A stretch of DNA of 32,000 nt, from assembly GCA_964648855.1 (NCBI GenBank), contig CAZYLT010000004.1, positions 169,532 through 201,531 of the forward strand, written 5' to 3'. The stretch is from an uncultured archaeon. Its GTDB lineage: Archaea; Asgardarchaeota; Thorarchaeia; Thorarchaeales; Thorarchaeaceae. Made by a program: the position numbers and the translations under genes. Under the pieces are notes generated by a model. That model saw nothing but the letters and a program-made list of their open reading frames with translations, was not told the origin of the DNA and ran no database searches. This document shows, piece by piece, positions 1 through 32,000 of this stretch (positions are counted from its first letter, which is position 1; every line of letters starts with the position of its first letter).

Positions 1-250
1 TTGGTTTCAGGTGTTTGCCCAGAGCTTTTAGTAATTGCATGGCATTTTTGACCACTATTAGAGAATGGATGTGTCCGTGATCTGAATACCCCATCCTATC
101 TATAGCCATACGATTTGCATCTTCGAGAATCATCTGTAATTCGTCGTCATCTTCCATCGCATCAAAAGCTACTCTGCATACTCTGTTATCTTTGAAATTC
201 TGTCTTACTCTATCTACAAGTGTCTGTCTTTGCTTATGGCCCTTCTTCAT
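1..250 (-). CDS. HD-superfamily metal-dependent phosphohydrolase, N-terminal part (runs off window start)
   Basis: Manual translation from ATG at 250: MKKGHKQRQTLVDRVRQNFKDNRVCRVAFDAMEDDDELQMILEDANRMAIDRMGYSDHGHIHSLIVVKNAMQLLKALGKHLKP..., open to the edge. ANxxAIxRxGYxDHGxxH matches the COG3294-type HD phosphohydrolase N-terminus. Confidence 0.7.
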   Translation of the reverse strand, partial: MKKGHKQRQTLVDRVRQNFKDNRVCRVAFDAMEDDDELQMILEDANRMAIDRMGYSDHGHIHSLIVVKNAMQLLKALGKHLKP

Positions 251-352
251 ACTTTATAGGCCCCCTAATTTCATCTTTTGCTAAACTATGTTCTGGTTAA
301 AATGTGTTAATTCCTCTAAAGCCGTTTCCATATGGATGTTGGTTTTGTATAT

Positions 353-1237
353 CTATAAAGGCCCTTCGGCTTTCATATGCACTTGCTGGGTTTCCTTTGC
401 CTGCTTCTTACCCTTTCTTCGTCGAGAGATGAAATATACTCCTACTATGAGAACATACCCAGCATATGCAGCCACTTCAAGTGCAGAAGGATTTCCATTA
501 TAACCAAAGAGTGATTTCAAGAGAGCACCAATTGCGCCATTCTCGTGAAGTAATGGATAGCCGCCATCAGCTAGTGGAGCAGGATTGACATCCCAGACCT
601 CAAGTGGTCCAATGAGAAGAAGTCCTGCCTCTTGGAGTTCGTGTATTCCATATGCTATCATCCCTGCTGCGAAAAGTACCAAAAAAACAGAGGTCCACTT
701 GAAGAATGCACTAAAGCTGATTCTCAAAGAGCCCCTGTATATTGCATAACCTAAAATCACGGCTGCAATCAATCCAAGAAATACGCCAATATAGGCTCCT
801 CCTCCCTCTTGAACTACAAGTGCTATCGTAAACAGAGAAAGCTCTACTCCCTCTCTCAGTATCAATGCAAAAGCAAGCACTCCCAGTCCAAACCCTCCTT
901 TTGCCACCATAGAATCCTTTGCTGCTGATTCTATCTCTGATGATATACTAGAACCAACTCGGTTCATCCAGATTATCATAGTCGTCAAGAGAATCGACGC
1001 GATGATGACTATAACCCCCTCGAAGATTTGTAGAGCCGCCCCTTCAAAGAATCCCCAAATGAGAGATAAAGCTGCAGATACACCTAAACTGGTAATAACG
1101 GCGCCAATCGAACCCAGATATACAAATCTAGATAGATTCATTCTTTTTGTTTTCCGAAGGAACGAAAGCATGACAGCTATTATGAGAGCTGCCTCGATTC
1201 CTTCTCTTACTGAAATTATGAACGGCGCTATAACCAT
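353..1237 (-). CDS. FTR1 family high-affinity iron permease
   Basis: Two REGxE motifs (REGIEA, REGVEL), about 7 hydrophobic segments, and HELQEAG and LFGYN motifs typical of FTR1/EfeU. Confidence 0.93.
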   Translation of the reverse strand: MVIAPFIISVREGIEAALIIAVMLSFLRKTKRMNLSRFVYLGSIGAVITSLGVSAALSLIWGFFEGAALQIFEGVIVIIASILLTTMIIWMNRVGSSISSEIESAAKDSMVAKGGFGLGVLAFALILREGVELSLFTIALVVQEGGGAYIGVFLGLIAAVILGYAIYRGSLRISFSAFFKWTSVFLVLFAAGMIAYGIHELQEAGLLLIGPLEVWDVNPAPLADGGYPLLHENGAIGALLKSLFGYNGNPSALEVAAYAGYVLIVGVYFISRRRKGKKQAKETQQVHMKAEGPL

Positions 1238-1378
1238 CGTGCAAGCCCCTTTAACTATTGTTAATTAGTCGCCCACATTCTGTTAAAAACAATAGGGTAT
1301 GCGTGTGATGATGCGGTCTATTCTGTCACCAGCAGCTGCCACATCAAGATTATTTGCAAATATGTTTGATAATTCATT

Positions 1379-2095
1379 ATGCCCAAGAATGGAGAAACTG
1401 ATGTTGTTGGTTTGGCAAACACTGAGATTGCCAAGGCAGCGAACTTCGACATGGATCTTACAGCAGACACCAAATGGAATGAATTGGATGTTAAGACTCC
1501 GGTTGCGAGAACTGCAGCCACTAAGACAATGCGACTGCTCAAGGAGAGGGGCATCAAAACTATAGATACTGTGATTCCTCTCTGTGAATCTCTCCTTGAA
1601 ACAGGTCAGTGGCCCCATAGAACCATCGCATTCCAATGGATTTTCAGCTTAAAGAACCAATTTCAACCACGGCATTTTGCTACTCTAGAAAAATGGATTA
1701 ATACCTATCTCCACAGTTGGGGGAGTTGTGACGATTTGTGTACTCATTCAATGGGTTACTTCCTCATGAGGTTCCCTCAGGTTGTTGAATCCGTGAAGAA
1801 GTGGGTAAAATCGGATAATCCATACGTCCGACGGGCAGCTCCTGTTTCATTCATCTATGCACTGCGGAGGAGCAAGCTCTTCGAACACATTTTCGATGTA
1901 TCTGATAGCCTGATGCATGATAGCCATCACCATGTTCTCAAGGGATACGGCTGGATGCTCAAAGAGGCGACTCTGCATTTCATGGATGATGTCTTTGACT
2001 ATGTTATGAAGACCAAGGAGCCCATGCCAAGGTTATCTCTAAGGTACGCAATTGAGAAGATGCCTGAAGATATGCGACGACAAGCCATGACCTAG
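1379..2095 (+). CDS. DNA alkylation repair protein (AlkD-like HEAT-repeat glycosylase family)
   Basis: SWGSCDDLC, W..SDNPYVRRAA, VLKGYGWMLKE and LRYAIEK motifs of the DNA_alkylation/AlkD family. Confidence 0.85.
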   Translation: MPKNGETDVVGLANTEIAKAANFDMDLTADTKWNELDVKTPVARTAATKTMRLLKERGIKTIDTVIPLCESLLETGQWPHRTIAFQWIFSLKNQFQPRHFATLEKWINTYLHSWGSCDDLCTHSMGYFLMRFPQVVESVKKWVKSDNPYVRRAAPVSFIYALRRSKLFEHIFDVSDSLMHDSHHHVLKGYGWMLKEATLHFMDDVFDYVMKTKEPMPRLSLRYAIEKMPEDMRRQAMT

Positions 2096-2230
2096 TGATC
2101 TATTGGTGTGATTTGTCATGACGAGGAATCTAGGATTGTCCTTCTTCAATATTGGAGGCACAAACTCACGTACACATAGCTCCGGATGCCTTTCTTTCAT
2201 CCTCTAACTTCTCGGTTCTGTTGTTCTACA

Positions 2231-2524
2231 CTAGACCATTTCGCTCTCATCATCAGAACTCATATGTTCAATGAATGGCCACTTGCCTAGTCTGGAAACC
2301 CACCAGAATAGTACTACACTGATGTTAATCGTGATGACCCAGAGGGCTGCAACCAAGAAAAATTGTGAGATGGCATCATAATCTGTTGCAGGAGGACGAC
2401 CATACCATATGAACGCAAAAAACATCACGACCTGAACCAAAAGCCCCAATAGAATCATTATCTGAAATAATAAGAGGGTCTTCTGTTCTGTTACAAATGT
2501 CTTAAATCGACGCTTAACACTCAA
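2231..2524 (-). CDS. Small hypothetical membrane protein (2 TM)
   Basis: 97-aa ORF with two long hydrophobic stretches and a GGTG-type RBS upstream of the TTG start. Confidence 0.6.
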   Translation of the reverse strand: MSVKRRFKTFVTEQKTLLLFQIMILLGLLVQVVMFFAFIWYGRPPATDYDAISQFFLVAALWVITINISVVLFWWVSRLGKWPFIEHMSSDDESEMV

Positions 2525-2715
2525 CTTTTCACACCGCCGAATGTTACTGCAAACTACGATTTAGGCTTTTCCAGACGGATAATTCCAGATCGGGAAACTT
2601 ATTCACCATCTATGATTGACGGATAAACCCTCCCGGAACTGGAAGGACGACTGATAAATCCAAATATCCAATGCTATGTTGACTTATTATCATGCTGAAC
2701 TAGGGGGCGATTCTA

Positions 2716-3216
2716 ATGGAGCAGAAAGACCTGAAAGATAAAAACCAGCGAACCGTTTCCATTGGTCTACTCTTAATTCTTCTAATTTTGTTTTTCATCC
2801 TTCCAATCTCGATGGAAGTGTATGATGATTCACCTCTCAATATTTTCAGTGTCACGTGGACATTGCTTTATAACCCAAGAACCTCTGGTCGGACACTCAT
2901 ATTATGGCAACCTTCTGTCTGGATTATCGGAATAATGGCGAGCTTTCTGAGATTAGTATTCCTTCTTCAGATTGGTCGTTATTTTGCAGGAAAGACTACA
3001 CGTGCTCGCACGCTAGCACTCGGTCTACTGGCTGAACTACAGATGGCCCTTCTCTATGGTGGTTCACTGATCTACTCTACTCTAGTGCACGGACTGGCAC
3101 CATCTACCTTCCTCCTACCAACTCCCATCTTCCTGATCATTGGCTGGCTGTTCATACGAATCCATCCTCCGGAAAGGCACGAGCAACTATCGGATTGGCT
3201 TGACTACGAAAAATAG
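2716..3216 (+). CDS. Hypothetical membrane protein (about 4 TM)
   Basis: 166-aa hydrophobic ORF with a G-rich RBS (AGGGGG) before the ATG. Confidence 0.7.
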   Translation: MEQKDLKDKNQRTVSIGLLLILLILFFILPISMEVYDDSPLNIFSVTWTLLYNPRTSGRTLILWQPSVWIIGIMASFLRLVFLLQIGRYFAGKTTRARTLALGLLAELQMALLYGGSLIYSTLVHGLAPSTFLLPTPIFLIIGWLFIRIHPPERHEQLSDWLDYEK

Positions 3217-3246
3217 CCTCTGAATCTTCAAGTACTAAGAAAGAAA

Positions 3247-3618
3247 CTACAACCTAATCGGGTTCGGCCCTATCTCCCGAATTTTTTCAGCAAAATCGTT
3301 GATGTGCTTAGCAAACAGGTCTCCCTTAACCGCGCTCACGAACACCATTTTCACGCGTTTCTTGTTCATGTCCAGCTTATCGACCAACCATCGTGCAAAT
3401 CGCGCTCGTCTCTCGGCACCCAAGTTGCCGGTCTTGTAGGCACAGTCAACCGGGTACCAGCCCGCTATCAAGACACCGATTCTCCCCTCCTGGAGTGCCT
3501 TCATGATGAAATTGATATCAAGTTTCGCGGTGCAGGACATTCGGATGATTCGCGCGCTCACATCGTACTGTAACTTCATGGTTCCGGCAATATCCAACGC
3601 GGCGTACCTGCACTGCAT
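3247..3618 (-). pseudogene. mvhD: 5'-truncated, decayed mvhD fragment (copy 1, codons 14-136 of the intact gene)
   Basis: Colinear with 9200-9571. Lacks the first 13 codons including the first conserved Cys. Substitutions in conserved motifs: GWYPVDC for GCHPGDC, MSC for MPC, EGRIG for EGADG, SAVKG for SAAEG. Confidence 0.85.
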
Positions 3619-3627
3619 GATGAATTG

Positions 3628-4125
3628 CTAGTCACTAAAGCTTCTTGCTACGGATATTGCTTGTTTGTAGACCTTTGAATCCAACCTAAATCCTCGGTCA
3701 ATCATCCTGTCGAGAATTGATATGAATTCGTTATAGTGCAGCATGGATTTCGACAAGGCCTGGAGAAGGACTCCAACAGTTCCTAGACATGTTACTCCCA
3801 GAATTTCCGCAGCACTTCTTCCCAACTTGTCGTCTATCAGAAGCAGACCGTCCATCTCCCTAGCCAGTAAGATAGCTGCAGCCTCTCCTCTTTCAACTCC
3901 TGCGCCCTCGGCTAATTGCTCTACCTCGTCATGAGCTGAGTTTTCAACACGTAGCCATCCATCATGCACTGCAGAAGCTATCAATAGTGCATCCGGCGAG
4001 TTAGTAGATTCACCGGTCTCTTGGAAAACCTCCCTCGGAATCAACATCTCGGTGTATAGCTCTCTGAGCAGATGAAGTCGTCCTGACTTTGCGAGGTAGA
4101 TCAGTGGGCTCGCGTTACTGACCAC
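3628..4125 (-). CDS. PIN-domain (VapC-like, DUF3368-type) toxin
   Basis: VVSNASPLIYLAK, GEAAAILLA, LLLIDD and LGTVGVLL motifs. Overlaps the 3' end of the upstream antitoxin. Start uncertain: GTG 4125 preferred, ORF open to 4176. Confidence 0.88.
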   Translation of the reverse strand: MVSNASPLIYLAKSGRLHLLRELYTEMLIPREVFQETGESTNSPDALLIASAVHDGWLRVENSAHDEVEQLAEGAGVERGEAAAILLAREMDGLLLIDDKLGRSAAEILGVTCLGTVGVLLQALSKSMLHYNEFISILDRMIDRGFRLDSKVYKQAISVARSFSD

Positions 4126-4429
4126 TCTGTTGTTCTTTGACAAGAGCAAGGTCACGCTCCAGGTCCTCTTCGTCATACGAGATGGGTATTGCTGCCTTAT
4201 CCGCTTCTTCTATCATTTTTCTCAAGGGGAGTCCCGCCATGGATGCCGCCCTCCAGAGGGAAACCCTTCTCTCCCTGTACGCCTTGAGGGCTCTCTCTAG
4301 GAGAAACTGCTGAATGCCAATATCTAGTGCCCGCCGGATCATCTCCGACCTGTCAATCTGCTCTTCTCTGGCGATGAGCTCGAGCTTCTTGATGATCTCA
4401 TCGGGTAGTCGTACTGTGACTGTATCCAT
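4115..4429 (-). CDS. Antitoxin: ribbon-helix-helix (CopG-like) + UPF0175 domain
   Basis: MDTVTVRLPDE...DRSEMIRRAL (RHH) followed by YRERRVSLWRAASMAGL (UPF0175); coupled to the PIN gene. Confidence 0.88.
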   Translation of the reverse strand: MDTVTVRLPDEIIKKLELIAREEQIDRSEMIRRALDIGIQQFLLERALKAYRERRVSLWRAASMAGLPLRKMIEEADKAAIPISYDEEDLERDLALVKEQQSGQ

Positions 4430-4437
4430 CGTGTATC

Positions 4438-4462
4438 GTATACAATATATTATTTTGTATAC
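4438..4462. promoter_or_regulatory. Inverted-repeat operator / promoter of the TA operon
   Basis: GTATACAA (4438-4445)-N9-TTGTATAC (4455-4462) perfect inverted repeat in an AT-rich stretch just upstream of the RHH antitoxin ATG, typical of TA autoregulation. Confidence 0.6.
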
Positions 4463-4613
4463 ATAAAGCTTTGCTCCTCTCTTGCTCAGTCATAGACGTC
4501 TGTCAAGAAAGCCAATACCCTCTGCGTGTCGGCTCCTCTCTCACTTCTATCGTAAGACGAGTGCGTGAAACCCACAAATAGCATTCGATGTCATCTCAAA
4601 GGAGGTGGATACA

Positions 4614-5048
4614 GTGAATATTCGTCCCTTCAGTCCTGAGGATATTGCCTAGATTGTTTCTCTCACAAATGAGTATGCGTCATTTGACTCTGATGTGACT
4701 GCAGCTGATTTTTCCTCTGCCCACGCTTTTCCTCCAGGCCTACTTGTGGCCGAAGTGCACGGTCACATTGTGGCATTCATATTTGGCTATATCAAGGATG
4801 TACCGGGTACCATCCTGAATCGATGGAACGCACAAAGAGTAGCACAGATTGACCTCTTGGTGGTTGAACCATCCTATAGACGGCAAAGCATCGGTGAAAC
4901 ACTGATGCGCAAACTAGAAGAGACATTCCGAGAAGAAGATGTGGACCTGGTGTTGCTGCCCTACCCTGCTGAAGCTACAGAGGCAAAACACCTCTATGAC
5001 AAACTCGGTTTTGAGGTCCGTGCCTATGCCATGAAACAGTGCCTCTGA
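4614..5048 (+). pseudogene. GNAT-family N-acetyltransferase interrupted by an in-frame TAG at codon 13
   Basis: Strong RBS GGAGGTGG (4601-4608), then GTG 4614 giving MNIRPFSPEDIA*IVSLTNEY... in frame with the 4695-5048 ORF. GNAT motifs LVVEPSYRRQSIGETLM and AKHLYDKLGF. TAG at 4650-4652. Confidence 0.75.
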
Positions 5049-5051
5049 TCC

Positions 5052-5423
5052 CTAGAGCCGTATCGGGTTGGGTCCTATCTCTCGAATCGTGTCAGCAAAA
5101 TCGTTGATGTGCTTGGCGAACAGGTCACCCTCAGCCGCACTCACGAAGACCATCTTCACACGTTCCCTATTCATGCCCAGATTGTCCACCAACTCTCTGG
5201 CAAACCTGACCCTCCTCTCAGCCCCTAAGTTACCCGTCTTATACGCGCAGTCTCCTGGGTGACAACCCACCACCAACACACCGTCCGCGCCCTCCTGCAG
5301 CGCCTTCATGATGAAGTTGATGTCCAAACGTGCGGTACAGGGCATCCGGATAATCCGCGCACTCACGTCGTACTGGATCTTCATAGTCCCTGCGAGATCC
5401 GACGCGGCGTACATACATTGCAC
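5052..5423 (-). pseudogene. mvhD: 5'-truncated mvhD fragment (copy 2, codons 14-136)
   Basis: Near-identical protein to residues 14-136 of the 9200-9610 product (RMPCTARLD, GCHPGDC, SAAEG intact), but homology stops at the M14-equivalent codon and the first Cys is absent. Confidence 0.85.
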
Positions 5424-5498
5424 CAAATTCTTCTTATTGCCCAGATAGAAACTGATGGAATAGAAACCAAAATCAGTATCTATCCCTGGATAGATTCA

Positions 5499-6158
5499 TT
5501 ACCATATAGGCGAAGACGGAAAATCAGCGTCTTGCTTTTCGTATTTTCTTCGCATCTCTTTTTGCATTTTGTCAAACTCTTTTTGCTTAGATATATGAAT
5601 CAACGAATCCACGAACCCTATGGTCGTCTTGATGCCCCAGAAGTTGATATTCCTTTGTTTCCTATCTGCTTTCAAAGGACTTGAAATAATCCACTCCCCA
5701 TCCCTATGCACTACATCAACATACATCCATTCAAACCGTTTCTCTGTTCCTATGCGTCCAAGTATACTGGATACCAACCCAATTCCTACAGACGCGCCTT
5801 CTAAGTCGAGATCTTCGCTAATTTGACCTATTTTCTTTATTTTGTCAAGAAACATTCCACTACCGAGTTCTGTGTATATCTTGTTTTTCACATCGTGGCT
5901 GCGGAAGACACTCTTTTTCCCAAATAATTTAACCATAGGATGGTTTCTCGGAATAATTTCATGAACTACAAGCCAACAGGCATATGCCTTTGCAACCTCT
6001 TCTATTGCCAGATTCTTAAGCATCAATGCATGGGTCATCGACACATTTTGGGCAACAAGTGCTGCCTCTTTCACCAACGCTTTTGCATTCCTGAGGGACT
6101 CTATCATCGCCTCATGATACACTTCTCTTGGTGGCAATTTAGATGCCATTTGTAGCAC
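5499..6158 (-). CDS. AbiV-family abortive infection protein (HEPN-like)
   Basis: NAKALVKEAALV...LAIEEVAK...FRSHDVK matches the AbiV signature NAxxLxxxA...ExxxK...FxxHxxK. Start uncertain (ATG 6149 possible). Confidence 0.72.
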   Translation of the reverse strand: MLQMASKLPPREVYHEAMIESLRNAKALVKEAALVAQNVSMTHALMLKNLAIEEVAKAYACWLVVHEIIPRNHPMVKLFGKKSVFRSHDVKNKIYTELGSGMFLDKIKKIGQISEDLDLEGASVGIGLVSSILGRIGTEKRFEWMYVDVVHRDGEWIISSPLKADRKQRNINFWGIKTTIGFVDSLIHISKQKEFDKMQKEMRRKYEKQDADFPSSPIW

Positions 6159-6827
6159 CTATGCCATCTGAAGCAGAGCTCTCTCTTGCTCTTCAGGAAT
6201 CTCCTTGGCCTCGTCGGGGAAGTATCTCTTTTTGAGGAAATACTCCAATGTAGTTTCATCCATCTCATACAGAGCTGGGCGAGGCATCCAGACAATCAAA
6301 TCCTTCTTGTAGATGTATCCCTCTGCAATCTCGTCCTGGAACTGGAGAATCAGATCTAATGCCCTATCCACTGTCTTTCTGTTGACACCTGTCCGTCTGG
6401 CCAATTCTGCGATGGTCAGGTTGTCCTCTATCTGCAGCACCTTAAATAGCCTGTCCACTACCTCTTCGATTGAGGTTCTTCCCTCCGACTTGAACATCTC
6501 TCTTATTTCTGCTGTATCTGGCTTTTCATCACTCTCAGTGAAGAAGCGCTTCTCTATGTACCACTGACGCATCTCCTTTGGGAGTTTCATCTTATCCAGT
6601 CTGTCTTTGAGCCACACCATCTTTCCATAACCGCCCTCAAGCACTCTAATCTCGAATGCTGCGAACTGGTCCTGCTCTGTTATCAAGAAATTGACTGCCC
6701 GGTCAATCGCCCGCCAGTCAGTGCCACTCTTTTCTGCTATTTCCCGCAGCGAAATCGGGGAATTCGTCATCAAAACCTCCAGTGACCTCTCAATCGATTC
6801 CTCGAAAGTTGTCCGTCCTTTTGTCAT
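6159..6827 (-). CDS. Tandem-duplicated HTH DNA-binding protein
   Basis: Two homologous halves: GRTTFEESIERSLEVL...ISLREIAEKSGTDWRAIDRAV and GRTSIEEVVDRLFKVL...LTIAELARRTGVNRKTVDRAL. ATG 6827 preferred over the longer 6920 start. Confidence 0.75.
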   Translation of the reverse strand: MTKGRTTFEESIERSLEVLMTNSPISLREIAEKSGTDWRAIDRAVNFLITEQDQFAAFEIRVLEGGYGKMVWLKDRLDKMKLPKEMRQWYIEKRFFTESDEKPDTAEIREMFKSEGRTSIEEVVDRLFKVLQIEDNLTIAELARRTGVNRKTVDRALDLILQFQDEIAEGYIYKKDLIVWMPRPALYEMDETTLEYFLKKRYFPDEAKEIPEEQERALLQMA

Positions 6828-7090
6828 TACATCCACAATCCAATACACAAATACATCCAAATTCCTTCTTTTCACAATCCACCATATACTATACACGACA
6901 CATCTACAATTCCGTAACACATCATATTATACATTATATGACAACTATTATGCACAATAATCACGTATCATATACATTTAAATACTTTTGGCACACAAAA
7001 AAATATAAAATAACATTATAGTACTAAAAAAATACCCTAAAAGGGCAATTACTACGAATGATTTATAAGGATACTCTTCGCTAGCGAATT

Positions 7091-7393
7091 ATGCCTATCA
7101 AGAAAATCGACATCATAATCATGACTTGCATGTATGATGAAGATAGGATAGGCTCTCGCCATGGAAACATCGATAATATTCTCAAATTCTGTACTCCCAG
7201 GGAATATCGTGATCGATACCCCCTCGGAAAAATCAAGAAACGCATGCGAAAACTTGCCGGCCAAAACTATCTTATTCGGAAGACAGGTCGTTTTGAGGCA
7301 TACTCATTGAGCATGGATGGTGTAAGAGTTGCTGAGAGATGGAAAGAGGGATGGACAATTGACGAAATCAACAGAGGAAAAAGAAACATCTAG
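7091..7393 (+). CDS. Small basic winged-helix-like protein
   Basis: IKKRMRKLAGQNYLIRKTGRFEAYSLSMDG resembles a wHTH recognition helix plus wing (L...GYL...Y.LT..G). Confidence 0.55.
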   Translation: MPIKKIDIIIMTCMYDEDRIGSRHGNIDNILKFCTPREYRDRYPLGKIKKRMRKLAGQNYLIRKTGRFEAYSLSMDGVRVAERWKEGWTIDEINRGKRNI

Positions 7394-7931
7394 CAAACAA
7401 GAACCAGCGAATGCCCCCAAGGACACCAATCAATTCGATACTATGGAATTTGAGATGGCAGGTAATTCATTAAGAGCGCTGACAGTAATCTATGGTTTCT
7501 TCTTCGTATTTCTTTCCGCTATGGTTGCCGGATCTCCAACAATAAACTCCGTCTTGGACCCCAACAATTCATTTCTTTTCTATGTTTGTACCCTACTTCT
7601 GGCTATTGCTAATGCACTTATCGGGATAGAAATCTTCAGAATCATGATAATGATGAATATTTCATTTATCGGTGAATGGGGATTACGGTTGCTAATAGCA
7701 TCAGTTCCTAGTACGTTTGTTTTTGTTATTGGAATAACGACCCTGTCAGAAATTAGCATCTTTGATTTTGAATTCTATCCTGTAGGTAATTGGATTGCCA
7801 GTCTTTTGTTAGCCTTAATAATTCTATTAGTCGCATTCAAATTGAAGAAGGATCCGATAATCCAACAATCTACTGCAGACAAAAACGAGAGTGAAAAAGG
7901 TCGTCACAATCAAGAAGAGCAATCCAGTTAG
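7329..7931 (+). CDS. Hypothetical membrane protein (about 4 TM)
   Basis: Four hydrophobic segments; true start probably downstream of 7329. Confidence 0.65.
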   Translation: MLRDGKRDGQLTKSTEEKETSSKQEPANAPKDTNQFDTMEFEMAGNSLRALTVIYGFFFVFLSAMVAGSPTINSVLDPNNSFLFYVCTLLLAIANALIGIEIFRIMIMMNISFIGEWGLRLLIASVPSTFVFVIGITTLSEISIFDFEFYPVGNWIASLLLALIILLVAFKLKKDPIIQQSTADKNESEKGRHNQEEQSS

Positions 7932-8011
7932 TTTGAGGAGTGAGTTCTGAATGACGCACCTATGTATGGAGTATGTAAGATATATATCGCGGACAACTAA
8001 CCGCGAGGTGG

Positions 8012-9148
8012 GTGGCGAAATTGTCGTGGTATGAAGATGAAAACCCGAACCAAGTGTCTAGAGCCCATTTTGAGCTTGCCATAGATCTTGCAGAGAAATG
8101 CAAACCTGAATGGCCTGGCAAGATGGCTCCTAAGGTCGGAGCGGTTGTTATTAGAAAGGGCGAGATTATTGCTCAGGCTTACAGAAATCAGATTGGTAGT
8201 GGGGATCATGCGGAATATATTGCCCTTGAGCAAAGACGAGGTGACCGAGTTGATTTCAAAGGAACGGACTTGATAACAACTCTGGAACCGTGTACAGAAA
8301 AACGACATGGCAAAATGAAGAAACCCTGTGTTGATTGGGTTAGGTATCGTAGGATACGAAAAGTATGGATTGGCGTCTTGGATCGCAATCCGCGTATTCG
8401 AGGCAAGGCAGTGATGCGACTGCATGACTTAGGTATTTACGTGGGTTGGTTTCCTGATGACTTGGTGCCAAGAATACTAGCTCAGAATGAGGAATTCTTT
8501 GAGCATGCTAGGCGAATGACTCCTCAGCTGACAGCCGATGAGCTTGAAGCGCGCAGGAAGGAAGTGCAAGACCTCGCGCTTCATGAACTATCTGCTTATG
8601 AGCGGGATTTGAAAACTATTGATCTGCCACCCCAATTGAAGCAACTACCTATGGATTCAATTCAAAGTGCTATCAACGCTCTAGCAACAATGAACTTGCA
8701 TGATGTCGATGAGTGGGCTAAAGTGGGTTGGGATCTTCTTTCTGCTCACGTGTCTGCAAAACTACTTCTCGAAGGACACGACCAATTGCCGTTCCGAACA
8801 GAAATGGTTTCTGAAATTCTACAGGGCAATCTCAGTATGGATGAAATAGAATCTTCATCTGGAAGAAGCGATGGTAGGCCCCCGACAATTGCACCCGCTG
8901 GAAGAGCATTTACTACTGCAATGCAAGTAGATAGCACTAACACTCAATCGATAATTGGGAAGAGCGCTGTATTCCTGCTAATGGACGAGCCGATACGGGC
9001 TATGGAAACTCTCGAGATTGGCAGGAATTACATAGCCACACCCAACTCAAGGGTTGTCCATCTCTACAGAGATATTGGTGTTCAACTTCGCAAAATAGGC
9101 AATGTTAGATGGCGTCTTGCTTATGACCGGGCTAAAGACTTCGAGTAA
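8012..9148 (+). CDS. Zn-dependent cytidine/RibD-type deaminase domain fused to an uncharacterised helical C-terminal region
   Basis: PKVGAVVIR, HAE, TTLEPC-x9-PC and LDRNPRIRG motifs of the RibD-like deaminase fold. No RibD reductase domain. RBS GAGGTGG before GTG. Confidence 0.8.
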   Translation: MAKLSWYEDENPNQVSRAHFELAIDLAEKCKPEWPGKMAPKVGAVVIRKGEIIAQAYRNQIGSGDHAEYIALEQRRGDRVDFKGTDLITTLEPCTEKRHGKMKKPCVDWVRYRRIRKVWIGVLDRNPRIRGKAVMRLHDLGIYVGWFPDDLVPRILAQNEEFFEHARRMTPQLTADELEARRKEVQDLALHELSAYERDLKTIDLPPQLKQLPMDSIQSAINALATMNLHDVDEWAKVGWDLLSAHVSAKLLLEGHDQLPFRTEMVSEILQGNLSMDEIESSSGRSDGRPPTIAPAGRAFTTAMQVDSTNTQSIIGKSAVFLLMDEPIRAMETLEIGRNYIATPNSRVVHLYRDIGVQLRKIGNVRWRLAYDRAKDFE

Positions 9149-9199
9149 ACCCAACAAGCTGAAAAGAATTGCCATCAATAAATACTATATCTGCTTCGA

Positions 9200-9610
9200 T
9201 TATAGTCGAATGGGATTGGGACCAATCTCGCGAATCTTGTCTGCGAAGTCGTTGATCTCCTTCGCAAACTTCTCCCCTTCAGCCGCGCTCACGAACACCA
9301 TCTTCACCCGCTCCTTGTTCATGCCCAGTTTATCAACAAGTTCCCTGGCGAACCTGACCCGTCTCTCAGCTCCGAGATTGCCTGTCTTGTATGCGCAATC
9401 ACCGGGATGGCAACCAACAATCAGAACCCCATCTGCACCTTCCTGAAGCGCCTTCATAATGAAATTGATATCGAGCCTAGCAGTACAGGGCATCCGGATG
9501 ATCCGCGCGCTCACGTCGTACTGGATCTTCATCGTTCCGGCCAAGTCTGCAGCCGCATAACAGCACTGCATGCAGCCGAAGATGACGATGTTCATGTCTT
9601 TAGGGGGCAT
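9200..9610 (-). CDS. mvhD: Methyl-viologen-reducing hydrogenase delta subunit / hydrogenase iron-sulfur subunit (intact copy)
   Basis: IVIFGCMQCCYAAADLAG, RMPCTARLD, GADGVLIVGCHPGDC, VSAAEG and GPNPI motifs. RBS GAGG and a TATA-like element upstream. Confidence 0.93.
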   Translation of the reverse strand: MPPKDMNIVIFGCMQCCYAAADLAGTMKIQYDVSARIIRMPCTARLDINFIMKALQEGADGVLIVGCHPGDCAYKTGNLGAERRVRFARELVDKLGMNKERVKMVFVSAAEGEKFAKEINDFADKIREIGPNPIRL

Positions 9611-9744
9611 AGGTAATAGATAACCTCACTCTTGTGATTCTGGATTGATTTTCTTCCTCCATATAATCTTTCAGTCGTAGAATAAGCTTTGATTTGTGGC
9701 AAAGCCACTTATTTTTTCTAAATCCAAATATTTTGGATGCATGC

Positions 9745-9995
9745 ACCGACCCGAATCAGGTCTGGGTAGAGGGTGAGCGAACCCCCTCGGTGACCGTCAA
9801 CTCCCGTGTTCCACCCTGCTCGCGACCGCTGTCACCAGCGAACCCGGAGACCTCTCCCCGAGCCTGTACACGAGCTTTATCCGAGCAACCCTCGGATGGA
9901 GTTTCACTCCGCTGCACACTATTGCCATGACTATCAGTAGCCTTGCGGGCGTCGATGGTGGCAGACGGCTGTTCCACGGTTCTTCCCACGGCAGG
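9745..9995 (-). ncRNA. Putative omegaRNA/reRNA scaffold overlapping the tnpB 3' end
   Basis: Dense hairpins within the low-complexity tail codons: GAGGG/CCCTC (9769-9788), GGAG/CTCC (9846-9857), ATCCGAG/CTCGGAT (9879-9897), GGAGT/ACTCC (9898-9910) and a closed domain at 9920-9993. TnpB guide RNAs are known to overlap the gene 3' end. Boundaries approximate. Confidence 0.55.
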
Positions 9996-11531
9996 GTCGG
10001 TAGTGCTCACAAACTCTGCAAGCAGGGTCTGGTCATGGCACTCGGCCGCGGACCGCCCCCGTGAAGCTGATCTCTTCGAGGACGGTTCGGACTTCTCGTT
10101 AGAGCGTGTTCTCCTCCGAGCCTTCAAGCTTGCCTGTTTCTTCTCATTAGGAAACAACCAACGCTCTAGTCCGGTCTCATTCGTAAGTGAAGGAATGAGC
10201 TTGATGAGGCGCCGGGCGATGTTGATGGCGCCGTTCTTGTCGGCATTGGAGCGATAGCCACAGGTGGTACATATGAAGAGGGACTGCTTCGGCCTGACTC
10301 CCTTGGAACCACAGCGGTGGCAGATGATTGATGTCCAGGACTCAGGGACAGGAACGAAGTGCGAGTCCTTCCCATCCACCCTCCAACCCTCTTGGACAAG
10401 AGCGTGCTTGAGCCCCTCGCTGACTCGTGCAAAGGTCCAGCGAGCCACCTTCTTTCTGAAGGACTTGCTCTTGCCACTCTTTCTTCCTGCGCTACGGCGG
10501 ATGTTGGTGAGGCGACCAATGGCCACATAGAGGTCATACTTCTTGGAGAGCTCGAGGATATGGGTGGTGAGCTCTCGGACGAGCACACCATCAAAGTCAG
10601 TACTGATGTTAGCACGGCGGCTGCGAAGTTCCTTGAGGCGCTCCGCCACACCGTCGTACGGCCACCCTGCATTCTTCCGGTCACACATCTCTCGTTGTAG
10701 AGCGTCAACCATCTCATCGTACCGCTCTATGTGACTGATCTTTTCCGGTTGCGTGAAGTAGCGTACGTATCTCACCCGTTGTTCAGTCAGCACAACAGAA
10801 CAGACCGCCTTGTCAATACCGAGATCAATACCCAACACTGCTGGAGGCAGACCAGTCATGTCAACCACCTCCACCTCCACTCTTACAGCAAACACAACCC
10901 ACCATTTACGACGGGCGTCCTTGAAGAGCCTCAGGGATGTGACCTCACCCTCATCCAATCTGTTCAGATGATAGGAAGAGGGATTCAAAGGAATACGCAA
11001 TCTATCATGGGTCCAGCTATCCGTCTGTGCAGAGTCCAAGGAGTCCAACAGGTTCAGCCAATGCTTTGTTTCCTGTCCCCGTCTATATTCTAGCTTGAAT
11101 CTCCTGGCATATACATACCGGGGAAGCTTCCTTGCTCGATACCCCTGTGCCTTGAGCGGGGGCTGTCCTCCCAGCTCAAGATAGCTGTTCCACATGGCAG
11201 CCGCAACTTGCCTGCACTCCTGCAGCTCGTTGGTTGAGATGTTTGGGAATCTCTTCTTGAAGTCATGAGGAACAGACAGTCTTCTCTTAGCTGGGTCCTT
11301 GAACCGCTCCGCGGTGAGGGTCAACTTCTCCAGTGCTCCACCATTGATCCGTTTTCGTTTCTTACCGACAATGAGTTCTTTCTCGTGACGCGCAATGACC
11401 CCAAGAAACGCCCGGATGACTCGTGTATCCCGTCCGGTCAATCTCTCCAACCTAGACCTATCAGCATCACTCATGCAGTTCCATTTCACAGGAACTTTCA
11501 CACTGATGATTACAGTCTGGCTCTCGGGCAT
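9756..11531 (-). CDS. tnpB: TnpB/Cas12f-family RNA-guided endonuclease with rearranged RuvC-II and long C-terminal tail
   Basis: RuvC-I VLGIDLG, Zn ribbon CHRC...CTTC, RuvC-III NADKNGAINIA. The canonical RuvC-II position reads VAIGRL, and an alternative Glu occurs in VPESWTS. ATG 11531 (MPESQ) preferred, ORF open to 11627. No tnpA nearby. Confidence 0.88.
   Translation of the reverse strand: MPESQTVIISVKVPVKWNCMSDADRSRLERLTGRDTRVIRAFLGVIARHEKELIVGKKRKRINGGALEKLTLTAERFKDPAKRRLSVPHDFKKRFPNISTNELQECRQVAAAMWNSYLELGGQPPLKAQGYRARKLPRYVYARRFKLEYRRGQETKHWLNLLDSLDSAQTDSWTHDRLRIPLNPSSYHLNRLDEGEVTSLRLFKDARRKWWVVFAVRVEVEVVDMTGLPPAVLGIDLGIDKAVCSVVLTEQRVRYVRYFTQPEKISHIERYDEMVDALQREMCDRKNAGWPYDGVAERLKELRSRRANISTDFDGVLVRELTTHILELSKKYDLYVAIGRLTNIRRSAGRKSGKSKSFRKKVARWTFARVSEGLKHALVQEGWRVDGKDSHFVPVPESWTSIICHRCGSKGVRPKQSLFICTTCGYRSNADKNGAINIARRLIKLIPSLTNETGLERWLFPNEKKQASLKARRRTRSNEKSEPSSKRSASRGRSAAECHDQTLLAEFVSTTDPAVGRTVEQPSATIDARKATDSHGNSVQRSETPSEGCSDKARVQARGEVSGFAGDSGREQGGTRELTVTEGVRSPSTQT
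9920..9993 (+). repeat. 74-bp direct repeat, copy A (copy B at 21642-21715)
   Basis: TATTGCCATGACTATCAGTAGCCTTGCGGGCGTCGATGGTGGCAGACGGCTGTTCCACGGTTCTTCCCACGGCA; 73/74 identical to copy B. Confidence 0.95.
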
Positions 11532-11544
11532 GTGCATCACTTGA

Positions 11545-11655
11545 CAATTTAAACTTCCGACCTGTCTTGTGTCAGAAGGGAGTTCACTCAGCTCTCTATG
11601 CAAGAGATTGAATGATAATCTCCACACATTCTATAGTATCAGGCAATTTAAACTT
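11545..11655 (-). promoter_or_regulatory. Two identical TATA-like boxes upstream of tnpB
   Basis: CAATTTAAACTT at 11545-11556 and 11644-11655 (AAGTTTAAATTG on the minus strand, BRE/TATA-like). Confidence 0.45.
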
Positions 11656-11784
11656 ATGAAGACTGTAGATTTATGGACACTCAATATTCAATTCTAAGAC
11701 CTCATATGCCTTATTTTGGTGGATAAAGCATTGGTCGTAAAGCCCGAGATAGTATATATAAATAACCAACACAAACGGTAGAAT

Positions 11785-14700
11785 ATGGCTCATTTTGGGT
11801 CTCCCAAGCAGCCAAACAAGGTCCTCATCACTGCCTTCAAGCGTGGGATGGCAGGGACATTGGCTCTCGCACGGGACCGTGCCACGGGAGTTGTCCGACC
11901 ATTGTACTATGGGGATAACCGTGTGAAGGGCATGGCGAAGATCTGGGATGAGGCCAAGACGGCCTATCGCGAAACCCATGACCGGGACAGGCAGCGCAGG
12001 TCGGCCTCCTATCGACAGAGCTTGACCCCAGACCAGCTTGAGGAACTGGACAGGAGGGTCCTCCCTGATAGCAGACTTCTCCTGATGGCGGAGAACAACA
12101 TCCGGCGCAACTTCTACCGCATTATGTTGAAGACAGCCGTCAAATATGGCAACAAAGAGACCAAACGTGTCAAGCGTGGCGAGGGGCCACAGGGATACCT
12201 CAACCTGCTCTGGGACTATGCAGGAAGTAGAATCCGTGATGTCTGCAAGGCCCGGTACTTCTTTCCGCCGCCCACAGAGCTCAAGCTCGTAGATGGGTCT
12301 GAGGGGGTAGGGTATCCCTCCCTTGGAGGACAACCTGCATACTTCCTGAACCACGATAACCTCCCCGAACTGGACTTTGGAGACATGATACGAAGCCACC
12401 TGGTCGAGCTAGCTCGACAGTGCATGAAGTACAATGTGCCTCTCAGGCCAGCAAAACGGTACATCGATCAGCTACTAAACAGGCTTCTTCCGTTTCTGGA
12501 CTATGTCTATACTGGAAGAAAAACCGGGCGGTCCAACTTTGTCCGAGAGGGATTAGAAGAACTACGAGATGTGGTGGATAGAATCAGTATACTCTATGGC
12601 ATGCGAAACGGCCGAGCTCCCTCTATCACCACCATGGTTGCAGTCGATACAGAGGTGACATTGTCGGACGCTGATGTGCCTATGGTTGAAGAGTATCCAG
12701 ATTGCGTCACTGAACCTCAGCTCGAGAACATGCCTCATATACCCGTAGAGAATGTCATAACCACTGATACCTCAATCGAAGAAGATATTGAGTATCCAAC
12801 CACTCCGAACTTTTTTACAACCATTGTTGGAAGAGCGGAGGACAAGGGTGTTGATGAGTGGAGCGATGCTCTGGATACGCTCAAGCAATTGCTGGATGAG
12901 GGCATCCTAGACAAAGAGGACGCCGCACAGATTCTGAAGCAGGCAAAAGAGGAGAGCAGAAGAATCGGCAGTGCATTCCATGACTTTGTATCAAAGGGCT
13001 TTCCCAGTCCCTTCGTGATGAGTGCAGTGGTCCATCATGGAGATGAGATGGTACGGGATAGGTCCGGTCTCCTGATAGTATCCGAGTTAGGCGTTGCAGG
13101 AGGACAGGGACGAGTTGACCTTGCCCTCTTCAGACGAAAGCTCTTGCCAAGTGTGGATGAGGCCCCGCCACAAATCGTCTATGAACCCTGCATGGTTGTT
13201 GAGATAAAGACGAAGAGCGCCTTTGAACTCGATATCTATGGGGTGAGGTCCAAGAGTGAGAAGGAGAAGAATGTTGTCAGCGAATTCCTACTGGAGAGAA
13301 GGAGGCTCACTGACGAAGAGTGGATGGACATACGGGGAAGTATCTCTCCCGAGAGTGTGAAACAGATTGAGCTCTACAGTGAAGCCATACTGAATGAGTA
13401 CCAACGAGTGGCATGGATAGATTCCAAGCCGCCAAACGAACTAATCAAAGCGGTTGTTTCGGTCGATTCAACAGAAACGTGGAATGAAGCTCGTGACGCA
13501 CTGCATGCCGTGATTATCGAAGGCTACGAGATGGCCATGAATAATGGAATTTCCACAGGCGATGTTCTTCAGGTCAGCGAGAATGGAATCCCGCTGAGAT
13601 TGGTCATGCATATGGTATCAGATAGCTGTTCAGCCACTGAAGTGGAGCCACCTGCTAAGAGAGAAGAAAACAATCCGTTCTGTAAACATCAGGATGATGG
13701 ATTGGAATTCATTATGTATCTCTCCGTGTCCGGTCGTGGCTCCCCCTCAGAGTCTGCTGCAACAATAGCAGAGAGATGGCACGGTCTGAAGTATCTCTAC
13801 GATATGGCGCATTACAAGCACAGGGATATCATATGGTTCGACATGAATGGCGAAATCGCAGACCCGCTGCTCGGAAAGCACAGGCTGAGGTTGGCGTTCC
13901 ATGATGCATCCGTCCAGCGCTTCTTCAAGAGACGCGTCAAGGTTGTGGACATGTCCTTCACTATTGCTGAGTACTTGCATGGCAGGCAAACGAGCCGAGT
14001 AATTAGAAAATTGATTAAAGATAATGTGACTAATGCCAAGAAACCAATTGTGGTGGTAAGTGGTTGGAACTCATTGTGGCGAAGAACTGGGCCATATCAG
14101 AATCCCTTGTTGGGCGCGATACTCCTGCTCTTCCTGTCGGAGGTTTCTAAAGGTGGAACGATTCTGTGGTTCAATCGTCCGGTTCCTCTCTCTGATAATA
14201 GCTCCGTGTACCAGACAAAATGCGTGGCACCGTTCTATACCAATTCTCAATGGGAGGGTTTTATCGATAGAATCGTCTGGAATCTCCCTCTGCCTCCACA
14301 GAGGTCAAGGTCATTTACGCCTGCGGATGATTGTATCAGAGTGTCTATTATGGAAGCACCAGGTGAAACGGTCATCTCGGAGCGAATCCATATCCTCCCT
14401 CTTGAGGGATGGGGAGAAACCTTCCGGTCAGAGCCCCAAACCCCCTACGTTTCGATGATGTATTCTAAGGGAGCAGGTTTCGCAGGCTCAATGCAGACCT
14501 TAGCACAGTCTGTTGATTATGAAGATGTGTATGATCTCTTACCGCACCTCCAAGATTCTGCGATTACAGATAGCATCCCTGAAAAAGCCAGGTATGTAGT
14601 TGAAAAAGCACATGTATCGTCACGGATTCAAGATATGCACGAGTCCATCAATCTAATCAATTTCCGACCCTATCAATTTCAAGAGCGACTGGAGAGAAAC

Positions 14701-17274
14701 AAGCGGTACAAGAAGCTGCTGCCGATAGATCAGATTACGCAGAAGCGCGAATACCGAACCATGACACTTGGTGTGGAGGAACCCCAGAGAAATACAAGGC
14801 CTCCGTCTGAAGACATGCTGATAGCATGTGATGTTGATGATATTGACATAGCCCTATCCGAGGTACGTGGCCTGAAAAAGGCCATCTCATTCCTCTTAAA
14901 CCAAGAATCTCCTCCAAGCCACATTGTGAGATTGTGTGAAGAACTACTGGATATCATTGAGCCAACAGATGCTACTCAATCTAGTCAGAAGGTCATGAAC
15001 AGACTGCGCCTAGTTAGACAGACTCTTGAGAATGACATATCCACGCAAAATAGTTGGACGCAGCTAGAACCGTATCGGATGCAAGCGCATCGTCAACTGA
15101 AACCGCATATCCGAGCTCACATCGAGCAGCTGTCCCAAAGACATCCTGATATCATGCTCATCACGGGAAATCATCTCTTTTTGATGTTGCATGCTGCACT
15201 CAATACGATTCCTTCCAGCATCCATCTACGAACTCTGGATCTTCTGTGGCAATACCTTGTTCCTTGGCATTATACAAGACTTGGACTCAGTCCAGAATAC
15301 AGGTATGGAACACATGCTGGCCGGTCAGTATTAGACCGTCATGTGCTCTTTGAGAGACTGAAGTCGCGAGCCTTAGCATTGAATGCTCTGATTGCCGAAG
15401 ACATCTCTCTAAGGAGTGTTCGGATGGGGCAGGTGATAATCCGAAGAACAGGATTAGAGCAGGAGCCGTTGGCGACATGGCTGATCTTCCAGAGAACCAT
15501 GGGAGGGACTGAGATGAACGCGGCGCTCATCACACCCTATGCTTTAGACCCAGGCGAGGCGCCATATGAGCTTCTCAAGGGCCTTATTTCGGATGCGCCC
15601 TTCTGGAGTGAGAGTGACATCAGCAGACTAGCAGACTCTGCACGTAGTGAAAAGAAGGATATCAGAGTGCCGCTGATGATTGCCAACCAGAAGGATATGC
15701 AGCTTCTCTTTGTACGGCACCAAGATAGTGATGTCTGGATGCCAGTAGGACGAATCGAGTATACGAGTCATGCATTCCAGAGTGTGACATTGATTAGAAC
15801 GCTGCAGATACGTGCAGAGGAACAGGCAGTTCCGGTTTCTACGAACGCAGTTCCTAAATCCCTCTTGGACACTCAAGACTTGGTTGATGTTGCCCTTCTT
15901 GTCATTCGTCGAGGTCTGGGTGAACCAGTCAATGCGAAATGTCACATCTCGTTGGACCATGAGAGAGGAAGCTATCATATTTTCTTTGAGGTAGCAGAGG
16001 AGGATGATAATGAATCGGAAGCTTTGGCATTGACCATCAAGAGCACCATTGAGTTGGTTGCACTACTCAGGAAGCCAGACTATCAGTGTGAGCCCGTGGT
16101 CATTGACGGGAAACGGCTCATCTGGAACCGATTTCAGGACATCACCTATCATGAAGATGTGCAACTCATCCGTCCATGGGTGGAGAGAAGGAATCCATTT
16201 CCACACCTGGCGATGGAGTTGCCACCGAGTGCTGAGGACCTCCTCGCTGCCAAACAGGACTTCAATATCAGAGTGGAGCCCCATCACGACCCGTGGGTGT
16301 GCCCCCTTCGACATGTTTCCAAGGAGGACATAGAGAGACAGCAGCGCCTTGCTCCAGTGGCAAATATGCACTATCTCTTCCGTTATGAGATTCCTGTCGG
16401 AACACCGAAACGCCTCCTTGATGAAACAGGACTAAGACATGGTTCCTGCTGGGGTATCCGAATCCATACACCTCACTCGCTTCCGATGGAGCTTCAGGAC
16501 CTGATGTCAGTTCGTTTCACCGCTGCTCAGCTCGCGACACTCGTGCGGTCGAGTGAGATTGTCTACTGGTCGAACGAGCAACAGGAGTGGATTGTTCACT
16601 CGATGGATCTCGTGTGGAGAAACCATGTCATCTCGGAAGCCCAGGAGGCCTGGCATCTCAGACGAGTCATTGAGGAGTACCTCGGGCAAGAACTGGAACT
16701 AGTGAAACCGGGAACCTATCTGCAGAAACAGGAACGATGGTGCCCCTACTTCATCATTGAGCAAGAGAGAGTAGTAGTGGGTCTGGAGCGGGGTGCAACA
16801 AAGGAGAAACGAGAGCGGGTGCTTAGAGAGAGGAATGTTGCTCTCCGAGCAAGAGAAGAGGTCGAGAACATCCTCAGTCAGGGCATGACTACGCTTCTTG
16901 ATGAGCAGGGCATCACTCCCGACAGAAGACTCCAGAGTGATATTAGAAACGAGATAGTATTCATACTTGAGGAGGCAGTGACATCAGGAGAGGACATGAA
17001 ATTGACCTACTCAGGAGCAATGATCCGCAGAGATGAGGTCGGAGGTAGGCGGGTTTATGTCATCTTTGAATCTCCTTATGATGAATACTATCTACCAGTT
17101 ACTCCTCATCTTCATGATATTGCAAGAATTGAACATCTTATACCCTCAGAGGTTCGAAATGATATCAAATGTCAACTCGAAACCCATCCCTTTCGTAAGT
17201 CGGATATAGAAGAAGCAGTTGCAGGAGTGATGGGTTTACTTAGGGACGAAGGACTGTCGCACTCCAAGGAATGA
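11785..17274 (+). CDS. Very large (1829 aa) multidomain protein with a PD-(D/E)XK (RecB/Cas4-like) nuclease domain and a probable degenerate P-loop ATPase domain
   Basis: Uninterrupted 5.5-kb ORF. SE434...GRVD445...VVE473IK...Q527IELY nuclease motifs. Then IMYLSVSGRGSPSES, IIWFDMNGE and PIVVVSG, resembling decayed HerA/VirB4-like motifs. TATA (TATATATAAATA) about 25 bp upstream suggests a leaderless transcript. Confidence 0.8.
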   Translation: MAHFGSPKQPNKVLITAFKRGMAGTLALARDRATGVVRPLYYGDNRVKGMAKIWDEAKTAYRETHDRDRQRRSASYRQSLTPDQLEELDRRVLPDSRLLLMAENNIRRNFYRIMLKTAVKYGNKETKRVKRGEGPQGYLNLLWDYAGSRIRDVCKARYFFPPPTELKLVDGSEGVGYPSLGGQPAYFLNHDNLPELDFGDMIRSHLVELARQCMKYNVPLRPAKRYIDQLLNRLLPFLDYVYTGRKTGRSNFVREGLEELRDVVDRISILYGMRNGRAPSITTMVAVDTEVTLSDADVPMVEEYPDCVTEPQLENMPHIPVENVITTDTSIEEDIEYPTTPNFFTTIVGRAEDKGVDEWSDALDTLKQLLDEGILDKEDAAQILKQAKEESRRIGSAFHDFVSKGFPSPFVMSAVVHHGDEMVRDRSGLLIVSELGVAGGQGRVDLALFRRKLLPSVDEAPPQIVYEPCMVVEIKTKSAFELDIYGVRSKSEKEKNVVSEFLLERRRLTDEEWMDIRGSISPESVKQIELYSEAILNEYQRVAWIDSKPPNELIKAVVSVDSTETWNEARDALHAVIIEGYEMAMNNGISTGDVLQVSENGIPLRLVMHMVSDSCSATEVEPPAKREENNPFCKHQDDGLEFIMYLSVSGRGSPSESAATIAERWHGLKYLYDMAHYKHRDIIWFDMNGEIADPLLGKHRLRLAFHDASVQRFFKRRVKVVDMSFTIAEYLHGRQTSRVIRKLIKDNVTNAKKPIVVVSGWNSLWRRTGPYQNPLLGAILLLFLSEVSKGGTILWFNRPVPLSDNSSVYQTKCVAPFYTNSQWEGFIDRIVWNLPLPPQRSRSFTPADDCIRVSIMEAPGETVISERIHILPLEGWGETFRSEPQTPYVSMMYSKGAGFAGSMQTLAQSVDYEDVYDLLPHLQDSAITDSIPEKARYVVEKAHVSSRIQDMHESINLINFRPYQFQERLERNKRYKKLLPIDQITQKREYRTMTLGVEEPQRNTRPPSEDMLIACDVDDIDIALSEVRGLKKAISFLLNQESPPSHIVRLCEELLDIIEPTDATQSSQKVMNRLRLVRQTLENDISTQNSWTQLEPYRMQAHRQLKPHIRAHIEQLSQRHPDIMLITGNHLFLMLHAALNTIPSSIHLRTLDLLWQYLVPWHYTRLGLSPEYRYGTHAGRSVLDRHVLFERLKSRALALNALIAEDISLRSVRMGQVIIRRTGLEQEPLATWLIFQRTMGGTEMNAALITPYALDPGEAPYELLKGLISDAPFWSESDISRLADSARSEKKDIRVPLMIANQKDMQLLFVRHQDSDVWMPVGRIEYTSHAFQSVTLIRTLQIRAEEQAVPVSTNAVPKSLLDTQDLVDVALLVIRRGLGEPVNAKCHISLDHERGSYHIFFEVAEEDDNESEALALTIKSTIELVALLRKPDYQCEPVVIDGKRLIWNRFQDITYHEDVQLIRPWVERRNPFPHLAMELPPSAEDLLAAKQDFNIRVEPHHDPWVCPLRHVSKEDIERQQRLAPVANMHYLFRYEIPVGTPKRLLDETGLRHGSCWGIRIHTPHSLPMELQDLMSVRFTAAQLATLVRSSEIVYWSNEQQEWIVHSMDLVWRNHVISEAQEAWHLRRVIEEYLGQELELVKPGTYLQKQERWCPYFIIEQERVVVGLERGATKEKRERVLRERNVALRAREEVENILSQGMTTLLDEQGITPDRRLQSDIRNEIVFILEEAVTSGEDMKLTYSGAMIRRDEVGGRRVYVIFESPYDEYYLPVTPHLHDIARIEHLIPSEVRNDIKCQLETHPFRKSDIEEAVAGVMGLLRDEGLSHSKE

Positions 17275-17391
17275 GTATAACCAAAGCCGGAATCATTGAT
17301 AATACATTTATCGCAAAGCGAGATATTTTTCAATAATCATTGAAGATAAAAAATAGCGAAGAGAACCATAGCAATCAGGAGCTATCTTGCT

Positions 17392-18209
17392 TTGCATATT
17401 CCCATTATCTGTCCTAAAAACTACTACAGTTGCAGTTTTGAGATAGAATATAATCCACAGAAGATATTCGTCTTGATGCCTTTCGGGGAAGAGCAAGCCC
17501 CACAGAGTCTATTCACAGACGTCCTGAAGGAACTTCCAGGATGGCAAGTAGAACGTGCAGATACAGATCTAAGCAAACCAGAAATTTGGTGCAAGATTTG
17601 TGCGAATATTCAAGAATCCAGAGCTATTGTTGCCGACCTACCGGGCAGAATCCGAATGTTTTTCTTGAATTAGGGCTCGCCTGGGGTTTAGGTAGGCCGT
17701 TTATTTTGCTAGCTCAGGAAACGAGAAATCTGCCCTTTGATACTAGAACCTTTCATGTTATTACTTATGATAGAGCTGAAGGGGATGTACTAAATCCCGA
17801 TGAACTAGCAACGGATATTCTTCAATCACTAGATAAAATACCACAAATTCCAATGACAGAAGAAATCAAAGCGAGAAGTCCTGAAGAGTTTCTCTACCAG
17901 AGGATACCGAATGCAAAAAATAGGTCTGTACATCTATGGAAGAAATCCGGAAATCATTTTGTTTTGAGTGATATAGAGCTATCAGCATATCGAGTAGCTT
18001 TAGCCCTTCTGCGAACATACCCTTCGCCTGCAATGGTTAAGTCAATTGCAAAAGAAACGAGGCTTTCCAGACCCAGAGTTTCTCAAATATTGCATGGTAC
18101 ATATAGTGACACTGACAAATTCTTTGAAAAAAAGCAGTCTAAATGGACTCTTTCTGATGAAGGGATTTATTGGACAATCAACGAAGTGGTTCGCAAATCT
18201 ATCTTATGA
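17392..18209 (+). pseudogene. Nucleoside 2-deoxyribosyltransferase-like (TIR-like) domain + C-terminal wHTH, split by a single-base frameshift near 17640
   Basis: Frame 1 gives KIFVLMPF...VERAD...IQESRAIVADL. The other frame continues TGQNPNVFLELGLAWGLGRPFILL. Joined they give the ADLTGxNPNVFxELG signature, with one base missing at GACCTACCGGG. Confidence 0.8.
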
Positions 18210-18253
18210 TTGAAACATCTTCAGACATTAATGCTAAATGGGTAAGCATGCAA

Positions 18254-18769
18254 TTACTCGACAGTGATATAGGTGGGTATCACGGAGCTCTTCAACCACT
18301 CAATTCCCGCCTTCGTCAATTGGTATCCTCCCTTTAGTTCTTTGAAATAGTCTTTTGTACCTTTAACTTGTCCTCTGAGATTGGCGTTAGCAGTTGGCTG
18401 CTTCACGTCGACGTTGTTAACAACTTCTGCCTCTTCAACGGCTTTTGGATATTCTTTCAAGAGAGATAGAGCAATTTTGTGGGAGTTATCAGTTACTCTT
18501 TCGGATAGCTCGTTCTCATCCTCTGACCACAATTTGCTAGCTTCTCTCTGTAACTCCAATATCTCTAGATGCTGTTCTATTTCATCATCGAGCGACTGGG
18601 TTAAACTCCACAGCTCATGAATCAATCTATAGGCTGTTACAAATTGCCTTTTTTCCTGATCCATTCTAATGTTGCTCACCGATATTCTTGCACCATCTCG
18701 GTCTTTATTTATGGTTATACTGAAGTTGCCAACATCCTCAATGTCGATAGTTTCACTATGGCTATCCAA
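18254..18769 (-). CDS. Hypothetical protein with C-terminal wHTH-like domain (paralog family)
   Basis: KIALSLLKEYP...DYFKELKGGYQLTKAGIEW, shared with neighbouring genes. Confidence 0.7.
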   Translation of the reverse strand: MDSHSETIDIEDVGNFSITINKDRDGARISVSNIRMDQEKRQFVTAYRLIHELWSLTQSLDDEIEQHLEILELQREASKLWSEDENELSERVTDNSHKIALSLLKEYPKAVEEAEVVNNVDVKQPTANANLRGQVKGTKDYFKELKGGYQLTKAGIEWLKSSVIPTYITVE

Positions 18770-18786
18770 TTTTAAATCACTCCTAA

Positions 18787-19236
18787 CTACAGCTTCGCCA
18801 GTTTATCCTCAAATACAGATGCCGCCCATATTACTCCGTCAAGCGATATGCTTACTCCATTATTCTTGTCTAATGACAAATACCTGCTTGAATCATGTTT
18901 CTTTGCAGTTACATAAACCTTGTACGAGTTGAATGGGATCTTTAGTTTCTTCTCGATGGAATTCTTTGTCAACGTGACTGGGTAAGAAGCAGCTGCAGAA
19001 AGACAGACTGTTTTCATTTGATTTGAAAGGCTTCCTTTGGGAATGAATGCCCCCTCATCTGTATTATTACACAGCCTCCGAAGTAGCTTTATTATATCCG
19101 TGGCTCGGGCGATTCTCTCCGCATCCATAAACGCCCGAGTCACCTCTTCTGATGTTTGATTTCCAAATTCGACTGAAAATGCAGTTTCTTCATCTGTTTT
19201 TCCTGTTATCCTTTTTCTGATAGAATTCTCACTCAT
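18787..19236 (-). CDS. Hypothetical protein with C-terminal wHTH-like domain (paralog family)
   Basis: TVCLSAAASYP...RYLSLDKNNGVSISLDGVIW. RBS GAGGGG before ATG 19236 (preferred to 19344). Confidence 0.65.
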   Translation of the reverse strand: MSENSIRKRITGKTDEETAFSVEFGNQTSEEVTRAFMDAERIARATDIIKLLRRLCNNTDEGAFIPKGSLSNQMKTVCLSAAASYPVTLTKNSIEKKLKIPFNSYKVYVTAKKHDSSRYLSLDKNNGVSISLDGVIWAASVFEDKLAKL

Positions 19237-19622
19237 GTTATATTTCCCCCTCAATATTGAGAGTAGTCTAGCTATCTGGTGCATAATCTGTATCTGCCAG
19301 CTAGCAAAGCATCCCACAGGCTGCATAATAAGGAATAGACCCAACTAAAATGCTTATCGCATGCATCCCACAACACTAAATGGACATATCTAGGTGCACG
19401 ATGGTAATGTATCTGAATTTGAAATATCTGAAAAGCGAAAAGGGAATACCATCACCATAAATCTCTGTGGATCGGAATGTATACTATGAGTTCCTGATTA
19501 ACTATCTACGGTTGAAAATGAATATCAGCTAACATAAGTTTCAGAAATATGCATTCCGAATGATGATGTTCCGCTGTTCGAAATGCATTCTAATCCACTC
19601 ATAAAAATTATATTTGATGGGC

Positions 19623-20123
19623 TTAGGAATCTTTAGATTCTATTTTTTCAATGATTTCCGGCACAGTTTCCTTCAAAGCAAACTCCAAGCCCTTCTTCGT
19701 GAATTTGTATCTTCCTTTGACACAACTCTCAAAATAATCTGAATACTTCTCATACTTCTTCCTTGACCCAGTAAAAACTCTTGAGGGGCGTCCAGTATTA
19801 ATCTTCCATTCATGCGCTATTGCCGACGACCCCATGCACCTATTGTAATTGCGCAATAACGAGATTGTAACCATATGATAGTCATTTTTCAAAATATCTT
19901 TGATATCTCTTTCTTGAAATTGTAATGCGTCACTAATTTTGTCCAGTTCTGTTGAAATCCTATCCAGCATTTCAACAACTTCACATGCAATACTTAGTCG
20001 ACGATATGCATTCTTAATGTCTTCATCTGGCTTTGCAGTAATCCTCACTTTAGTTTTTCCAGCATACTTCTCTAATATCATGCTCTCAAATTTATCCTCA
20101 ATCAACAAGCAATCACGCTCCAT
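19623..20123 (-). CDS. Hypothetical protein with C-terminal wHTH-like domain (paralog family)
   Basis: MVTISLLRNYN...DYFESCVKGRYKFTKKGLEF. Confidence 0.7.
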   Translation of the reverse strand: MERDCLLIEDKFESMILEKYAGKTKVRITAKPDEDIKNAYRRLSIACEVVEMLDRISTELDKISDALQFQERDIKDILKNDYHMVTISLLRNYNRCMGSSAIAHEWKINTGRPSRVFTGSRKKYEKYSDYFESCVKGRYKFTKKGLEFALKETVPEIIEKIESKDS

Positions 20124-20243
20124 GCTTCAATTGTTCTATTATTTGTTTCAACATGTAAAATTTTTCTGAATGAGATAGGGAGTCAGAATGGTCCTCTTCT
20201 TCCAGAGGTTTCTTGCTATTCAATCGCAACACGGGCAATAGTG

Positions 20244-21056
20244 TTATGAGATATTCCTCCATGTACTGAATAATGCAATAACAGCTTTATTTACATCGGC
20301 TCTAAGATTCAACAACTCTCCCTTTGTTCCATGATCTATAATCGAATGTGCTCTTGCATTACCCTCCTCTCGAAGTTTCTCTATCACCCTCATGATTTTG
20401 TTGTCTAAACCAAATGGTTTAAAATCCTCAATACTATCACGCAGGTTCTTAATTAGTTGTGAAAGATTACGAAAACGCTGTTCCGATTTTATAAAAAACA
20501 GGTCGAGGTTAGCCATACCGTAATTAGCTCTCAAGAGGGAAACAATCAAATTCTCAATGAGCTTGCGCACAAGAACGATTGTTCCAGAATATGCACCAAT
20601 ATCGAAAGTATCGTTAATCTCACCTATCAGTTGTTCGTATTCTGGATACCCCGCCATATCCAACTCAAGATAATTTAATCTTGGAGTTTTTCTCGCCTCT
20701 CTGTCCTTCTCCCTTGTTTCGAGTTCTTCTTTTGTATACATGTCTTTGAAGCTATACACTTGCGCTTCATTATAGGCATCTTCAAGCCTTGCCGCTTGAG
20801 TCGAGTTCATTTCCAGAATCCATGCCTTTGAATCACACTTAGGACAAGTAGCCTGTTCCTGTATCGGTATTTCCACGGTTTCCCCCTCAGGAGTTCTATA
20901 ATACATTCTATCATAGATGTTCTTCCGGCTGAATCTCTTAGGTAGTGTTGCAACCAACAATCCATCCCTTTGACGGATGTACTTGTGTCTATAATCGCAT
21001 TCCAAATTCGGACAATCCACTTCTACCGTGACAGAATCGTTCAATACTTTCACCAT
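20244..21056 (-). CDS. Zn-ribbon + HEPN-like (DUF4145-type) protein
   Basis: N-terminal CPNLEC and CPKC. C-terminal GAYSGTIVLVRKLIENL...LREEGNARAH (Rx3Nx2AH HEPN-type motif). Confidence 0.7.
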   Translation of the reverse strand: MVKVLNDSVTVEVDCPNLECDYRHKYIRQRDGLLVATLPKRFSRKNIYDRMYYRTPEGETVEIPIQEQATCPKCDSKAWILEMNSTQAARLEDAYNEAQVYSFKDMYTKEELETREKDREARKTPRLNYLELDMAGYPEYEQLIGEINDTFDIGAYSGTIVLVRKLIENLIVSLLRANYGMANLDLFFIKSEQRFRNLSQLIKNLRDSIEDFKPFGLDNKIMRVIEKLREEGNARAHSIIDHGTKGELLNLRADVNKAVIALFSTWRNIS

Positions 21057-21148
21057 GTTTACTTGAAGATGATAATAAGCCTCTCCTATAAACTAATGGA
21101 GATACAACATCAAGGAACCAAGCCCATTTCCTTTTGCGCCCTGTAGCT

Positions 21149-21583
21149 TTATGGGACTAATTCTCCAACAGCAGATATTGCCCAATCTAGGGCTTCATAT
21201 TTCAGAGCAACACCCCGTTGGTCCTCTTCTATGTGCGGCTCCACATCCAAATCACTATTCGTGAGATAATTTCGAAGCGATCCCATGCTTACAGATGCGG
21301 AAAGAGTTAGCCCCTCTCTAGTTATTCTATCTGGATACTGATATAGGAGTGACAGAGCCAACCTCTCCTTTACTGATCCAACGCTCTCAGGAAAACGTAA
21401 CAATCGCTGTTCAGAATCCGTCGAAATATAATCGAATTCCACCAAATCACCAATTAGATATTTTAGTCTGCCAATCGTAATTTGCTCCATTACATCCGCC
21501 CAAGAGTCACCTGCTGCATGAAGAGTGGCATCGTCTATTTTGATTTTCATAGTGTATTTCCAATTCTCAGTTCTTTCTTCCAT
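21149..21583 (-). CDS. Hypothetical protein with C-terminal wHTH-like domain (paralog family)
   Basis: RLALSLLYQYP...GVALKYEALDW; RBS GGTG upstream. Confidence 0.65.
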   Translation of the reverse strand: MEERTENWKYTMKIKIDDATLHAAGDSWADVMEQITIGRLKYLIGDLVEFDYISTDSEQRLLRFPESVGSVKERLALSLLYQYPDRITREGLTLSASVSMGSLRNYLTNSDLDVEPHIEEDQRGVALKYEALDWAISAVGELVP

Positions 21584-21641
21584 TTTGATTCACCAGCTAT
21601 TCCAGTTTGAATTTTGATAAATTCTCGGGCATGCTACACCT

Positions 21642-21715
21642 TATTGCCATGACTATCAGTAGCCTTTCGGGCGTCGATGGTGGCAGACGGCTGTTCCACG
21701 GTTCTTCCCACGGCA
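21642..21715 (+). repeat. 74-bp direct repeat, copy B (copy of tnpB 3' region)
   Basis: 73/74 identical to 9920-9993; intergenic. Confidence 0.95.
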
Positions 21716-21739
21716 TGAGCTTCATCACACTCTCTACCC

Positions 21740-22075
21740 TTACTTCTCAGTCTTAGCTAGCAGGTCTAGCTGAAGTGCATTTGCAGTCACAATGAAGCTG
21801 CCGGTCCACTCAGGAAAGTCCGGTTCATTTCCTTGGTCCAGCATCTCTCTCCATGCCTCATCGGTTAGACGGTTGCTTACTGGTTGAGTGAACTCATAAT
21901 ATGAGAAAGTGCCTCCCCGCACCAGCTGTCCATTGATTGGAACTGCCACAATGATGATATGTGGGTTTCCTACAGCCTTTTCTAGAACCTCCATGGTGTT
22001 GGGGTCTGTGTGCACATCCGCCACGAGTGACATATACTTGTCAATACCAGAGGTGATCAATGGATCTTCGGGCAA
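21740..22075 (-). pseudogene. C-terminal fragment of a DUF3160-family protein
   Basis: LVADVHTDPN...VLE.AVG...RGGTFSYYEFTQP...RLTDEAWREML is the recognisable C-terminus of the large DUF3160 proteins. No upstream portion is present. Confidence 0.7.
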
Positions 22076-22351
22076 GGTCCCAATCTATTCAAGGGTGTGC
22101 AGTGCGGATTCGATTGTTTGAATATCAGTTTCATTGATGGCTGCCCAGCCAACTCCTTGATTGCAATGGACCTGATATCGAGCAAAAACGAGTTAATGAC
22201 TCTCCATCCTGCCATGAGTTTCAGTATTAACACACATTCGTGCAAAATGCAACAAGTTCAATGGAATAGTGCTTGGTAAAACAGCTCCTCATGTGTGCGA
22301 AAGATATACTCGCTGCTCTCGGGTGCGATTCGTACAAGAATTGAGGCGTAC

Positions 22352-22534
22352 ATGATGAGACCGAAATGCGATGGCACACAATTGAAGATGACAATTTATG
22401 AAATGAAGGTATTCGGACAGACAAGTATCTACAGCGCGGCCAAGTGCGAGGACTGTGGTATGGTATATTCCCTTACTCAGCTTGCCAAGAATCAACCAAG
22501 AGAAGCAGTTGTTGGCATGTTAAAGAGCAACTAG
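22352..22534 (+). CDS. Small Zn-ribbon-like protein (possibly degenerate)
   Basis: RBS GAGG, then MMRPKCDG...AKCEDCG. The first CxxC reads RPKC. Confidence 0.45.
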   Translation: MMRPKCDGTQLKMTIYEMKVFGQTSIYSAAKCEDCGMVYSLTQLAKNQPREAVVGMLKSN

Positions 22535-22654
22535 CATCAAGAAGAGCACGAGATGTACCCAAGAAGCACAGTCCTACTCAATTAGGAGATCTTGTGGTTG
22601 ATGAGAGATAGATTTCCTCATTGATCACTGCCGCGGAAATATACAAGGTGGACG

Positions 22655-23602
22655 TCAGTTGGTAGTTTTCTTTTTCAACATCGACATAAGAGTCTCGAAG
22701 GTATTGTCACACAACCAGATTGCCCCCTGATTGAAATTCAACGCGAGTTTGTGTATGATGCTTACTTCATGGCACGCTTCCGCAAGTCTTCGTGCCTGTC
22801 TGAATGAGGAACTGGAGTCAAATATGATTCCACTCTCCCTTGCCACTCGACGTACACAGGCGTCCACAGGAAGTAGATACGTCTGTGCTTCGACTGATTT
22901 CACGTACTCATCAACCTCATCATAGAATAGGTCTACGAGATCTCTTAGATATGTGGCTGCGCCAATATGCCCAACACCGGGAAACTGACATAGTCTTTCA
23001 TAAACTCCGGAAATATTGTGGTTTTGTATCTCATTGATGCTATATTGCACTATATTCCCAGAGGGCAATGTCATCAAAAACTGGAGCACGCCATCACCCT
23101 TGTTCTTCCCGCTCATCTCGACGCCAAACAGCATTTGAATATCGGTTTTACTCTTGTAGCTCGTACCATCATATTGTATCTTTTCAAAAGCTAGTCTTGC
23201 CCCGGAAAGGGCCTTCTCCTCTGTCCCAACTATTCCATCCGGAGAGGCTATGTCAATGATGCCGTCAAATGTATCTTCCACCATTTCCCGTATTCGCCTG
23301 GAAACAATCTTGTTTCTCCCTCGATCCAGTAGCTTCATGAGTAAGAATCGAAACGCATGCCACCAATGGGTTCGAATCAGTTCTATATTGCTTCCTAGTA
23401 TTTTCATGTAGTGATTCCGGTATAACCCCGAAAATTTTGCTACACGGGCAATCATGAGGTTGTCCATGGAAAGAGTCACCGATGCATTCTGAGTATATCG
23501 GGATATATATGACTGTGCAATTCTGTATAGCTGCTCTCTATAGAGAAGCAAACTTATGGTGCATATCAAATCGTAACGGAGCATCCAAATGTATGCAAGC
23601 AT
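22655..23602 (-). CDS. HhH-GPD superfamily (DNA glycosylase-like) protein
   Basis: FPGVGHIGAATYLRDL (helix-hairpin-helix) and LPVDACVRRVA (PVD motif). Start uncertain. Confidence 0.6.
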   Translation of the reverse strand: MLAYIWMLRYDLICTISLLLYREQLYRIAQSYISRYTQNASVTLSMDNLMIARVAKFSGLYRNHYMKILGSNIELIRTHWWHAFRFLLMKLLDRGRNKIVSRRIREMVEDTFDGIIDIASPDGIVGTEEKALSGARLAFEKIQYDGTSYKSKTDIQMLFGVEMSGKNKGDGVLQFLMTLPSGNIVQYSINEIQNHNISGVYERLCQFPGVGHIGAATYLRDLVDLFYDEVDEYVKSVEAQTYLLPVDACVRRVARESGIIFDSSSSFRQARRLAEACHEVSIIHKLALNFNQGAIWLCDNTFETLMSMLKKKTTN

Positions 23603-23689
23603 ATCTTGGTCCGTAATAGCTATTTTCTTAGGGCTCTATGACAATGTCAATTAACTACCTCATACAATTGGAAGTAGGCAAGTGATATC

Positions 23690-24412
23690 ATGCCGAAGAG
23701 CAAGTTCTCCAGAGATATCGACACGTTGCTATTGGAGCTGACGCCGCACTCCAATTCCGATGTCATGTCGAAATTGGCAAATATACGAGATCGTTTGGTC
23801 CAGCTCAAGAAACAACGAGTAGTAAAAATCAATCACAGTGTATTGGAATTACTTGTTTCAAAATACCTGCTGGAGTCTGGATATGATGTCTATGTAGAGG
23901 AACCCATGGACGGAGGCCCGCTGATTGCTGACATTCTGGCTCATCGCAGACCAATGAAGAAAGCTGAGATGCTGAAGCAATCCATAGAGCAAGAAGTCCT
24001 GATGGAAGAGTCAGAGAGCCTGCTTGTAGAGATTGAAACGGGCTTCGTACCCCCTTTCGCTGCTCTCAATCCAGGAGAATATAGACAGGCTCGCATAGCC
24101 GCCAAGATTGCCCGCTATAGTTGCCTAACTGACAGATTTGCTCTTGGCGCTCCATTCTATCATTTGCTTCAAATCCCACGCATGTACTTGAGTAACCCAA
24201 AAGAGAGAACTGAGGCTGAAGCCCAGAAAGTCAAGGCCCTATGTGATATTTATTATCGTGATCCTCGTATTCCACTTGAGAGTCTACTCTCAGCAGAACT
24301 GGATTCGGTCTACCTTATTGATGTAGATAATAGGTCCGTTTCCCGCCTATCCGCTCGCTCTTACCTTGAATATCTTCGAGGGCCGAGTGACTTGTTCAAG
24401 GCGGTCACATAA
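23690..24412 (+). CDS. Conserved archaeal hypothetical protein with PD-(D/E)XK-like motifs
   Basis: HSVLEL...GYDVYVEE...IADILA...LLVEIETGFVPP...ARIAAKIARYS. Confidence 0.7.
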   Translation: MPKSKFSRDIDTLLLELTPHSNSDVMSKLANIRDRLVQLKKQRVVKINHSVLELLVSKYLLESGYDVYVEEPMDGGPLIADILAHRRPMKKAEMLKQSIEQEVLMEESESLLVEIETGFVPPFAALNPGEYRQARIAAKIARYSCLTDRFALGAPFYHLLQIPRMYLSNPKERTEAEAQKVKALCDIYYRDPRIPLESLLSAELDSVYLIDVDNRSVSRLSARSYLEYLRGPSDLFKAVT

Positions 24413-24470
24413 ATGACCCAAAATATCACATGCCCCAAACCTTATTAGGTTACATTAACTATATTGAATT

Positions 24471-24696
24471 AGCCGTCCGAGGAGTACGCTAACGACTGAC
24501 GAGCTGAGCATGTTCGTGTTGGGCACGACCATTAACCCGATCGCAAGGTGGCCGAGCATAAATACAGCACGGATAGCTGATCGGCACATAGCGTGACTAA
24601 GTAGTACCCAATAATTCGGTAGCTGGGCATTACGTCGAAGTCATGCCTACGATGAGATAAGGCCGATAATCAGTCGAGGCTTAGACTTGGACGGCT
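24471..24696 (+). ncRNA. Unassigned structured non-coding RNA candidate (about 226 nt)
   Basis: 11-bp terminal helix AGCCGTCCGAG/CTTGGACGGCT, several nested helices, TATA-like AAACCTTATTA about 25 bp upstream, T-rich tract downstream, no long ORF. Confidence 0.6.
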
Positions 24697-24772
24697 TCCT
24701 TATTGTATGGCACATTCAGGGAACATTTTCATGGCCATCTCAGTAATATGAAACATGGTTCTTTCTCTTGTA

Positions 24773-25531
24773 TTACTCTCGTAGGAGGAGACTAAGATAA
24801 CCTCTGATGTTGTAGATATGTTCTCTCTCATGTTCAAGGAACCTACGAATGATTTTGTAAGTAGACCATTTCTCATTGGGGTATCTTGTATAGTCCGGTC
24901 TTGTCAATATCATCCCATTCTTTGATGGGACCAAAAAACGAAGGGTCTCAATACTTGCCCCTCTAACTATCTCCATTCTCTCAAGTATTGGCAGTGAATC
25001 CGCTTGGGATTCTGCCATACCAAGATACCCCTCATAGATTCTGTCAGTTTCTTCACCTAGTCTAGAAATGTAGAATTCTTCTGCATTACAAATATGTGCA
25101 AGAATGCCTTGGATATTTCTGCTCTTGGCTGGAGGGGTCTTCTCCATGACATCTAAAGGTAGATCTCTCACCAATTCCAAAAGATCCACTCTATTATATC
25201 TCATACATCGAATGCATCTCTCGAGCAAGTCATTGTTTACTCTCTGGCGATCGAAATCATAGAATGCCACCTCACCTCCCGACTCCCCTAGTTCTGCCAC
25301 GTTGGACTCAACATCTGTAACAACCAATTCAATTTCGTTGATGGTAGGAGTGGACTCTCCGTGGCTTTCTAACCATTTGACATGATAGGACACTTCTTTC
25401 TCAAGGCGAGAAATAACTTCTTCCCGGGACCTGCCTCGAGCATGTGTGCCAATCAATCCTACTATTCGGCCATACCAGAGGTTATCTCCGCCATGTTCCA
25501 AGGCAATTTTCTGAGGCATCGGATAAGCCAC
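24773..25531 (-). CDS. DinB/YfiT-family protein with N-terminal HicB-like domain
   Basis: N-terminal LIGTHARGRSREEVISRL (HicB-like), then ILAHICNAE and IRRFLEHEREH (DinB His triad). Confidence 0.75.
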   Translation of the reverse strand: MAYPMPQKIALEHGGDNLWYGRIVGLIGTHARGRSREEVISRLEKEVSYHVKWLESHGESTPTINEIELVVTDVESNVAELGESGGEVAFYDFDRQRVNNDLLERCIRCMRYNRVDLLELVRDLPLDVMEKTPPAKSRNIQGILAHICNAEEFYISRLGEETDRIYEGYLGMAESQADSLPILERMEIVRGASIETLRFLVPSKNGMILTRPDYTRYPNEKWSTYKIIRRFLEHEREHIYNIRGYLSLLLRE

Positions 25532-25732
25532 CCTGAGGTGAGATTTGAACTTAATTCATATATCCTTGCTCTTCGACACTATGAATTCCTCTTTTCCAAG
25601 TCACAATCGTCTTCGTTGTATCTACTTTGCCACCACAGTAGTTAGAGGTCGTAGATGATTCAAAGCTATTTGGCGTAAGCGAGTTCCCATATTGTGGGAT
25701 TAATAAAGGCGAATAAATTATAGTTAATCACT

Positions 25733-26539
25733 ATGAAAGATGTAATCATTCCCCGAATAGGATTAGGCACTTGGCAGAACACCAATCCCGAGCAGTGTGC
25801 TACAAGCGTAAACGCCGCCCTAGAATTGGGCTACCGTCATATTGACACTGCTCAGATGTACAAGAATGAAGAGTACGTCGGAAATGGAGTCAAGCAGTCG
25901 GATGTTCCAAGAGAAGACATTTTTCTAGCTACAAAGATATGGATTGATCGACTTGATTATGAAGGAATCAAGCAGAGTACAGAGAGAAGTTTGAAGCGGC
26001 TGCAGACTGACTATATTGATCTATTGTATGTCCACTGGCCTGCAGGGAAATACGATGCGGAAGAGACCATGAAGGGTTTTAATCAGCTGGTGGACGAGGG
26101 GAAGATAAGACACATTGGAGTCAGCAACTTCACCCCCAATCTATTGGAGGAAGCGCTAGAGATTTCTGAAAAACCGCTTATTGCCAACCAGGTGGAAACC
26201 CACCCACTCAACCAGCAAACGAAGTTGCACAAATTTCTCCTAAAACATGAAATGACTTTGGTAGCATATTCTCCTCTTGCCAGAGGAAAAGTGATGGAGA
26301 TACCAGTACTGACAGAGATAGCGAAGAAGCACGATGCAAGTGAAACTCAAGTGGCTCTTGCCTGGCTGTGGAGCCACAAAGACATGGCGGCCATTCCCAA
26401 GGCAACCAGCAAGGCACACATTGAAGAGAATCTTGAAGCGGTATCTTTGGAATTGAATTCGGAAGATATAGGGAGAATCAATGCACTTGACAGAAACGAG
26501 CGACTTGTCGATCCTGCATTCTCACCAGACTGGGATTAA
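25733..26539 (+). CDS. Aldo/keto reductase (2,5-diketo-D-gluconate reductase-like)
   Basis: IGLGTW, GYRHIDTAQMYKNE, DYIDLLYVHWP, IGVSNF, AYSPLARG and IPKA motifs. Confidence 0.95.
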   Translation: MKDVIIPRIGLGTWQNTNPEQCATSVNAALELGYRHIDTAQMYKNEEYVGNGVKQSDVPREDIFLATKIWIDRLDYEGIKQSTERSLKRLQTDYIDLLYVHWPAGKYDAEETMKGFNQLVDEGKIRHIGVSNFTPNLLEEALEISEKPLIANQVETHPLNQQTKLHKFLLKHEMTLVAYSPLARGKVMEIPVLTEIAKKHDASETQVALAWLWSHKDMAAIPKATSKAHIEENLEAVSLELNSEDIGRINALDRNERLVDPAFSPDWD

Positions 26540-26642
26540 TTCGCAAGTCGCTAACTCTTCTCTATATGAGTGGGAACTAGCTTACCAAATGGAAACCATC
26601 TAATTTATTATAGTTAACTACATAGCAGTCATAGGTGCTATA

Positions 26643-27833
26643 ATGAAAGCTGTTGAAGTTGTTGACGATGTCTATTGGGTCGGAGCAATCGACTATAATG
26701 TACGGAATTTTCATGGATTTAGCTACACAACAAAACATGGAACAACATACAATGCCTATCTTGTGATTGGTGAGAAGATTGCTCTTGTGGATGCAGTTTT
26801 TGGCCCCTTTGCAGAGGAGATGTTTGACAGGATATCCCAAGTAATGGACATATCAGATATCGACTACATGATTGCAAATCATGCTGAAATGGACCACTCG
26901 GGGGCTGTTCCCGAAGTCCTAGAGAGAGTACCGAATGCTAAGCTTGTTTGTAGTAAACGCGCTGTGGACGCTCTAAAGAAACATTATCCAGATGGTTGGG
27001 ACATCAAAGTTGTTGGAACGGGTGACGAGATTGATCTGGGGGGGAAGACCCTTCGGTTCTATGAAGCTCCTATGCTACACTGGCCTGAGAGCATGTTCAC
27101 ATACTATGTGGAAGAACAAGTTCTGATGCCCAATGATGCATTTGGTCAACACTATGCAACTGGGAAACGATTTGCCGATGAAGTCGATGAATATGTTCTA
27201 TGGAAAGAGGCCGAGAAATACTACGCTAATATACTGTGGCCGTTAAGCAGGCAGGTTGAGAGAAAAATAGAGGAAGTCCTAGAGCTTGGCTTGCCAATCA
27301 AGATAATCGCCCCGTCACATGGAGTCATCTGGCGAAAAGACCCTCTCAAGATAGTCAAGAAGTACCTGGCGTGGGCGAGGGGCGAAGATGTAGAGGATAG
27401 AGTGATTATTGCTTGGGACACTATGTGGCAGAGCACAACAAAGATGGCTCGTGCTATAGCAGAGGGGATAGAATCTGAGGGGTTGATTCCCATTCTTCAT
27501 CTCATCCCGACAAGTGACAGAAGTGACATCATGGCCGAGCTGCTCAAGGCTAAGGGTCTTCTTGTTGGTAGTTCAACACTTCATAACGAGGCTCTTCCCA
27601 CGATTGCTGCTGTTCTCTCAGACCTTGAGGTTCTGAAACCGAAGGGAAAGAAAGGTGCTGCCTTTGGGTCCTATGGATGGGGCGGTGGGGCAGTTGAAAA
27701 GATTCAACATGCCATGGAAAACGGGGGCATGGATGTAATAATGGAGCCATTCACTGCAAAATGGGTTCCATCATCCGAGGAATTACAGGCGGCTTATGCC
27801 TTTGGTAAGGAGTTTGCCGAGAAAGCCAAATGA
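26643..27833 (+). CDS. fprA: Flavodiiron protein (FprA / A-type flavoprotein)
   Basis: GTTYNAYL, NHAEMDHSG, LHWPESM, NDAFGQH and IAPSHG (metallo-beta-lactamase diiron domain); TMWQST and FGSYGWGGGA (flavodoxin domain). Confidence 0.95.
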   Translation: MKAVEVVDDVYWVGAIDYNVRNFHGFSYTTKHGTTYNAYLVIGEKIALVDAVFGPFAEEMFDRISQVMDISDIDYMIANHAEMDHSGAVPEVLERVPNAKLVCSKRAVDALKKHYPDGWDIKVVGTGDEIDLGGKTLRFYEAPMLHWPESMFTYYVEEQVLMPNDAFGQHYATGKRFADEVDEYVLWKEAEKYYANILWPLSRQVERKIEEVLELGLPIKIIAPSHGVIWRKDPLKIVKKYLAWARGEDVEDRVIIAWDTMWQSTTKMARAIAEGIESEGLIPILHLIPTSDRSDIMAELLKAKGLLVGSSTLHNEALPTIAAVLSDLEVLKPKGKKGAAFGSYGWGGGAVEKIQHAMENGGMDVIMEPFTAKWVPSSEELQAAYAFGKEFAEKAK

Positions 27834-27840
27834 CTGCATT

Positions 27841-28776
27841 TCATGCCTTGTATACAACCCATAGCAGTAGAAGAATACTCGTGAAAATTCCAATCGCATA
27901 TGAGGAATCGAGAAACAGAATGAGGCTGGATGTATCTAAAAAGAAGTATACATAGGTACTGATTACGACAACCGCGGAAACCATTGTCACCAGTATTGCA
28001 CGTTCAAATCGCGTGAGGGGTTGGTGATGTAGCGAAAACGTTCTAAGCCATAATGCAAAACCAATCCCTGCAATGGGCGGGATCATCAAGAGGACTATGC
28101 ACATTGGAAATAGAAGAAGCCCGCTGAGCTTGAGACGTATCTCTTCAATATCCGATTGATAGTTGTCAAATTCATCGGCATAAACCTCGCCGAAGTTCCC
28201 ATGCACTCTTAATTGATAGCCCTTCCAAATAGAATGCCGAACATCACTTAGTCGATCCCGAACACTGTAAATAATTCCTAGTGCATCAAACCTTGGCTCG
28301 TATTTACCTATGAATGCAGGACCTAGATAAATGAAATATACCAGCGACCAGATACCAAACAGGGAAACAACAATCTCAATCAAACTAAGAGAACTTGAGA
28401 AGAATATGGCTGTCACAAGCTTGTAGAATCCGTAGATTGCGATGGCCAAAATAGGTAAGACCAACAAAGCCTTTACTCTATTAGCCGTATCTTCATTATT
28501 TCTCATAGCATTGGAGAAGAATCGGAATACAAAGGAAGCCGCAGACGCATAAGTCAGCATAATTCCCAGACCGCTCATGAACTTCATGATCACTCCAGAA
28601 ACTGCGGCCAATAACAAAATAAAATTGGCATCAAGCAAGAGACTGATTTGGAAATCATGCACGTATAATATTCCAACCAAAGCGACAGTGCCCAGAACAA
28701 ATGCTATCCCATATAATTTGCGCAGATTGTATGCCATGCTTTCCAATAAACGGCTCATCTTGTATTCTCCATTCAA
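27841..28776 (-). CDS. Hypothetical multi-pass membrane protein
   Basis: 311-aa ORF with about 7-8 hydrophobic segments. Confidence 0.75.
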   Translation of the reverse strand: MNGEYKMSRLLESMAYNLRKLYGIAFVLGTVALVGILYVHDFQISLLLDANFILLLAAVSGVIMKFMSGLGIMLTYASAASFVFRFFSNAMRNNEDTANRVKALLVLPILAIAIYGFYKLVTAIFFSSSLSLIEIVVSLFGIWSLVYFIYLGPAFIGKYEPRFDALGIIYSVRDRLSDVRHSIWKGYQLRVHGNFGEVYADEFDNYQSDIEEIRLKLSGLLLFPMCIVLLMIPPIAGIGFALWLRTFSLHHQPLTRFERAILVTMVSAVVVISTYVYFFLDTSSLILFLDSSYAIGIFTSILLLLWVVYKA

Positions 28777-28806
28777 ACTAATAGAAGAGTCTGTTTTGGT
28801 CCAGAG

Positions 28807-29175
28807 TTATACAAGCTCCTCTGCATCGGATTTCCATGGGGGATATACGATACATAGAAACTCTAGCTTCTTCTCCCCTGTATTTTCTATATGTTGTGTT
28901 GCCATGGGAGGAATATAGATGGCGTCCCCCTCTCTTACCTCCTCCACCTCGTCATCAATATGCATGAGCCCTCGTCCATTCGTGATATAGTAGACCTCAG
29001 AAGCTGTCCTGAAGCGATGTGGCAAAGATTTCTCTCCTGGTTCTAGCATTGCTAACGCCAAGCTGTAATCGAGTGTCAATTTTTCATCACCATGATTCGG
29101 ATTAAGAAACTCGATTACCCTCGTTTCATCAAGAGCAGTCATCTCATCTTGATCTGCCCGTCTTTGGATTATCAC
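28807..29175 (-). CDS. Cupin-domain protein
   Basis: LEPGEKSLPH...EVYYITNGRG...GDAIYIPP...HIENTG cupin motifs. Confidence 0.9.
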   Translation of the reverse strand: MIIQRRADQDEMTALDETRVIEFLNPNHGDEKLTLDYSLALAMLEPGEKSLPHRFRTASEVYYITNGRGLMHIDDEVEEVREGDAIYIPPMATQHIENTGEKKLEFLCIVYPPWKSDAEELV

Positions 29176-29242
29176 CTAGCAAGCACCTATTCTTCATCAG
29201 AGAGGTTTCTGATAAAGATGTCTGGTGACTTGGAACAAGCGA

Positions 29243-30301
29243 CTATTCCCTATCATCGGCCAAACCCTGTTGTACATTCTTGTTTTGATTTTGTGACTTC
29301 CACATCCAATATGCTGGTAAGAACAGTGCAAACACTGCGAGGTTCAAGACGGTGAAGCTCGTGATGCCAAACTGAACAATATTGCCAAATCCACTTGCAG
29401 CCGCAAGAAGCCTATTGACTTGTGAACCAACTCGTGCTAGAATTACAAGTAGGATTACAGTTATTGCTGCCATGGGTCGCAAATCCATTTCTTCATGTAC
29501 CTTTGCTGTGGTTGTCGAAAGACCGTATATCAAGAGCACAGATTGTATGATGAGGTCTGCCAACGTCCATTCAGGGTTATTGAGGTTAATCAGCCGCAGT
29601 GTGTAATAGATACCAAATACAAAGACAACTAGCATCATGAAGCTGGTAAAATCAGGCCCTCTCTGCCTGTTGCGAAGGACGATGGTTAGAATCGGAAGTA
29701 GAACCATGCCCAAGGGAAACATGAGAAGAACGATTTGCTGTTCAAAACCAAGTGTACCCAGATTGAGATACATGTAGACTCCACCAAAAACAATGATATT
29801 CACCATCAGGAACAAGAGGAACAACGCCCATCTGAGGGAATTTCTGTGTAGGAAACGAGAAGAAACGCTCTTTGATAGATTCCAGCCTAAGAGAATAGCA
29901 AAGTACGCGGTTATGGATGCATCACCAAAAGCTAATACTGCACCAACTATAGGCCCTGCTGCGGCAGACAGCCCTCCTAAAGCCATGAAGATGACTATGA
30001 ACGCAATACTGAGGCCAATTTGATTTCGAAGTGAATGATCCCCCTCAAAAAACAGCTCTCTTCCGTGCTTAATTAGTGAAAGTACCACCAAAGTCATGAC
30101 ATAGTACTGGAACGAAACTACTACTGAGATAGCAAGTCCTTGGAACGGATCTGTTAGGTTCGGAGTCAGCGAACCAAAAATCAACAACCACCCTGATATG
30201 ATTCCAGTGGATACCAACGCTAAAATGAAACTGAAGTTATACCACGAGTTTGTAAGCAATATCTTGAAACCTTTAATGAACCTCATTCTTAACACGACCA
30301 T
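29243..30301 (-). CDS. Hypothetical multi-pass membrane protein
   Basis: 352-aa ORF with about 10 hydrophobic segments. Confidence 0.75.
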   Translation of the reverse strand: MVVLRMRFIKGFKILLTNSWYNFSFILALVSTGIISGWLLIFGSLTPNLTDPFQGLAISVVVSFQYYVMTLVVLSLIKHGRELFFEGDHSLRNQIGLSIAFIVIFMALGGLSAAAGPIVGAVLAFGDASITAYFAILLGWNLSKSVSSRFLHRNSLRWALFLLFLMVNIIVFGGVYMYLNLGTLGFEQQIVLLMFPLGMVLLPILTIVLRNRQRGPDFTSFMMLVVFVFGIYYTLRLINLNNPEWTLADLIIQSVLLIYGLSTTTAKVHEEMDLRPMAAITVILLVILARVGSQVNRLLAAASGFGNIVQFGITSFTVLNLAVFALFLPAYWMWKSQNQNKNVQQGLADDRE

Positions 30302-30560
30302 TTCTTCGAAGGAACTGAAGGTAGTTCTCCGGTCGAAACGTAACGGAGTAATAATGTTGTCCGGGATGTATTCGAATTGATAGACACCAAAAGGGAATTA
30401 CAGGCTCCGTTTCGATAGCTTGCTGAATAAACTAAACTCAAGTTATGGATATCTTTGGTCACTAGGCAAGTTTTAAAAACAGACTCCCACTTGGCGGCTG
30501 TTGTAGTAGTATGAATAGCCCAGTCTAAAGGCCGTTCGTTACAATGAAAAGGTGTTGTAA

Positions 30561-31568
30561 ATGGCACACAGAAAGAAGCATGCACCAAAACGTGGCAGTC
30601 TAGCTTTCTTGCCACGTGGCAGGGCTCCCAAATTTGTGCCTCGCATCAAGAACTGGCCTGAGTATGACGACTCGGCTGCAAAACTACTTGGATTCGTCGG
30701 TTACAAGGCCGGCATGACACATGCAGTAGCGACTGTTAACAATCCCGATAGTCCATTCAAGGGGCAGGAAACTGTTATTCCAGTAACAGTGATTGATACT
30801 CCCCCTGTACGGCCTTTCTCAATCCGGGGTTATGAAAGAACTCCATACGGGTTGAAACTAGTAACAGAGGTACTGGCAGAGGATCTATCAGAAGATCTTC
30901 GCAGAGCTATGCCTTTGCCCAAGGAACATGACCGTGAAGCCAAGTTAGAAGAGCTCGAAGAAAGAATCGACTCAATTGCCGAGATTCGAATGCTGATACA
31001 TACTCAGCCACGACTTGCCGGGGTACCAAAGAAGAGACCCGATATTATGGAATACAAGATTGGCGCTCCTACAGTACAGGATGCCCTCGAATACGCAAAA
31101 GAAATACTTGGAACAGATGTCCGAGTTGCAGATATTTTTGAAGAGGGTATGCTCGTAGACTCAATAGCAGTTACAAAGGGTCACGGTTTCCAAGGCACTG
31201 TACGCAGATGGGGTGTCAGAATTCTTCAACATAAGTCGCGAAAGACTAAGCGTGGAATTGGATGCTTAGGCCCATGGTCTCCAACCAACATCAGATATAC
31301 TGTACCTCAACCAGGTCAAACTGGTTTCCATTCTCGTACCAACTTCAACAATGCTATTGTGAAGCTGGGAGAACGTGGAGAAGAGATTACACCTGATGGT
31401 GGTTTCGTAAACTTTGGAGTCATTCGTGGTGACTATGTGATGGTAAAGGGATCAGTCCCCGGACCGGTCAAGAGGCCGGTCAGACTCCGTTATCCAATAC
31501 GTCCTACTAAAGGGCATGAAGTCAAGCCATTAACTGTGAGCTACATCAGTACCACATCAAAGCAGTAG
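30561..31568 (+). CDS. rpl3: 50S ribosomal protein L3 (uL3), archaeal type
   Basis: HAPKRGSLAFLPRGRA, GYKAGMTH, AVTKGHGFQG.VRRWG, GGFVNFG and KGSVPGP motifs. Confidence 0.98.
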   Translation: MAHRKKHAPKRGSLAFLPRGRAPKFVPRIKNWPEYDDSAAKLLGFVGYKAGMTHAVATVNNPDSPFKGQETVIPVTVIDTPPVRPFSIRGYERTPYGLKLVTEVLAEDLSEDLRRAMPLPKEHDREAKLEELEERIDSIAEIRMLIHTQPRLAGVPKKRPDIMEYKIGAPTVQDALEYAKEILGTDVRVADIFEEGMLVDSIAVTKGHGFQGTVRRWGVRILQHKSRKTKRGIGCLGPWSPTNIRYTVPQPGQTGFHSRTNFNNAIVKLGERGEEITPDGGFVNFGVIRGDYVMVKGSVPGPVKRPVRLRYPIRPTKGHEVKPLTVSYISTTSKQ

Positions 31569-31584
31569 GTGGAGTTGAGAATCG

Positions 31585-32000
31585 ATGGCAACTGTAAAAA
31601 CATATTCACTAAAGGGTAAGGCAGGTTCCAAGCTAGATTTACCACCCCAGTTTGAAACTCCTTATCGTCCAGATGTAATCAAGAGAGCAGTCTTAGCCCT
31701 CCGGTCCCGTAGGTATCAACCTCATGGCGTTGATGTCCGAGCCGGTAAGAAGACAACTGCTGAAAGCTGGGGTGTTGGTCATGGTCGTTCACGAATTCCG
31801 CGTGTAAAGGGCGGAGGAACTCCTGCAGCAAACAAGGCAGGACTTGCCCCTAGCACCGTTGGCGGCCGACAAGCACATCCTCCTGAAGCCAGAAAATCTC
31901 TTGTTGAACGAATTAACAAAAAGGAAAATCGTTTGGCTATCCGTTCCGCAATTGCAGCAACAGCAAATCCAGAGCGCGTTAGTTCTCGAGGTCATGTGAT
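31585..32000 (+). CDS. rpl4: 50S ribosomal protein L4 (uL4), archaeal type, partial (runs off window end)
   Basis: Manual translation MATVKTYSLKGKAGSKLDLPPQFETPYRPDVIKRAV...TTAESWGVGHGRSRIPRV...VGGRQAHPP...RINKKE...SAIAATA...RGHV. Confidence 0.96.
   Translation, partial: MATVKTYSLKGKAGSKLDLPPQFETPYRPDVIKRAVLALRSRRYQPHGVDVRAGKKTTAESWGVGHGRSRIPRVKGGGTPAANKAGLAPSTVGGRQAHPPEARKSLVERINKKENRLAIRSAIAATANPERVSSRGHV

Follow-up and report, generated by a model that had tools for sequence, protein, structure and literature searches.

Repeated 3' ends of mvhD bound tandem cargo blocks in Thorarchaeota: a candidate integrase-less accretion array

Downstream of an intact mvhD gene in a Thorarchaeota genome (G000), we found two blocks of cargo genes, each closed by a 5'-truncated copy of the same gene, an arrangement that recurs across the family. 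We interpret it, with about even confidence, as an integrase-less accretion array of displaced gene ends, in which homologous recombination between the mvhD repeats is the main process of upkeep and shuffling. In the window, that is, the whole stretch of 32,000 nucleotides analysed, an ORF listing and a repeat search placed three mvhD copies on the minus strand, confirming the first-pass annotation of one intact gene (9610-9200) and two 372-bp 3' copies (5423-5052 and 3618-3247). The features of the array are:

9659-9672, minus strand: TATA-like mvhD promoter element (GAAAGATTATATGG), conserved in all aligned TnpB-mvhD loci
9200-9610, minus strand: intact stand-alone mvhD, the expressed anchor gene (136 aa; Pfam FlpD, E 4e-48)
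9569-9574, minus strand: codon 13-14 boundary of intact mvhD (TGC then ATG), where homology with every fragment begins (junction tables)
9571-9200, minus strand: mvhD codons 14-136, the currently 'active' 3' segment
5424-9199: cargo block A, five genes (Pfam and hydropathy scan)
8012-9148, plus strand: deaminase, block A
7329-7931, plus strand: 4-TM membrane protein, block A (hydropathy scan)
7091-7393, plus strand: small basic protein of 100 aa, block A, no family match
6159-6920, minus strand: tandem-HTH protein, block A
5499-6158, minus strand: HEPN AbiV, block A
5052-5423, minus strand: mvhD fragment 1, codons 14-136 plus stop, 372 bp
3619-5051: cargo block B, three genes (Pfam)
4695-5048, plus strand: GNAT, block B
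4115-4429, minus strand: RHH_1 + UPF0175 antitoxin, block B, overlapping the PIN toxin gene
3628-4176, minus strand: PIN-DUF3368 toxin, block B (PADLOC PDC-S70, E 1e-33)
3247-3618, minus strand: mvhD fragment 2, the most distal and most decayed, 372 bp including the stop

The intact gene has both the FlpD domain and the conserved cysteines by which PF02662 (FlpD/MvhD) membership was judged: it matches profile positions 1-123 (E 4e-48), and solved MvhD chains match it at E 3.5e-41 with C13, C16, C42, C67 and C72 aligned. Orthologues with 77-92% identity are present in 68 out of 86 family genomes. Adjacent genes encode TnpB or an FeS/HTH protein, an acyl-CoA dehydrogenase, a cupin and an unknown protein, with no mvh hydrogenase or hdr gene among those inspected. 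G000 contains eight FlpD-domain loci, two of which are the window's own fragments; those outside the array lie in long open frames (~500-1,200 aa) and may be fusions. Calling mvhD a core energy-metabolism gene, as was first done, is an overstatement for one of eight FlpD-domain loci that is solitary and outside any mvh/hdr operon.

Homology among the three window copies opens at the codon equivalent to M14, with ATGCAGTGC, GTGCAATGT and ATGCAGTGC from that point on, and stops at the stop codon; the sequences flanking it on either side are unrelated. Fragment 1 is 92% identical to the intact gene in protein and fragment 2 is 82% identical, with lower values at the DNA level (76% and 73%, respectively). 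At the 79 sites invariant among intact genes, fragment 1 shows no changes, whereas fragment 2 shows 12; these include GCHPGDC to GWYPVDC, in which the conserved Cys67 is replaced by Trp. The TATA-like element (9672-9659) is missing upstream of both fragments, and so are codons 1-13. The conserved Cys13 is lost with these codons; its role as a cluster ligand (the 'first Cys ligand' of the first-pass annotation) is putative. The cargo is as originally listed, apart from the 'wHTH' label for 7091-7393, which has no family match. Block B includes an overlapping small antitoxin and PIN toxin pair, as in type II toxin-antitoxin systems. Neither block encodes an integrase or transposase, in agreement with the first reading, and no Rfam matches were obtained in the window.

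A contig of 7.4 kb, assembled separately (Logan) from run X1, possibly the sample behind the window's assembly, spans 2600-9975 with zero differences, so the array layout is no assembly accident. The source population is polymorphic for cargo block A. This block was covered at ~75-80% of flank depth in runs X2 and X3, and at a depth of 5-7 vs 16-36 in the flanks in run X4, where about a fifth of the population carries it. In run X4, both repeats flanking the rare cargo keep full depth, and a contig fuses 5422 to 9200, the exact two ends of cargo A. These depths and this cargo-precise joint are not predicted by a simple repeat-by-repeat loop-out.

We tabulated truncated copies in a family set of 86 Thorarchaeota genomes, 68 with an mvhD orthologue, and in 50 metagenome loci. 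They were found in at least 13 of the 68 orthologue-bearing genomes, from six genera (g1, g3, g5, g6, g7 and g12), and in 19 of the 50 metagenome loci; the array-bearing genomes are G000, G001, G003, G012, G021, G022, G048, G049, G050, G063, G071, G077, G095 and G096. In every case, the truncated copies follow the intact gene and share its orientation. All ~25 long fragments open with codon 14 and are preceded by at least 10 unrelated sequences; none of them starts at codons 17-51. The breakpoint shared by these relatives upholds the proposal that mvhD serves repeatedly as a site of landing or accretion. Arrays hold up to 4-5 repeats and draw on the same cargo families (VapBC, RHH/PIN, HTH proteins, AbiV, GNAT, methyltransferase and others) in differing order: the 4-TM protein precedes the HTH/AbiV genes in the window and follows the fragment in G049. 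Duplicated VapBC units each have their own repeat.

Comparisons between genomes indicate that the sequence past the mvhD stop codon travels with the following cargo. In the sister genome G001, intact mvhD is followed by GNAT/RHH/PIN genes and a fragment, a layout equal to that of the window without block A; the 3' part of its intact gene plus cargo is collinear with fragment 1 plus cargo B of the window, at 84% DNA identity over the cargo. Likewise, intact mvhD of G049 with its K1/HTH cargo matches fragment 1 of G022 with the same cargo. This collinearity agrees with the earlier suggestion that incoming units carry a replacement 3' end. Homologous cassettes of different genera are only 65-85% identical in DNA and, thus, recent inter-genus transfer is not evident.

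The copies within a genome also bear traces of recombination. Intact-fragment pairs have dN/dS values of 0.005-0.1, and their nucleotide vs amino acid differences resemble those of orthologues from different genomes; the fragments therefore evolved as working coding sequence. Decay tends to be greater in distal copies. In G022, the intact gene and fragment 1 are identical over 137 nt and have 46 differences thereafter, and the G049 repeats share one 255-nt identical block. Such copies are mosaics, pointing to gene conversion or crossover and backing the 'homology-driven' mechanism of the first-pass annotation. The intact gene of locus L049 is a patchwork of the two repeats of L077 over nt 15-122 and then equals the second repeat, the cargo of the two loci being 99.3% identical. 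Judged from its sequence, this gene is what a loop-out crossover within the repeat should produce.

In the accretion model, the unit would consist of mvhD codons 14-136 plus the stop, followed by cargo. The 3' segment of an arriving unit would become the new end of the expressed mvhD, and the former end would be pushed downstream, promoter-less, later to decay or shrink to a short remnant. Units would be gained, lost, duplicated and exchanged mainly through host homologous recombination between the 369-bp repeats. Likely routes would be the looping out of circles of repeat plus cargo, which could re-enter any mvhD copy in Campbell fashion, double crossovers with two repeats as arms, and gene conversion. 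The codon-14 boundary would pass on as part of the repeat, without being cut afresh at each event. What was observed is the anatomy, its recurrence with a single breakpoint, the lack of recombinases, the mosaicism of the repeats and the polymorphism of block A; a circular intermediate, transfer between cells and the dispensability of a dedicated enzyme are inferred. Several observations count against the model. Homologous recombination alone spreads an existing junction and creates no new ones, yet the codon-14 start occurs behind at least 10 unrelated sequences. Identity tracts often open right at this boundary, the depths and joint of run X4 do not fit a simple loop-out, and neither a circular form nor a transfer vehicle was seen.

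A possible but less probable explanation is site-specific capture in trans, whereby an unrecognised recombinase or nuclease, encoded in the genome or by a transient virus or plasmid, would act between mvhD codons 13 and 14. Cassettes would then be CIME-like passengers moving in and out at that point, with homologous recombination only blurring the copies later. The one exact breakpoint across six genera argues for this, as do the cargo-precise joint in run X4 and the differing promoter-proximal slots of close relatives (window/G001, G022/G049 and L077/L049). Moreover, tracts of identity attributable to conversion often open right at the codon-14 boundary, as if breaks occurred there. In the L049/L077 event, however, crossover took place within the repeat instead of at codon 14. 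Among 60 intact genes, the synonymous positions near that codon are freely variable, and because these wobble positions are unconstrained, there is no DNA-level site.

Searches for the enzyme also weigh against capture in trans. No recombinase gene was detected in 27 arrays, and no integrase gene adjoins any array. The genome search proposed in the first pass for a trans-acting recombinase returned no match to PF00589, PF01797 or PF00239 (tyrosine, Y1 and serine recombinases) in G000, which is 94.6% complete. PF00589 is present in only 29 out of 86 family genomes, is missing from most array-bearing ones, and is near mvhD in none of the 86. No cognate ICE/IME integrase was retrieved from family genomes, viral contigs or the 50 metagenome loci, though transient elements could escape such a search; no virus contig contained an mvhD 3' piece. 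A neighbouring TnpB gene occurs at 6 of 19 arrays vs 10 of 30 single-copy loci, so it is not associated with arrays, and no mvhD match exists in the sequence beyond its right end, the expected guide position. A bolder proposal, which we consider rather doubtful, is a dedicated Thorarchaeota gene-capture platform analogous to integrons, though built differently, in which an unrecognised enzyme would break or recombine DNA at the codon 13-14 boundary. Each captured module would bring or receive a working mvhD end, sparing the host any loss of the gene, and silent ends would keep their shape through being swapped back regularly into use.

It is improbable that the locus is an ordinary variable region, with one ancient partial mvhD duplication, vertical descent and random gain and loss of adjacent genes without cassette behaviour. 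Cassettes do diverge approximately like host genes (PIN 48-80% vs FTR1 49-86% in amino acids; cargo 65-85% in nucleotides), and the RHH/PIN plus fragment junction is common to five genera. However, multiple repeats with reordered cargo, VapBC units duplicated with their own repeats, and the presence or absence of block A inside one population argue against it, and over the age of the family neutral evolution would have randomised the fragments.

Least probable of all is that the fragments are genes, encoding shortened MvhD-like proteins from M14 (ATG/GTG) or M17, expressed with the cassettes and selected for their own function. Their low dN/dS and the many pristine copies would fit. So would the first codon, ATG or GTG in ~75% of the long fragments (at this codon, the individually inspected intact genes have no GTG; of 60 intact genes, 53 have ATG), and the PIN-type junctions, where the fragment follows the PIN stop codon by 4-9 nt on the same strand. 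Yet Cys13 and the preceding N-terminal segment, apparently the first strand in the alignment to solved MvhD chains, are gone; a quarter of long fragments open with non-start codons (ATA, TCG, AGG, CTG or GCA); several fragments are interrupted by stops or frameshifts, have internal deletions, or have been cut back to 20-40 codons; Cys67 is missing from the window's most distal copy; and the constant downstream, same-orientation placement is left without a reason.

Asgard genomes are large and mosaic, yet poor in the mobile-element enzymes that account for bacterial gene gain; two thirds of the family genomes have no tyrosine recombinase. The mvhD locus, where toxin-antitoxin and defence-type genes accumulate recurrently across the family, is a testable case of accessory-gene uptake and shuffling. 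If portable 369-bp coding repeats suffice, as the accretion model holds, this would be a simple route of cassette mobility, possible behind other conserved genes; involvement of a site-specific enzyme would instead imply one outside those known. The array is also a natural record of silent copies kept intact or trimmed while risking recombination with the working gene.

When e14 or phage 21 integrates into Escherichia coli icd, its DNA supplies a replacement 3' end, which keeps the gene whole; the old icd end survives at the far junction of the element, with most of its differences synonymous. The e14 element is a prophage that encodes its own integrase and is inserted once. The mvhD array similarly carries the 3' end of its target, with the old end at the far junction. 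Unlike e14, it is made of tandem 0.5-4 kb units without an integrase: no integrase and excisionase were found in the 27 arrays and no integrase-bearing element at mvhD in ~110 loci. A self-integrating element of the e14 type is thus not supported. Integrons, including archaeal ones (PMC9668308), resemble the array in their polarity, mostly one- or two-gene cassettes, richness in toxin-antitoxin genes and apparent promoter-proximal growth. Unlike them, the array has no adjoining IntI, attI/attC folded sites or common promoter, and its cassettes lie in both orientations, some with their own TATA-like box. An attC-type cassette end was also rejected, the repeat being mvhD coding sequence with free wobble positions, nothing conserved outside it and no Rfam match. 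The 'integron-like' label of the first-pass annotation is, therefore, not retained.

CIMEs of the ICESt1/ICESt3 family, at streptococcal fda, rpsI and rpmG, are integrase-less blocks of 1-13 kb, accompanied by empty 'microCIMEs', that occupy a conserved protein gene's 3' end in tandem; their att repeats are short sites served by the tyrosine integrase of a cognate ICE or IME of the same species (PMC7563491). The mvhD array, too, consists of integrase-less cargo in tandem at a gene's 3' end, bounded by repeated target ends, and the gene stays intact. Unlike CIMEs, its repeat is 369 bp of coding sequence, no cognate integrase-bearing element was found in the ~110 loci, and most array-bearing genomes have no tyrosine recombinase at all. 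Arrays built by C-terminal displacement at Rhs and CDI loci and in Vibrio cholerae T6SS effector-immunity clusters (PMC5361080 and the Rhs papers it cites) grow gene-proximally without an integrase; homologous or possibly homology-facilitated illegitimate recombination has been invoked, and their orphans can recombine back into the main gene. The mvhD array shares their layout, in which 5'-truncated 3' orphans, separated by cargo, come after an intact main gene; the displaced ends of Rhs/CDI/T6SS arrays are variable toxin domains with the matching immunity gene as cargo, whereas mvhD arrays repeat the same conserved segment, with unrelated cargo and one fixed breakpoint codon. Variable toxic 3' domains with cognate immunity were considered and rejected for the window, whose 3' segments all encode MvhD, with 82-92% protein identity. 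The mvhD array is no integron; it is best placed with CIME accretion and Rhs/T6SS orphan arrays, as a variant of those kinds.

The array in the window consists of an intact mvhD gene followed by two cargo blocks, each closed by a 5'-truncated mvhD copy:

9610-9200, minus strand: intact mvhD, 136 aa (Pfam E 4e-48; solved MvhD chains E 3.5e-41)
5424-9199: cargo A, encoding a deaminase, a 4-TM protein, a small basic protein, a tandem-HTH protein and AbiV
5423-5052, minus strand: mvhD fragment 1, 372 bp, from the M14-equivalent codon to the stop codon
3619-5051: cargo B, encoding a GNAT protein and an RHH/UPF0175 + PIN-DUF3368 toxin-antitoxin pair
3628-4176, minus strand: PIN-DUF3368 toxin of cargo B (PADLOC candidate defence system PDC-S70, E 1e-33)
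3618-3247, minus strand: mvhD fragment 2, 372 bp, from the M14-equivalent codon to the stop codon

Judged by these profile and chain matches, the intact gene is a genuine member of the MvhD/FlpD redox protein family. Both 372-bp copies were located where the first-pass annotation had placed them, running from M14 to the stop. The layout is real, because a separately assembled Logan contig from run X1, possibly the source sample itself, covers 2600-9975 without any difference. Fragments 1 and 2 share 92% and 82% protein identity with the intact gene, but only 76% and 73% at the DNA level, and no relatedness was found among the flanks of the three copies outside the 372 bp. Both fragments lack codons 1-13, including the conserved Cys13, as well as the TATA-like box that precedes intact mvhD in all aligned relatives.

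Taxon names of homologs of the adjacent TnpB assign the window to the Asgard group Thorarchaeota. The genome carrying the window (3.1 Mb, 94.6% complete) contains eight FlpD-domain loci. The anchor mvhD is a stand-alone paralog, ~45% identical to the other loci and located outside any hydrogenase or hdr operon. Its ortholog, at 77-92% identity, is present in 68 out of 86 genomes of the Thorarchaeota family, preceded by a TnpB gene or by a loose cluster of an FeS/HTH protein, an acyl-CoA dehydrogenase, a cupin and an unknown protein.

The first-pass annotation had proposed tabulating 5'-truncated copies in relatives, and this revealed a family-wide hotspot. At least 13 genomes from six genera, as well as 19 out of 50 metagenome loci, have truncated copies 3' of the intact ortholog and oriented like it, with a maximum of four or five repeats in one array (genome G022). 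About 25 long fragments begin exactly at codon 14 (|ATGCARTGY), and the sequences just 5' of these starts represent at least ten unrelated contexts, including a PIN gene end, three vapB promoter regions and two AbiV ends. None of the fragments tabulated starts at codons 17-51. Wobble positions near codon 14 vary freely among 60 intact genes, so that nothing at the DNA level is constrained beyond the amino acids G-C-M-Q-C. Fragment lengths are bimodal, with either 123 codons or fewer than ~40; short 3' remnants, comprising the final 20-40 codons and the stop, greatly outnumber those of intermediate length and were found at loci L041, L049, L055, L057, L077, L086, L010, L011, L013, L052, L060 and L067. 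Among the shorter remnants, 12 out of 14 begin within codons 98-119, at scattered positions that rule out a second fixed breakpoint.

Homology between copies stops at the stop codon, and the sequence beyond travels with the preceding 3' segment. The same K1/HTH cargo, for example, follows the intact mvhD in G049 and the first fragment in G022, while the sister genome G001 carries an intact mvhD, GNAT/RHH/PIN and a fragment, that is, the window minus block A. The 3' segment and the cargo that follows it are therefore collinear across genomes and constitute the unit, [codons 14-136 + stop][cargo]. Close relatives differ in the promoter-proximal slot. Across 27 arrays, the cargo families comprise VapBC, RHH/PIN, K1 with tandem-HTH, AbiV, GNAT, a methyltransferase, a prenyltransferase-repeat protein, a CAAX-protease-like protein, a beta-helix protein, SatD, DUF1684 and unknowns, with genes in both orientations. 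The commonest cassette (nine loci) pairs a PIN-DUF3368 toxin with an RHH/UPF0175 partner.

Four sequencing runs (X1-X4) from one microbial-mat study contain the stretch; no RNA dataset is listed as containing it. The depth of cargo A was ~75-80% of that of its flanks in X2 and X3, and in X4, three years later, it was 5-7 compared with 16-36 in the flanks, while both mvhD copies flanking cargo A showed no loss of depth. In one X4 contig, 5422 is connected to 9200, and these positions coincide exactly with the cargo A ends. The population is therefore polymorphic for block A. A pattern search of the 86 family genomes retrieved no empty 'stop|codon 14' junction, so the X4 joint may hide other cargo.

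Within genomes, intact-fragment pairs have dN/dS values of 0.005-0.1, and they differ by as many nucleotides and amino acids as orthologs from different genomes do. These differences call for no special process, and 'synonymous recoding' of the copies was ruled out. PIN-adjacent fragments from different genera show protein conservation almost equal to that of intact genes. Taken together, these observations indicate that the fragments have historically been mostly under coding selection. Fragments cluster with the local intact gene and share its genus-specific residues; separate 'intact' and 'fragment' allele lineages were not seen. Conservation of the promoter region itself obscures any step in divergence at codon 14 between close relatives. 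At 79 sites invariant among intact genes, window fragment 1 has no changes and fragment 2 has 12. Distal copies tend toward more decay, and stops, frameshifts and truncations occur in other arrays, although G022 and G050 depart from this order.

Copies within genomes are mosaics. In G022, the intact mvhD and the first fragment are identical over 137 nt, with 46 differences thereafter, and the G049 copies share one 255-nt identical block. Loci L049 and L077 belong to near-identical strains with 99.3% identical cargo. The intact gene of L049, which has one unit fewer, is a patchwork of the two L077 repeats over nt 15-122 and follows the second repeat thereafter, the product expected of a crossover inside the repeat. 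We infer that a fragment that is both long and mutated endangers the working gene, with which it can recombine. Such a hazard would explain why fragments are either pristine or shorter than ~120 bp, the low dN/dS and the missing intermediate lengths.

The first-pass annotation had reported blocks without integrase or transposase, and this extends to the cargo of 27 arrays, which contains no recombinase of any known kind. Pfam searches of unknown cargo and neighbours (L031, K13, K20, K35 and others) gave nothing recombinase-like. The suggested genome-wide search for a trans-acting enzyme yielded no tyrosine recombinase, serine recombinase or Y1 transposase match in the genome carrying the window, while control genomes do have matches; with no PF00589 match at 94.6% completeness, no XerA-type enzyme was found. 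PF00589 matches occur in only 29 out of 86 family genomes, most array-bearing genomes have none, and none lies near mvhD in any of the 86. No viral contigs with an mvhD piece were found.

In its anatomy the locus is an accretion array built of displaced gene ends; the mechanistic evidence is split between host homologous recombination and a site-specific step. Mosaic repeats, the L049 hybrid gene, the clustering of copies by genus and the absence of both recombinases and a constrained site count for the former. The best single account, to which we give about an even chance, is that [repeat + cargo] units would cycle through host homologous recombination, with the codon-14 boundary handed down by descent. 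Ranking second, and rather improbable, is a site-specific step catalysed in trans by an unknown enzyme; it is favoured by the single exact breakpoint that recurs after many unrelated sequences, by identity tracts beginning at this breakpoint and by the cargo-precise joint in X4. TnpB was rejected as the driver: the 8-mer TGCATGCA, common to the upstream TnpB-like gene and mvhD codons 13-15, is part of the conserved right end of the insertion sequence, the sequence following it there does not match mvhD, the 8-mer occurs 48 times in the genome (chance frequency), and TnpB neighbours arrays no more often than single mvhD genes.

The TnpB element and its neighbours have the following features:

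9756-11627, minus strand: TnpB-like gene, 623 aa, directly upstream of mvhD
11785-17274, plus strand: 1829-aa protein, head-to-head with the TnpB gene
Contig C16, 525-1142: second, decayed copy of the TnpB element in the same genome

A TnpB-like gene (~570-620 aa) lies directly 5' of this mvhD in at least eight genera (loci L009, L010, L014, L017, L020, L024, L030, L037, L058, L065, L066, L070, L071 and L074). The gene has diverged (45-91% aa) to an extent similar to host genes, which would fit either permanent residence at the site or repeated insertion there. Contigs C19, C21 and C28 carry three 44%-identical paralogs, and two of these adjoin tRNA-like sequence. The TnpB tail and downstream sequence (9731-9993) form a conserved omega-RNA-like scaffold ending ...GGTCGGTGCATGCWTCCAA. 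Its most conserved block, copied alone, is an 83-bp repeat found 95% identical at 9911-9993 and, 11.7 kb away, at 21633-21715, where it adjoins a DUF3160 gene 3' fragment (21740-22075; profile positions 550-632 of 632). A variant in run X4 skips 72 nt in the low-complexity tail of the TnpB gene (10247-10320). The 1829-aa protein has no Pfam or PADLOC match and is conserved (23-86% aa) beside TnpB in several genera.

We found no published description of such an mvhD array and no paper that treats mvhD as an attachment site, nor do the Asgard mobile-element and defensome papers examined mention it. The first-pass annotation had considered the array possibly integron-like, but it falls outside the integron on both defining tests (compare PMC9668308). 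The closest known kinds are the accretion of CIMEs, integrase-less repeat-flanked cargo stacked at the 3' ends of fda, rpsI and rpmG (PMC7563491), and the C-terminal displacement arrays of Rhs, CDI and T6SS loci (PMC5361080). Unlike CIMEs, the mvhD array lacks any cognate integrase and its repeat is a 369-bp coding sequence; unlike the displacement arrays, its repeated ends are conserved, and anchor gene and cargo are unrelated.

Follow-up and report, generated by a model that had tools for sequence, protein, structure and literature searches.

The gene at positions 9,756 to 11,531 (minus strand) of the window, which is the whole 32,000-nucleotide stretch of Thorarchaeaceae DNA analyzed in the current study, encodes a protein of the TnpB family with a conserved, rearranged RuvC catalytic set, and a large structured RNA overlaps its 3' portion. 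Taken as a whole, the explanation that we consider likely is that this protein functions as an RNA-guided DNA endonuclease acting with an omegaRNA, that both belong to a Thorarchaeota mobile-element family with its own end motifs, and that the C-terminal ~135 residues of the protein are for the most part a by-product of translation running on through the RNA gene. According to this explanation, the RuvC-II Glu would have moved from strand beta4, where a Gly now stands, to a position just after beta5, preceding the zinc finger by six residues, and the omegaRNA gene (~370 nt), which overlaps the last third of the reading frame, would be produced together with TnpB. A divergently transcribed, nuclease/ATPase-like protein of ~1800 aa, usually coupled to tnpB, would be the candidate mobilizer, and the most probable role of TnpB would be the customary one, guide-directed cutting by which the element is kept at its site or re-installed there (homing or retention). 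This copy is part of a lineage that has kept a single position upstream of mvhD while several genera diverged.

The open reading frame extends from 9,756 to 11,627 on the minus strand (623 aa) and opens at an upstream GTG. Nonetheless, the alignment and the structure model place the true start at M33 (ATG at 11,531) and not at the GTG at 11,627, since homologs of 572–610 aa align from M33 onward and the confident beta strand of the AF2 model begins at this residue. The coding sequence (9,756 to 11,531, minus strand) thus comprises 591 aa plus the stop codon, the 32 leading residues being non-coding, and the stretch from 11,532 to 11,627, counted as coding in the longer frame, contains a conserved left-end motif. 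Residues are numbered here on the 623-aa frame, and the numbering of the alignment and the model, which starts at M33, is 32 lower. Membership in the TnpB family, proposed in the first-pass annotation, is confirmed by Pfam (PF07282 over residues 422–470, with 44.3 bits where the cut-off is 26.3), by sequence matches to Cas12f and TnpB in the PDB, and by the predicted fold, while the whole-protein model NF040570 of NCBIfam gave 85.3 bits (E 4.8e-24) against a curated cut-off of 100. The structure prediction suggested there as a check recovered the WED-REC-RuvC-TNB fold (pLDDT 72, with residues 1–467 in M33 numbering well predicted), and the best Foldseek match was AsCas12f (E 5.6e-17), along with ISFba1 TnpB (2.8e-13) and ISDra2 TnpB (1.8e-11).

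Considering the AF2 model, the Foldseek matches, and dN/dS, the folded TnpB core (WED/REC/RuvC/zinc-finger TNB) covers residues 33–487 (10,167 to 11,531, minus strand) and shows strong purifying selection, with a dN/dS of 0.07–0.27. The last ~135 codons are predicted to be disordered and overlie the omegaRNA. The protein had been described as larger than typical TnpB, and part of this size corresponds to the 32-aa false extension and to the ~135-aa tail over the omegaRNA; the divergent N-terminus that had also been noted stems from the same 32 non-coding residues and the same tail. The suggestion of an Asgard host agrees with the Thorarchaeota names found among the homologs and with a 91% relative in the TEKIR_14 MAG. 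A scan of the GTDB contigs with the TnpB protein returned one locus only.

The ~370-nt RNA that lies over the tail of tnpB is an omegaRNA. Its scaffold, delimited by covariation, by a drop in dS, and by RNA contigs, comprises 13 helices (9,804 to 10,173, minus strand) and overlaps tnpB codons ~485–607. RNAalifold predicted 67 pairs in the omegaRNA alignment, 41 of them with compensatory changes, and 94.9% of the cells were paired compared to 81.4% in shuffled alignments, none of the 500 shuffles reaching the observed value; a control with slid partners yielded 38–46%. Additionally, dS fell from 0.24–0.59 in the core to 0.04–0.09 in the omegaRNA stretch, a drop of about five- to ten-fold. Metatranscriptome contigs of 266–373 nt, with a depth of 10–89, cover only positions 9,786 to 10,179 (four runs from two studies), with adapter sequence at the majority of their ends. 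These contigs were assembled from a strain ~97% identical, and are not raw reads of the source organism, but they are consistent with expression, and the omegaRNA appears to be expressed. At gathering thresholds, Rfam contained no family matching the window.

The first-pass annotation considered this tnpB a solo gene, a description that does not hold for a family paired head-to-head with a ~1800-aa protein and provided with end motifs, an omegaRNA, paralogs, decayed copies, and mini-elements. Family matches were found in 51 of 87 genomes, with up to 14 per genome, and the source genome itself carries tnpB paralogs, two of them with stop codons, in addition to fragments. The omegaRNA-only mini-elements occur as ~563-nt repeats in at least 12 copies. 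Besides, the partner gene in the window (11,785 to 17,274, plus strand; 1829 aa) is divergent from tnpB, and its homologs stand head-to-head with tnpB in 19 of the 34 loci, including paralogs in the same genome, within a protein family restricted to Thorarchaeota. The partner displays a PD-(D/E)xK motif (D445 ... D/E473-x-K475, motif columns in the family alignment), a RecA/KaiC-like fold at aa ~632–875 without the Walker A Lys (VIA-align Z of 12.5 to KaiC, with agreement of the atlas search), an all-alpha domain at aa ~1019–1206 with conserved Glu and His, and beta-rich C-terminal domains. Fold searches (Foldseek, VIA-align, and atlas) covered aa 632–1829, and their matches came entirely from the RecA/KaiC-like domain. 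Searches of the partner against Pfam (E<=10) and NCBIfam, a PDB profile search, and an ESM Atlas feature search returned nothing, and the comparison by hhalign of seven segments with 13 canonical Thorarchaeota Cas1 proteins gave a probability of at most 0.3%.

The absence of tnpA reported in the first-pass annotation was confirmed for both Y1 and serine types, as no such Pfam family was detected in the ORFs of the window that were scanned or within 8 kb at loci L011 to L014. Many TnpBs occur without TnpA, and its absence therefore does not exclude membership in the TnpB family. The giant partner, in which the searches recognized a RecA-like domain and no transposase fold, would be the best candidate for the mobilizing enzyme. 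An AT-rich island at 17.3–21.6 kb was also considered as part of the element and rejected, because its ORFs are not shared with the paralogous elements.

The mvhD/flpD gene (9,200 to 9,610, minus strand; PF02662, E 4e-48) lies directly downstream of tnpB, as a neighbor and not as part of the element, and it is found downstream of all 14 members of the clade that includes this copy. In at least 13 genomes from nine genera, a tnpB of this clade stands directly upstream of mvhD/flpD, one per genome, and the clade has 100/100 support; this single-copy state at a fixed locus is as compatible with a resident or domesticated gene as with a homing element. An alternative that we regard as rather unlikely is that an immobile TnpB, no longer selfish, has been domesticated and is kept by the host at the mvhD locus, where it could serve in guide-directed control of mvhD or in the upkeep of an mvhD-anchored cassette array. 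In addition to the single-copy position, this alternative draws on purifying selection that is strong although dS between genera is saturated, on the retention of tnpB at three orthologous loci from which the partner gene is missing (L012, L014, and L022), on the resemblance between the flank core after the right end and the palindrome where mvhD copies are truncated, and on the existence of non-mobile TnpBs that look active (PMC10691335). However, this resemblance comprises 11 nt with an indel, which is insufficient for guide pairing, and the same locus in at least eight other genomes holds only the omegaRNA 3' end or a right-end stub, indicating that the gene can be dispensed with and follows the pattern of decay seen in selfish elements. 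Moreover, within one genus, two genomes have members from separate subclades, and the close paralogs are present in multiple copies, part of which are degenerate. The pairwise identities measured for TnpB do not correlate with those for mvhD (rho 0.12), so that vertical and horizontal histories are not separable by this comparison.

The end motifs of the element were defined from alignments of the family. On the right, the motif GTTCGCTCA (9,774 to 9,782, minus strand; family consensus GTTCACTCA) was recognized in the alignment of family loci, and motifs of the GTTCACTCA type were present in 23 of the 23 aligned loci; this motif has been described at the 3' end of the Asgard aCas1-associated TnpBs (PMC10691335). 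Just after the tnpB stop codon, GGTCGG and the flank core TGCATGCATCC (9,735 to 9,751, minus strand) are conserved upstream of mvhD in many genomes, the GGTCGG/TGCATGCATCC pattern having 52 matches in 87 genomes compared to nine for the reversed control. On the left, alignment of the upstream regions revealed a block (11,546 to 11,590, minus strand) composed of the motif TGAGTGAAC, the inverse of the right-end motif (11,590–11,582), followed by 16 nt, by ACAGGTCGG (11,565–11,557), and by a TATA-like box (11,556–11,546). Of the 34 family loci, 30 have this block upstream of tnpB, with a constant distance between the two, and left and right end motifs are present in 30/34. A fixed-register test for a hairpin around GTTCACTCA found stems in single loci, with a register that varies among loci, and a repeat search from 9,400 to 17,800 detected no convincing terminal repeats around tnpB and the giant gene. 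Pieces resembling the left end were also found 4 kb beyond a paralogous giant gene (L087) and on C11 (L089), and the flanking ORFs had no Pfam hit.

Behind the scaffold lies a 14-nt segment that varies among lineages (9,783 to 9,796, minus strand), a candidate for an internal guide or for the inner part of the right-end repeat. We find it doubtful that this segment, placed between the scaffold and GTTCACTCA, is an element-internal, heritable guide, as opposed to sequence derived from the flank, forming with the nuclease/ATPase giant protein, possibly Cas1-like, a single-spacer, pre-CRISPR-like system, whose target could be the left end of the element itself or the TGCATGCA core where mvhD cassettes join. 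The features that may be suggestive of such a guide are the RNA contig ends located in or just before the segment and not in flanking DNA (9,790 and 9,801 with adapter directly behind, and a bare end at 9,786), the constancy of the segment within a multi-copy mini-element subfamily together with its differences between subfamilies, and the repeat-like motif with its inverse beside the tnpB promoter. Target searches in the source genome using the variable 14-mer (up to one mismatch) and the 20-nt right flank (up to four mismatches) returned only the locus itself and one decayed copy on C16.

The active site is among the evidence for the RNA-guided endonuclease that we favor. The residues highlighted in the first-pass annotation (D268, G371, E429, and D463) were found where it placed them, and all four are invariant in an alignment of 44 homologs that reaches down to 47% identity. 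The RuvC-I Asp, D268, lies in VLGIDLG (motif DLG; 10,824 to 10,826, minus strand), and the RuvC-III Asp, D463, in NADKN (10,239 to 10,241, minus strand), a NADxN type that characterizes the 'derived' TnpB clade (PMC10691335). The canonical RuvC-II Glu position in strand beta4 is occupied by G371 in VAIGRL (10,515 to 10,517, minus strand), and the relocated Glu, E429 or 'Ealt', is found in VPESWTS (10,341 to 10,343, minus strand), directly after strand beta5. Six residues separate E429 from C436 of the C4 zinc finger (C436/C439 and C453/C456; 10,260 to 10,322, minus strand; within the PF07282 match), and this spacing, ExxxxxxCxxC, has been published for Ealt TnpBs (PMC10711439). In the HMMER alignment to AsCas12f (8j3r), G371 falls on the RuvC-II Glu of IQMEDL and E429 on the Q of IDPQYTS. 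Furthermore, the predicted model places G371 within strand 333–340 and E429 after strand 392–396 (strands in M33 numbering), and a Glu after beta5 with a Gly in beta4 is the topology described for active rearranged TnpBs, the relocated Glu being treated as a within-family TnpB variant (PMC10691335). Since T432, S433, and the four Cys are invariant in the same 44 sequences along with the four residues above, the active-site arrangement is, as judged from the alignment, conserved far beyond chance.

The active nuclease proposed in the first-pass annotation is the likely reading of this invariant Gly and Ealt arrangement in a core under strong purifying selection. It would be very surprising if the protein were instead TldR-like, guided by RNA to bind DNA but dead as a nuclease, with the RuvC-II Gly reflecting lost catalysis and E429 having a structural role. 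Every member does have Gly in place of the canonical Glu, and the locus holds a fixed position beside a host gene; however, the protein is of full length, both Asp residues and the relocated Glu are invariant, and derivatives known to be dead are missing either several catalytic residues or the RuvC-III region (PMC10691335). Besides, the same arrangement is catalytically active in the rearranged archaeal TvTnpB (Thermoplasma volcanium) and in ApmFanzor2, both of which cut DNA, and Ealt has been demonstrated to be essential in Fanzor (PMC10530073).

The site with Gly and a relocated Glu represents an already published class, referred to as 'TnpB2' (Jiang, Saito et al., 2023; PMC10530073), as RIIr clades (Altae-Tran et al., 2023; PMC10691335), or as 'Ealt' TnpBs (Yoon et al., 2023; PMC10711439). 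Of the term 'Fanzor-type', also used in the first-pass annotation, only the Ealt part stands, as Fanzor2 is far more distant than the structures of Cas12f and TnpB, and RuvC-I reads DLG and not DPG. That eukaryotes inherited Fanzors from their archaeal ancestor, with this Asgard protein as the direct forerunner, is hardly credible: the host is Asgard and Ealt is common to all Fanzors (PMC10530073; PMC10711439), but Ealt has arisen in numerous branches of TnpB (PMC10691335), RuvC-I lacks DPG, the motif by which Fanzors and pro-Fanzors are defined and which is near-universal in Fanzors (PMC10711439), Fanzor2 descends from cyanobacterial IS607 pro-Fanzors in the published trees (PMC10711439), and Fanzor2 (9b0l) showed E-values of 0.0077–0.074 and rank 18 in Foldseek, compared to 1e-5 to 5e-8 for Cas12f and TnpB (5e-8 for AsCas12f), with no Fanzor1 structures among the structure matches. 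The Fanzor-origin angle is weak given the missing DPG and the nearest structures, and its relevance had been overrated, as both the class and TnpB groups specific to Asgard archaea that carry this 3' motif are already in the literature (PMC10691335; PMC10530073).

Altogether, the locus is a well-preserved and well-documented Asgard example of the relocated-glutamate TnpB class, which is itself already catalogued. Its large omegaRNA scaffold, its giant partner, and its placement in a catalogued class indicate that the gene does not stand alone and is no special Fanzor ancestor, and it does not open the question of Fanzor origins, since the shared Ealt arose many times and the Fanzor-specific DPG is absent. 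The omegaRNA has been mapped by covariation and metatranscriptome contigs, and the selection pattern separates a protein-coding core from an RNA-constrained tail. With end motifs and a partner gene defined, the locus is a candidate for biochemistry of the TAM, the guide, and collateral activity, and it is also useful for asking how TnpB elements without TnpA move.

When compared to known systems, the locus resembles the rearranged TnpBs, such as TvTnpB, in the Gly at RuvC-II, in the Glu placed after beta5 and six residues before the first CxxC, in the intact RuvC-I and RuvC-III Asp and zinc finger, in the archaeal host, and in an omegaRNA encoded at the gene's 3' end. It differs from them in having a ~1800-aa partner protein in place of the IS605 TnpA, a much longer omegaRNA scaffold (~370 nt), and inverted end motifs (TGAGTGAAC / GTTCACTCA). 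The Cas1 homologs of the Asgard aCas1-associated TnpB groups are attributed to Makarova and colleagues (2020). With these groups (Cas1H-Asgard-1/2; PMC10691335) the locus shares its occurrence in Asgard archaea, the variable segment that precedes GTTCACTCA at the 3' end of tnpB, a large lineage-specific adjoining gene, and repeats at the locus borders; the neighbor described here gave no Cas1 match in Pfam, NCBIfam, PDB sequence, hhalign, and the fold searches of aa 632–1829, which its RecA-like domain filled, and its recognizable features are the PD-(D/E)xK motif and the RecA/KaiC-like domain. Cas12f (AsCas12f, 8j3r/8dzj) is the best match in sequence and fold and has the same domain order and NADxN type of RuvC-III, but it keeps the canonical Glu, relies on a CRISPR array and a tracrRNA, and acts as a dimer, whereas the tnpB locus has no CRISPR array and the host CRISPR repeats are unrelated to GTTCACTCA. 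The relocated Glu, the zinc finger, and the TnpB fold in general also occur in Fanzor2 and the cyanobacterial pro-Fanzors, from which the protein studied here is distinguished by DLG at RuvC-I and by the lack of an IS607 serine recombinase. Finally, immobilized or exapted TnpBs (TldR and other non-mobile clades; PMC10691335) provide a parallel for a position fixed beside one host gene across genera, from which the present lineage departs in keeping all of its catalytic residues and in the repeated decay at the same locus elsewhere.

The tnpB ORF (9756..11627, minus strand, 623 aa from a GTG) carries the RuvC motifs VLGIDLG (D268), VAIGRL (G371), VPESWTS (E429) and NADKN (D463), with cysteines at positions 436/439 and 453/456. 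HMMER aligned G371 to the canonical RuvC-II Glu of AsCas12f and E429 to the AsCas12f residue preceding the conserved YTS. The first-pass annotation had placed these four residues correctly, as the ORF translation confirmed, and D268, G371, E429, D463, T432/S433 and all four cysteines were invariant in 44 homologs with identities down to 47%, so the relocated Glu is a real feature rather than a product of chance. The end coordinate in that annotation, 11531, also proved sound, being the ATG of M33, where the homolog alignment, conservation and structural model all start, whereas the 623-aa numbering from the upstream GTG, kept here for residue names, needs correction: the 96 bases upstream of M33 are a conserved non-coding left-end block rather than protein.

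The TNB/zinc-finger domain was the sole Pfam match of the protein, above the cut-off, and the NCBIfam TnpB model matched it with E 4.8e-24 at a score under its curated cut-off. An AlphaFold2 model built from the 44-sequence alignment was confident for residues 1-467 and disordered over the last 124 (pLDDT <30). Foldseek searches with this model retrieved AsCas12f (E 5.6e-17), then ISFba1 and ISDra2 TnpB, while Fanzor2 ranked 18. G371 is modelled within strand beta4 and E429 directly after strand beta5, matching the published topology of active rearranged TnpBs (PMC10691335). Altogether, the protein is a genuine, well-conserved representative of a known class and most probably an active RNA-guided nuclease of an Asgard mobile-element family. 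An Asgard host, raised as a possibility in the first-pass annotation, is borne out by a 91% identical locus in MAG TEKIR_14 and by homolog source names, which are Thorarchaeota.

The last ~138 tnpB codons are conserved in nucleotides, even among paralogs whose cores are ~47% identical. RNAalifold on 23 loci gave 13 helices with 67 pairs, 41 of them showing compensatory changes. The predicted structure was paired in 94.9% of cells vs 81.4% after shuffling, a level reached by none of 500 shuffles, and pairing fell to 38-46% when partners were slid by 1-3 columns as a control on RNA structure. Among close orthologs, the core showed dN/dS of 0.07-0.27 (dS 0.24-0.59); the tail showed dS of 0.04-0.09 and dN/dS of 0.5-1.4, and therefore the constraint there falls on nucleotides and not on protein. 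Besides, assembled metatranscriptome contigs of a sister strain (four salt-lake runs from two studies, strand not given), 96-97% identical to the window, spanned only 9786-10179 at depths of 10-89, with adapter at most ends and none covering the remaining tnpB; this span agrees with the predicted scaffold (10173-9804) extended by no more than 18 nt. We read this structured, contig-covered tail RNA as an omegaRNA, and the contigs are consistent with its expression. An orphan 83-nt fragment at 21633-21715, 95% identical to the omegaRNA middle (9911-9993) and on the same strand, lies between genes, next to a truncated DUF3160 gene and ~11.7 kb away from the resident omegaRNA.

The element ends are inverted counterparts. 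TGAGTGAAC, found upstream of tnpB at a fixed distance in 30 of 34 loci, inverts the right-end motif exactly; after ~16 nt come ACAGGTC(G/A)G and then a TATA-like box, which complete the left-end block at 11590-11546. At the right end, GTTCGCTCA (9782-9774) stands directly 3' of a 14-nt lineage-variable segment; in general, 14-22 nt past GTTCACTCA there is an ACAGGTC-type word as at the left end, beyond which paralogs diverge. Within 11546-11670, the ~95-nt left-end block is flanked at either side by a TATA-like word of 12-13 nt (AAGTTTAAATTG in the window), and this word co-varies across the orthologous loci L011, L014 and L024, resembling a duplication made when that block was inserted.

Of 87 genomes from the order, 51 contain members of this TnpB family, and a single genome can have as many as 14 matches. 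The window's own genome (G000) holds three more full-length tnpB paralogs, two with stop codons, plus fragments. A ~563-nt repeat that lacks tnpB but comprises the left end with its TATA-like box, the complete omegaRNA scaffold and the right end is present there at least 12 times (contig C8, 17520-18082; related copies on C6, C20, C34, C45, C56 and several contig ends). Such paralogs, decayed copies and mini-elements are the behaviour of a mobile-element family. Mini-element copies carry TCTAGA at either border (one copy has TGTAGA), perhaps as a target-site duplication or because this target is preferred. The variable segment lies inside the element, because it is identical among mini-element copies and divergence begins only past the terminal word. 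It could belong to the inner portion of a terminal repeat or hairpin, or else be a guide, and the RNA ends suggest the guide. Additionally, at another locus of this genome (L089, G000:C11:24000-38000), an omegaRNA 3' end and a left-end-like piece enclose ~3.9 kb (~3000-6980) between a FAD-oxidoreductase gene and truD; its 579-aa ORF on the opposite strand matched nothing in Pfam and resembles neither TnpB nor the giant protein described next.

The first-pass annotation had regarded the TnpB as solo, which did not hold: a divergent gene for an 1829-aa protein (11785..17274, plus strand) lies head-to-head with tnpB, and its homologs are so placed in 19 of 34 loci examined, own-genome paralogs included. 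This family is confined to Thorarchaeota; neither Pfam nor NCBIfam matched it, and a PDB sequence search gave nothing significant. The protein contains a conserved PD-(D/E)xK motif (D445 ... D/E473-x-K475) and, at aa ~632-875, a RecA/KaiC-like fold that lacks the Walker A lysine (183 residues aligned by VIA-align with Z 12.5 and rmsd 3.6 A, the atlas search agreeing). An all-alpha domain (aa ~1019-1206) and C-terminal domains rich in beta structure follow. One low-depth contig (depth 3.3, metatranscriptome run X3) over 11810-11959, in the 5' part of the ORF, is a weak hint of transcription in a sister strain. Between this gene and the orphan omegaRNA fragment is an AT-rich island (17300-21600, GC 0.38-0.40), whose six ORFs lack Pfam matches and have no relatives in the rest of their genome.

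Those family members that share 60% identity or more with the query are single-copy in each genome, group in one clade (100/100 support) and always sit directly upstream of mvhD/flpD, of which the window copy at this place (9200-9610) is intact. Beyond the right end this clade shares GGTCGG and TGCATGCATCC, whose core pattern had 52 matches in 42 genomes vs 9 for a reversed control, and in at least eight further genomes this site upstream of mvhD retains just an omegaRNA 3' end or a right-end stub of ~30 nt. The picture is of an old insertion that selection keeps intact in some lineages and that decays in others, as a homing-type selfish gene would be expected to do; a host function for this TnpB is also possible. 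Two truncated mvhD/flpD copies (5052-5426 and 3247-3618), missing ~13 N-terminal codons, begin inside the palindrome TGCATGCA. Its similarity to the tnpB right flank, 11 nt with one indel, is too weak for guide pairing with the truncation site. Genes between the three copies (HEPN AbiV, HTH, cytidine-deaminase-like, DUF3368/PIN) are defence- or toxin-like cargo, and 3247-9610 resembles an mvhD-anchored integration or cassette array. In some genomes, ACAGGTCGG + TGCATGCA(T/G)CC words stand upstream of mvhD in 2-3 tandem copies 55-900 nt apart (loci L072 on G031:C82 and L084 on G061:C24; contigs G081:C169 and G084:C182).

The Gly/Pro substitution with a compensating Glu has been published as TnpB2 (PMC10530073), RIIr clades (PMC10691335) and Ealt (PMC10711439). 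Archaeal TvTnpB, of the rearranged type, cuts DNA in a TAM-dependent manner without collateral activity, and Ealt is essential in Fanzor (PMC10530073). Fanzors and pro-Fanzors, the latter found in cyanobacterial IS607 only, are defined by a RuvC-I DPG plus Ealt (Yoon et al., PMC10711439). Because the window protein has DLG instead, and Fanzor2 is a far weaker match to it than Cas12f or TnpB in both sequence and fold searches, the special relevance to Fanzor origins once suggested is not supported by these motif and similarity comparisons. Two Asgard TnpB groups tied to a Cas1 homolog have a hypervariable stretch and then GTTCACTCA downstream of tnpB (Altae-Tran et al., PMC10691335); the window likewise has a variable 14 nt and then GTTCGCTCA, whereas its adjacent giant protein gave no Cas1 signal in Pfam, NCBIfam, PDB profile or hhalign searches (hhalign probability at most 0.3%). 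The family very likely belongs to these groups. Our results add a mapped omegaRNA with contigs consistent with expression, RNA-only constraint on the ORF tail, inverted end motifs, recognisable domains of the partner and a fixed position upstream of mvhD.

Follow-up and report, generated by a model that had tools for sequence, protein, structure and literature searches.

The window, a 32,000-nucleotide stretch of DNA from an uncultured Thorarchaeial archaeon, carries a giant gene and, head-to-head with it, a tnpB gene, and the two constitute one conserved module. The giant protein is composed of a Cas1-type integrase catalytic domain, a RecB-type PD-(D/E)XK nuclease, a RecA-like domain that lacks the ATP-binding lysine, and approximately 950 residues whose predicted fold matched no solved structure. 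It represents a well-preserved member of aCas1, a family of Asgard Cas1 homologs reportedly introduced by Makarova et al. in 2020 (CRISPR J) and catalogued by computer only, whose activity, like the functions of the individual domains, is a prediction. The giant most likely serves as an integrase or end processor in a site-specific element guided by TnpB. We lean towards regarding the whole module as the core of such a mobile element, with TnpB and its RNA setting the site and the giant carrying out the DNA chemistry, the present copy being static but selected. The coordinates of all features are collected in Table 1.

The system is not new, because the pairing has been published. Loci of aCas1-associated TnpB, in the groups Cas1H-Asgard-1 and -2, were catalogued by Altae-Tran et al. 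2023 (PMC10691335), who propose that aCas1 is the transposase and describe a conserved GTTCACTCA motif that follows tnpB downstream, after a variable stretch. The present locus and that family share the Asgard host, a TnpB adjoining a highly diverged Cas1 homolog, the two TnpB groups and GTTCACTCA downstream, and there is no difference in kind between them; repeats sometimes flank loci of the published family (PMC10691335). The suggestion of an undescribed system, made in a first-pass annotation of this DNA, is therefore not supported. What is new beyond the published family is the domain map, the repeated swapping of TnpB types, the one-way dependence of the two genes, the presence of tnpA in some lineages, the mvhD-directed segment and the static, selected copy.

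Table 1. Features of the giant-tnpB locus (positions in the window; residue numbers, res, refer to the giant protein).
Feature	Position	Strand	Basis or remark
Matching site inside mvhD, antisense of about codons 10-14	9567..9582	+	Overlaps the palindrome where truncated mvhD copies begin
Putative 16-nt guide or attachment-site copy, TGCATGCATCCAAAAT	9730..9745	-	Directly after the scaffold end
omegaRNA (guide-RNA) scaffold region overlapping the tnpB tail	9746..10190	-	GTTCGCTCA at 9774-9782; end GGGTCGG at 9746-9752
tnpB partner, clade A	9756..11627	-	RuvC-I D and RuvC-III NADxN present; G replaces the canonical RuvC-II E
83-nt tnpB-tail segment with a direct repeat at 21633-21715 (95% identical)	9911..9993	.	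Repeat comparison
Divergent intergenic region, A+T-rich TATA-like boxes facing both genes	11532..11784	.	Direct sequence reading
Giant gene (1829 aa), member of the Asgard Cas1-homolog (aCas1) family	11785..17274	+	Open frame, homologs, dN/dS
Cas1-like alpha-helical catalytic domain, res 1-290; candidate active site E103, H190, D197, D200	11785..12654	+	AF2 model, VIA-align, hhalign
Acidic linker, res 293-338, predicted disordered, poorly conserved	12661..12798	+	pLDDT <50; alignment occupancy 0.33 (block 301-330)
Helical region and predicted RecB-type PD-(D/E)XK nuclease, res 340-635	12802..13689	+	Motif residues E434, D445, E473, K475, Q527, Y531
RecA/RAD51/KaiC-like domain without Walker A lysine, res 636-875	13690..14409	+	Foldseek, VIA-align
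C-terminal half, res 886-1829, folded and conserved	14440..17271	+	Model pLDDT 80.4; dN/dS 0.22
Low-GC island adjoining the 3' end of the giant gene	17275..21780	.	Absent in G076; genes without relatives in the other loci or the rest of this genome

The two-gene module had been proposed from this one locus, and a neighbourhood survey of homologs bears it out. A TnpB-family gene lies head-to-head with the giant at all 39 assessable loci that were fetched; the same holds for the assessable giant paralogs of this genome (4/4) and for the loci of a second Asgard family (2/2). Because the linkage is universal among assessable loci, chance adjacency of the two genes is ruled out. The stop-to-stop gaps between the partner genes measure 33-238 bp (38 loci), and the tree of the giant requires at least 6-7 switches between two TnpB clades. 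The converse pairing fails, as three of the five tested mvhD-adjacent related tnpBs have no giant. The dependence is one-way, the giant always being accompanied by TnpB at assessable loci and TnpB not always by the giant.

Members of the giant family occur in 46 of 76 genomes belonging to the window's own family; one other Asgard family has them in 3 of 11 genomes. The giant family includes 55 full-length homologs of the present protein, with 30-44% identity, and those named in their source are hypothetical proteins of Candidatus Thorarchaeota. The open reading frame has zero internal stops and contains every motif quoted in the first-pass annotation (E434, D445, E473-x-K475, Q527xxxY531, SGRGSPSES at 649-657, IIWFDMNGE at 682-690 and PIVVVSG at 754-760). 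Compared with the ortholog of the congener G076, dN/dS is 0.17 for residues 1-626 and 0.22 for residues 634-1829. The giant of this locus is thus kept by purifying selection, at a dN/dS of about 0.2 across its length. Searches of the whole giant against Pfam, NCBIfam and PADLOC (5027 models) gave no match; queried with the whole protein and with residues 990-1829, the ESM Atlas gave no usable match either. Profiles of the whole giant, the N-terminal domain and the nuclease region returned nothing credible from PDB sequences. The giant was folded as two halves (AF2), the models were searched by Foldseek and VIA-align, and conservation was assessed over 44 diverse relatives.

Residues 1-290 are Cas1-like with an active site predicted to be intact, as judged from the predicted structure together with a weak profile alignment. 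The model of this domain (AF2, pLDDT 84.8) finds its best VIA-align match in the Cas1 entry 8flj_A (Z 13.0, rmsd 3.7, 179 aligned), followed by 4w8k and 4n06 (both Z 12.2), the casposase 6opm (Z 10.8) and five more Cas1 entries. Among the best 50 matches, nine are thus Cas1 or casposase, the eight besides 8flj_A lying at Z 9.2-12.2, and no different helical family is listed. The alignment by hhalign with 17 canonical Thorarchaeial Cas1 proteins is weak (E 0.014, probability 3%); it pairs E103, N140, H190, D197 and D200 with the conserved E, N, H, D and E of Cas1, and each of these residues is invariant or more than 90% conserved among the relatives of the giant. HMM searches for Cas1 homology found nothing: at the Pfam threshold PF01867 (Cas1) does not match the whole giant, one of 43 N-terminal domains matches it weakly (E 0.43), and scanning the N-terminal domain of each member against Pfam yielded only scattered weak matches. 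Still, on the structural match and the residue pairing, the basic N-terminal ~280 residues formerly left unassigned can now be read as a Cas1-like helical catalytic domain.

In comparison with Cas1 integrases and casposases, the giant shares the catalytic helical fold and the conserved E, H, D and D/E residues. However, its model has the helical domain at the very start, aligned to Cas1 from about residue 90 on, and the N-terminal beta-strand domain of Cas1 is absent. The giant also differs in having no array in the window, no family-B polymerase and no match to Pfam Cas_Cas1, and in the fusion of its domain to about 1500 further residues; no Cas2 was noted in the course of the other searches. 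A CRISPR-associated Cas1 is rejected because the window holds no CRISPR array, and a casposon because neighbouring ORFs contain no polymerase domain (Pfam) and no inverted repeats bracket the pair in the window.

The acidic linker is followed by the region assigned to the PD-(D/E)XK nucleases, a prediction made from its motifs and the order of the predicted strands. None of the 44 relatives departs from E434, D445, K475, Q527 or Y531, and at position 473 they all have E or D. In the model, the motif residues are placed on successive predicted strands (429-437, 442-454 and 463-477) and a helix (522-542). The RecB/Cas4-like motifs first read from the single sequence are accordingly kept in 44/44 relatives. 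With the RecB, AddB and Cas4 nucleases the giant shares E, hD, (D/E)xK and QxxxY in the right order, but it carries an insert of ~50 residues between ExK and QxxxY and lacks the four iron-sulfur cysteines of Cas4: residues 340-635 contain no conserved cysteine, whereas canonical Thorarchaeial Cas4 keeps C17, C156, C159 and C165. Aligned to Cas4 by hhalign, just the ExK strand pairs (E 0.019), and HMM searches of the region (PDB-sequence profiles and a per-member Pfam scan) gave no credible match, only scattered weak ones.

The next domain had been described as a degenerate HerA-like ATPase. The decay of the P-loop is confirmed, positions 650-657 being variable S/G/T/P with neither a conserved K nor GxxxxGK[ST] in the 44 relatives. 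The fold is of the RecA/RAD51/KaiC/DnaB class. Foldseek retrieves RAD51 paralogs and KaiC (E 2.6e-6), and VIA-align retrieves XRCC2 in BCDX2 (Z 12.6, rmsd 3.8, 193 aligned), Elp456 (Z 12.3), and Twinkle and KaiC (Z about 12). HerA, FtsK and VirB4 are absent from the best 50 VIA-align matches, which are filled by RecA-class and Cas1 entries, and a HerA-like relationship may lie further down the ranking. In its fold (Z about 12) and in the retention of a Walker-B-like aspartate, the domain resembles RecA-fold pseudo-ATPases such as RAD51 paralogs, Elp4/5/6 and KaiC-like archaeal proteins, and it differs from RecA-class ATPases in the loss of the Walker A lysine; since this lysine is absent in every family member, ATP hydrolysis by the giant is unlikely. 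As for Walker B, formerly seen in PIVVVSG, the strand IIWFD is the likelier candidate, given the fold of the model and the conservation of D686 in 42 of the 44 relatives. The C-terminal half shows no Foldseek match to solved structures at E <= 0.001, and its best VIA-align match reaches Z 6.0; near Z 5 there are weak matches to RNase H/actin-like and Cas1-like entries, which do not rise above background.

The partner gene belongs to the TnpB family (PF07282, E 2e-11), the NF040570 score of 85 bits lying under the cut-off of 100. The divergent region that it shares with the giant gene was originally put at ~250 bp, a size that holds if tnpB starts at the ATG where the alignment of its relatives begins. 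At the expected place downstream of tnpB lies GTTCGCTCA, one mismatch away from GTTCACTCA, which in 11 further clade-A loci is exact and equally placed; the distance of the motif past the RuvC-III codons is 466-488 nt in 12 of the 20 clade-A tails, and the scaffold region of the tnpB tails further contains the conserved block GGTGGAACACRGRAGT. The 16 nt after the scaffold match the antisense of the locus's own mvhD, at about codons 10-14, in 12 of 16 positions, and in G021 the corresponding segment and the resident mvhD share a variant. Some tails contain two successive units of scaffold end plus segment, and in C21, C28 and L053 what comes after the scaffold is a tRNA 3' end in antisense.

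A P0002-like tnpB lies directly upstream of the orthologous mvhD in at least 15 genomes, and the giants sitting at this site belong to different clades; at 21 further mvhD loci that were fetched, the available upstream stretch, of about 3 kb at most, contains no tnpB. Just the two genes are bracketed by a perfect 22-bp direct repeat in L019, and in L033 they are bracketed by a duplicated 3' end of a host gene (68 nt). Most loci have no flanking repeats within the DNA fetched, and clear ends are found at few loci only. The window's pair is orthologous to that of G076, in the same place and with no sign of recent movement; its position predates the divergence of the two species of the genus.

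In the mobile element that we favour, TnpB and its guide RNA would define or defend the insertion site, which at this locus would be a short palindrome within the 5' portion of mvhD. The DNA chemistry would fall to the giant, whose Cas1-like site would transfer strands and whose nuclease would trim ends, and its RecA-like and C-terminal parts may serve as a DNA-binding or oligomerising scaffold. The domains of the giant, its linkage to TnpB across switches of TnpB clade, the published family with its motif, the bracketing repeats, the tRNA-antisense flanks, the recurrence of tnpB at mvhD with giants of different clades, the low dN/dS and the lack of matches to the three recombinase families support this reading, whereas the weak Cas1 homology, the missing beta domain and apparently missing Cas2, the tnpA genes of some clade-B loci (see below), the tnpBs without a giant, the static copy and the scarcity of clear ends count against it. 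Like IS607 and IS200-IS605 TnpB elements and CRISPR-associated transposons, the module would couple an RNA-guided TnpB/Cas12 relative to a DNA-insertion enzyme, with a guide-like segment that is the sequence at the element end and matches conserved host genes. Unlike them, this lineage has neither a serine or Y1 transposase nor Tn7-type TnsB/TnsC, the candidate insertion enzyme being Cas1-like. Neither the window nor the rest of its genome (G000, 94.6% complete) yields an IS607 TnpA serine recombinase, and PF00239, PF01797 and PF00589 (Resolvase, Y1 transposase and phage integrase) have no match in this genome.

A tentative and rather unlikely alternative is that the giant is a conserved accessory of IS607-descended TnpB elements, which serine TnpA would move and whose loss of TnpA in this lineage would leave them immobile or helped in trans. 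The giant would then act after the TnpB cut as a homing or repair helper, for instance through resection and DNA pairing that let the element be copied into the cut site again. Five of 18 clade-B loci (L023, L027, L049, L050 and L033) do carry an IS607-type serine transposase, or what remains of one, at the 3' end of the giant gene and convergent with it, so that the giant need not be the transposase there; because some lineages keep a serine transposase, it should not be assumed that aCas1 is the transposase. A RecB-type nuclease joined to a RecA-like fold would suit recombinational repair, and both the persistence of TnpB without a giant at the mvhD site (3/5 tested) and the static state of this copy within the genus fit a helper. 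Nevertheless, a repair helper offers no obvious role for the conserved Cas1-type active site, the RecA-like domain lacks the Walker A lysine, and most of the tnpA copies found are truncated or interrupted while the giant remains intact. Moreover, tnpA is found in 0 of 25 clade-A loci, and PF00239 has no match anywhere in this genome.

It is improbable that the pair is a resident machine for RNA-guided gene capture or guide acquisition, in which TnpB-RNA would address the mvhD palindrome and the giant would insert DNA, giving rise to a cassette array behind mvhD or to new guide segments next to the scaffold, like a primitive CRISPR adaptation. In a more explicit and likewise doubtful form, the aCas1-TnpB pair upstream of mvhD would drive an RNA-addressed, integron-like capture site, the guide RNA directing TnpB to the palindrome in mvhD codons 10-14 and the giant inserting cassettes that each leave a stranded copy of the gene's last 123 codons, or writing new guide segments by the scaffold; if true, TnpB transposons and CRISPR adaptation would have a living intermediate in such a site. 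Capture would accommodate the antisense match of the post-scaffold segment to mvhD, the truncated mvhD copies of the cassette array that begin inside the matched site (their homology ends at 9572), the variant shared in G021 and the doubled scaffold-end units. It would also suit a cassette content behind mvhD that differs between congeners, a genome without the three recombinase families, and the presence of arrays in 4 of the 6-7 mvhD loci with tnpB and giant as against 0/3 with a solo tnpB. But arrays also occur where tnpB is a remnant or none is seen (G016, G019 and G047), the counts are small and the genomes related, most family members lie at other sites, and the match may be a plain attachment-site copy of an ordinary integrative element.

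An immobile defence system, in which TnpB-RNA would recognise invading DNA and the giant nuclease degrade it, is very improbable: two nucleases under one divergent promoter region and defence-type genes nearby (e.g., AbiV) speak for it, but the giant matches 0/5027 PADLOC models, the guide-like segments match host genes (mvhD and tRNA 3' ends) rather than foreign DNA, no array is present in the window, and the copies, being many, diverged and frequently found at contig ends, look as mobile elements would be expected to.

The two halves of type V CRISPR systems, one integrating spacers and the other cutting under RNA guidance, presumably descend from Cas1 and TnpB, respectively, and a natural, strictly conserved pairing of both outside CRISPR therefore provides a direct handle on the origin of such systems. 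The pairing is possibly also a compact RNA-directed DNA-insertion tool. The locus supplies an intact, selected copy with a domain map, nameable catalytic residues and a defined candidate target (the mvhD palindrome), and a natural comparison set is given by occupied, remnant and empty mvhD sites and by TnpB with and without the giant.

The low-GC island was also considered as a part of the module. It lies outside the conserved module because it is absent in G076, where a homolog of window positions 21776-22193 comes ~330 nt past the end of the giant, and because its genes are unique, with no relatives in other loci or elsewhere in this genome. The island is a later addition, enclosed by the 83-nt repeat of the window, whose second copy is absent from G076. 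The first-pass annotation had offered the giant as the missing mobilisation function of the island, which is plausible since the Cas1-type active site is predicted intact and the genome has no match to the three recombinase families; the IS607 serine transposase beside the giant in sister lineages and the later arrival of the island weigh against it. As had been remarked from the start, the giant and tnpB are more GC-rich than the genes at 17.3-21.6 kb, with a GC content of 0.46-0.52 over 11.5-17 kb versus 0.36-0.40 over 17.5-21 kb.

We establish here the identity of the giant 1829-residue protein as a member of the Asgard Cas1-homolog (aCas1) family and its obligate pairing with a TnpB. In the genome carrying the window (G000), each of four diverged giant copies (25-33% identity) has a diverged tnpB (45-47% identity) opposite it, and two further copies begin at contig ends. 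Among 40 loci fetched from other genomes, one of them unassessable as its contig ends there, a tnpB resembling that of the window (P0002; such TnpBs form clade A) stands head-to-head with the giant in 21, and the partner in the remaining loci is a TnpB-family gene of 710-766 residues with the canonical D-E-D site. Of 76 genomes in the window's archaeal family, 46 carry a member of the giant family, as do 3 of 11 genomes in a second Asgard family, where tnpB lies head-to-head with the giant at both assessable loci; the 214 other Asgard genomes sampled carry none. The genomes compared are related and hence not independent samples. Along the giant tree the TnpB type switches at least 6-7 times; the partner has been swapped repeatedly, yet has always been a TnpB. 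The dependence is one-way, as TnpB can stand without the giant, which is missing upstream of three of the five P0002-like tnpBs checked next to the neighbouring gene mvhD.

Full-length homologs of the giant number 55 (identity 30-44%), those named at source being Thorarchaeota hypothetical proteins. Compared with the ortholog in G076, a genome of the same genus, residues 1-626 have a dN/dS of 0.17 and residues 634-1829 one of 0.22. Judged from these homologs and ratios, the gene is real and functional. All the motifs that the first-pass annotation quoted for the giant are present in its translation; the neighbour is indeed a TnpB, and the GC content of the pair does exceed that of the 17.5-21 kb stretch.

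Searches of sequence libraries with the whole protein and its domains gave nothing informative on the giant's identity, and it was therefore folded as two halves from alignments of 43-44 relatives drawn from genomes (pLDDT 84.8 and 80.4), all giant structures being predicted models. The modelled N-terminal region matches the catalytic helical domain of Cas1 (best entry 8flj_A, Z 13.0, rmsd 3.7, 179 aligned), followed by eight more Cas1/casposase entries at Z 9.2-12.2, with other helical families absent among the matches listed. Aligned by profile to 17 canonical Cas1 proteins from the window's archaeal family, this N-terminus scores weakly (E 0.014); in that alignment E103, N140, H190, D197 and D200, which are invariant or almost so among giant relatives, fall on residues conserved in Cas1 (E, N, H, D and E, respectively). 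The RecB-type nuclease motifs lie on successive predicted strands and one helix, and all 44 relatives retain them; the iron-sulfur cysteines of Cas4 were not found in this region, and its Cas4 profile alignment is weak. The next modelled domain folds like RecA, RAD51, KaiC and DnaB (Foldseek E 2.6e-6; Z 12.6); in it a conserved aspartate closes the IIWFD strand, and the Walker A lysine is found in no member of the giant family. The remainder adopts a confident fold in the model, with a top solved-structure match of just Z 6.0. In this C-terminal half, HDPWxCP and HGxCW could constitute a candidate zinc site.

Two Asgard-linked groups of aCas1-associated TnpBs have been described, in which aCas1 was suggested to be the transposase and in which a variable stretch and then GTTCACTCA lie downstream of tnpB (Altae-Tran et al. 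2023, PMC10691335). This motif is located 466-488 nt past the codons of RuvC-III, a TnpB active-site motif, in 12 of 20 clade-A tails, and the window carries it as GTTCGCTCA; the window pair therefore belongs to the published aCas1-TnpB family. Its sequence context suggests that GTTCACTCA would be the loop of a hairpin, not a guide.

The role of the giant as such we infer: most likely it would serve as integrase or in end processing within a TnpB-guided site-specific element. Giant/tnpB copies are many, diverged and frequently at contig ends; at one locus (L019) just the two genes are bracketed by a perfect 22-bp direct repeat, and at another (L033) the pair lies between duplicate copies of a host gene's 3' end. 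The scaffold, the guide-RNA (omegaRNA) region overlapping the tnpB tail, ends in the consensus AGGTCRG, and the next flank is a tRNA 3' end in antisense at two other G000 copies and at L053. The second-best explanation would have the giant as a post-cleavage recombination helper and a serine transposase moving the elements. At 5 of 18 loci of clade B, the other TnpB type paired with giants, a serine transposase of the IS607 type, or what remains of one, is convergent with the giant's 3' end; the count is 0 of 25 at clade-A loci, and G000, 94.6% complete, has zero matches to Resolvase (PF00239), Y1 transposase (PF01797) and phage-integrase (PF00589). Though it lacks matches to those three families, this genome has cassette arrays and several tRNA-adjacent elements.

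P0002-like tnpBs are found directly upstream of orthologous mvhD genes, co-oriented with them, in at least 15 genomes; those at mvhD are mostly 60-70% identical to P0002, and those elsewhere 45-50%. Several more genomes have scaffold-end remnants without tnpB at mvhD, and tnpB is absent from the upstream sequence obtained (up to ~3 kb) in 21 other fetched mvhD loci, some of them these remnant loci. The 16 nt past the scaffold end, TGCATGCAKCCRAA, are antisense of mvhD codons 10-14 and match the locus's own mvhD at 12-13 of 16 positions; in genome G021, TGGTTGCA replaces TGCATGCA in this segment and in the resident mvhD alike. Since the giants at mvhD come from different clades, the choice of site goes with TnpB and its RNA rather than with the giant. 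Truncated mvhD copies in the neighbouring cassette array start within the same codon 10-14 site. An outsider among the explanations would have giant and TnpB reside at mvhD as a machine that captures DNA or writes guides there. The reading as a defence system is unlikely.

At L124-L126 (G061:C24, G008:C3, G075:C10), mvhD-adjacent TnpBs 45-70% identical to P0002 face unrelated genes of 365-479 residues and no giant. The tnpB tails of L036, L037, L042, L088 and L092 carry two consecutive units beyond the scaffold, each made up of an AGGTCGG-like motif and another 40-60 nt. Of the two units in L092, the proximal fits the mvhD variant resident there and the distal fits the common sequence. Such double units could be ends left behind by successive insertions, or else a guide array of two units.

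Coordinates of features in the window and in the giant
Feature	Window position	Giant residues	Remark
Cassette	5423-9200		AbiV-like, HTH and deaminase genes, between truncated and intact mvhD
mvhD	9200-9610		136 codons
tnpB (P0002)	9756-11627 (-)		
Flanks of GTTCACTCA	9760-9800		variable bases appear mutually complementary per locus (also tails of L017-L056)
GTTCGCTCA	9774-9782		window form of GTTCACTCA
tnpB-tail part	9911-9993		
CAATTTAAACTT, 12-nt direct repeat	11545-11556, 11644-11655		tnpB/giant intergenic region
GTTCACTCA, exact	11582-11590 (+)		single; between both CAATTTAAACTT copies
Giant gene	11785-17274 (+)	1-1829	1829 codons open in frame
Cas1-like domain		1 to ~255	
Acidic linker		293-338	disordered
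RecB-type nuclease region		340-635	
RecA-like domain		636-875	
C-terminal fold		886-1829	
HDPWxCP	16285-16305	1501-1507	invariant among closer homologs
HGxCW	16438-16452	1552-1556	invariant among closer homologs
Island	17275-21780		4.5 kb, low-GC, beyond giant's 3' end
Solo tnpB-tail copy	21633-21715		83 nt, direct, 95% identical to 9911-9993

The congener G076 has tnpB and giant at the same place, with a DNA identity of 87-88%. G076 lacks the cassette, the island, whose genes have no recurrence elsewhere, and the solo tail copy on the far edge of that island. The island is therefore a later addition, and the missing cassette means that cassette content at mvhD varies within the genus. Relative to G076, the giant has a synonymous divergence of 0.39-0.50 and the adjacent mvhD, which is only 136 codons long, one of 2.15; possibly, parts of mvhD were replaced through cassette insertions, or the element was exchanged later.

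What the first reader, a model, noticed from the sequence alone, without database searches (positions are those of the whole stretch)
24437..24705. Unassigned ~226-nt highly structured ncRNA with its own promoter
Seen: terminal helix 24471-24481/24686-24696 (11 bp, one G-U). Nested helices CGACTGA/TCAGTCG (24493-99/24670-76), ATGTTCG/CGAGCAT (24510-16/24553-59), ATCGGC/GCCGAT (24580-85/24662-67), CGTGACT/AGTCATG (24592-98/24639-45) and GTAGTACCCA/TGGGCATTAC (24601-10/24624-33). The G-U pairs work only on the plus strand. It has a TATA-like box about 25 nt upstream and a pyrimidine tract downstream, and lies between convergent genes. It lacks the hallmarks I know for tRNA, 5S, SRP helix 8 and RNase P CR-I. 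Inference: a stable, independently transcribed RNA, possibly a new family or a very divergent known one.
Basis: partly seen in the sequence, partly recalled or inferred. Interest (0 to 1): 0.7.

Follow-up and report, generated by a model that had tools for sequence, protein, structure and literature searches.

The report
Stand-alone circular RNA gene with nuclease partner
This is a real, separately transcribed gene of an Asgard (Thor) archaeon for a tightly folded RNA of no catalogued family; its ends form the tRNA-splicing signal, so it is probably cut out and closed into a 197-base ring, and across two archaeal phyla it sits beside one uncharacterised nuclease-like protein gene.

Summary
The ~226-nt RNA (24471-24696, + strand) is real. 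It has an archaeal BRE/TATA promoter 24-31 nt upstream and a T-rich stop directly after its closing stem. It matches nothing in Rfam 15. A covariance model finds it in 48 of 86 genomes of its family. Of 56 modelled base pairs, 46 show compensatory changes.

One is replaced by two pseudoknots, one is not conserved, and one is lineage-specific.

This is the substrate of the tRNA-splicing endonuclease. The genome encodes two EndA subunits and RtcB. The predicted product is a 197-nt circular RNA (inferred, not observed).

The RNA is linked to the upstream 240-aa gene, a PD-(D/E)XK-fold protein with no Pfam family. A shorter homologous RNA lies next to the same protein gene in Bathyarchaeia. Function is unknown; the best guess is a circular-RNA/nuclease particle.

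Earlier notes of this scan describe the same RNA-nuclease pair on other genomes.

The parts
23690..24412 (+). Gene of the 240-aa partner protein (c1, P0001). It has a PD-(D/E)XK nuclease fold with invariant D81...E114-x-E116, and belongs to no Pfam, NCBIfam or PADLOC family.
   Evidence: ORF. AlphaFold model with pLDDT 86. Structural matches: Foldseek to XisH, CdiA-CT and NucS; VIA-align Z 10.5 to 3dnx, 9.3 to XisH 2okf, 8.4 to AF1548. Invariant residues. Linkage to the RNA. No family match.
24433..24447 (+). Archaeal promoter: a purine-rich BRE-like stretch followed by the TATA box TTATTA (24442-24447), centred about 26 nt upstream of the first base of the RNA.
   Evidence: Alignment of 42 upstream regions. 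Sequence.
24460..24465 (+). Conserved proximal promoter element TATATT (consensus ATAnT, or ACTATAGTTA in the paralogue) at -11 to -6.
24471..24696 (+). Primary transcript body, 226 nt: the precursor of the structured RNA.
   Evidence: Covariance model R1 scores 197.6 bits here. Covariation statistics.
24471..24481 (+). P1 5' strand (exon-exon outer helix of the BHB). It pairs with 24686-24696.
   Evidence: 97.5% of cells paired; 7 of 11 pairs show double changes.
24482..24485 (+). Central 4-bp BHB helix, 5' strand GAGU. It pairs with GCUU at 24679-24682.
   Evidence: Variants GAGU, GAGC, AAGC, AAGU and GGGC all pair with the invariant GCUU.
24486..24488 (+). 5' three-nucleotide bulge ACG, carrying the predicted 5' cleavage site.
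24488..24684 (+). Predicted excised and circularised RNA, 197 nt. This assumes cleavage two nucleotides into each bulge; the position is from memory and could be off by 1 nt.
   Evidence: Inference from the BHB geometry, the presence of EndA and RtcB, and the BHB definition in PMC4731332.
24489..24499 (+). Inner helix h' (CU, pairing with AG at 24677-78), then an AA bulge, then the P2 5' strand CGACUGA, which pairs with 24670-24676.
   Evidence: 95.7% of cells paired; all 7 pairs covary.
24503..24577 (+). Arm A. Its helices are 24503-06/24574-77, 24514-21/24565-72, 24523-24/24556-57 and 24528-31/24549-52. It ends in a 17-nt apical loop.
24538..24583 (+). Pseudoknot PK1: the arm A loop CGAUC (24538-42) pairs with GAUCG (24579-83).
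   Evidence: 100% of cells paired; all 5 pairs show double changes.
24592..24645 (+). Arm B. Its helices are 24592-98/24639-45 (lineage-specific register) and 24601-04/24630-33. The apical loop carries the conserved UUCGGU.
24616..24666 (+). Pseudoknot PK2: the arm B loop UCGG (24616-19) pairs with CCGA (24663-66).
   Evidence: 93% of cells paired; 3 of 4 pairs show double changes.
24679..24685 (+). GCUU (3' strand of the central BHB helix) plus the 3' bulge AGA, carrying the predicted 3' cleavage site. It is part of GGCUUAGAC, which is invariant across phyla.
24686..24696 (+). P1 3' strand.
24696..24705 (+). T-rich tract TTCCTTATTGT, the likely archaeal terminator. The homologous consensus is TTCTTGCTTT.

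Best explanation
The locus is a stand-alone gene for a structured non-coding RNA of an Asgard (Thorarchaeota) archaeon.

Shown:
- RNA polymerase would start at about 24471 from a BRE/TATA promoter and stop in the T tract after 24696.
- The two ends pair into an 11-bp stem. Next to it lies a canonical hBHBh' motif: the AGA bulge, the 4-bp helix GAGU/GCUU, the ACG bulge, and an inner helix.

Inferred:
- The cell's tRNA-splicing endonuclease (two EndA subunit genes are present) cuts in both bulges.
- RtcB then joins the ends of the inner piece, giving a 197-nt circular RNA and a 29-nt leftover hairpin.
- The ring is a compact fold: a stem capped by the invariant loop GCUUAGG that the ligation creates, plus two arms. 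The apical loop of each arm pairs with the strand just 3' of that arm, forming two pseudoknots.
- The ring works together with the PD-(D/E)XK nuclease-like protein encoded 58 nt upstream, most likely as its stable RNA subunit, scaffold or regulator.

The pair is accessory, not essential. Its biological role is not known.
For: Real RNA:
- The fold z-score is -2.96 on the + strand.
- Model R1 hits 48 of 86 family genomes and a second class of the phylum.
- On 44 sequences, 94.5% of pair cells are paired. Shuffled columns give 83.2% (0 of 500 reach the observed value). Slid controls give 26-36%. Of 56 pairs, 46 show double changes.

Own transcription unit:
- The BRE/TATA at -31 to -24, a proximal element, and the T-rich tail are conserved in 42 homologues, whatever the neighbouring genes.

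BHB motif:
- A canonical parse (4/4 central pairs, two 3-nt bulges, at least 2 bp of inner helix) is found in 43 of 60 members. Five more are canonical by eye.
- These include all Thor type-1, the second Asgard class, and the Bathyarchaeia type.
- The definition of the motif and the precedent of circularisation of a functional RNA are in PMC4731332.
- EndA-plus-ligase biogenesis of circular RNA is reviewed in PMC12558985.
- The genome has two EndA genes and RtcB.

Protein link:
- Protein and RNA occur in the same 10 of 16 genera.
- 24 of 25 protein-positive genomes carry the RNA.
- About 20 of these 25 genomes have the RNA within 400 nt of the gene, in tandem, divergent or convergent order.
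- In a sample of 121 Bathyarchaeia genomes, 19 of 20 RNA-positive genomes have the protein, and 13 have the two as divergent neighbours.

Nuclease fold and catalytic-type residues.
Against: No transcript, junction read or cleavage assay is available.
- A search for the predicted junction in metagenome contigs gave only chance matches.
- The strands of the BHB are invariant in sequence (GGCUUAGAC). EndA does not require this, so the motif could serve another purpose.
- The paralogous 'type-2' RNAs of the same family and the G012 copies have a degenerate BHB, yet they are conserved.
- Half of the RNA-positive Thor genomes lack the protein. Many Bathyarchaeia protein genes have no detectable RNA nearby. 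The partnership is therefore not obligate.
- Association counts are inflated by relatedness of the genomes.
Confidence: 0.6

Rival explanations
1. The RNA stays linear. The BHB-like internal loop would then be a sequence-specific protein-binding platform, for the neighbouring nuclease-like protein or another factor, and not a splicing signal.
For: - The invariant sequence of both strands (AGYANGCU and GGCUUAGAC) goes beyond what EndA needs.
- Type-2 and G012 copies keep the RNA with a degenerate BHB.
- The promoter and terminator frame exactly the 226-nt unit.
Against: - The exact hBHBh' geometry (4 bp, 3+3 nt on opposite strands) is kept across two phyla while the flanking helices covary.
- The same invariant sequence persists in genomes that lack the protein.
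Confidence: 0.2
2. A toxin-antitoxin-like or defence module. The PD-(D/E)XK protein would be a toxic nuclease, and the RNA its inhibitor, as in type III systems. Orphan RNAs would act as stand-alone immunity.
For: - The protein is almost never found without the RNA, whereas the RNA is often found alone.
- Presence is patchy within genera, and the RNA is missing from 97-99% complete genomes.
- The window's surroundings hold defence-type and mobile islands (notes, unchecked).
Against: - There is no PADLOC match.
- The RNA has no repeats.
- A circular RNA would be stable, unlike a labile antitoxin.
- In Bathyarchaeia the protein gene sits among housekeeping RNA-biogenesis genes.
- The Thor locus is syntenic and ancestral.
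Confidence: 0.12
3. A selfish element: an intron-like RNA with a homing-type or RNA-guided nuclease.
For: - Archaeal BHB introns can carry homing endonucleases (established knowledge).
- A nuclease gene is adjacent.
- The distribution is patchy and reaches across phyla.
Against: - There is one copy per genome in most cases.
- The nuclease gene lies outside the excised part.
- No hypervariable guide-like segment shows among close relatives.
- The chromosomal position is stable in the family.
- No terminal repeats were seen.
Confidence: 0.05
4. A very divergent or circularly permuted member of a known RNA family, or a cis-regulatory element of a neighbouring mRNA.
For: A circular product could hide a permuted known RNA, as with the Thermoproteus SRP RNA (PMC4731332).
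Against: - Rfam finds nothing even at E <= 10, where partial matches would also have been listed, in three subtypes.
- Canonical RNase P RNA and SRP RNA exist elsewhere in the genome.
- There are no C/D boxes.
- The RNA has its own promoter and terminator, and its orientation relative to neighbours varies.
Confidence: 0.03

Closest known systems
Circular, BHB-processed SRP RNA of Thermoproteus tenax and T. uzoniensis (Plagens et al. 2015, PMC4731332)
   Same: Both are functional structured non-coding RNAs with a BHB motif formed by leader and trailer. In Thermoproteus the motif is cut by the tRNA-splicing endonuclease and the RNA is closed into a ring, presumably by RtcB.
   Different: The Thermoproteus RNA is a permuted copy of a known RNA with a known function. 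Here the RNA matches no known family, is not demonstrably permuted, and has a dedicated nuclease-like gene neighbour. Circularisation here is predicted, not shown.
Circular tRNA introns and circular pre-16S/23S rRNA intermediates of archaea (EndA plus RtcB; background in PMC12558985)
   Same: The hBHBh' signal is the same: two 3-nt bulges around a 4-bp helix, next to a long stem. The same enzymes are expected to act.
   Different: In those cases the ring is an intron or a processing intermediate of a host RNA. Here the 'exons' are only a 29-nt stem, and the ring is the conserved, structured part.
Y RNA with Ro60 (the comparison proposed by earlier scan note e1-5227021)
   Same: Both are small structured RNAs whose ends pair into a conserved stem, encoded next to a protein partner, with an accessory distribution.
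   Different: The partner here has a PD-(D/E)XK nuclease fold, not a Ro/TROVE ring. The RNA has a BHB and two pseudoknots. There is no sequence or model match.
XisH-like, AF1548-like and SPO1766-like small PD-(D/E)XK proteins (PDB 2okf, 2inb, 1y88, 3dnx)
   Same: These are the best structural matches to the partner protein's core, residues 46-222, with Z 8.4-10.5.
   Different: Sequence identity is 13-14%, and these proteins are themselves uncharacterised. None is known to have an RNA partner. The archaeal protein adds an N-terminal helical hairpin.
omega RNAs of TnpB/IscB (OMEGA systems)
   Same: A structured RNA encoded next to a nuclease gene.
   Different: The nuclease here is not RuvC or HNH. 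The RNA has its own promoter, no guide segment and no transposon ends. The window's own TnpB and its omega RNA lie elsewhere (9756-11627; notes).

Membership tests
BHB (hBHBh') substrates of the archaeal splicing endonuclease / BHB-derived circular RNAs | Central helix of exactly 4 bp | tested here: met
   GAGU (24482-85) pairs with GCUU (24679-82). The central helix scores 4/4 pairs in 43 of 60 family members and 86.6% of cells are paired on A5.
BHB (hBHBh') substrates of the archaeal splicing endonuclease / BHB-derived circular RNAs | Two 3-nt bulges on opposite strands flanking that helix | tested here: met
   ACG at 24486-88 on the 5' strand and AGA at 24683-85 on the 3' strand. The 3' bulge is AGA in 39 of 60 members.
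BHB (hBHBh') substrates of the archaeal splicing endonuclease / BHB-derived circular RNAs | Outer and inner flanking helices | tested here: met
   P1 is 11 bp. The inner helix is CU/AG followed by P2. Both covary.
BHB (hBHBh') substrates of the archaeal splicing endonuclease / BHB-derived circular RNAs | Processing enzymes encoded in the genome | tested here: met
   Two PF01974 genes (111 and 78.5 bits) and RtcB (597 bits).
BHB (hBHBh') substrates of the archaeal splicing endonuclease / BHB-derived circular RNAs | Observed cleavage or circular junction | tested here: inconclusive
   The junction pattern searched in metagenome contigs gave 26 chance matches, and none is this RNA. No transcriptome tool was available.
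Rfam families (RNase P, SRP, 6S, tmRNA, C/D sRNA and all others) | Covariance-model score at or near the gathering threshold | tested here: not met
   There are 0 hits at gathering on the window. Only noise appears at E <= 10. Six homologous loci give 0 hits at E <= 0.01. RNase P RNA and SRP RNA are found elsewhere in the genome.
Box C/D sRNA | C box RUGAUGA and D box CUGA near the ends | tested here: not met
   No RUGAUGA or UGAUG occurs in 24471-24696.
Type III toxin-antitoxin RNA | Tandem repeats of the antitoxin unit upstream of the toxin gene | tested here: not met
   There are no tandem repeats. The RNA lies downstream of, or divergent from, the protein gene.
PD-(D/E)XK nuclease superfamily (partner protein) | alpha/beta restriction-endonuclease-like core with acidic residues on strands 2 and 3 | tested here: met
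   The model has pLDDT 86. The top structural matches are all PD-(D/E)XK proteins, with Z up to 10.5. D81 lies on strand 79-86 and E114/E116 on strand 109-115, and all three are invariant. Activity was not tested.

The most novel reading that the evidence does not exclude
The ring and the PD-(D/E)XK protein form a previously unknown kind of archaeal ribonucleoprotein. In it, a circular, double-pseudoknotted RNA made by the tRNA-splicing machinery is the obligatory subunit, activator or specificity factor of a nuclease. The particle would be conserved from Asgard archaea to Bathyarchaeia and act in RNA or DNA metabolism. One possible role is opening or surveillance of circular or BHB-processed RNAs.
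Probability: 0.3. Interest if true: 0.85.

Novelty: new variant of a known kind. Interest (0 to 1): 0.74.

Why it matters
Few structured RNA classes of this size remain to be found in cellular life, and almost none are described for Asgard archaea. This family has three notable properties.
- It spans at least two archaeal phyla.
- It is absent from Rfam.
- It carries a dedicated processing signal that would make the mature RNA a ring.

That would extend BHB-driven circularisation from introns, rRNA intermediates and one permuted SRP RNA to a free-standing gene whose only product is the circle.

Its steady pairing with a large, unnamed nuclease-like protein family gives that protein family its first functional lead. 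The family has at least 2,857 clusters and occurs in at least 569 species genomes. The pairing also defines a testable two-component system: cleavage, ligation, binding and nuclease assays.

Tried and rejected
Readings I tried and dropped:
- **Bacterial reading.** I first read the conserved TAnnnT 7 nt upstream as a -10 box. No bacterial RNase P RNA or SRP RNA is present, and tmRNA and 6S gave no match above cut-off. Archaeal RNase P and SRP RNAs are present. A BRE/TATA sits at the right distance.
- **RNase P-like P4 pairing** between GAGGAG and GGCUUA. The strands are not complementary. RNase P type T gave no hit, though that control was uninformative.
- **K-turn reading** of the GA/AG juxtaposition. 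The extra nucleotides do not fit, and the G-A pairs are not conserved.
Rejected by covariation.

Searches that found nothing:
- Own-genome search for extra copies found only one copy.
- Sequence-level annotation of the partner protein gave nothing in Pfam, NCBIfam, PADLOC, PDB sequences or the ESM Atlas.
- EndA did not appear among the listed structural matches. That does not exclude a relationship.
- The junction search in metagenome contigs gave chance hits only.
- No paper on this family turned up in four literature searches.
- A third universal neighbour gene was not found.

- A 'class' search added only one genome to the family set.

Full report
**What is there**

The stretch 24471-24696 lies between the convergent genes 23690-24412 (+) and 24773-25531 (-, DinB family).
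- The + strand folds to -80.9 kcal/mol, z = -2.96. No shuffle out of 200 does as well.
- The - strand gives z = -1.85.
- ARAGORN finds no tRNA or tmRNA.
- Rfam 15 finds nothing at gathering thresholds on the whole window. On the local 551 nt, only noise appears at E <= 10.

**Organism**

- No bacterial RNase P RNA or SRP RNA was found, and tmRNA and 6S gave no match above cut-off.
- An archaeal RNase P RNA (155 bits) and an archaeal SRP RNA (108 bits) lie on other contigs.
- So the genome is archaeal and this RNA is neither of those.
- Source names of homologous proteins and contigs read Candidatus Thorarchaeota. This agrees with earlier scan notes.

**Conservation and structure**

How the family was collected:
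- BLAST found homologues in 8 of 24, then 21 of 85, genomes of the same family.
- A covariance model built from 20 full-length copies (A3, R1) finds the RNA in 48 of 86 family genomes, covering 10 of 16 genera.
- In a sample of 151 genomes of the phylum it also hits one genus of another class, at 128-139 bits.
- Many genomes carry a second, lower-scoring paralogue, here called type 2.

Covariation on the 44-sequence model alignment:
- The full structure has 94.5% of pair cells paired, against 83.2% for shuffled columns. None of 500 shuffles reaches the observed value.
- Partners slid by 1-3 columns give 26-36%.
- 46 of 56 pairs show changes on both sides.

The architecture in window coordinates:
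- P1: 24471-81/24686-96.
- P2: 24493-97/24672-76.
- Arm A: 24503-24577, four helices.
- Arm B: about 24592-24645.
- PK1, long-range: the arm A loop CGAUC (24538-42) pairs with GAUCG (24579-83). It is 100% paired and all five pairs covary.
- PK2, long-range: the arm B loop UCGG (24616-19) pairs with CCGA (24663-66). It is 93% paired.

- Helices 1 and 2 hold, and so does the first half of helix 6.
- Helix 4 (ATCGGC/GCCGAT) is an artefact of the two pseudoknot partners resembling each other in this genome.
- Helix 3 is not conserved.
- Helix 5 is lineage-specific.

**Transcription unit**

Forty-two homologous loci were aligned on the first base of P1. They share three signals:
- A purine-rich stretch plus a TATA box (CTTATTA or CTTAATA) at -31 to -24. 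In the window this is TTATTA at 24442-47.
- A proximal AT-rich element at about -10.
- A T-rich tract directly after the 3' strand of P1.

These signals stay with the RNA whatever the neighbouring genes are. I first read the -10 element as a bacterial promoter. I dropped that once the genome proved archaeal.

**The bulge-helix-bulge motif**

An earlier first-reader note on the sister genome (e1-5563639) pointed to a BHB motif. I tested it.

In the window the motif reads, in order:
- P1, 11 bp.
- A 3-nt bulge AGA on the 3' strand (24683-85).
- A 4-bp helix, GAGU (24482-85) with GCUU (24679-82).
- A 3-nt bulge ACG on the 5' strand (24486-88).
- An inner helix, CU/AG, running on into P2.

This is the hBHBh' layout. 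[quoted passage not shown] The tRNA-splicing endonuclease recognises it, and RtcB then joins the ends. PMC12558985 gives the same background.

A parser applied to 60 family members finds the canonical motif in 43, and five more are canonical by eye.
- Canonical: all Thor type-1 copies, the second Asgard class, and the Bathyarchaeia-type RNAs.
- Degenerate: the type-2 paralogues, both G012 copies and one further locus.
- The 5' strand of the central helix varies (GAGU, GAGC, AAGC, AAGU, GGGC). Every variant still pairs with the invariant GCUU.

The genome encodes two EndA-family proteins and RtcB.

Assuming cuts two nucleotides into each bulge (from memory, possibly off by one), the products would be:
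- A 197-nt ring, 24488-24684.
- A 29-nt ligated-exon hairpin of -19.9 kcal/mol.

Ligation would turn the invariant bases into a 7-nt loop, GCUUAGG, capping the inner helix. That would explain a sequence conservation that EndA itself does not require. This last point is inference.

**Partner protein**

The fold:
- The 240-aa product of 23690-24412 has no Pfam, NCBIfam or PADLOC family.
- An AlphaFold model built from 16 homologues has pLDDT 86 and pTM 0.84.
- Its core, residues 46-222, matches PD-(D/E)XK proteins. These are SPO1766 (Z 10.5), XisH (9.3), AF1548 (8.4), NucS (7.3), and then restriction enzymes, Can2/Card1 nuclease domains and CdiA-CT.
- D81 and E114-x-E116 are invariant and sit on the expected strands. 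This D...ExE variant resembles the catalytic triad I recall for BamHI, which is from memory.

Linkage in the Thor family:
- The protein occurs in exactly the genera that have the RNA.
- 24 of 25 protein-positive genomes carry the RNA.
- About 20 of these 25 genomes have the RNA within 400 nt of the gene. Most often the RNA starts about 50 nt after the stop codon. Divergent and convergent arrangements also occur.

Size of the protein family:
- At least 2,857 clusters.
- At least 569 species genomes, from Thor-, Hermod- and Promethearchaeota, Bathyarchaeia, Brockarchaeota, Nitrososphaerota and Methanomassiliicoccales.

Linkage in Bathyarchaeia:
- R1 gave weak hits just upstream of the protein gene, on the opposite strand.
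- These aligned into a shorter RNA of 143-171 nt with the same promoter, P1, BHB core and terminator.
- A second model, R2, finds this RNA next to the protein gene in about 24 of 65 non-Asgard loci.
- It finds the RNA elsewhere in genomes where the two are not adjacent.
- In a sample of 121 Bathyarchaeia genomes, 20 have the RNA and 59 have the protein. Of the 20, 19 have the protein, and 13 have the two as divergent neighbours. Fisher p is 3e-6, but related genomes are not independent.

**Limits of the partnership**

- Half of the RNA-positive Thor genomes lack the protein.
- Five Thor genomes that are 97-99% complete have neither model's RNA.
- The pair is therefore accessory, and the RNA can exist alone.
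- The Thor locus is nevertheless old. An HD-domain gene, a GNAT gene and mvhD lie upstream, and a cupin and an acyl-CoA dehydrogenase gene lie downstream. This frame surrounds both type-2 RNAs and the window's RNA.
- In the window, islands have been inserted behind mvhD, according to earlier notes.
- In many Bathyarchaeia the protein gene lies among genes for UPF0147, a p27-like zinc ribbon, an HD protein, a Nop2/RsmB-like methyltransferase and a Nip7-like PUA protein. This looks more like RNA housekeeping than a defence island.

**Mechanism, with its status**

Shown:
- A conserved, independently promoted structured RNA.
- A canonical BHB.
- Two pseudoknots.
- Genomic linkage to a nuclease-fold protein.

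Inferred:
- Cleavage by EndA and ligation by RtcB to a 197-nt ring.
- Direct binding of the ring by the protein.
- A joint, non-essential function.

I put about 0.7 on circularisation and about 0.6 on a direct RNA-protein complex. No specific cellular role gets more than 0.3.

Rivals, set out in the Rival explanations section:
- A linear protein-binding RNA.
- A toxin-antitoxin-like module.
- A selfish element.
- A hidden known RNA.

**Novelty**

- Nothing in Rfam 15 matches any subtype.
- Four literature searches found no description of the family.
- The closest precedent is the BHB-circularised, permuted SRP RNA of Thermoproteus (PMC4731332).
- Earlier notes of this scan (e1-5227021, e1-5641223, e1-5563639, e1-5563641) describe the same RNA-nuclease pair or its sister copy on other genomes. 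Other notes report further, apparently unrelated, stand-alone BHB RNA genes.
- I did not check those notes beyond what is reported here.

**Not done**

- No transcriptome data could be searched.

Noticed in passing
window 1-250 (G000:C4:168966-169781, - strand): An HD-domain protein gene is 62% identical to the HD gene that lies about 2.5 kb upstream of Thor type-2 RNAs. It is 42-44% identical to the HD gene directly downstream of the nuclease-like gene in at least 15 Bathyarchaeia loci. This could be a third recurrent neighbour of the RNA-nuclease pair, or simply old synteny.
   Followed up: partly
L086:5001-5228 and L086:6611-6837 (G012:C28): Two tandem copies of the RNA lie 1.6 kb apart, with a 90-aa and a 167-aa ORF between them. 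Both have a degenerate BHB (UAAG/GUCU). The nuclease-like gene is absent from that genome, while two congeners have only fragments of it and no RNA.
   Followed up: partly
L071-L079 (e.g. G005:C2:145010-145231, G017:C1:3881-4101): The type-2 paralogue of the RNA scores 86-125 bits with R1. It has a degenerate BHB, a highly conserved upstream motif (GTGCAG..CTCAG before the TATA box, and ACTATAGTTA at -10), and the terminator TTCCTGCGTTTTGG. It occurs without the nuclease-like gene.
   Followed up: partly
L106-L139, upstream of the protein gene at about 2440-2480: The nuclease-like gene of one Bathyarchaeia group has a strongly conserved promoter region, TGTGCATAAAAGCTTTTGAC. It shares GTGCA with the motif upstream of Thor type-2 RNAs. 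This may be a common regulator site.
   Followed up: no
G210:C2:269525-269755, G211:C22:60396-60627, G264:C1:64543-64773, G304:C1:275501-275733: Bathyarchaeia genomes also hold longer (220-233 nt), weakly scoring R2 matches in addition to, or instead of, the ~165-nt form. These may be a further subtype of the family.
   Followed up: no
window 24528/24552: An A-C mismatch sits in helix A4 of the window's RNA, where the sister genome has A-U. It is a single-base difference in an otherwise 98% identical RNA.
   Followed up: no
L036 / L096 (G082:C1 about 1049900-1050070): The 3' half of the RNA in this complete Thorarchaeota chromosome reads as N. These are bases withheld by the operators, so this copy could not be analysed.
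   Followed up: no
window 22655-23602 (-): A 315-aa ORF, divergent from the nuclease-like gene, has no Pfam hit and is conserved only in the sister genome. I did not check this.
   Followed up: no
L140:3172-3426, L142, L146-L148, L154, L156, L163: In another Bathyarchaeia group a small GIY-YIG nuclease gene (84 aa) directly follows the PD-(D/E)XK-like gene.
   Followed up: no
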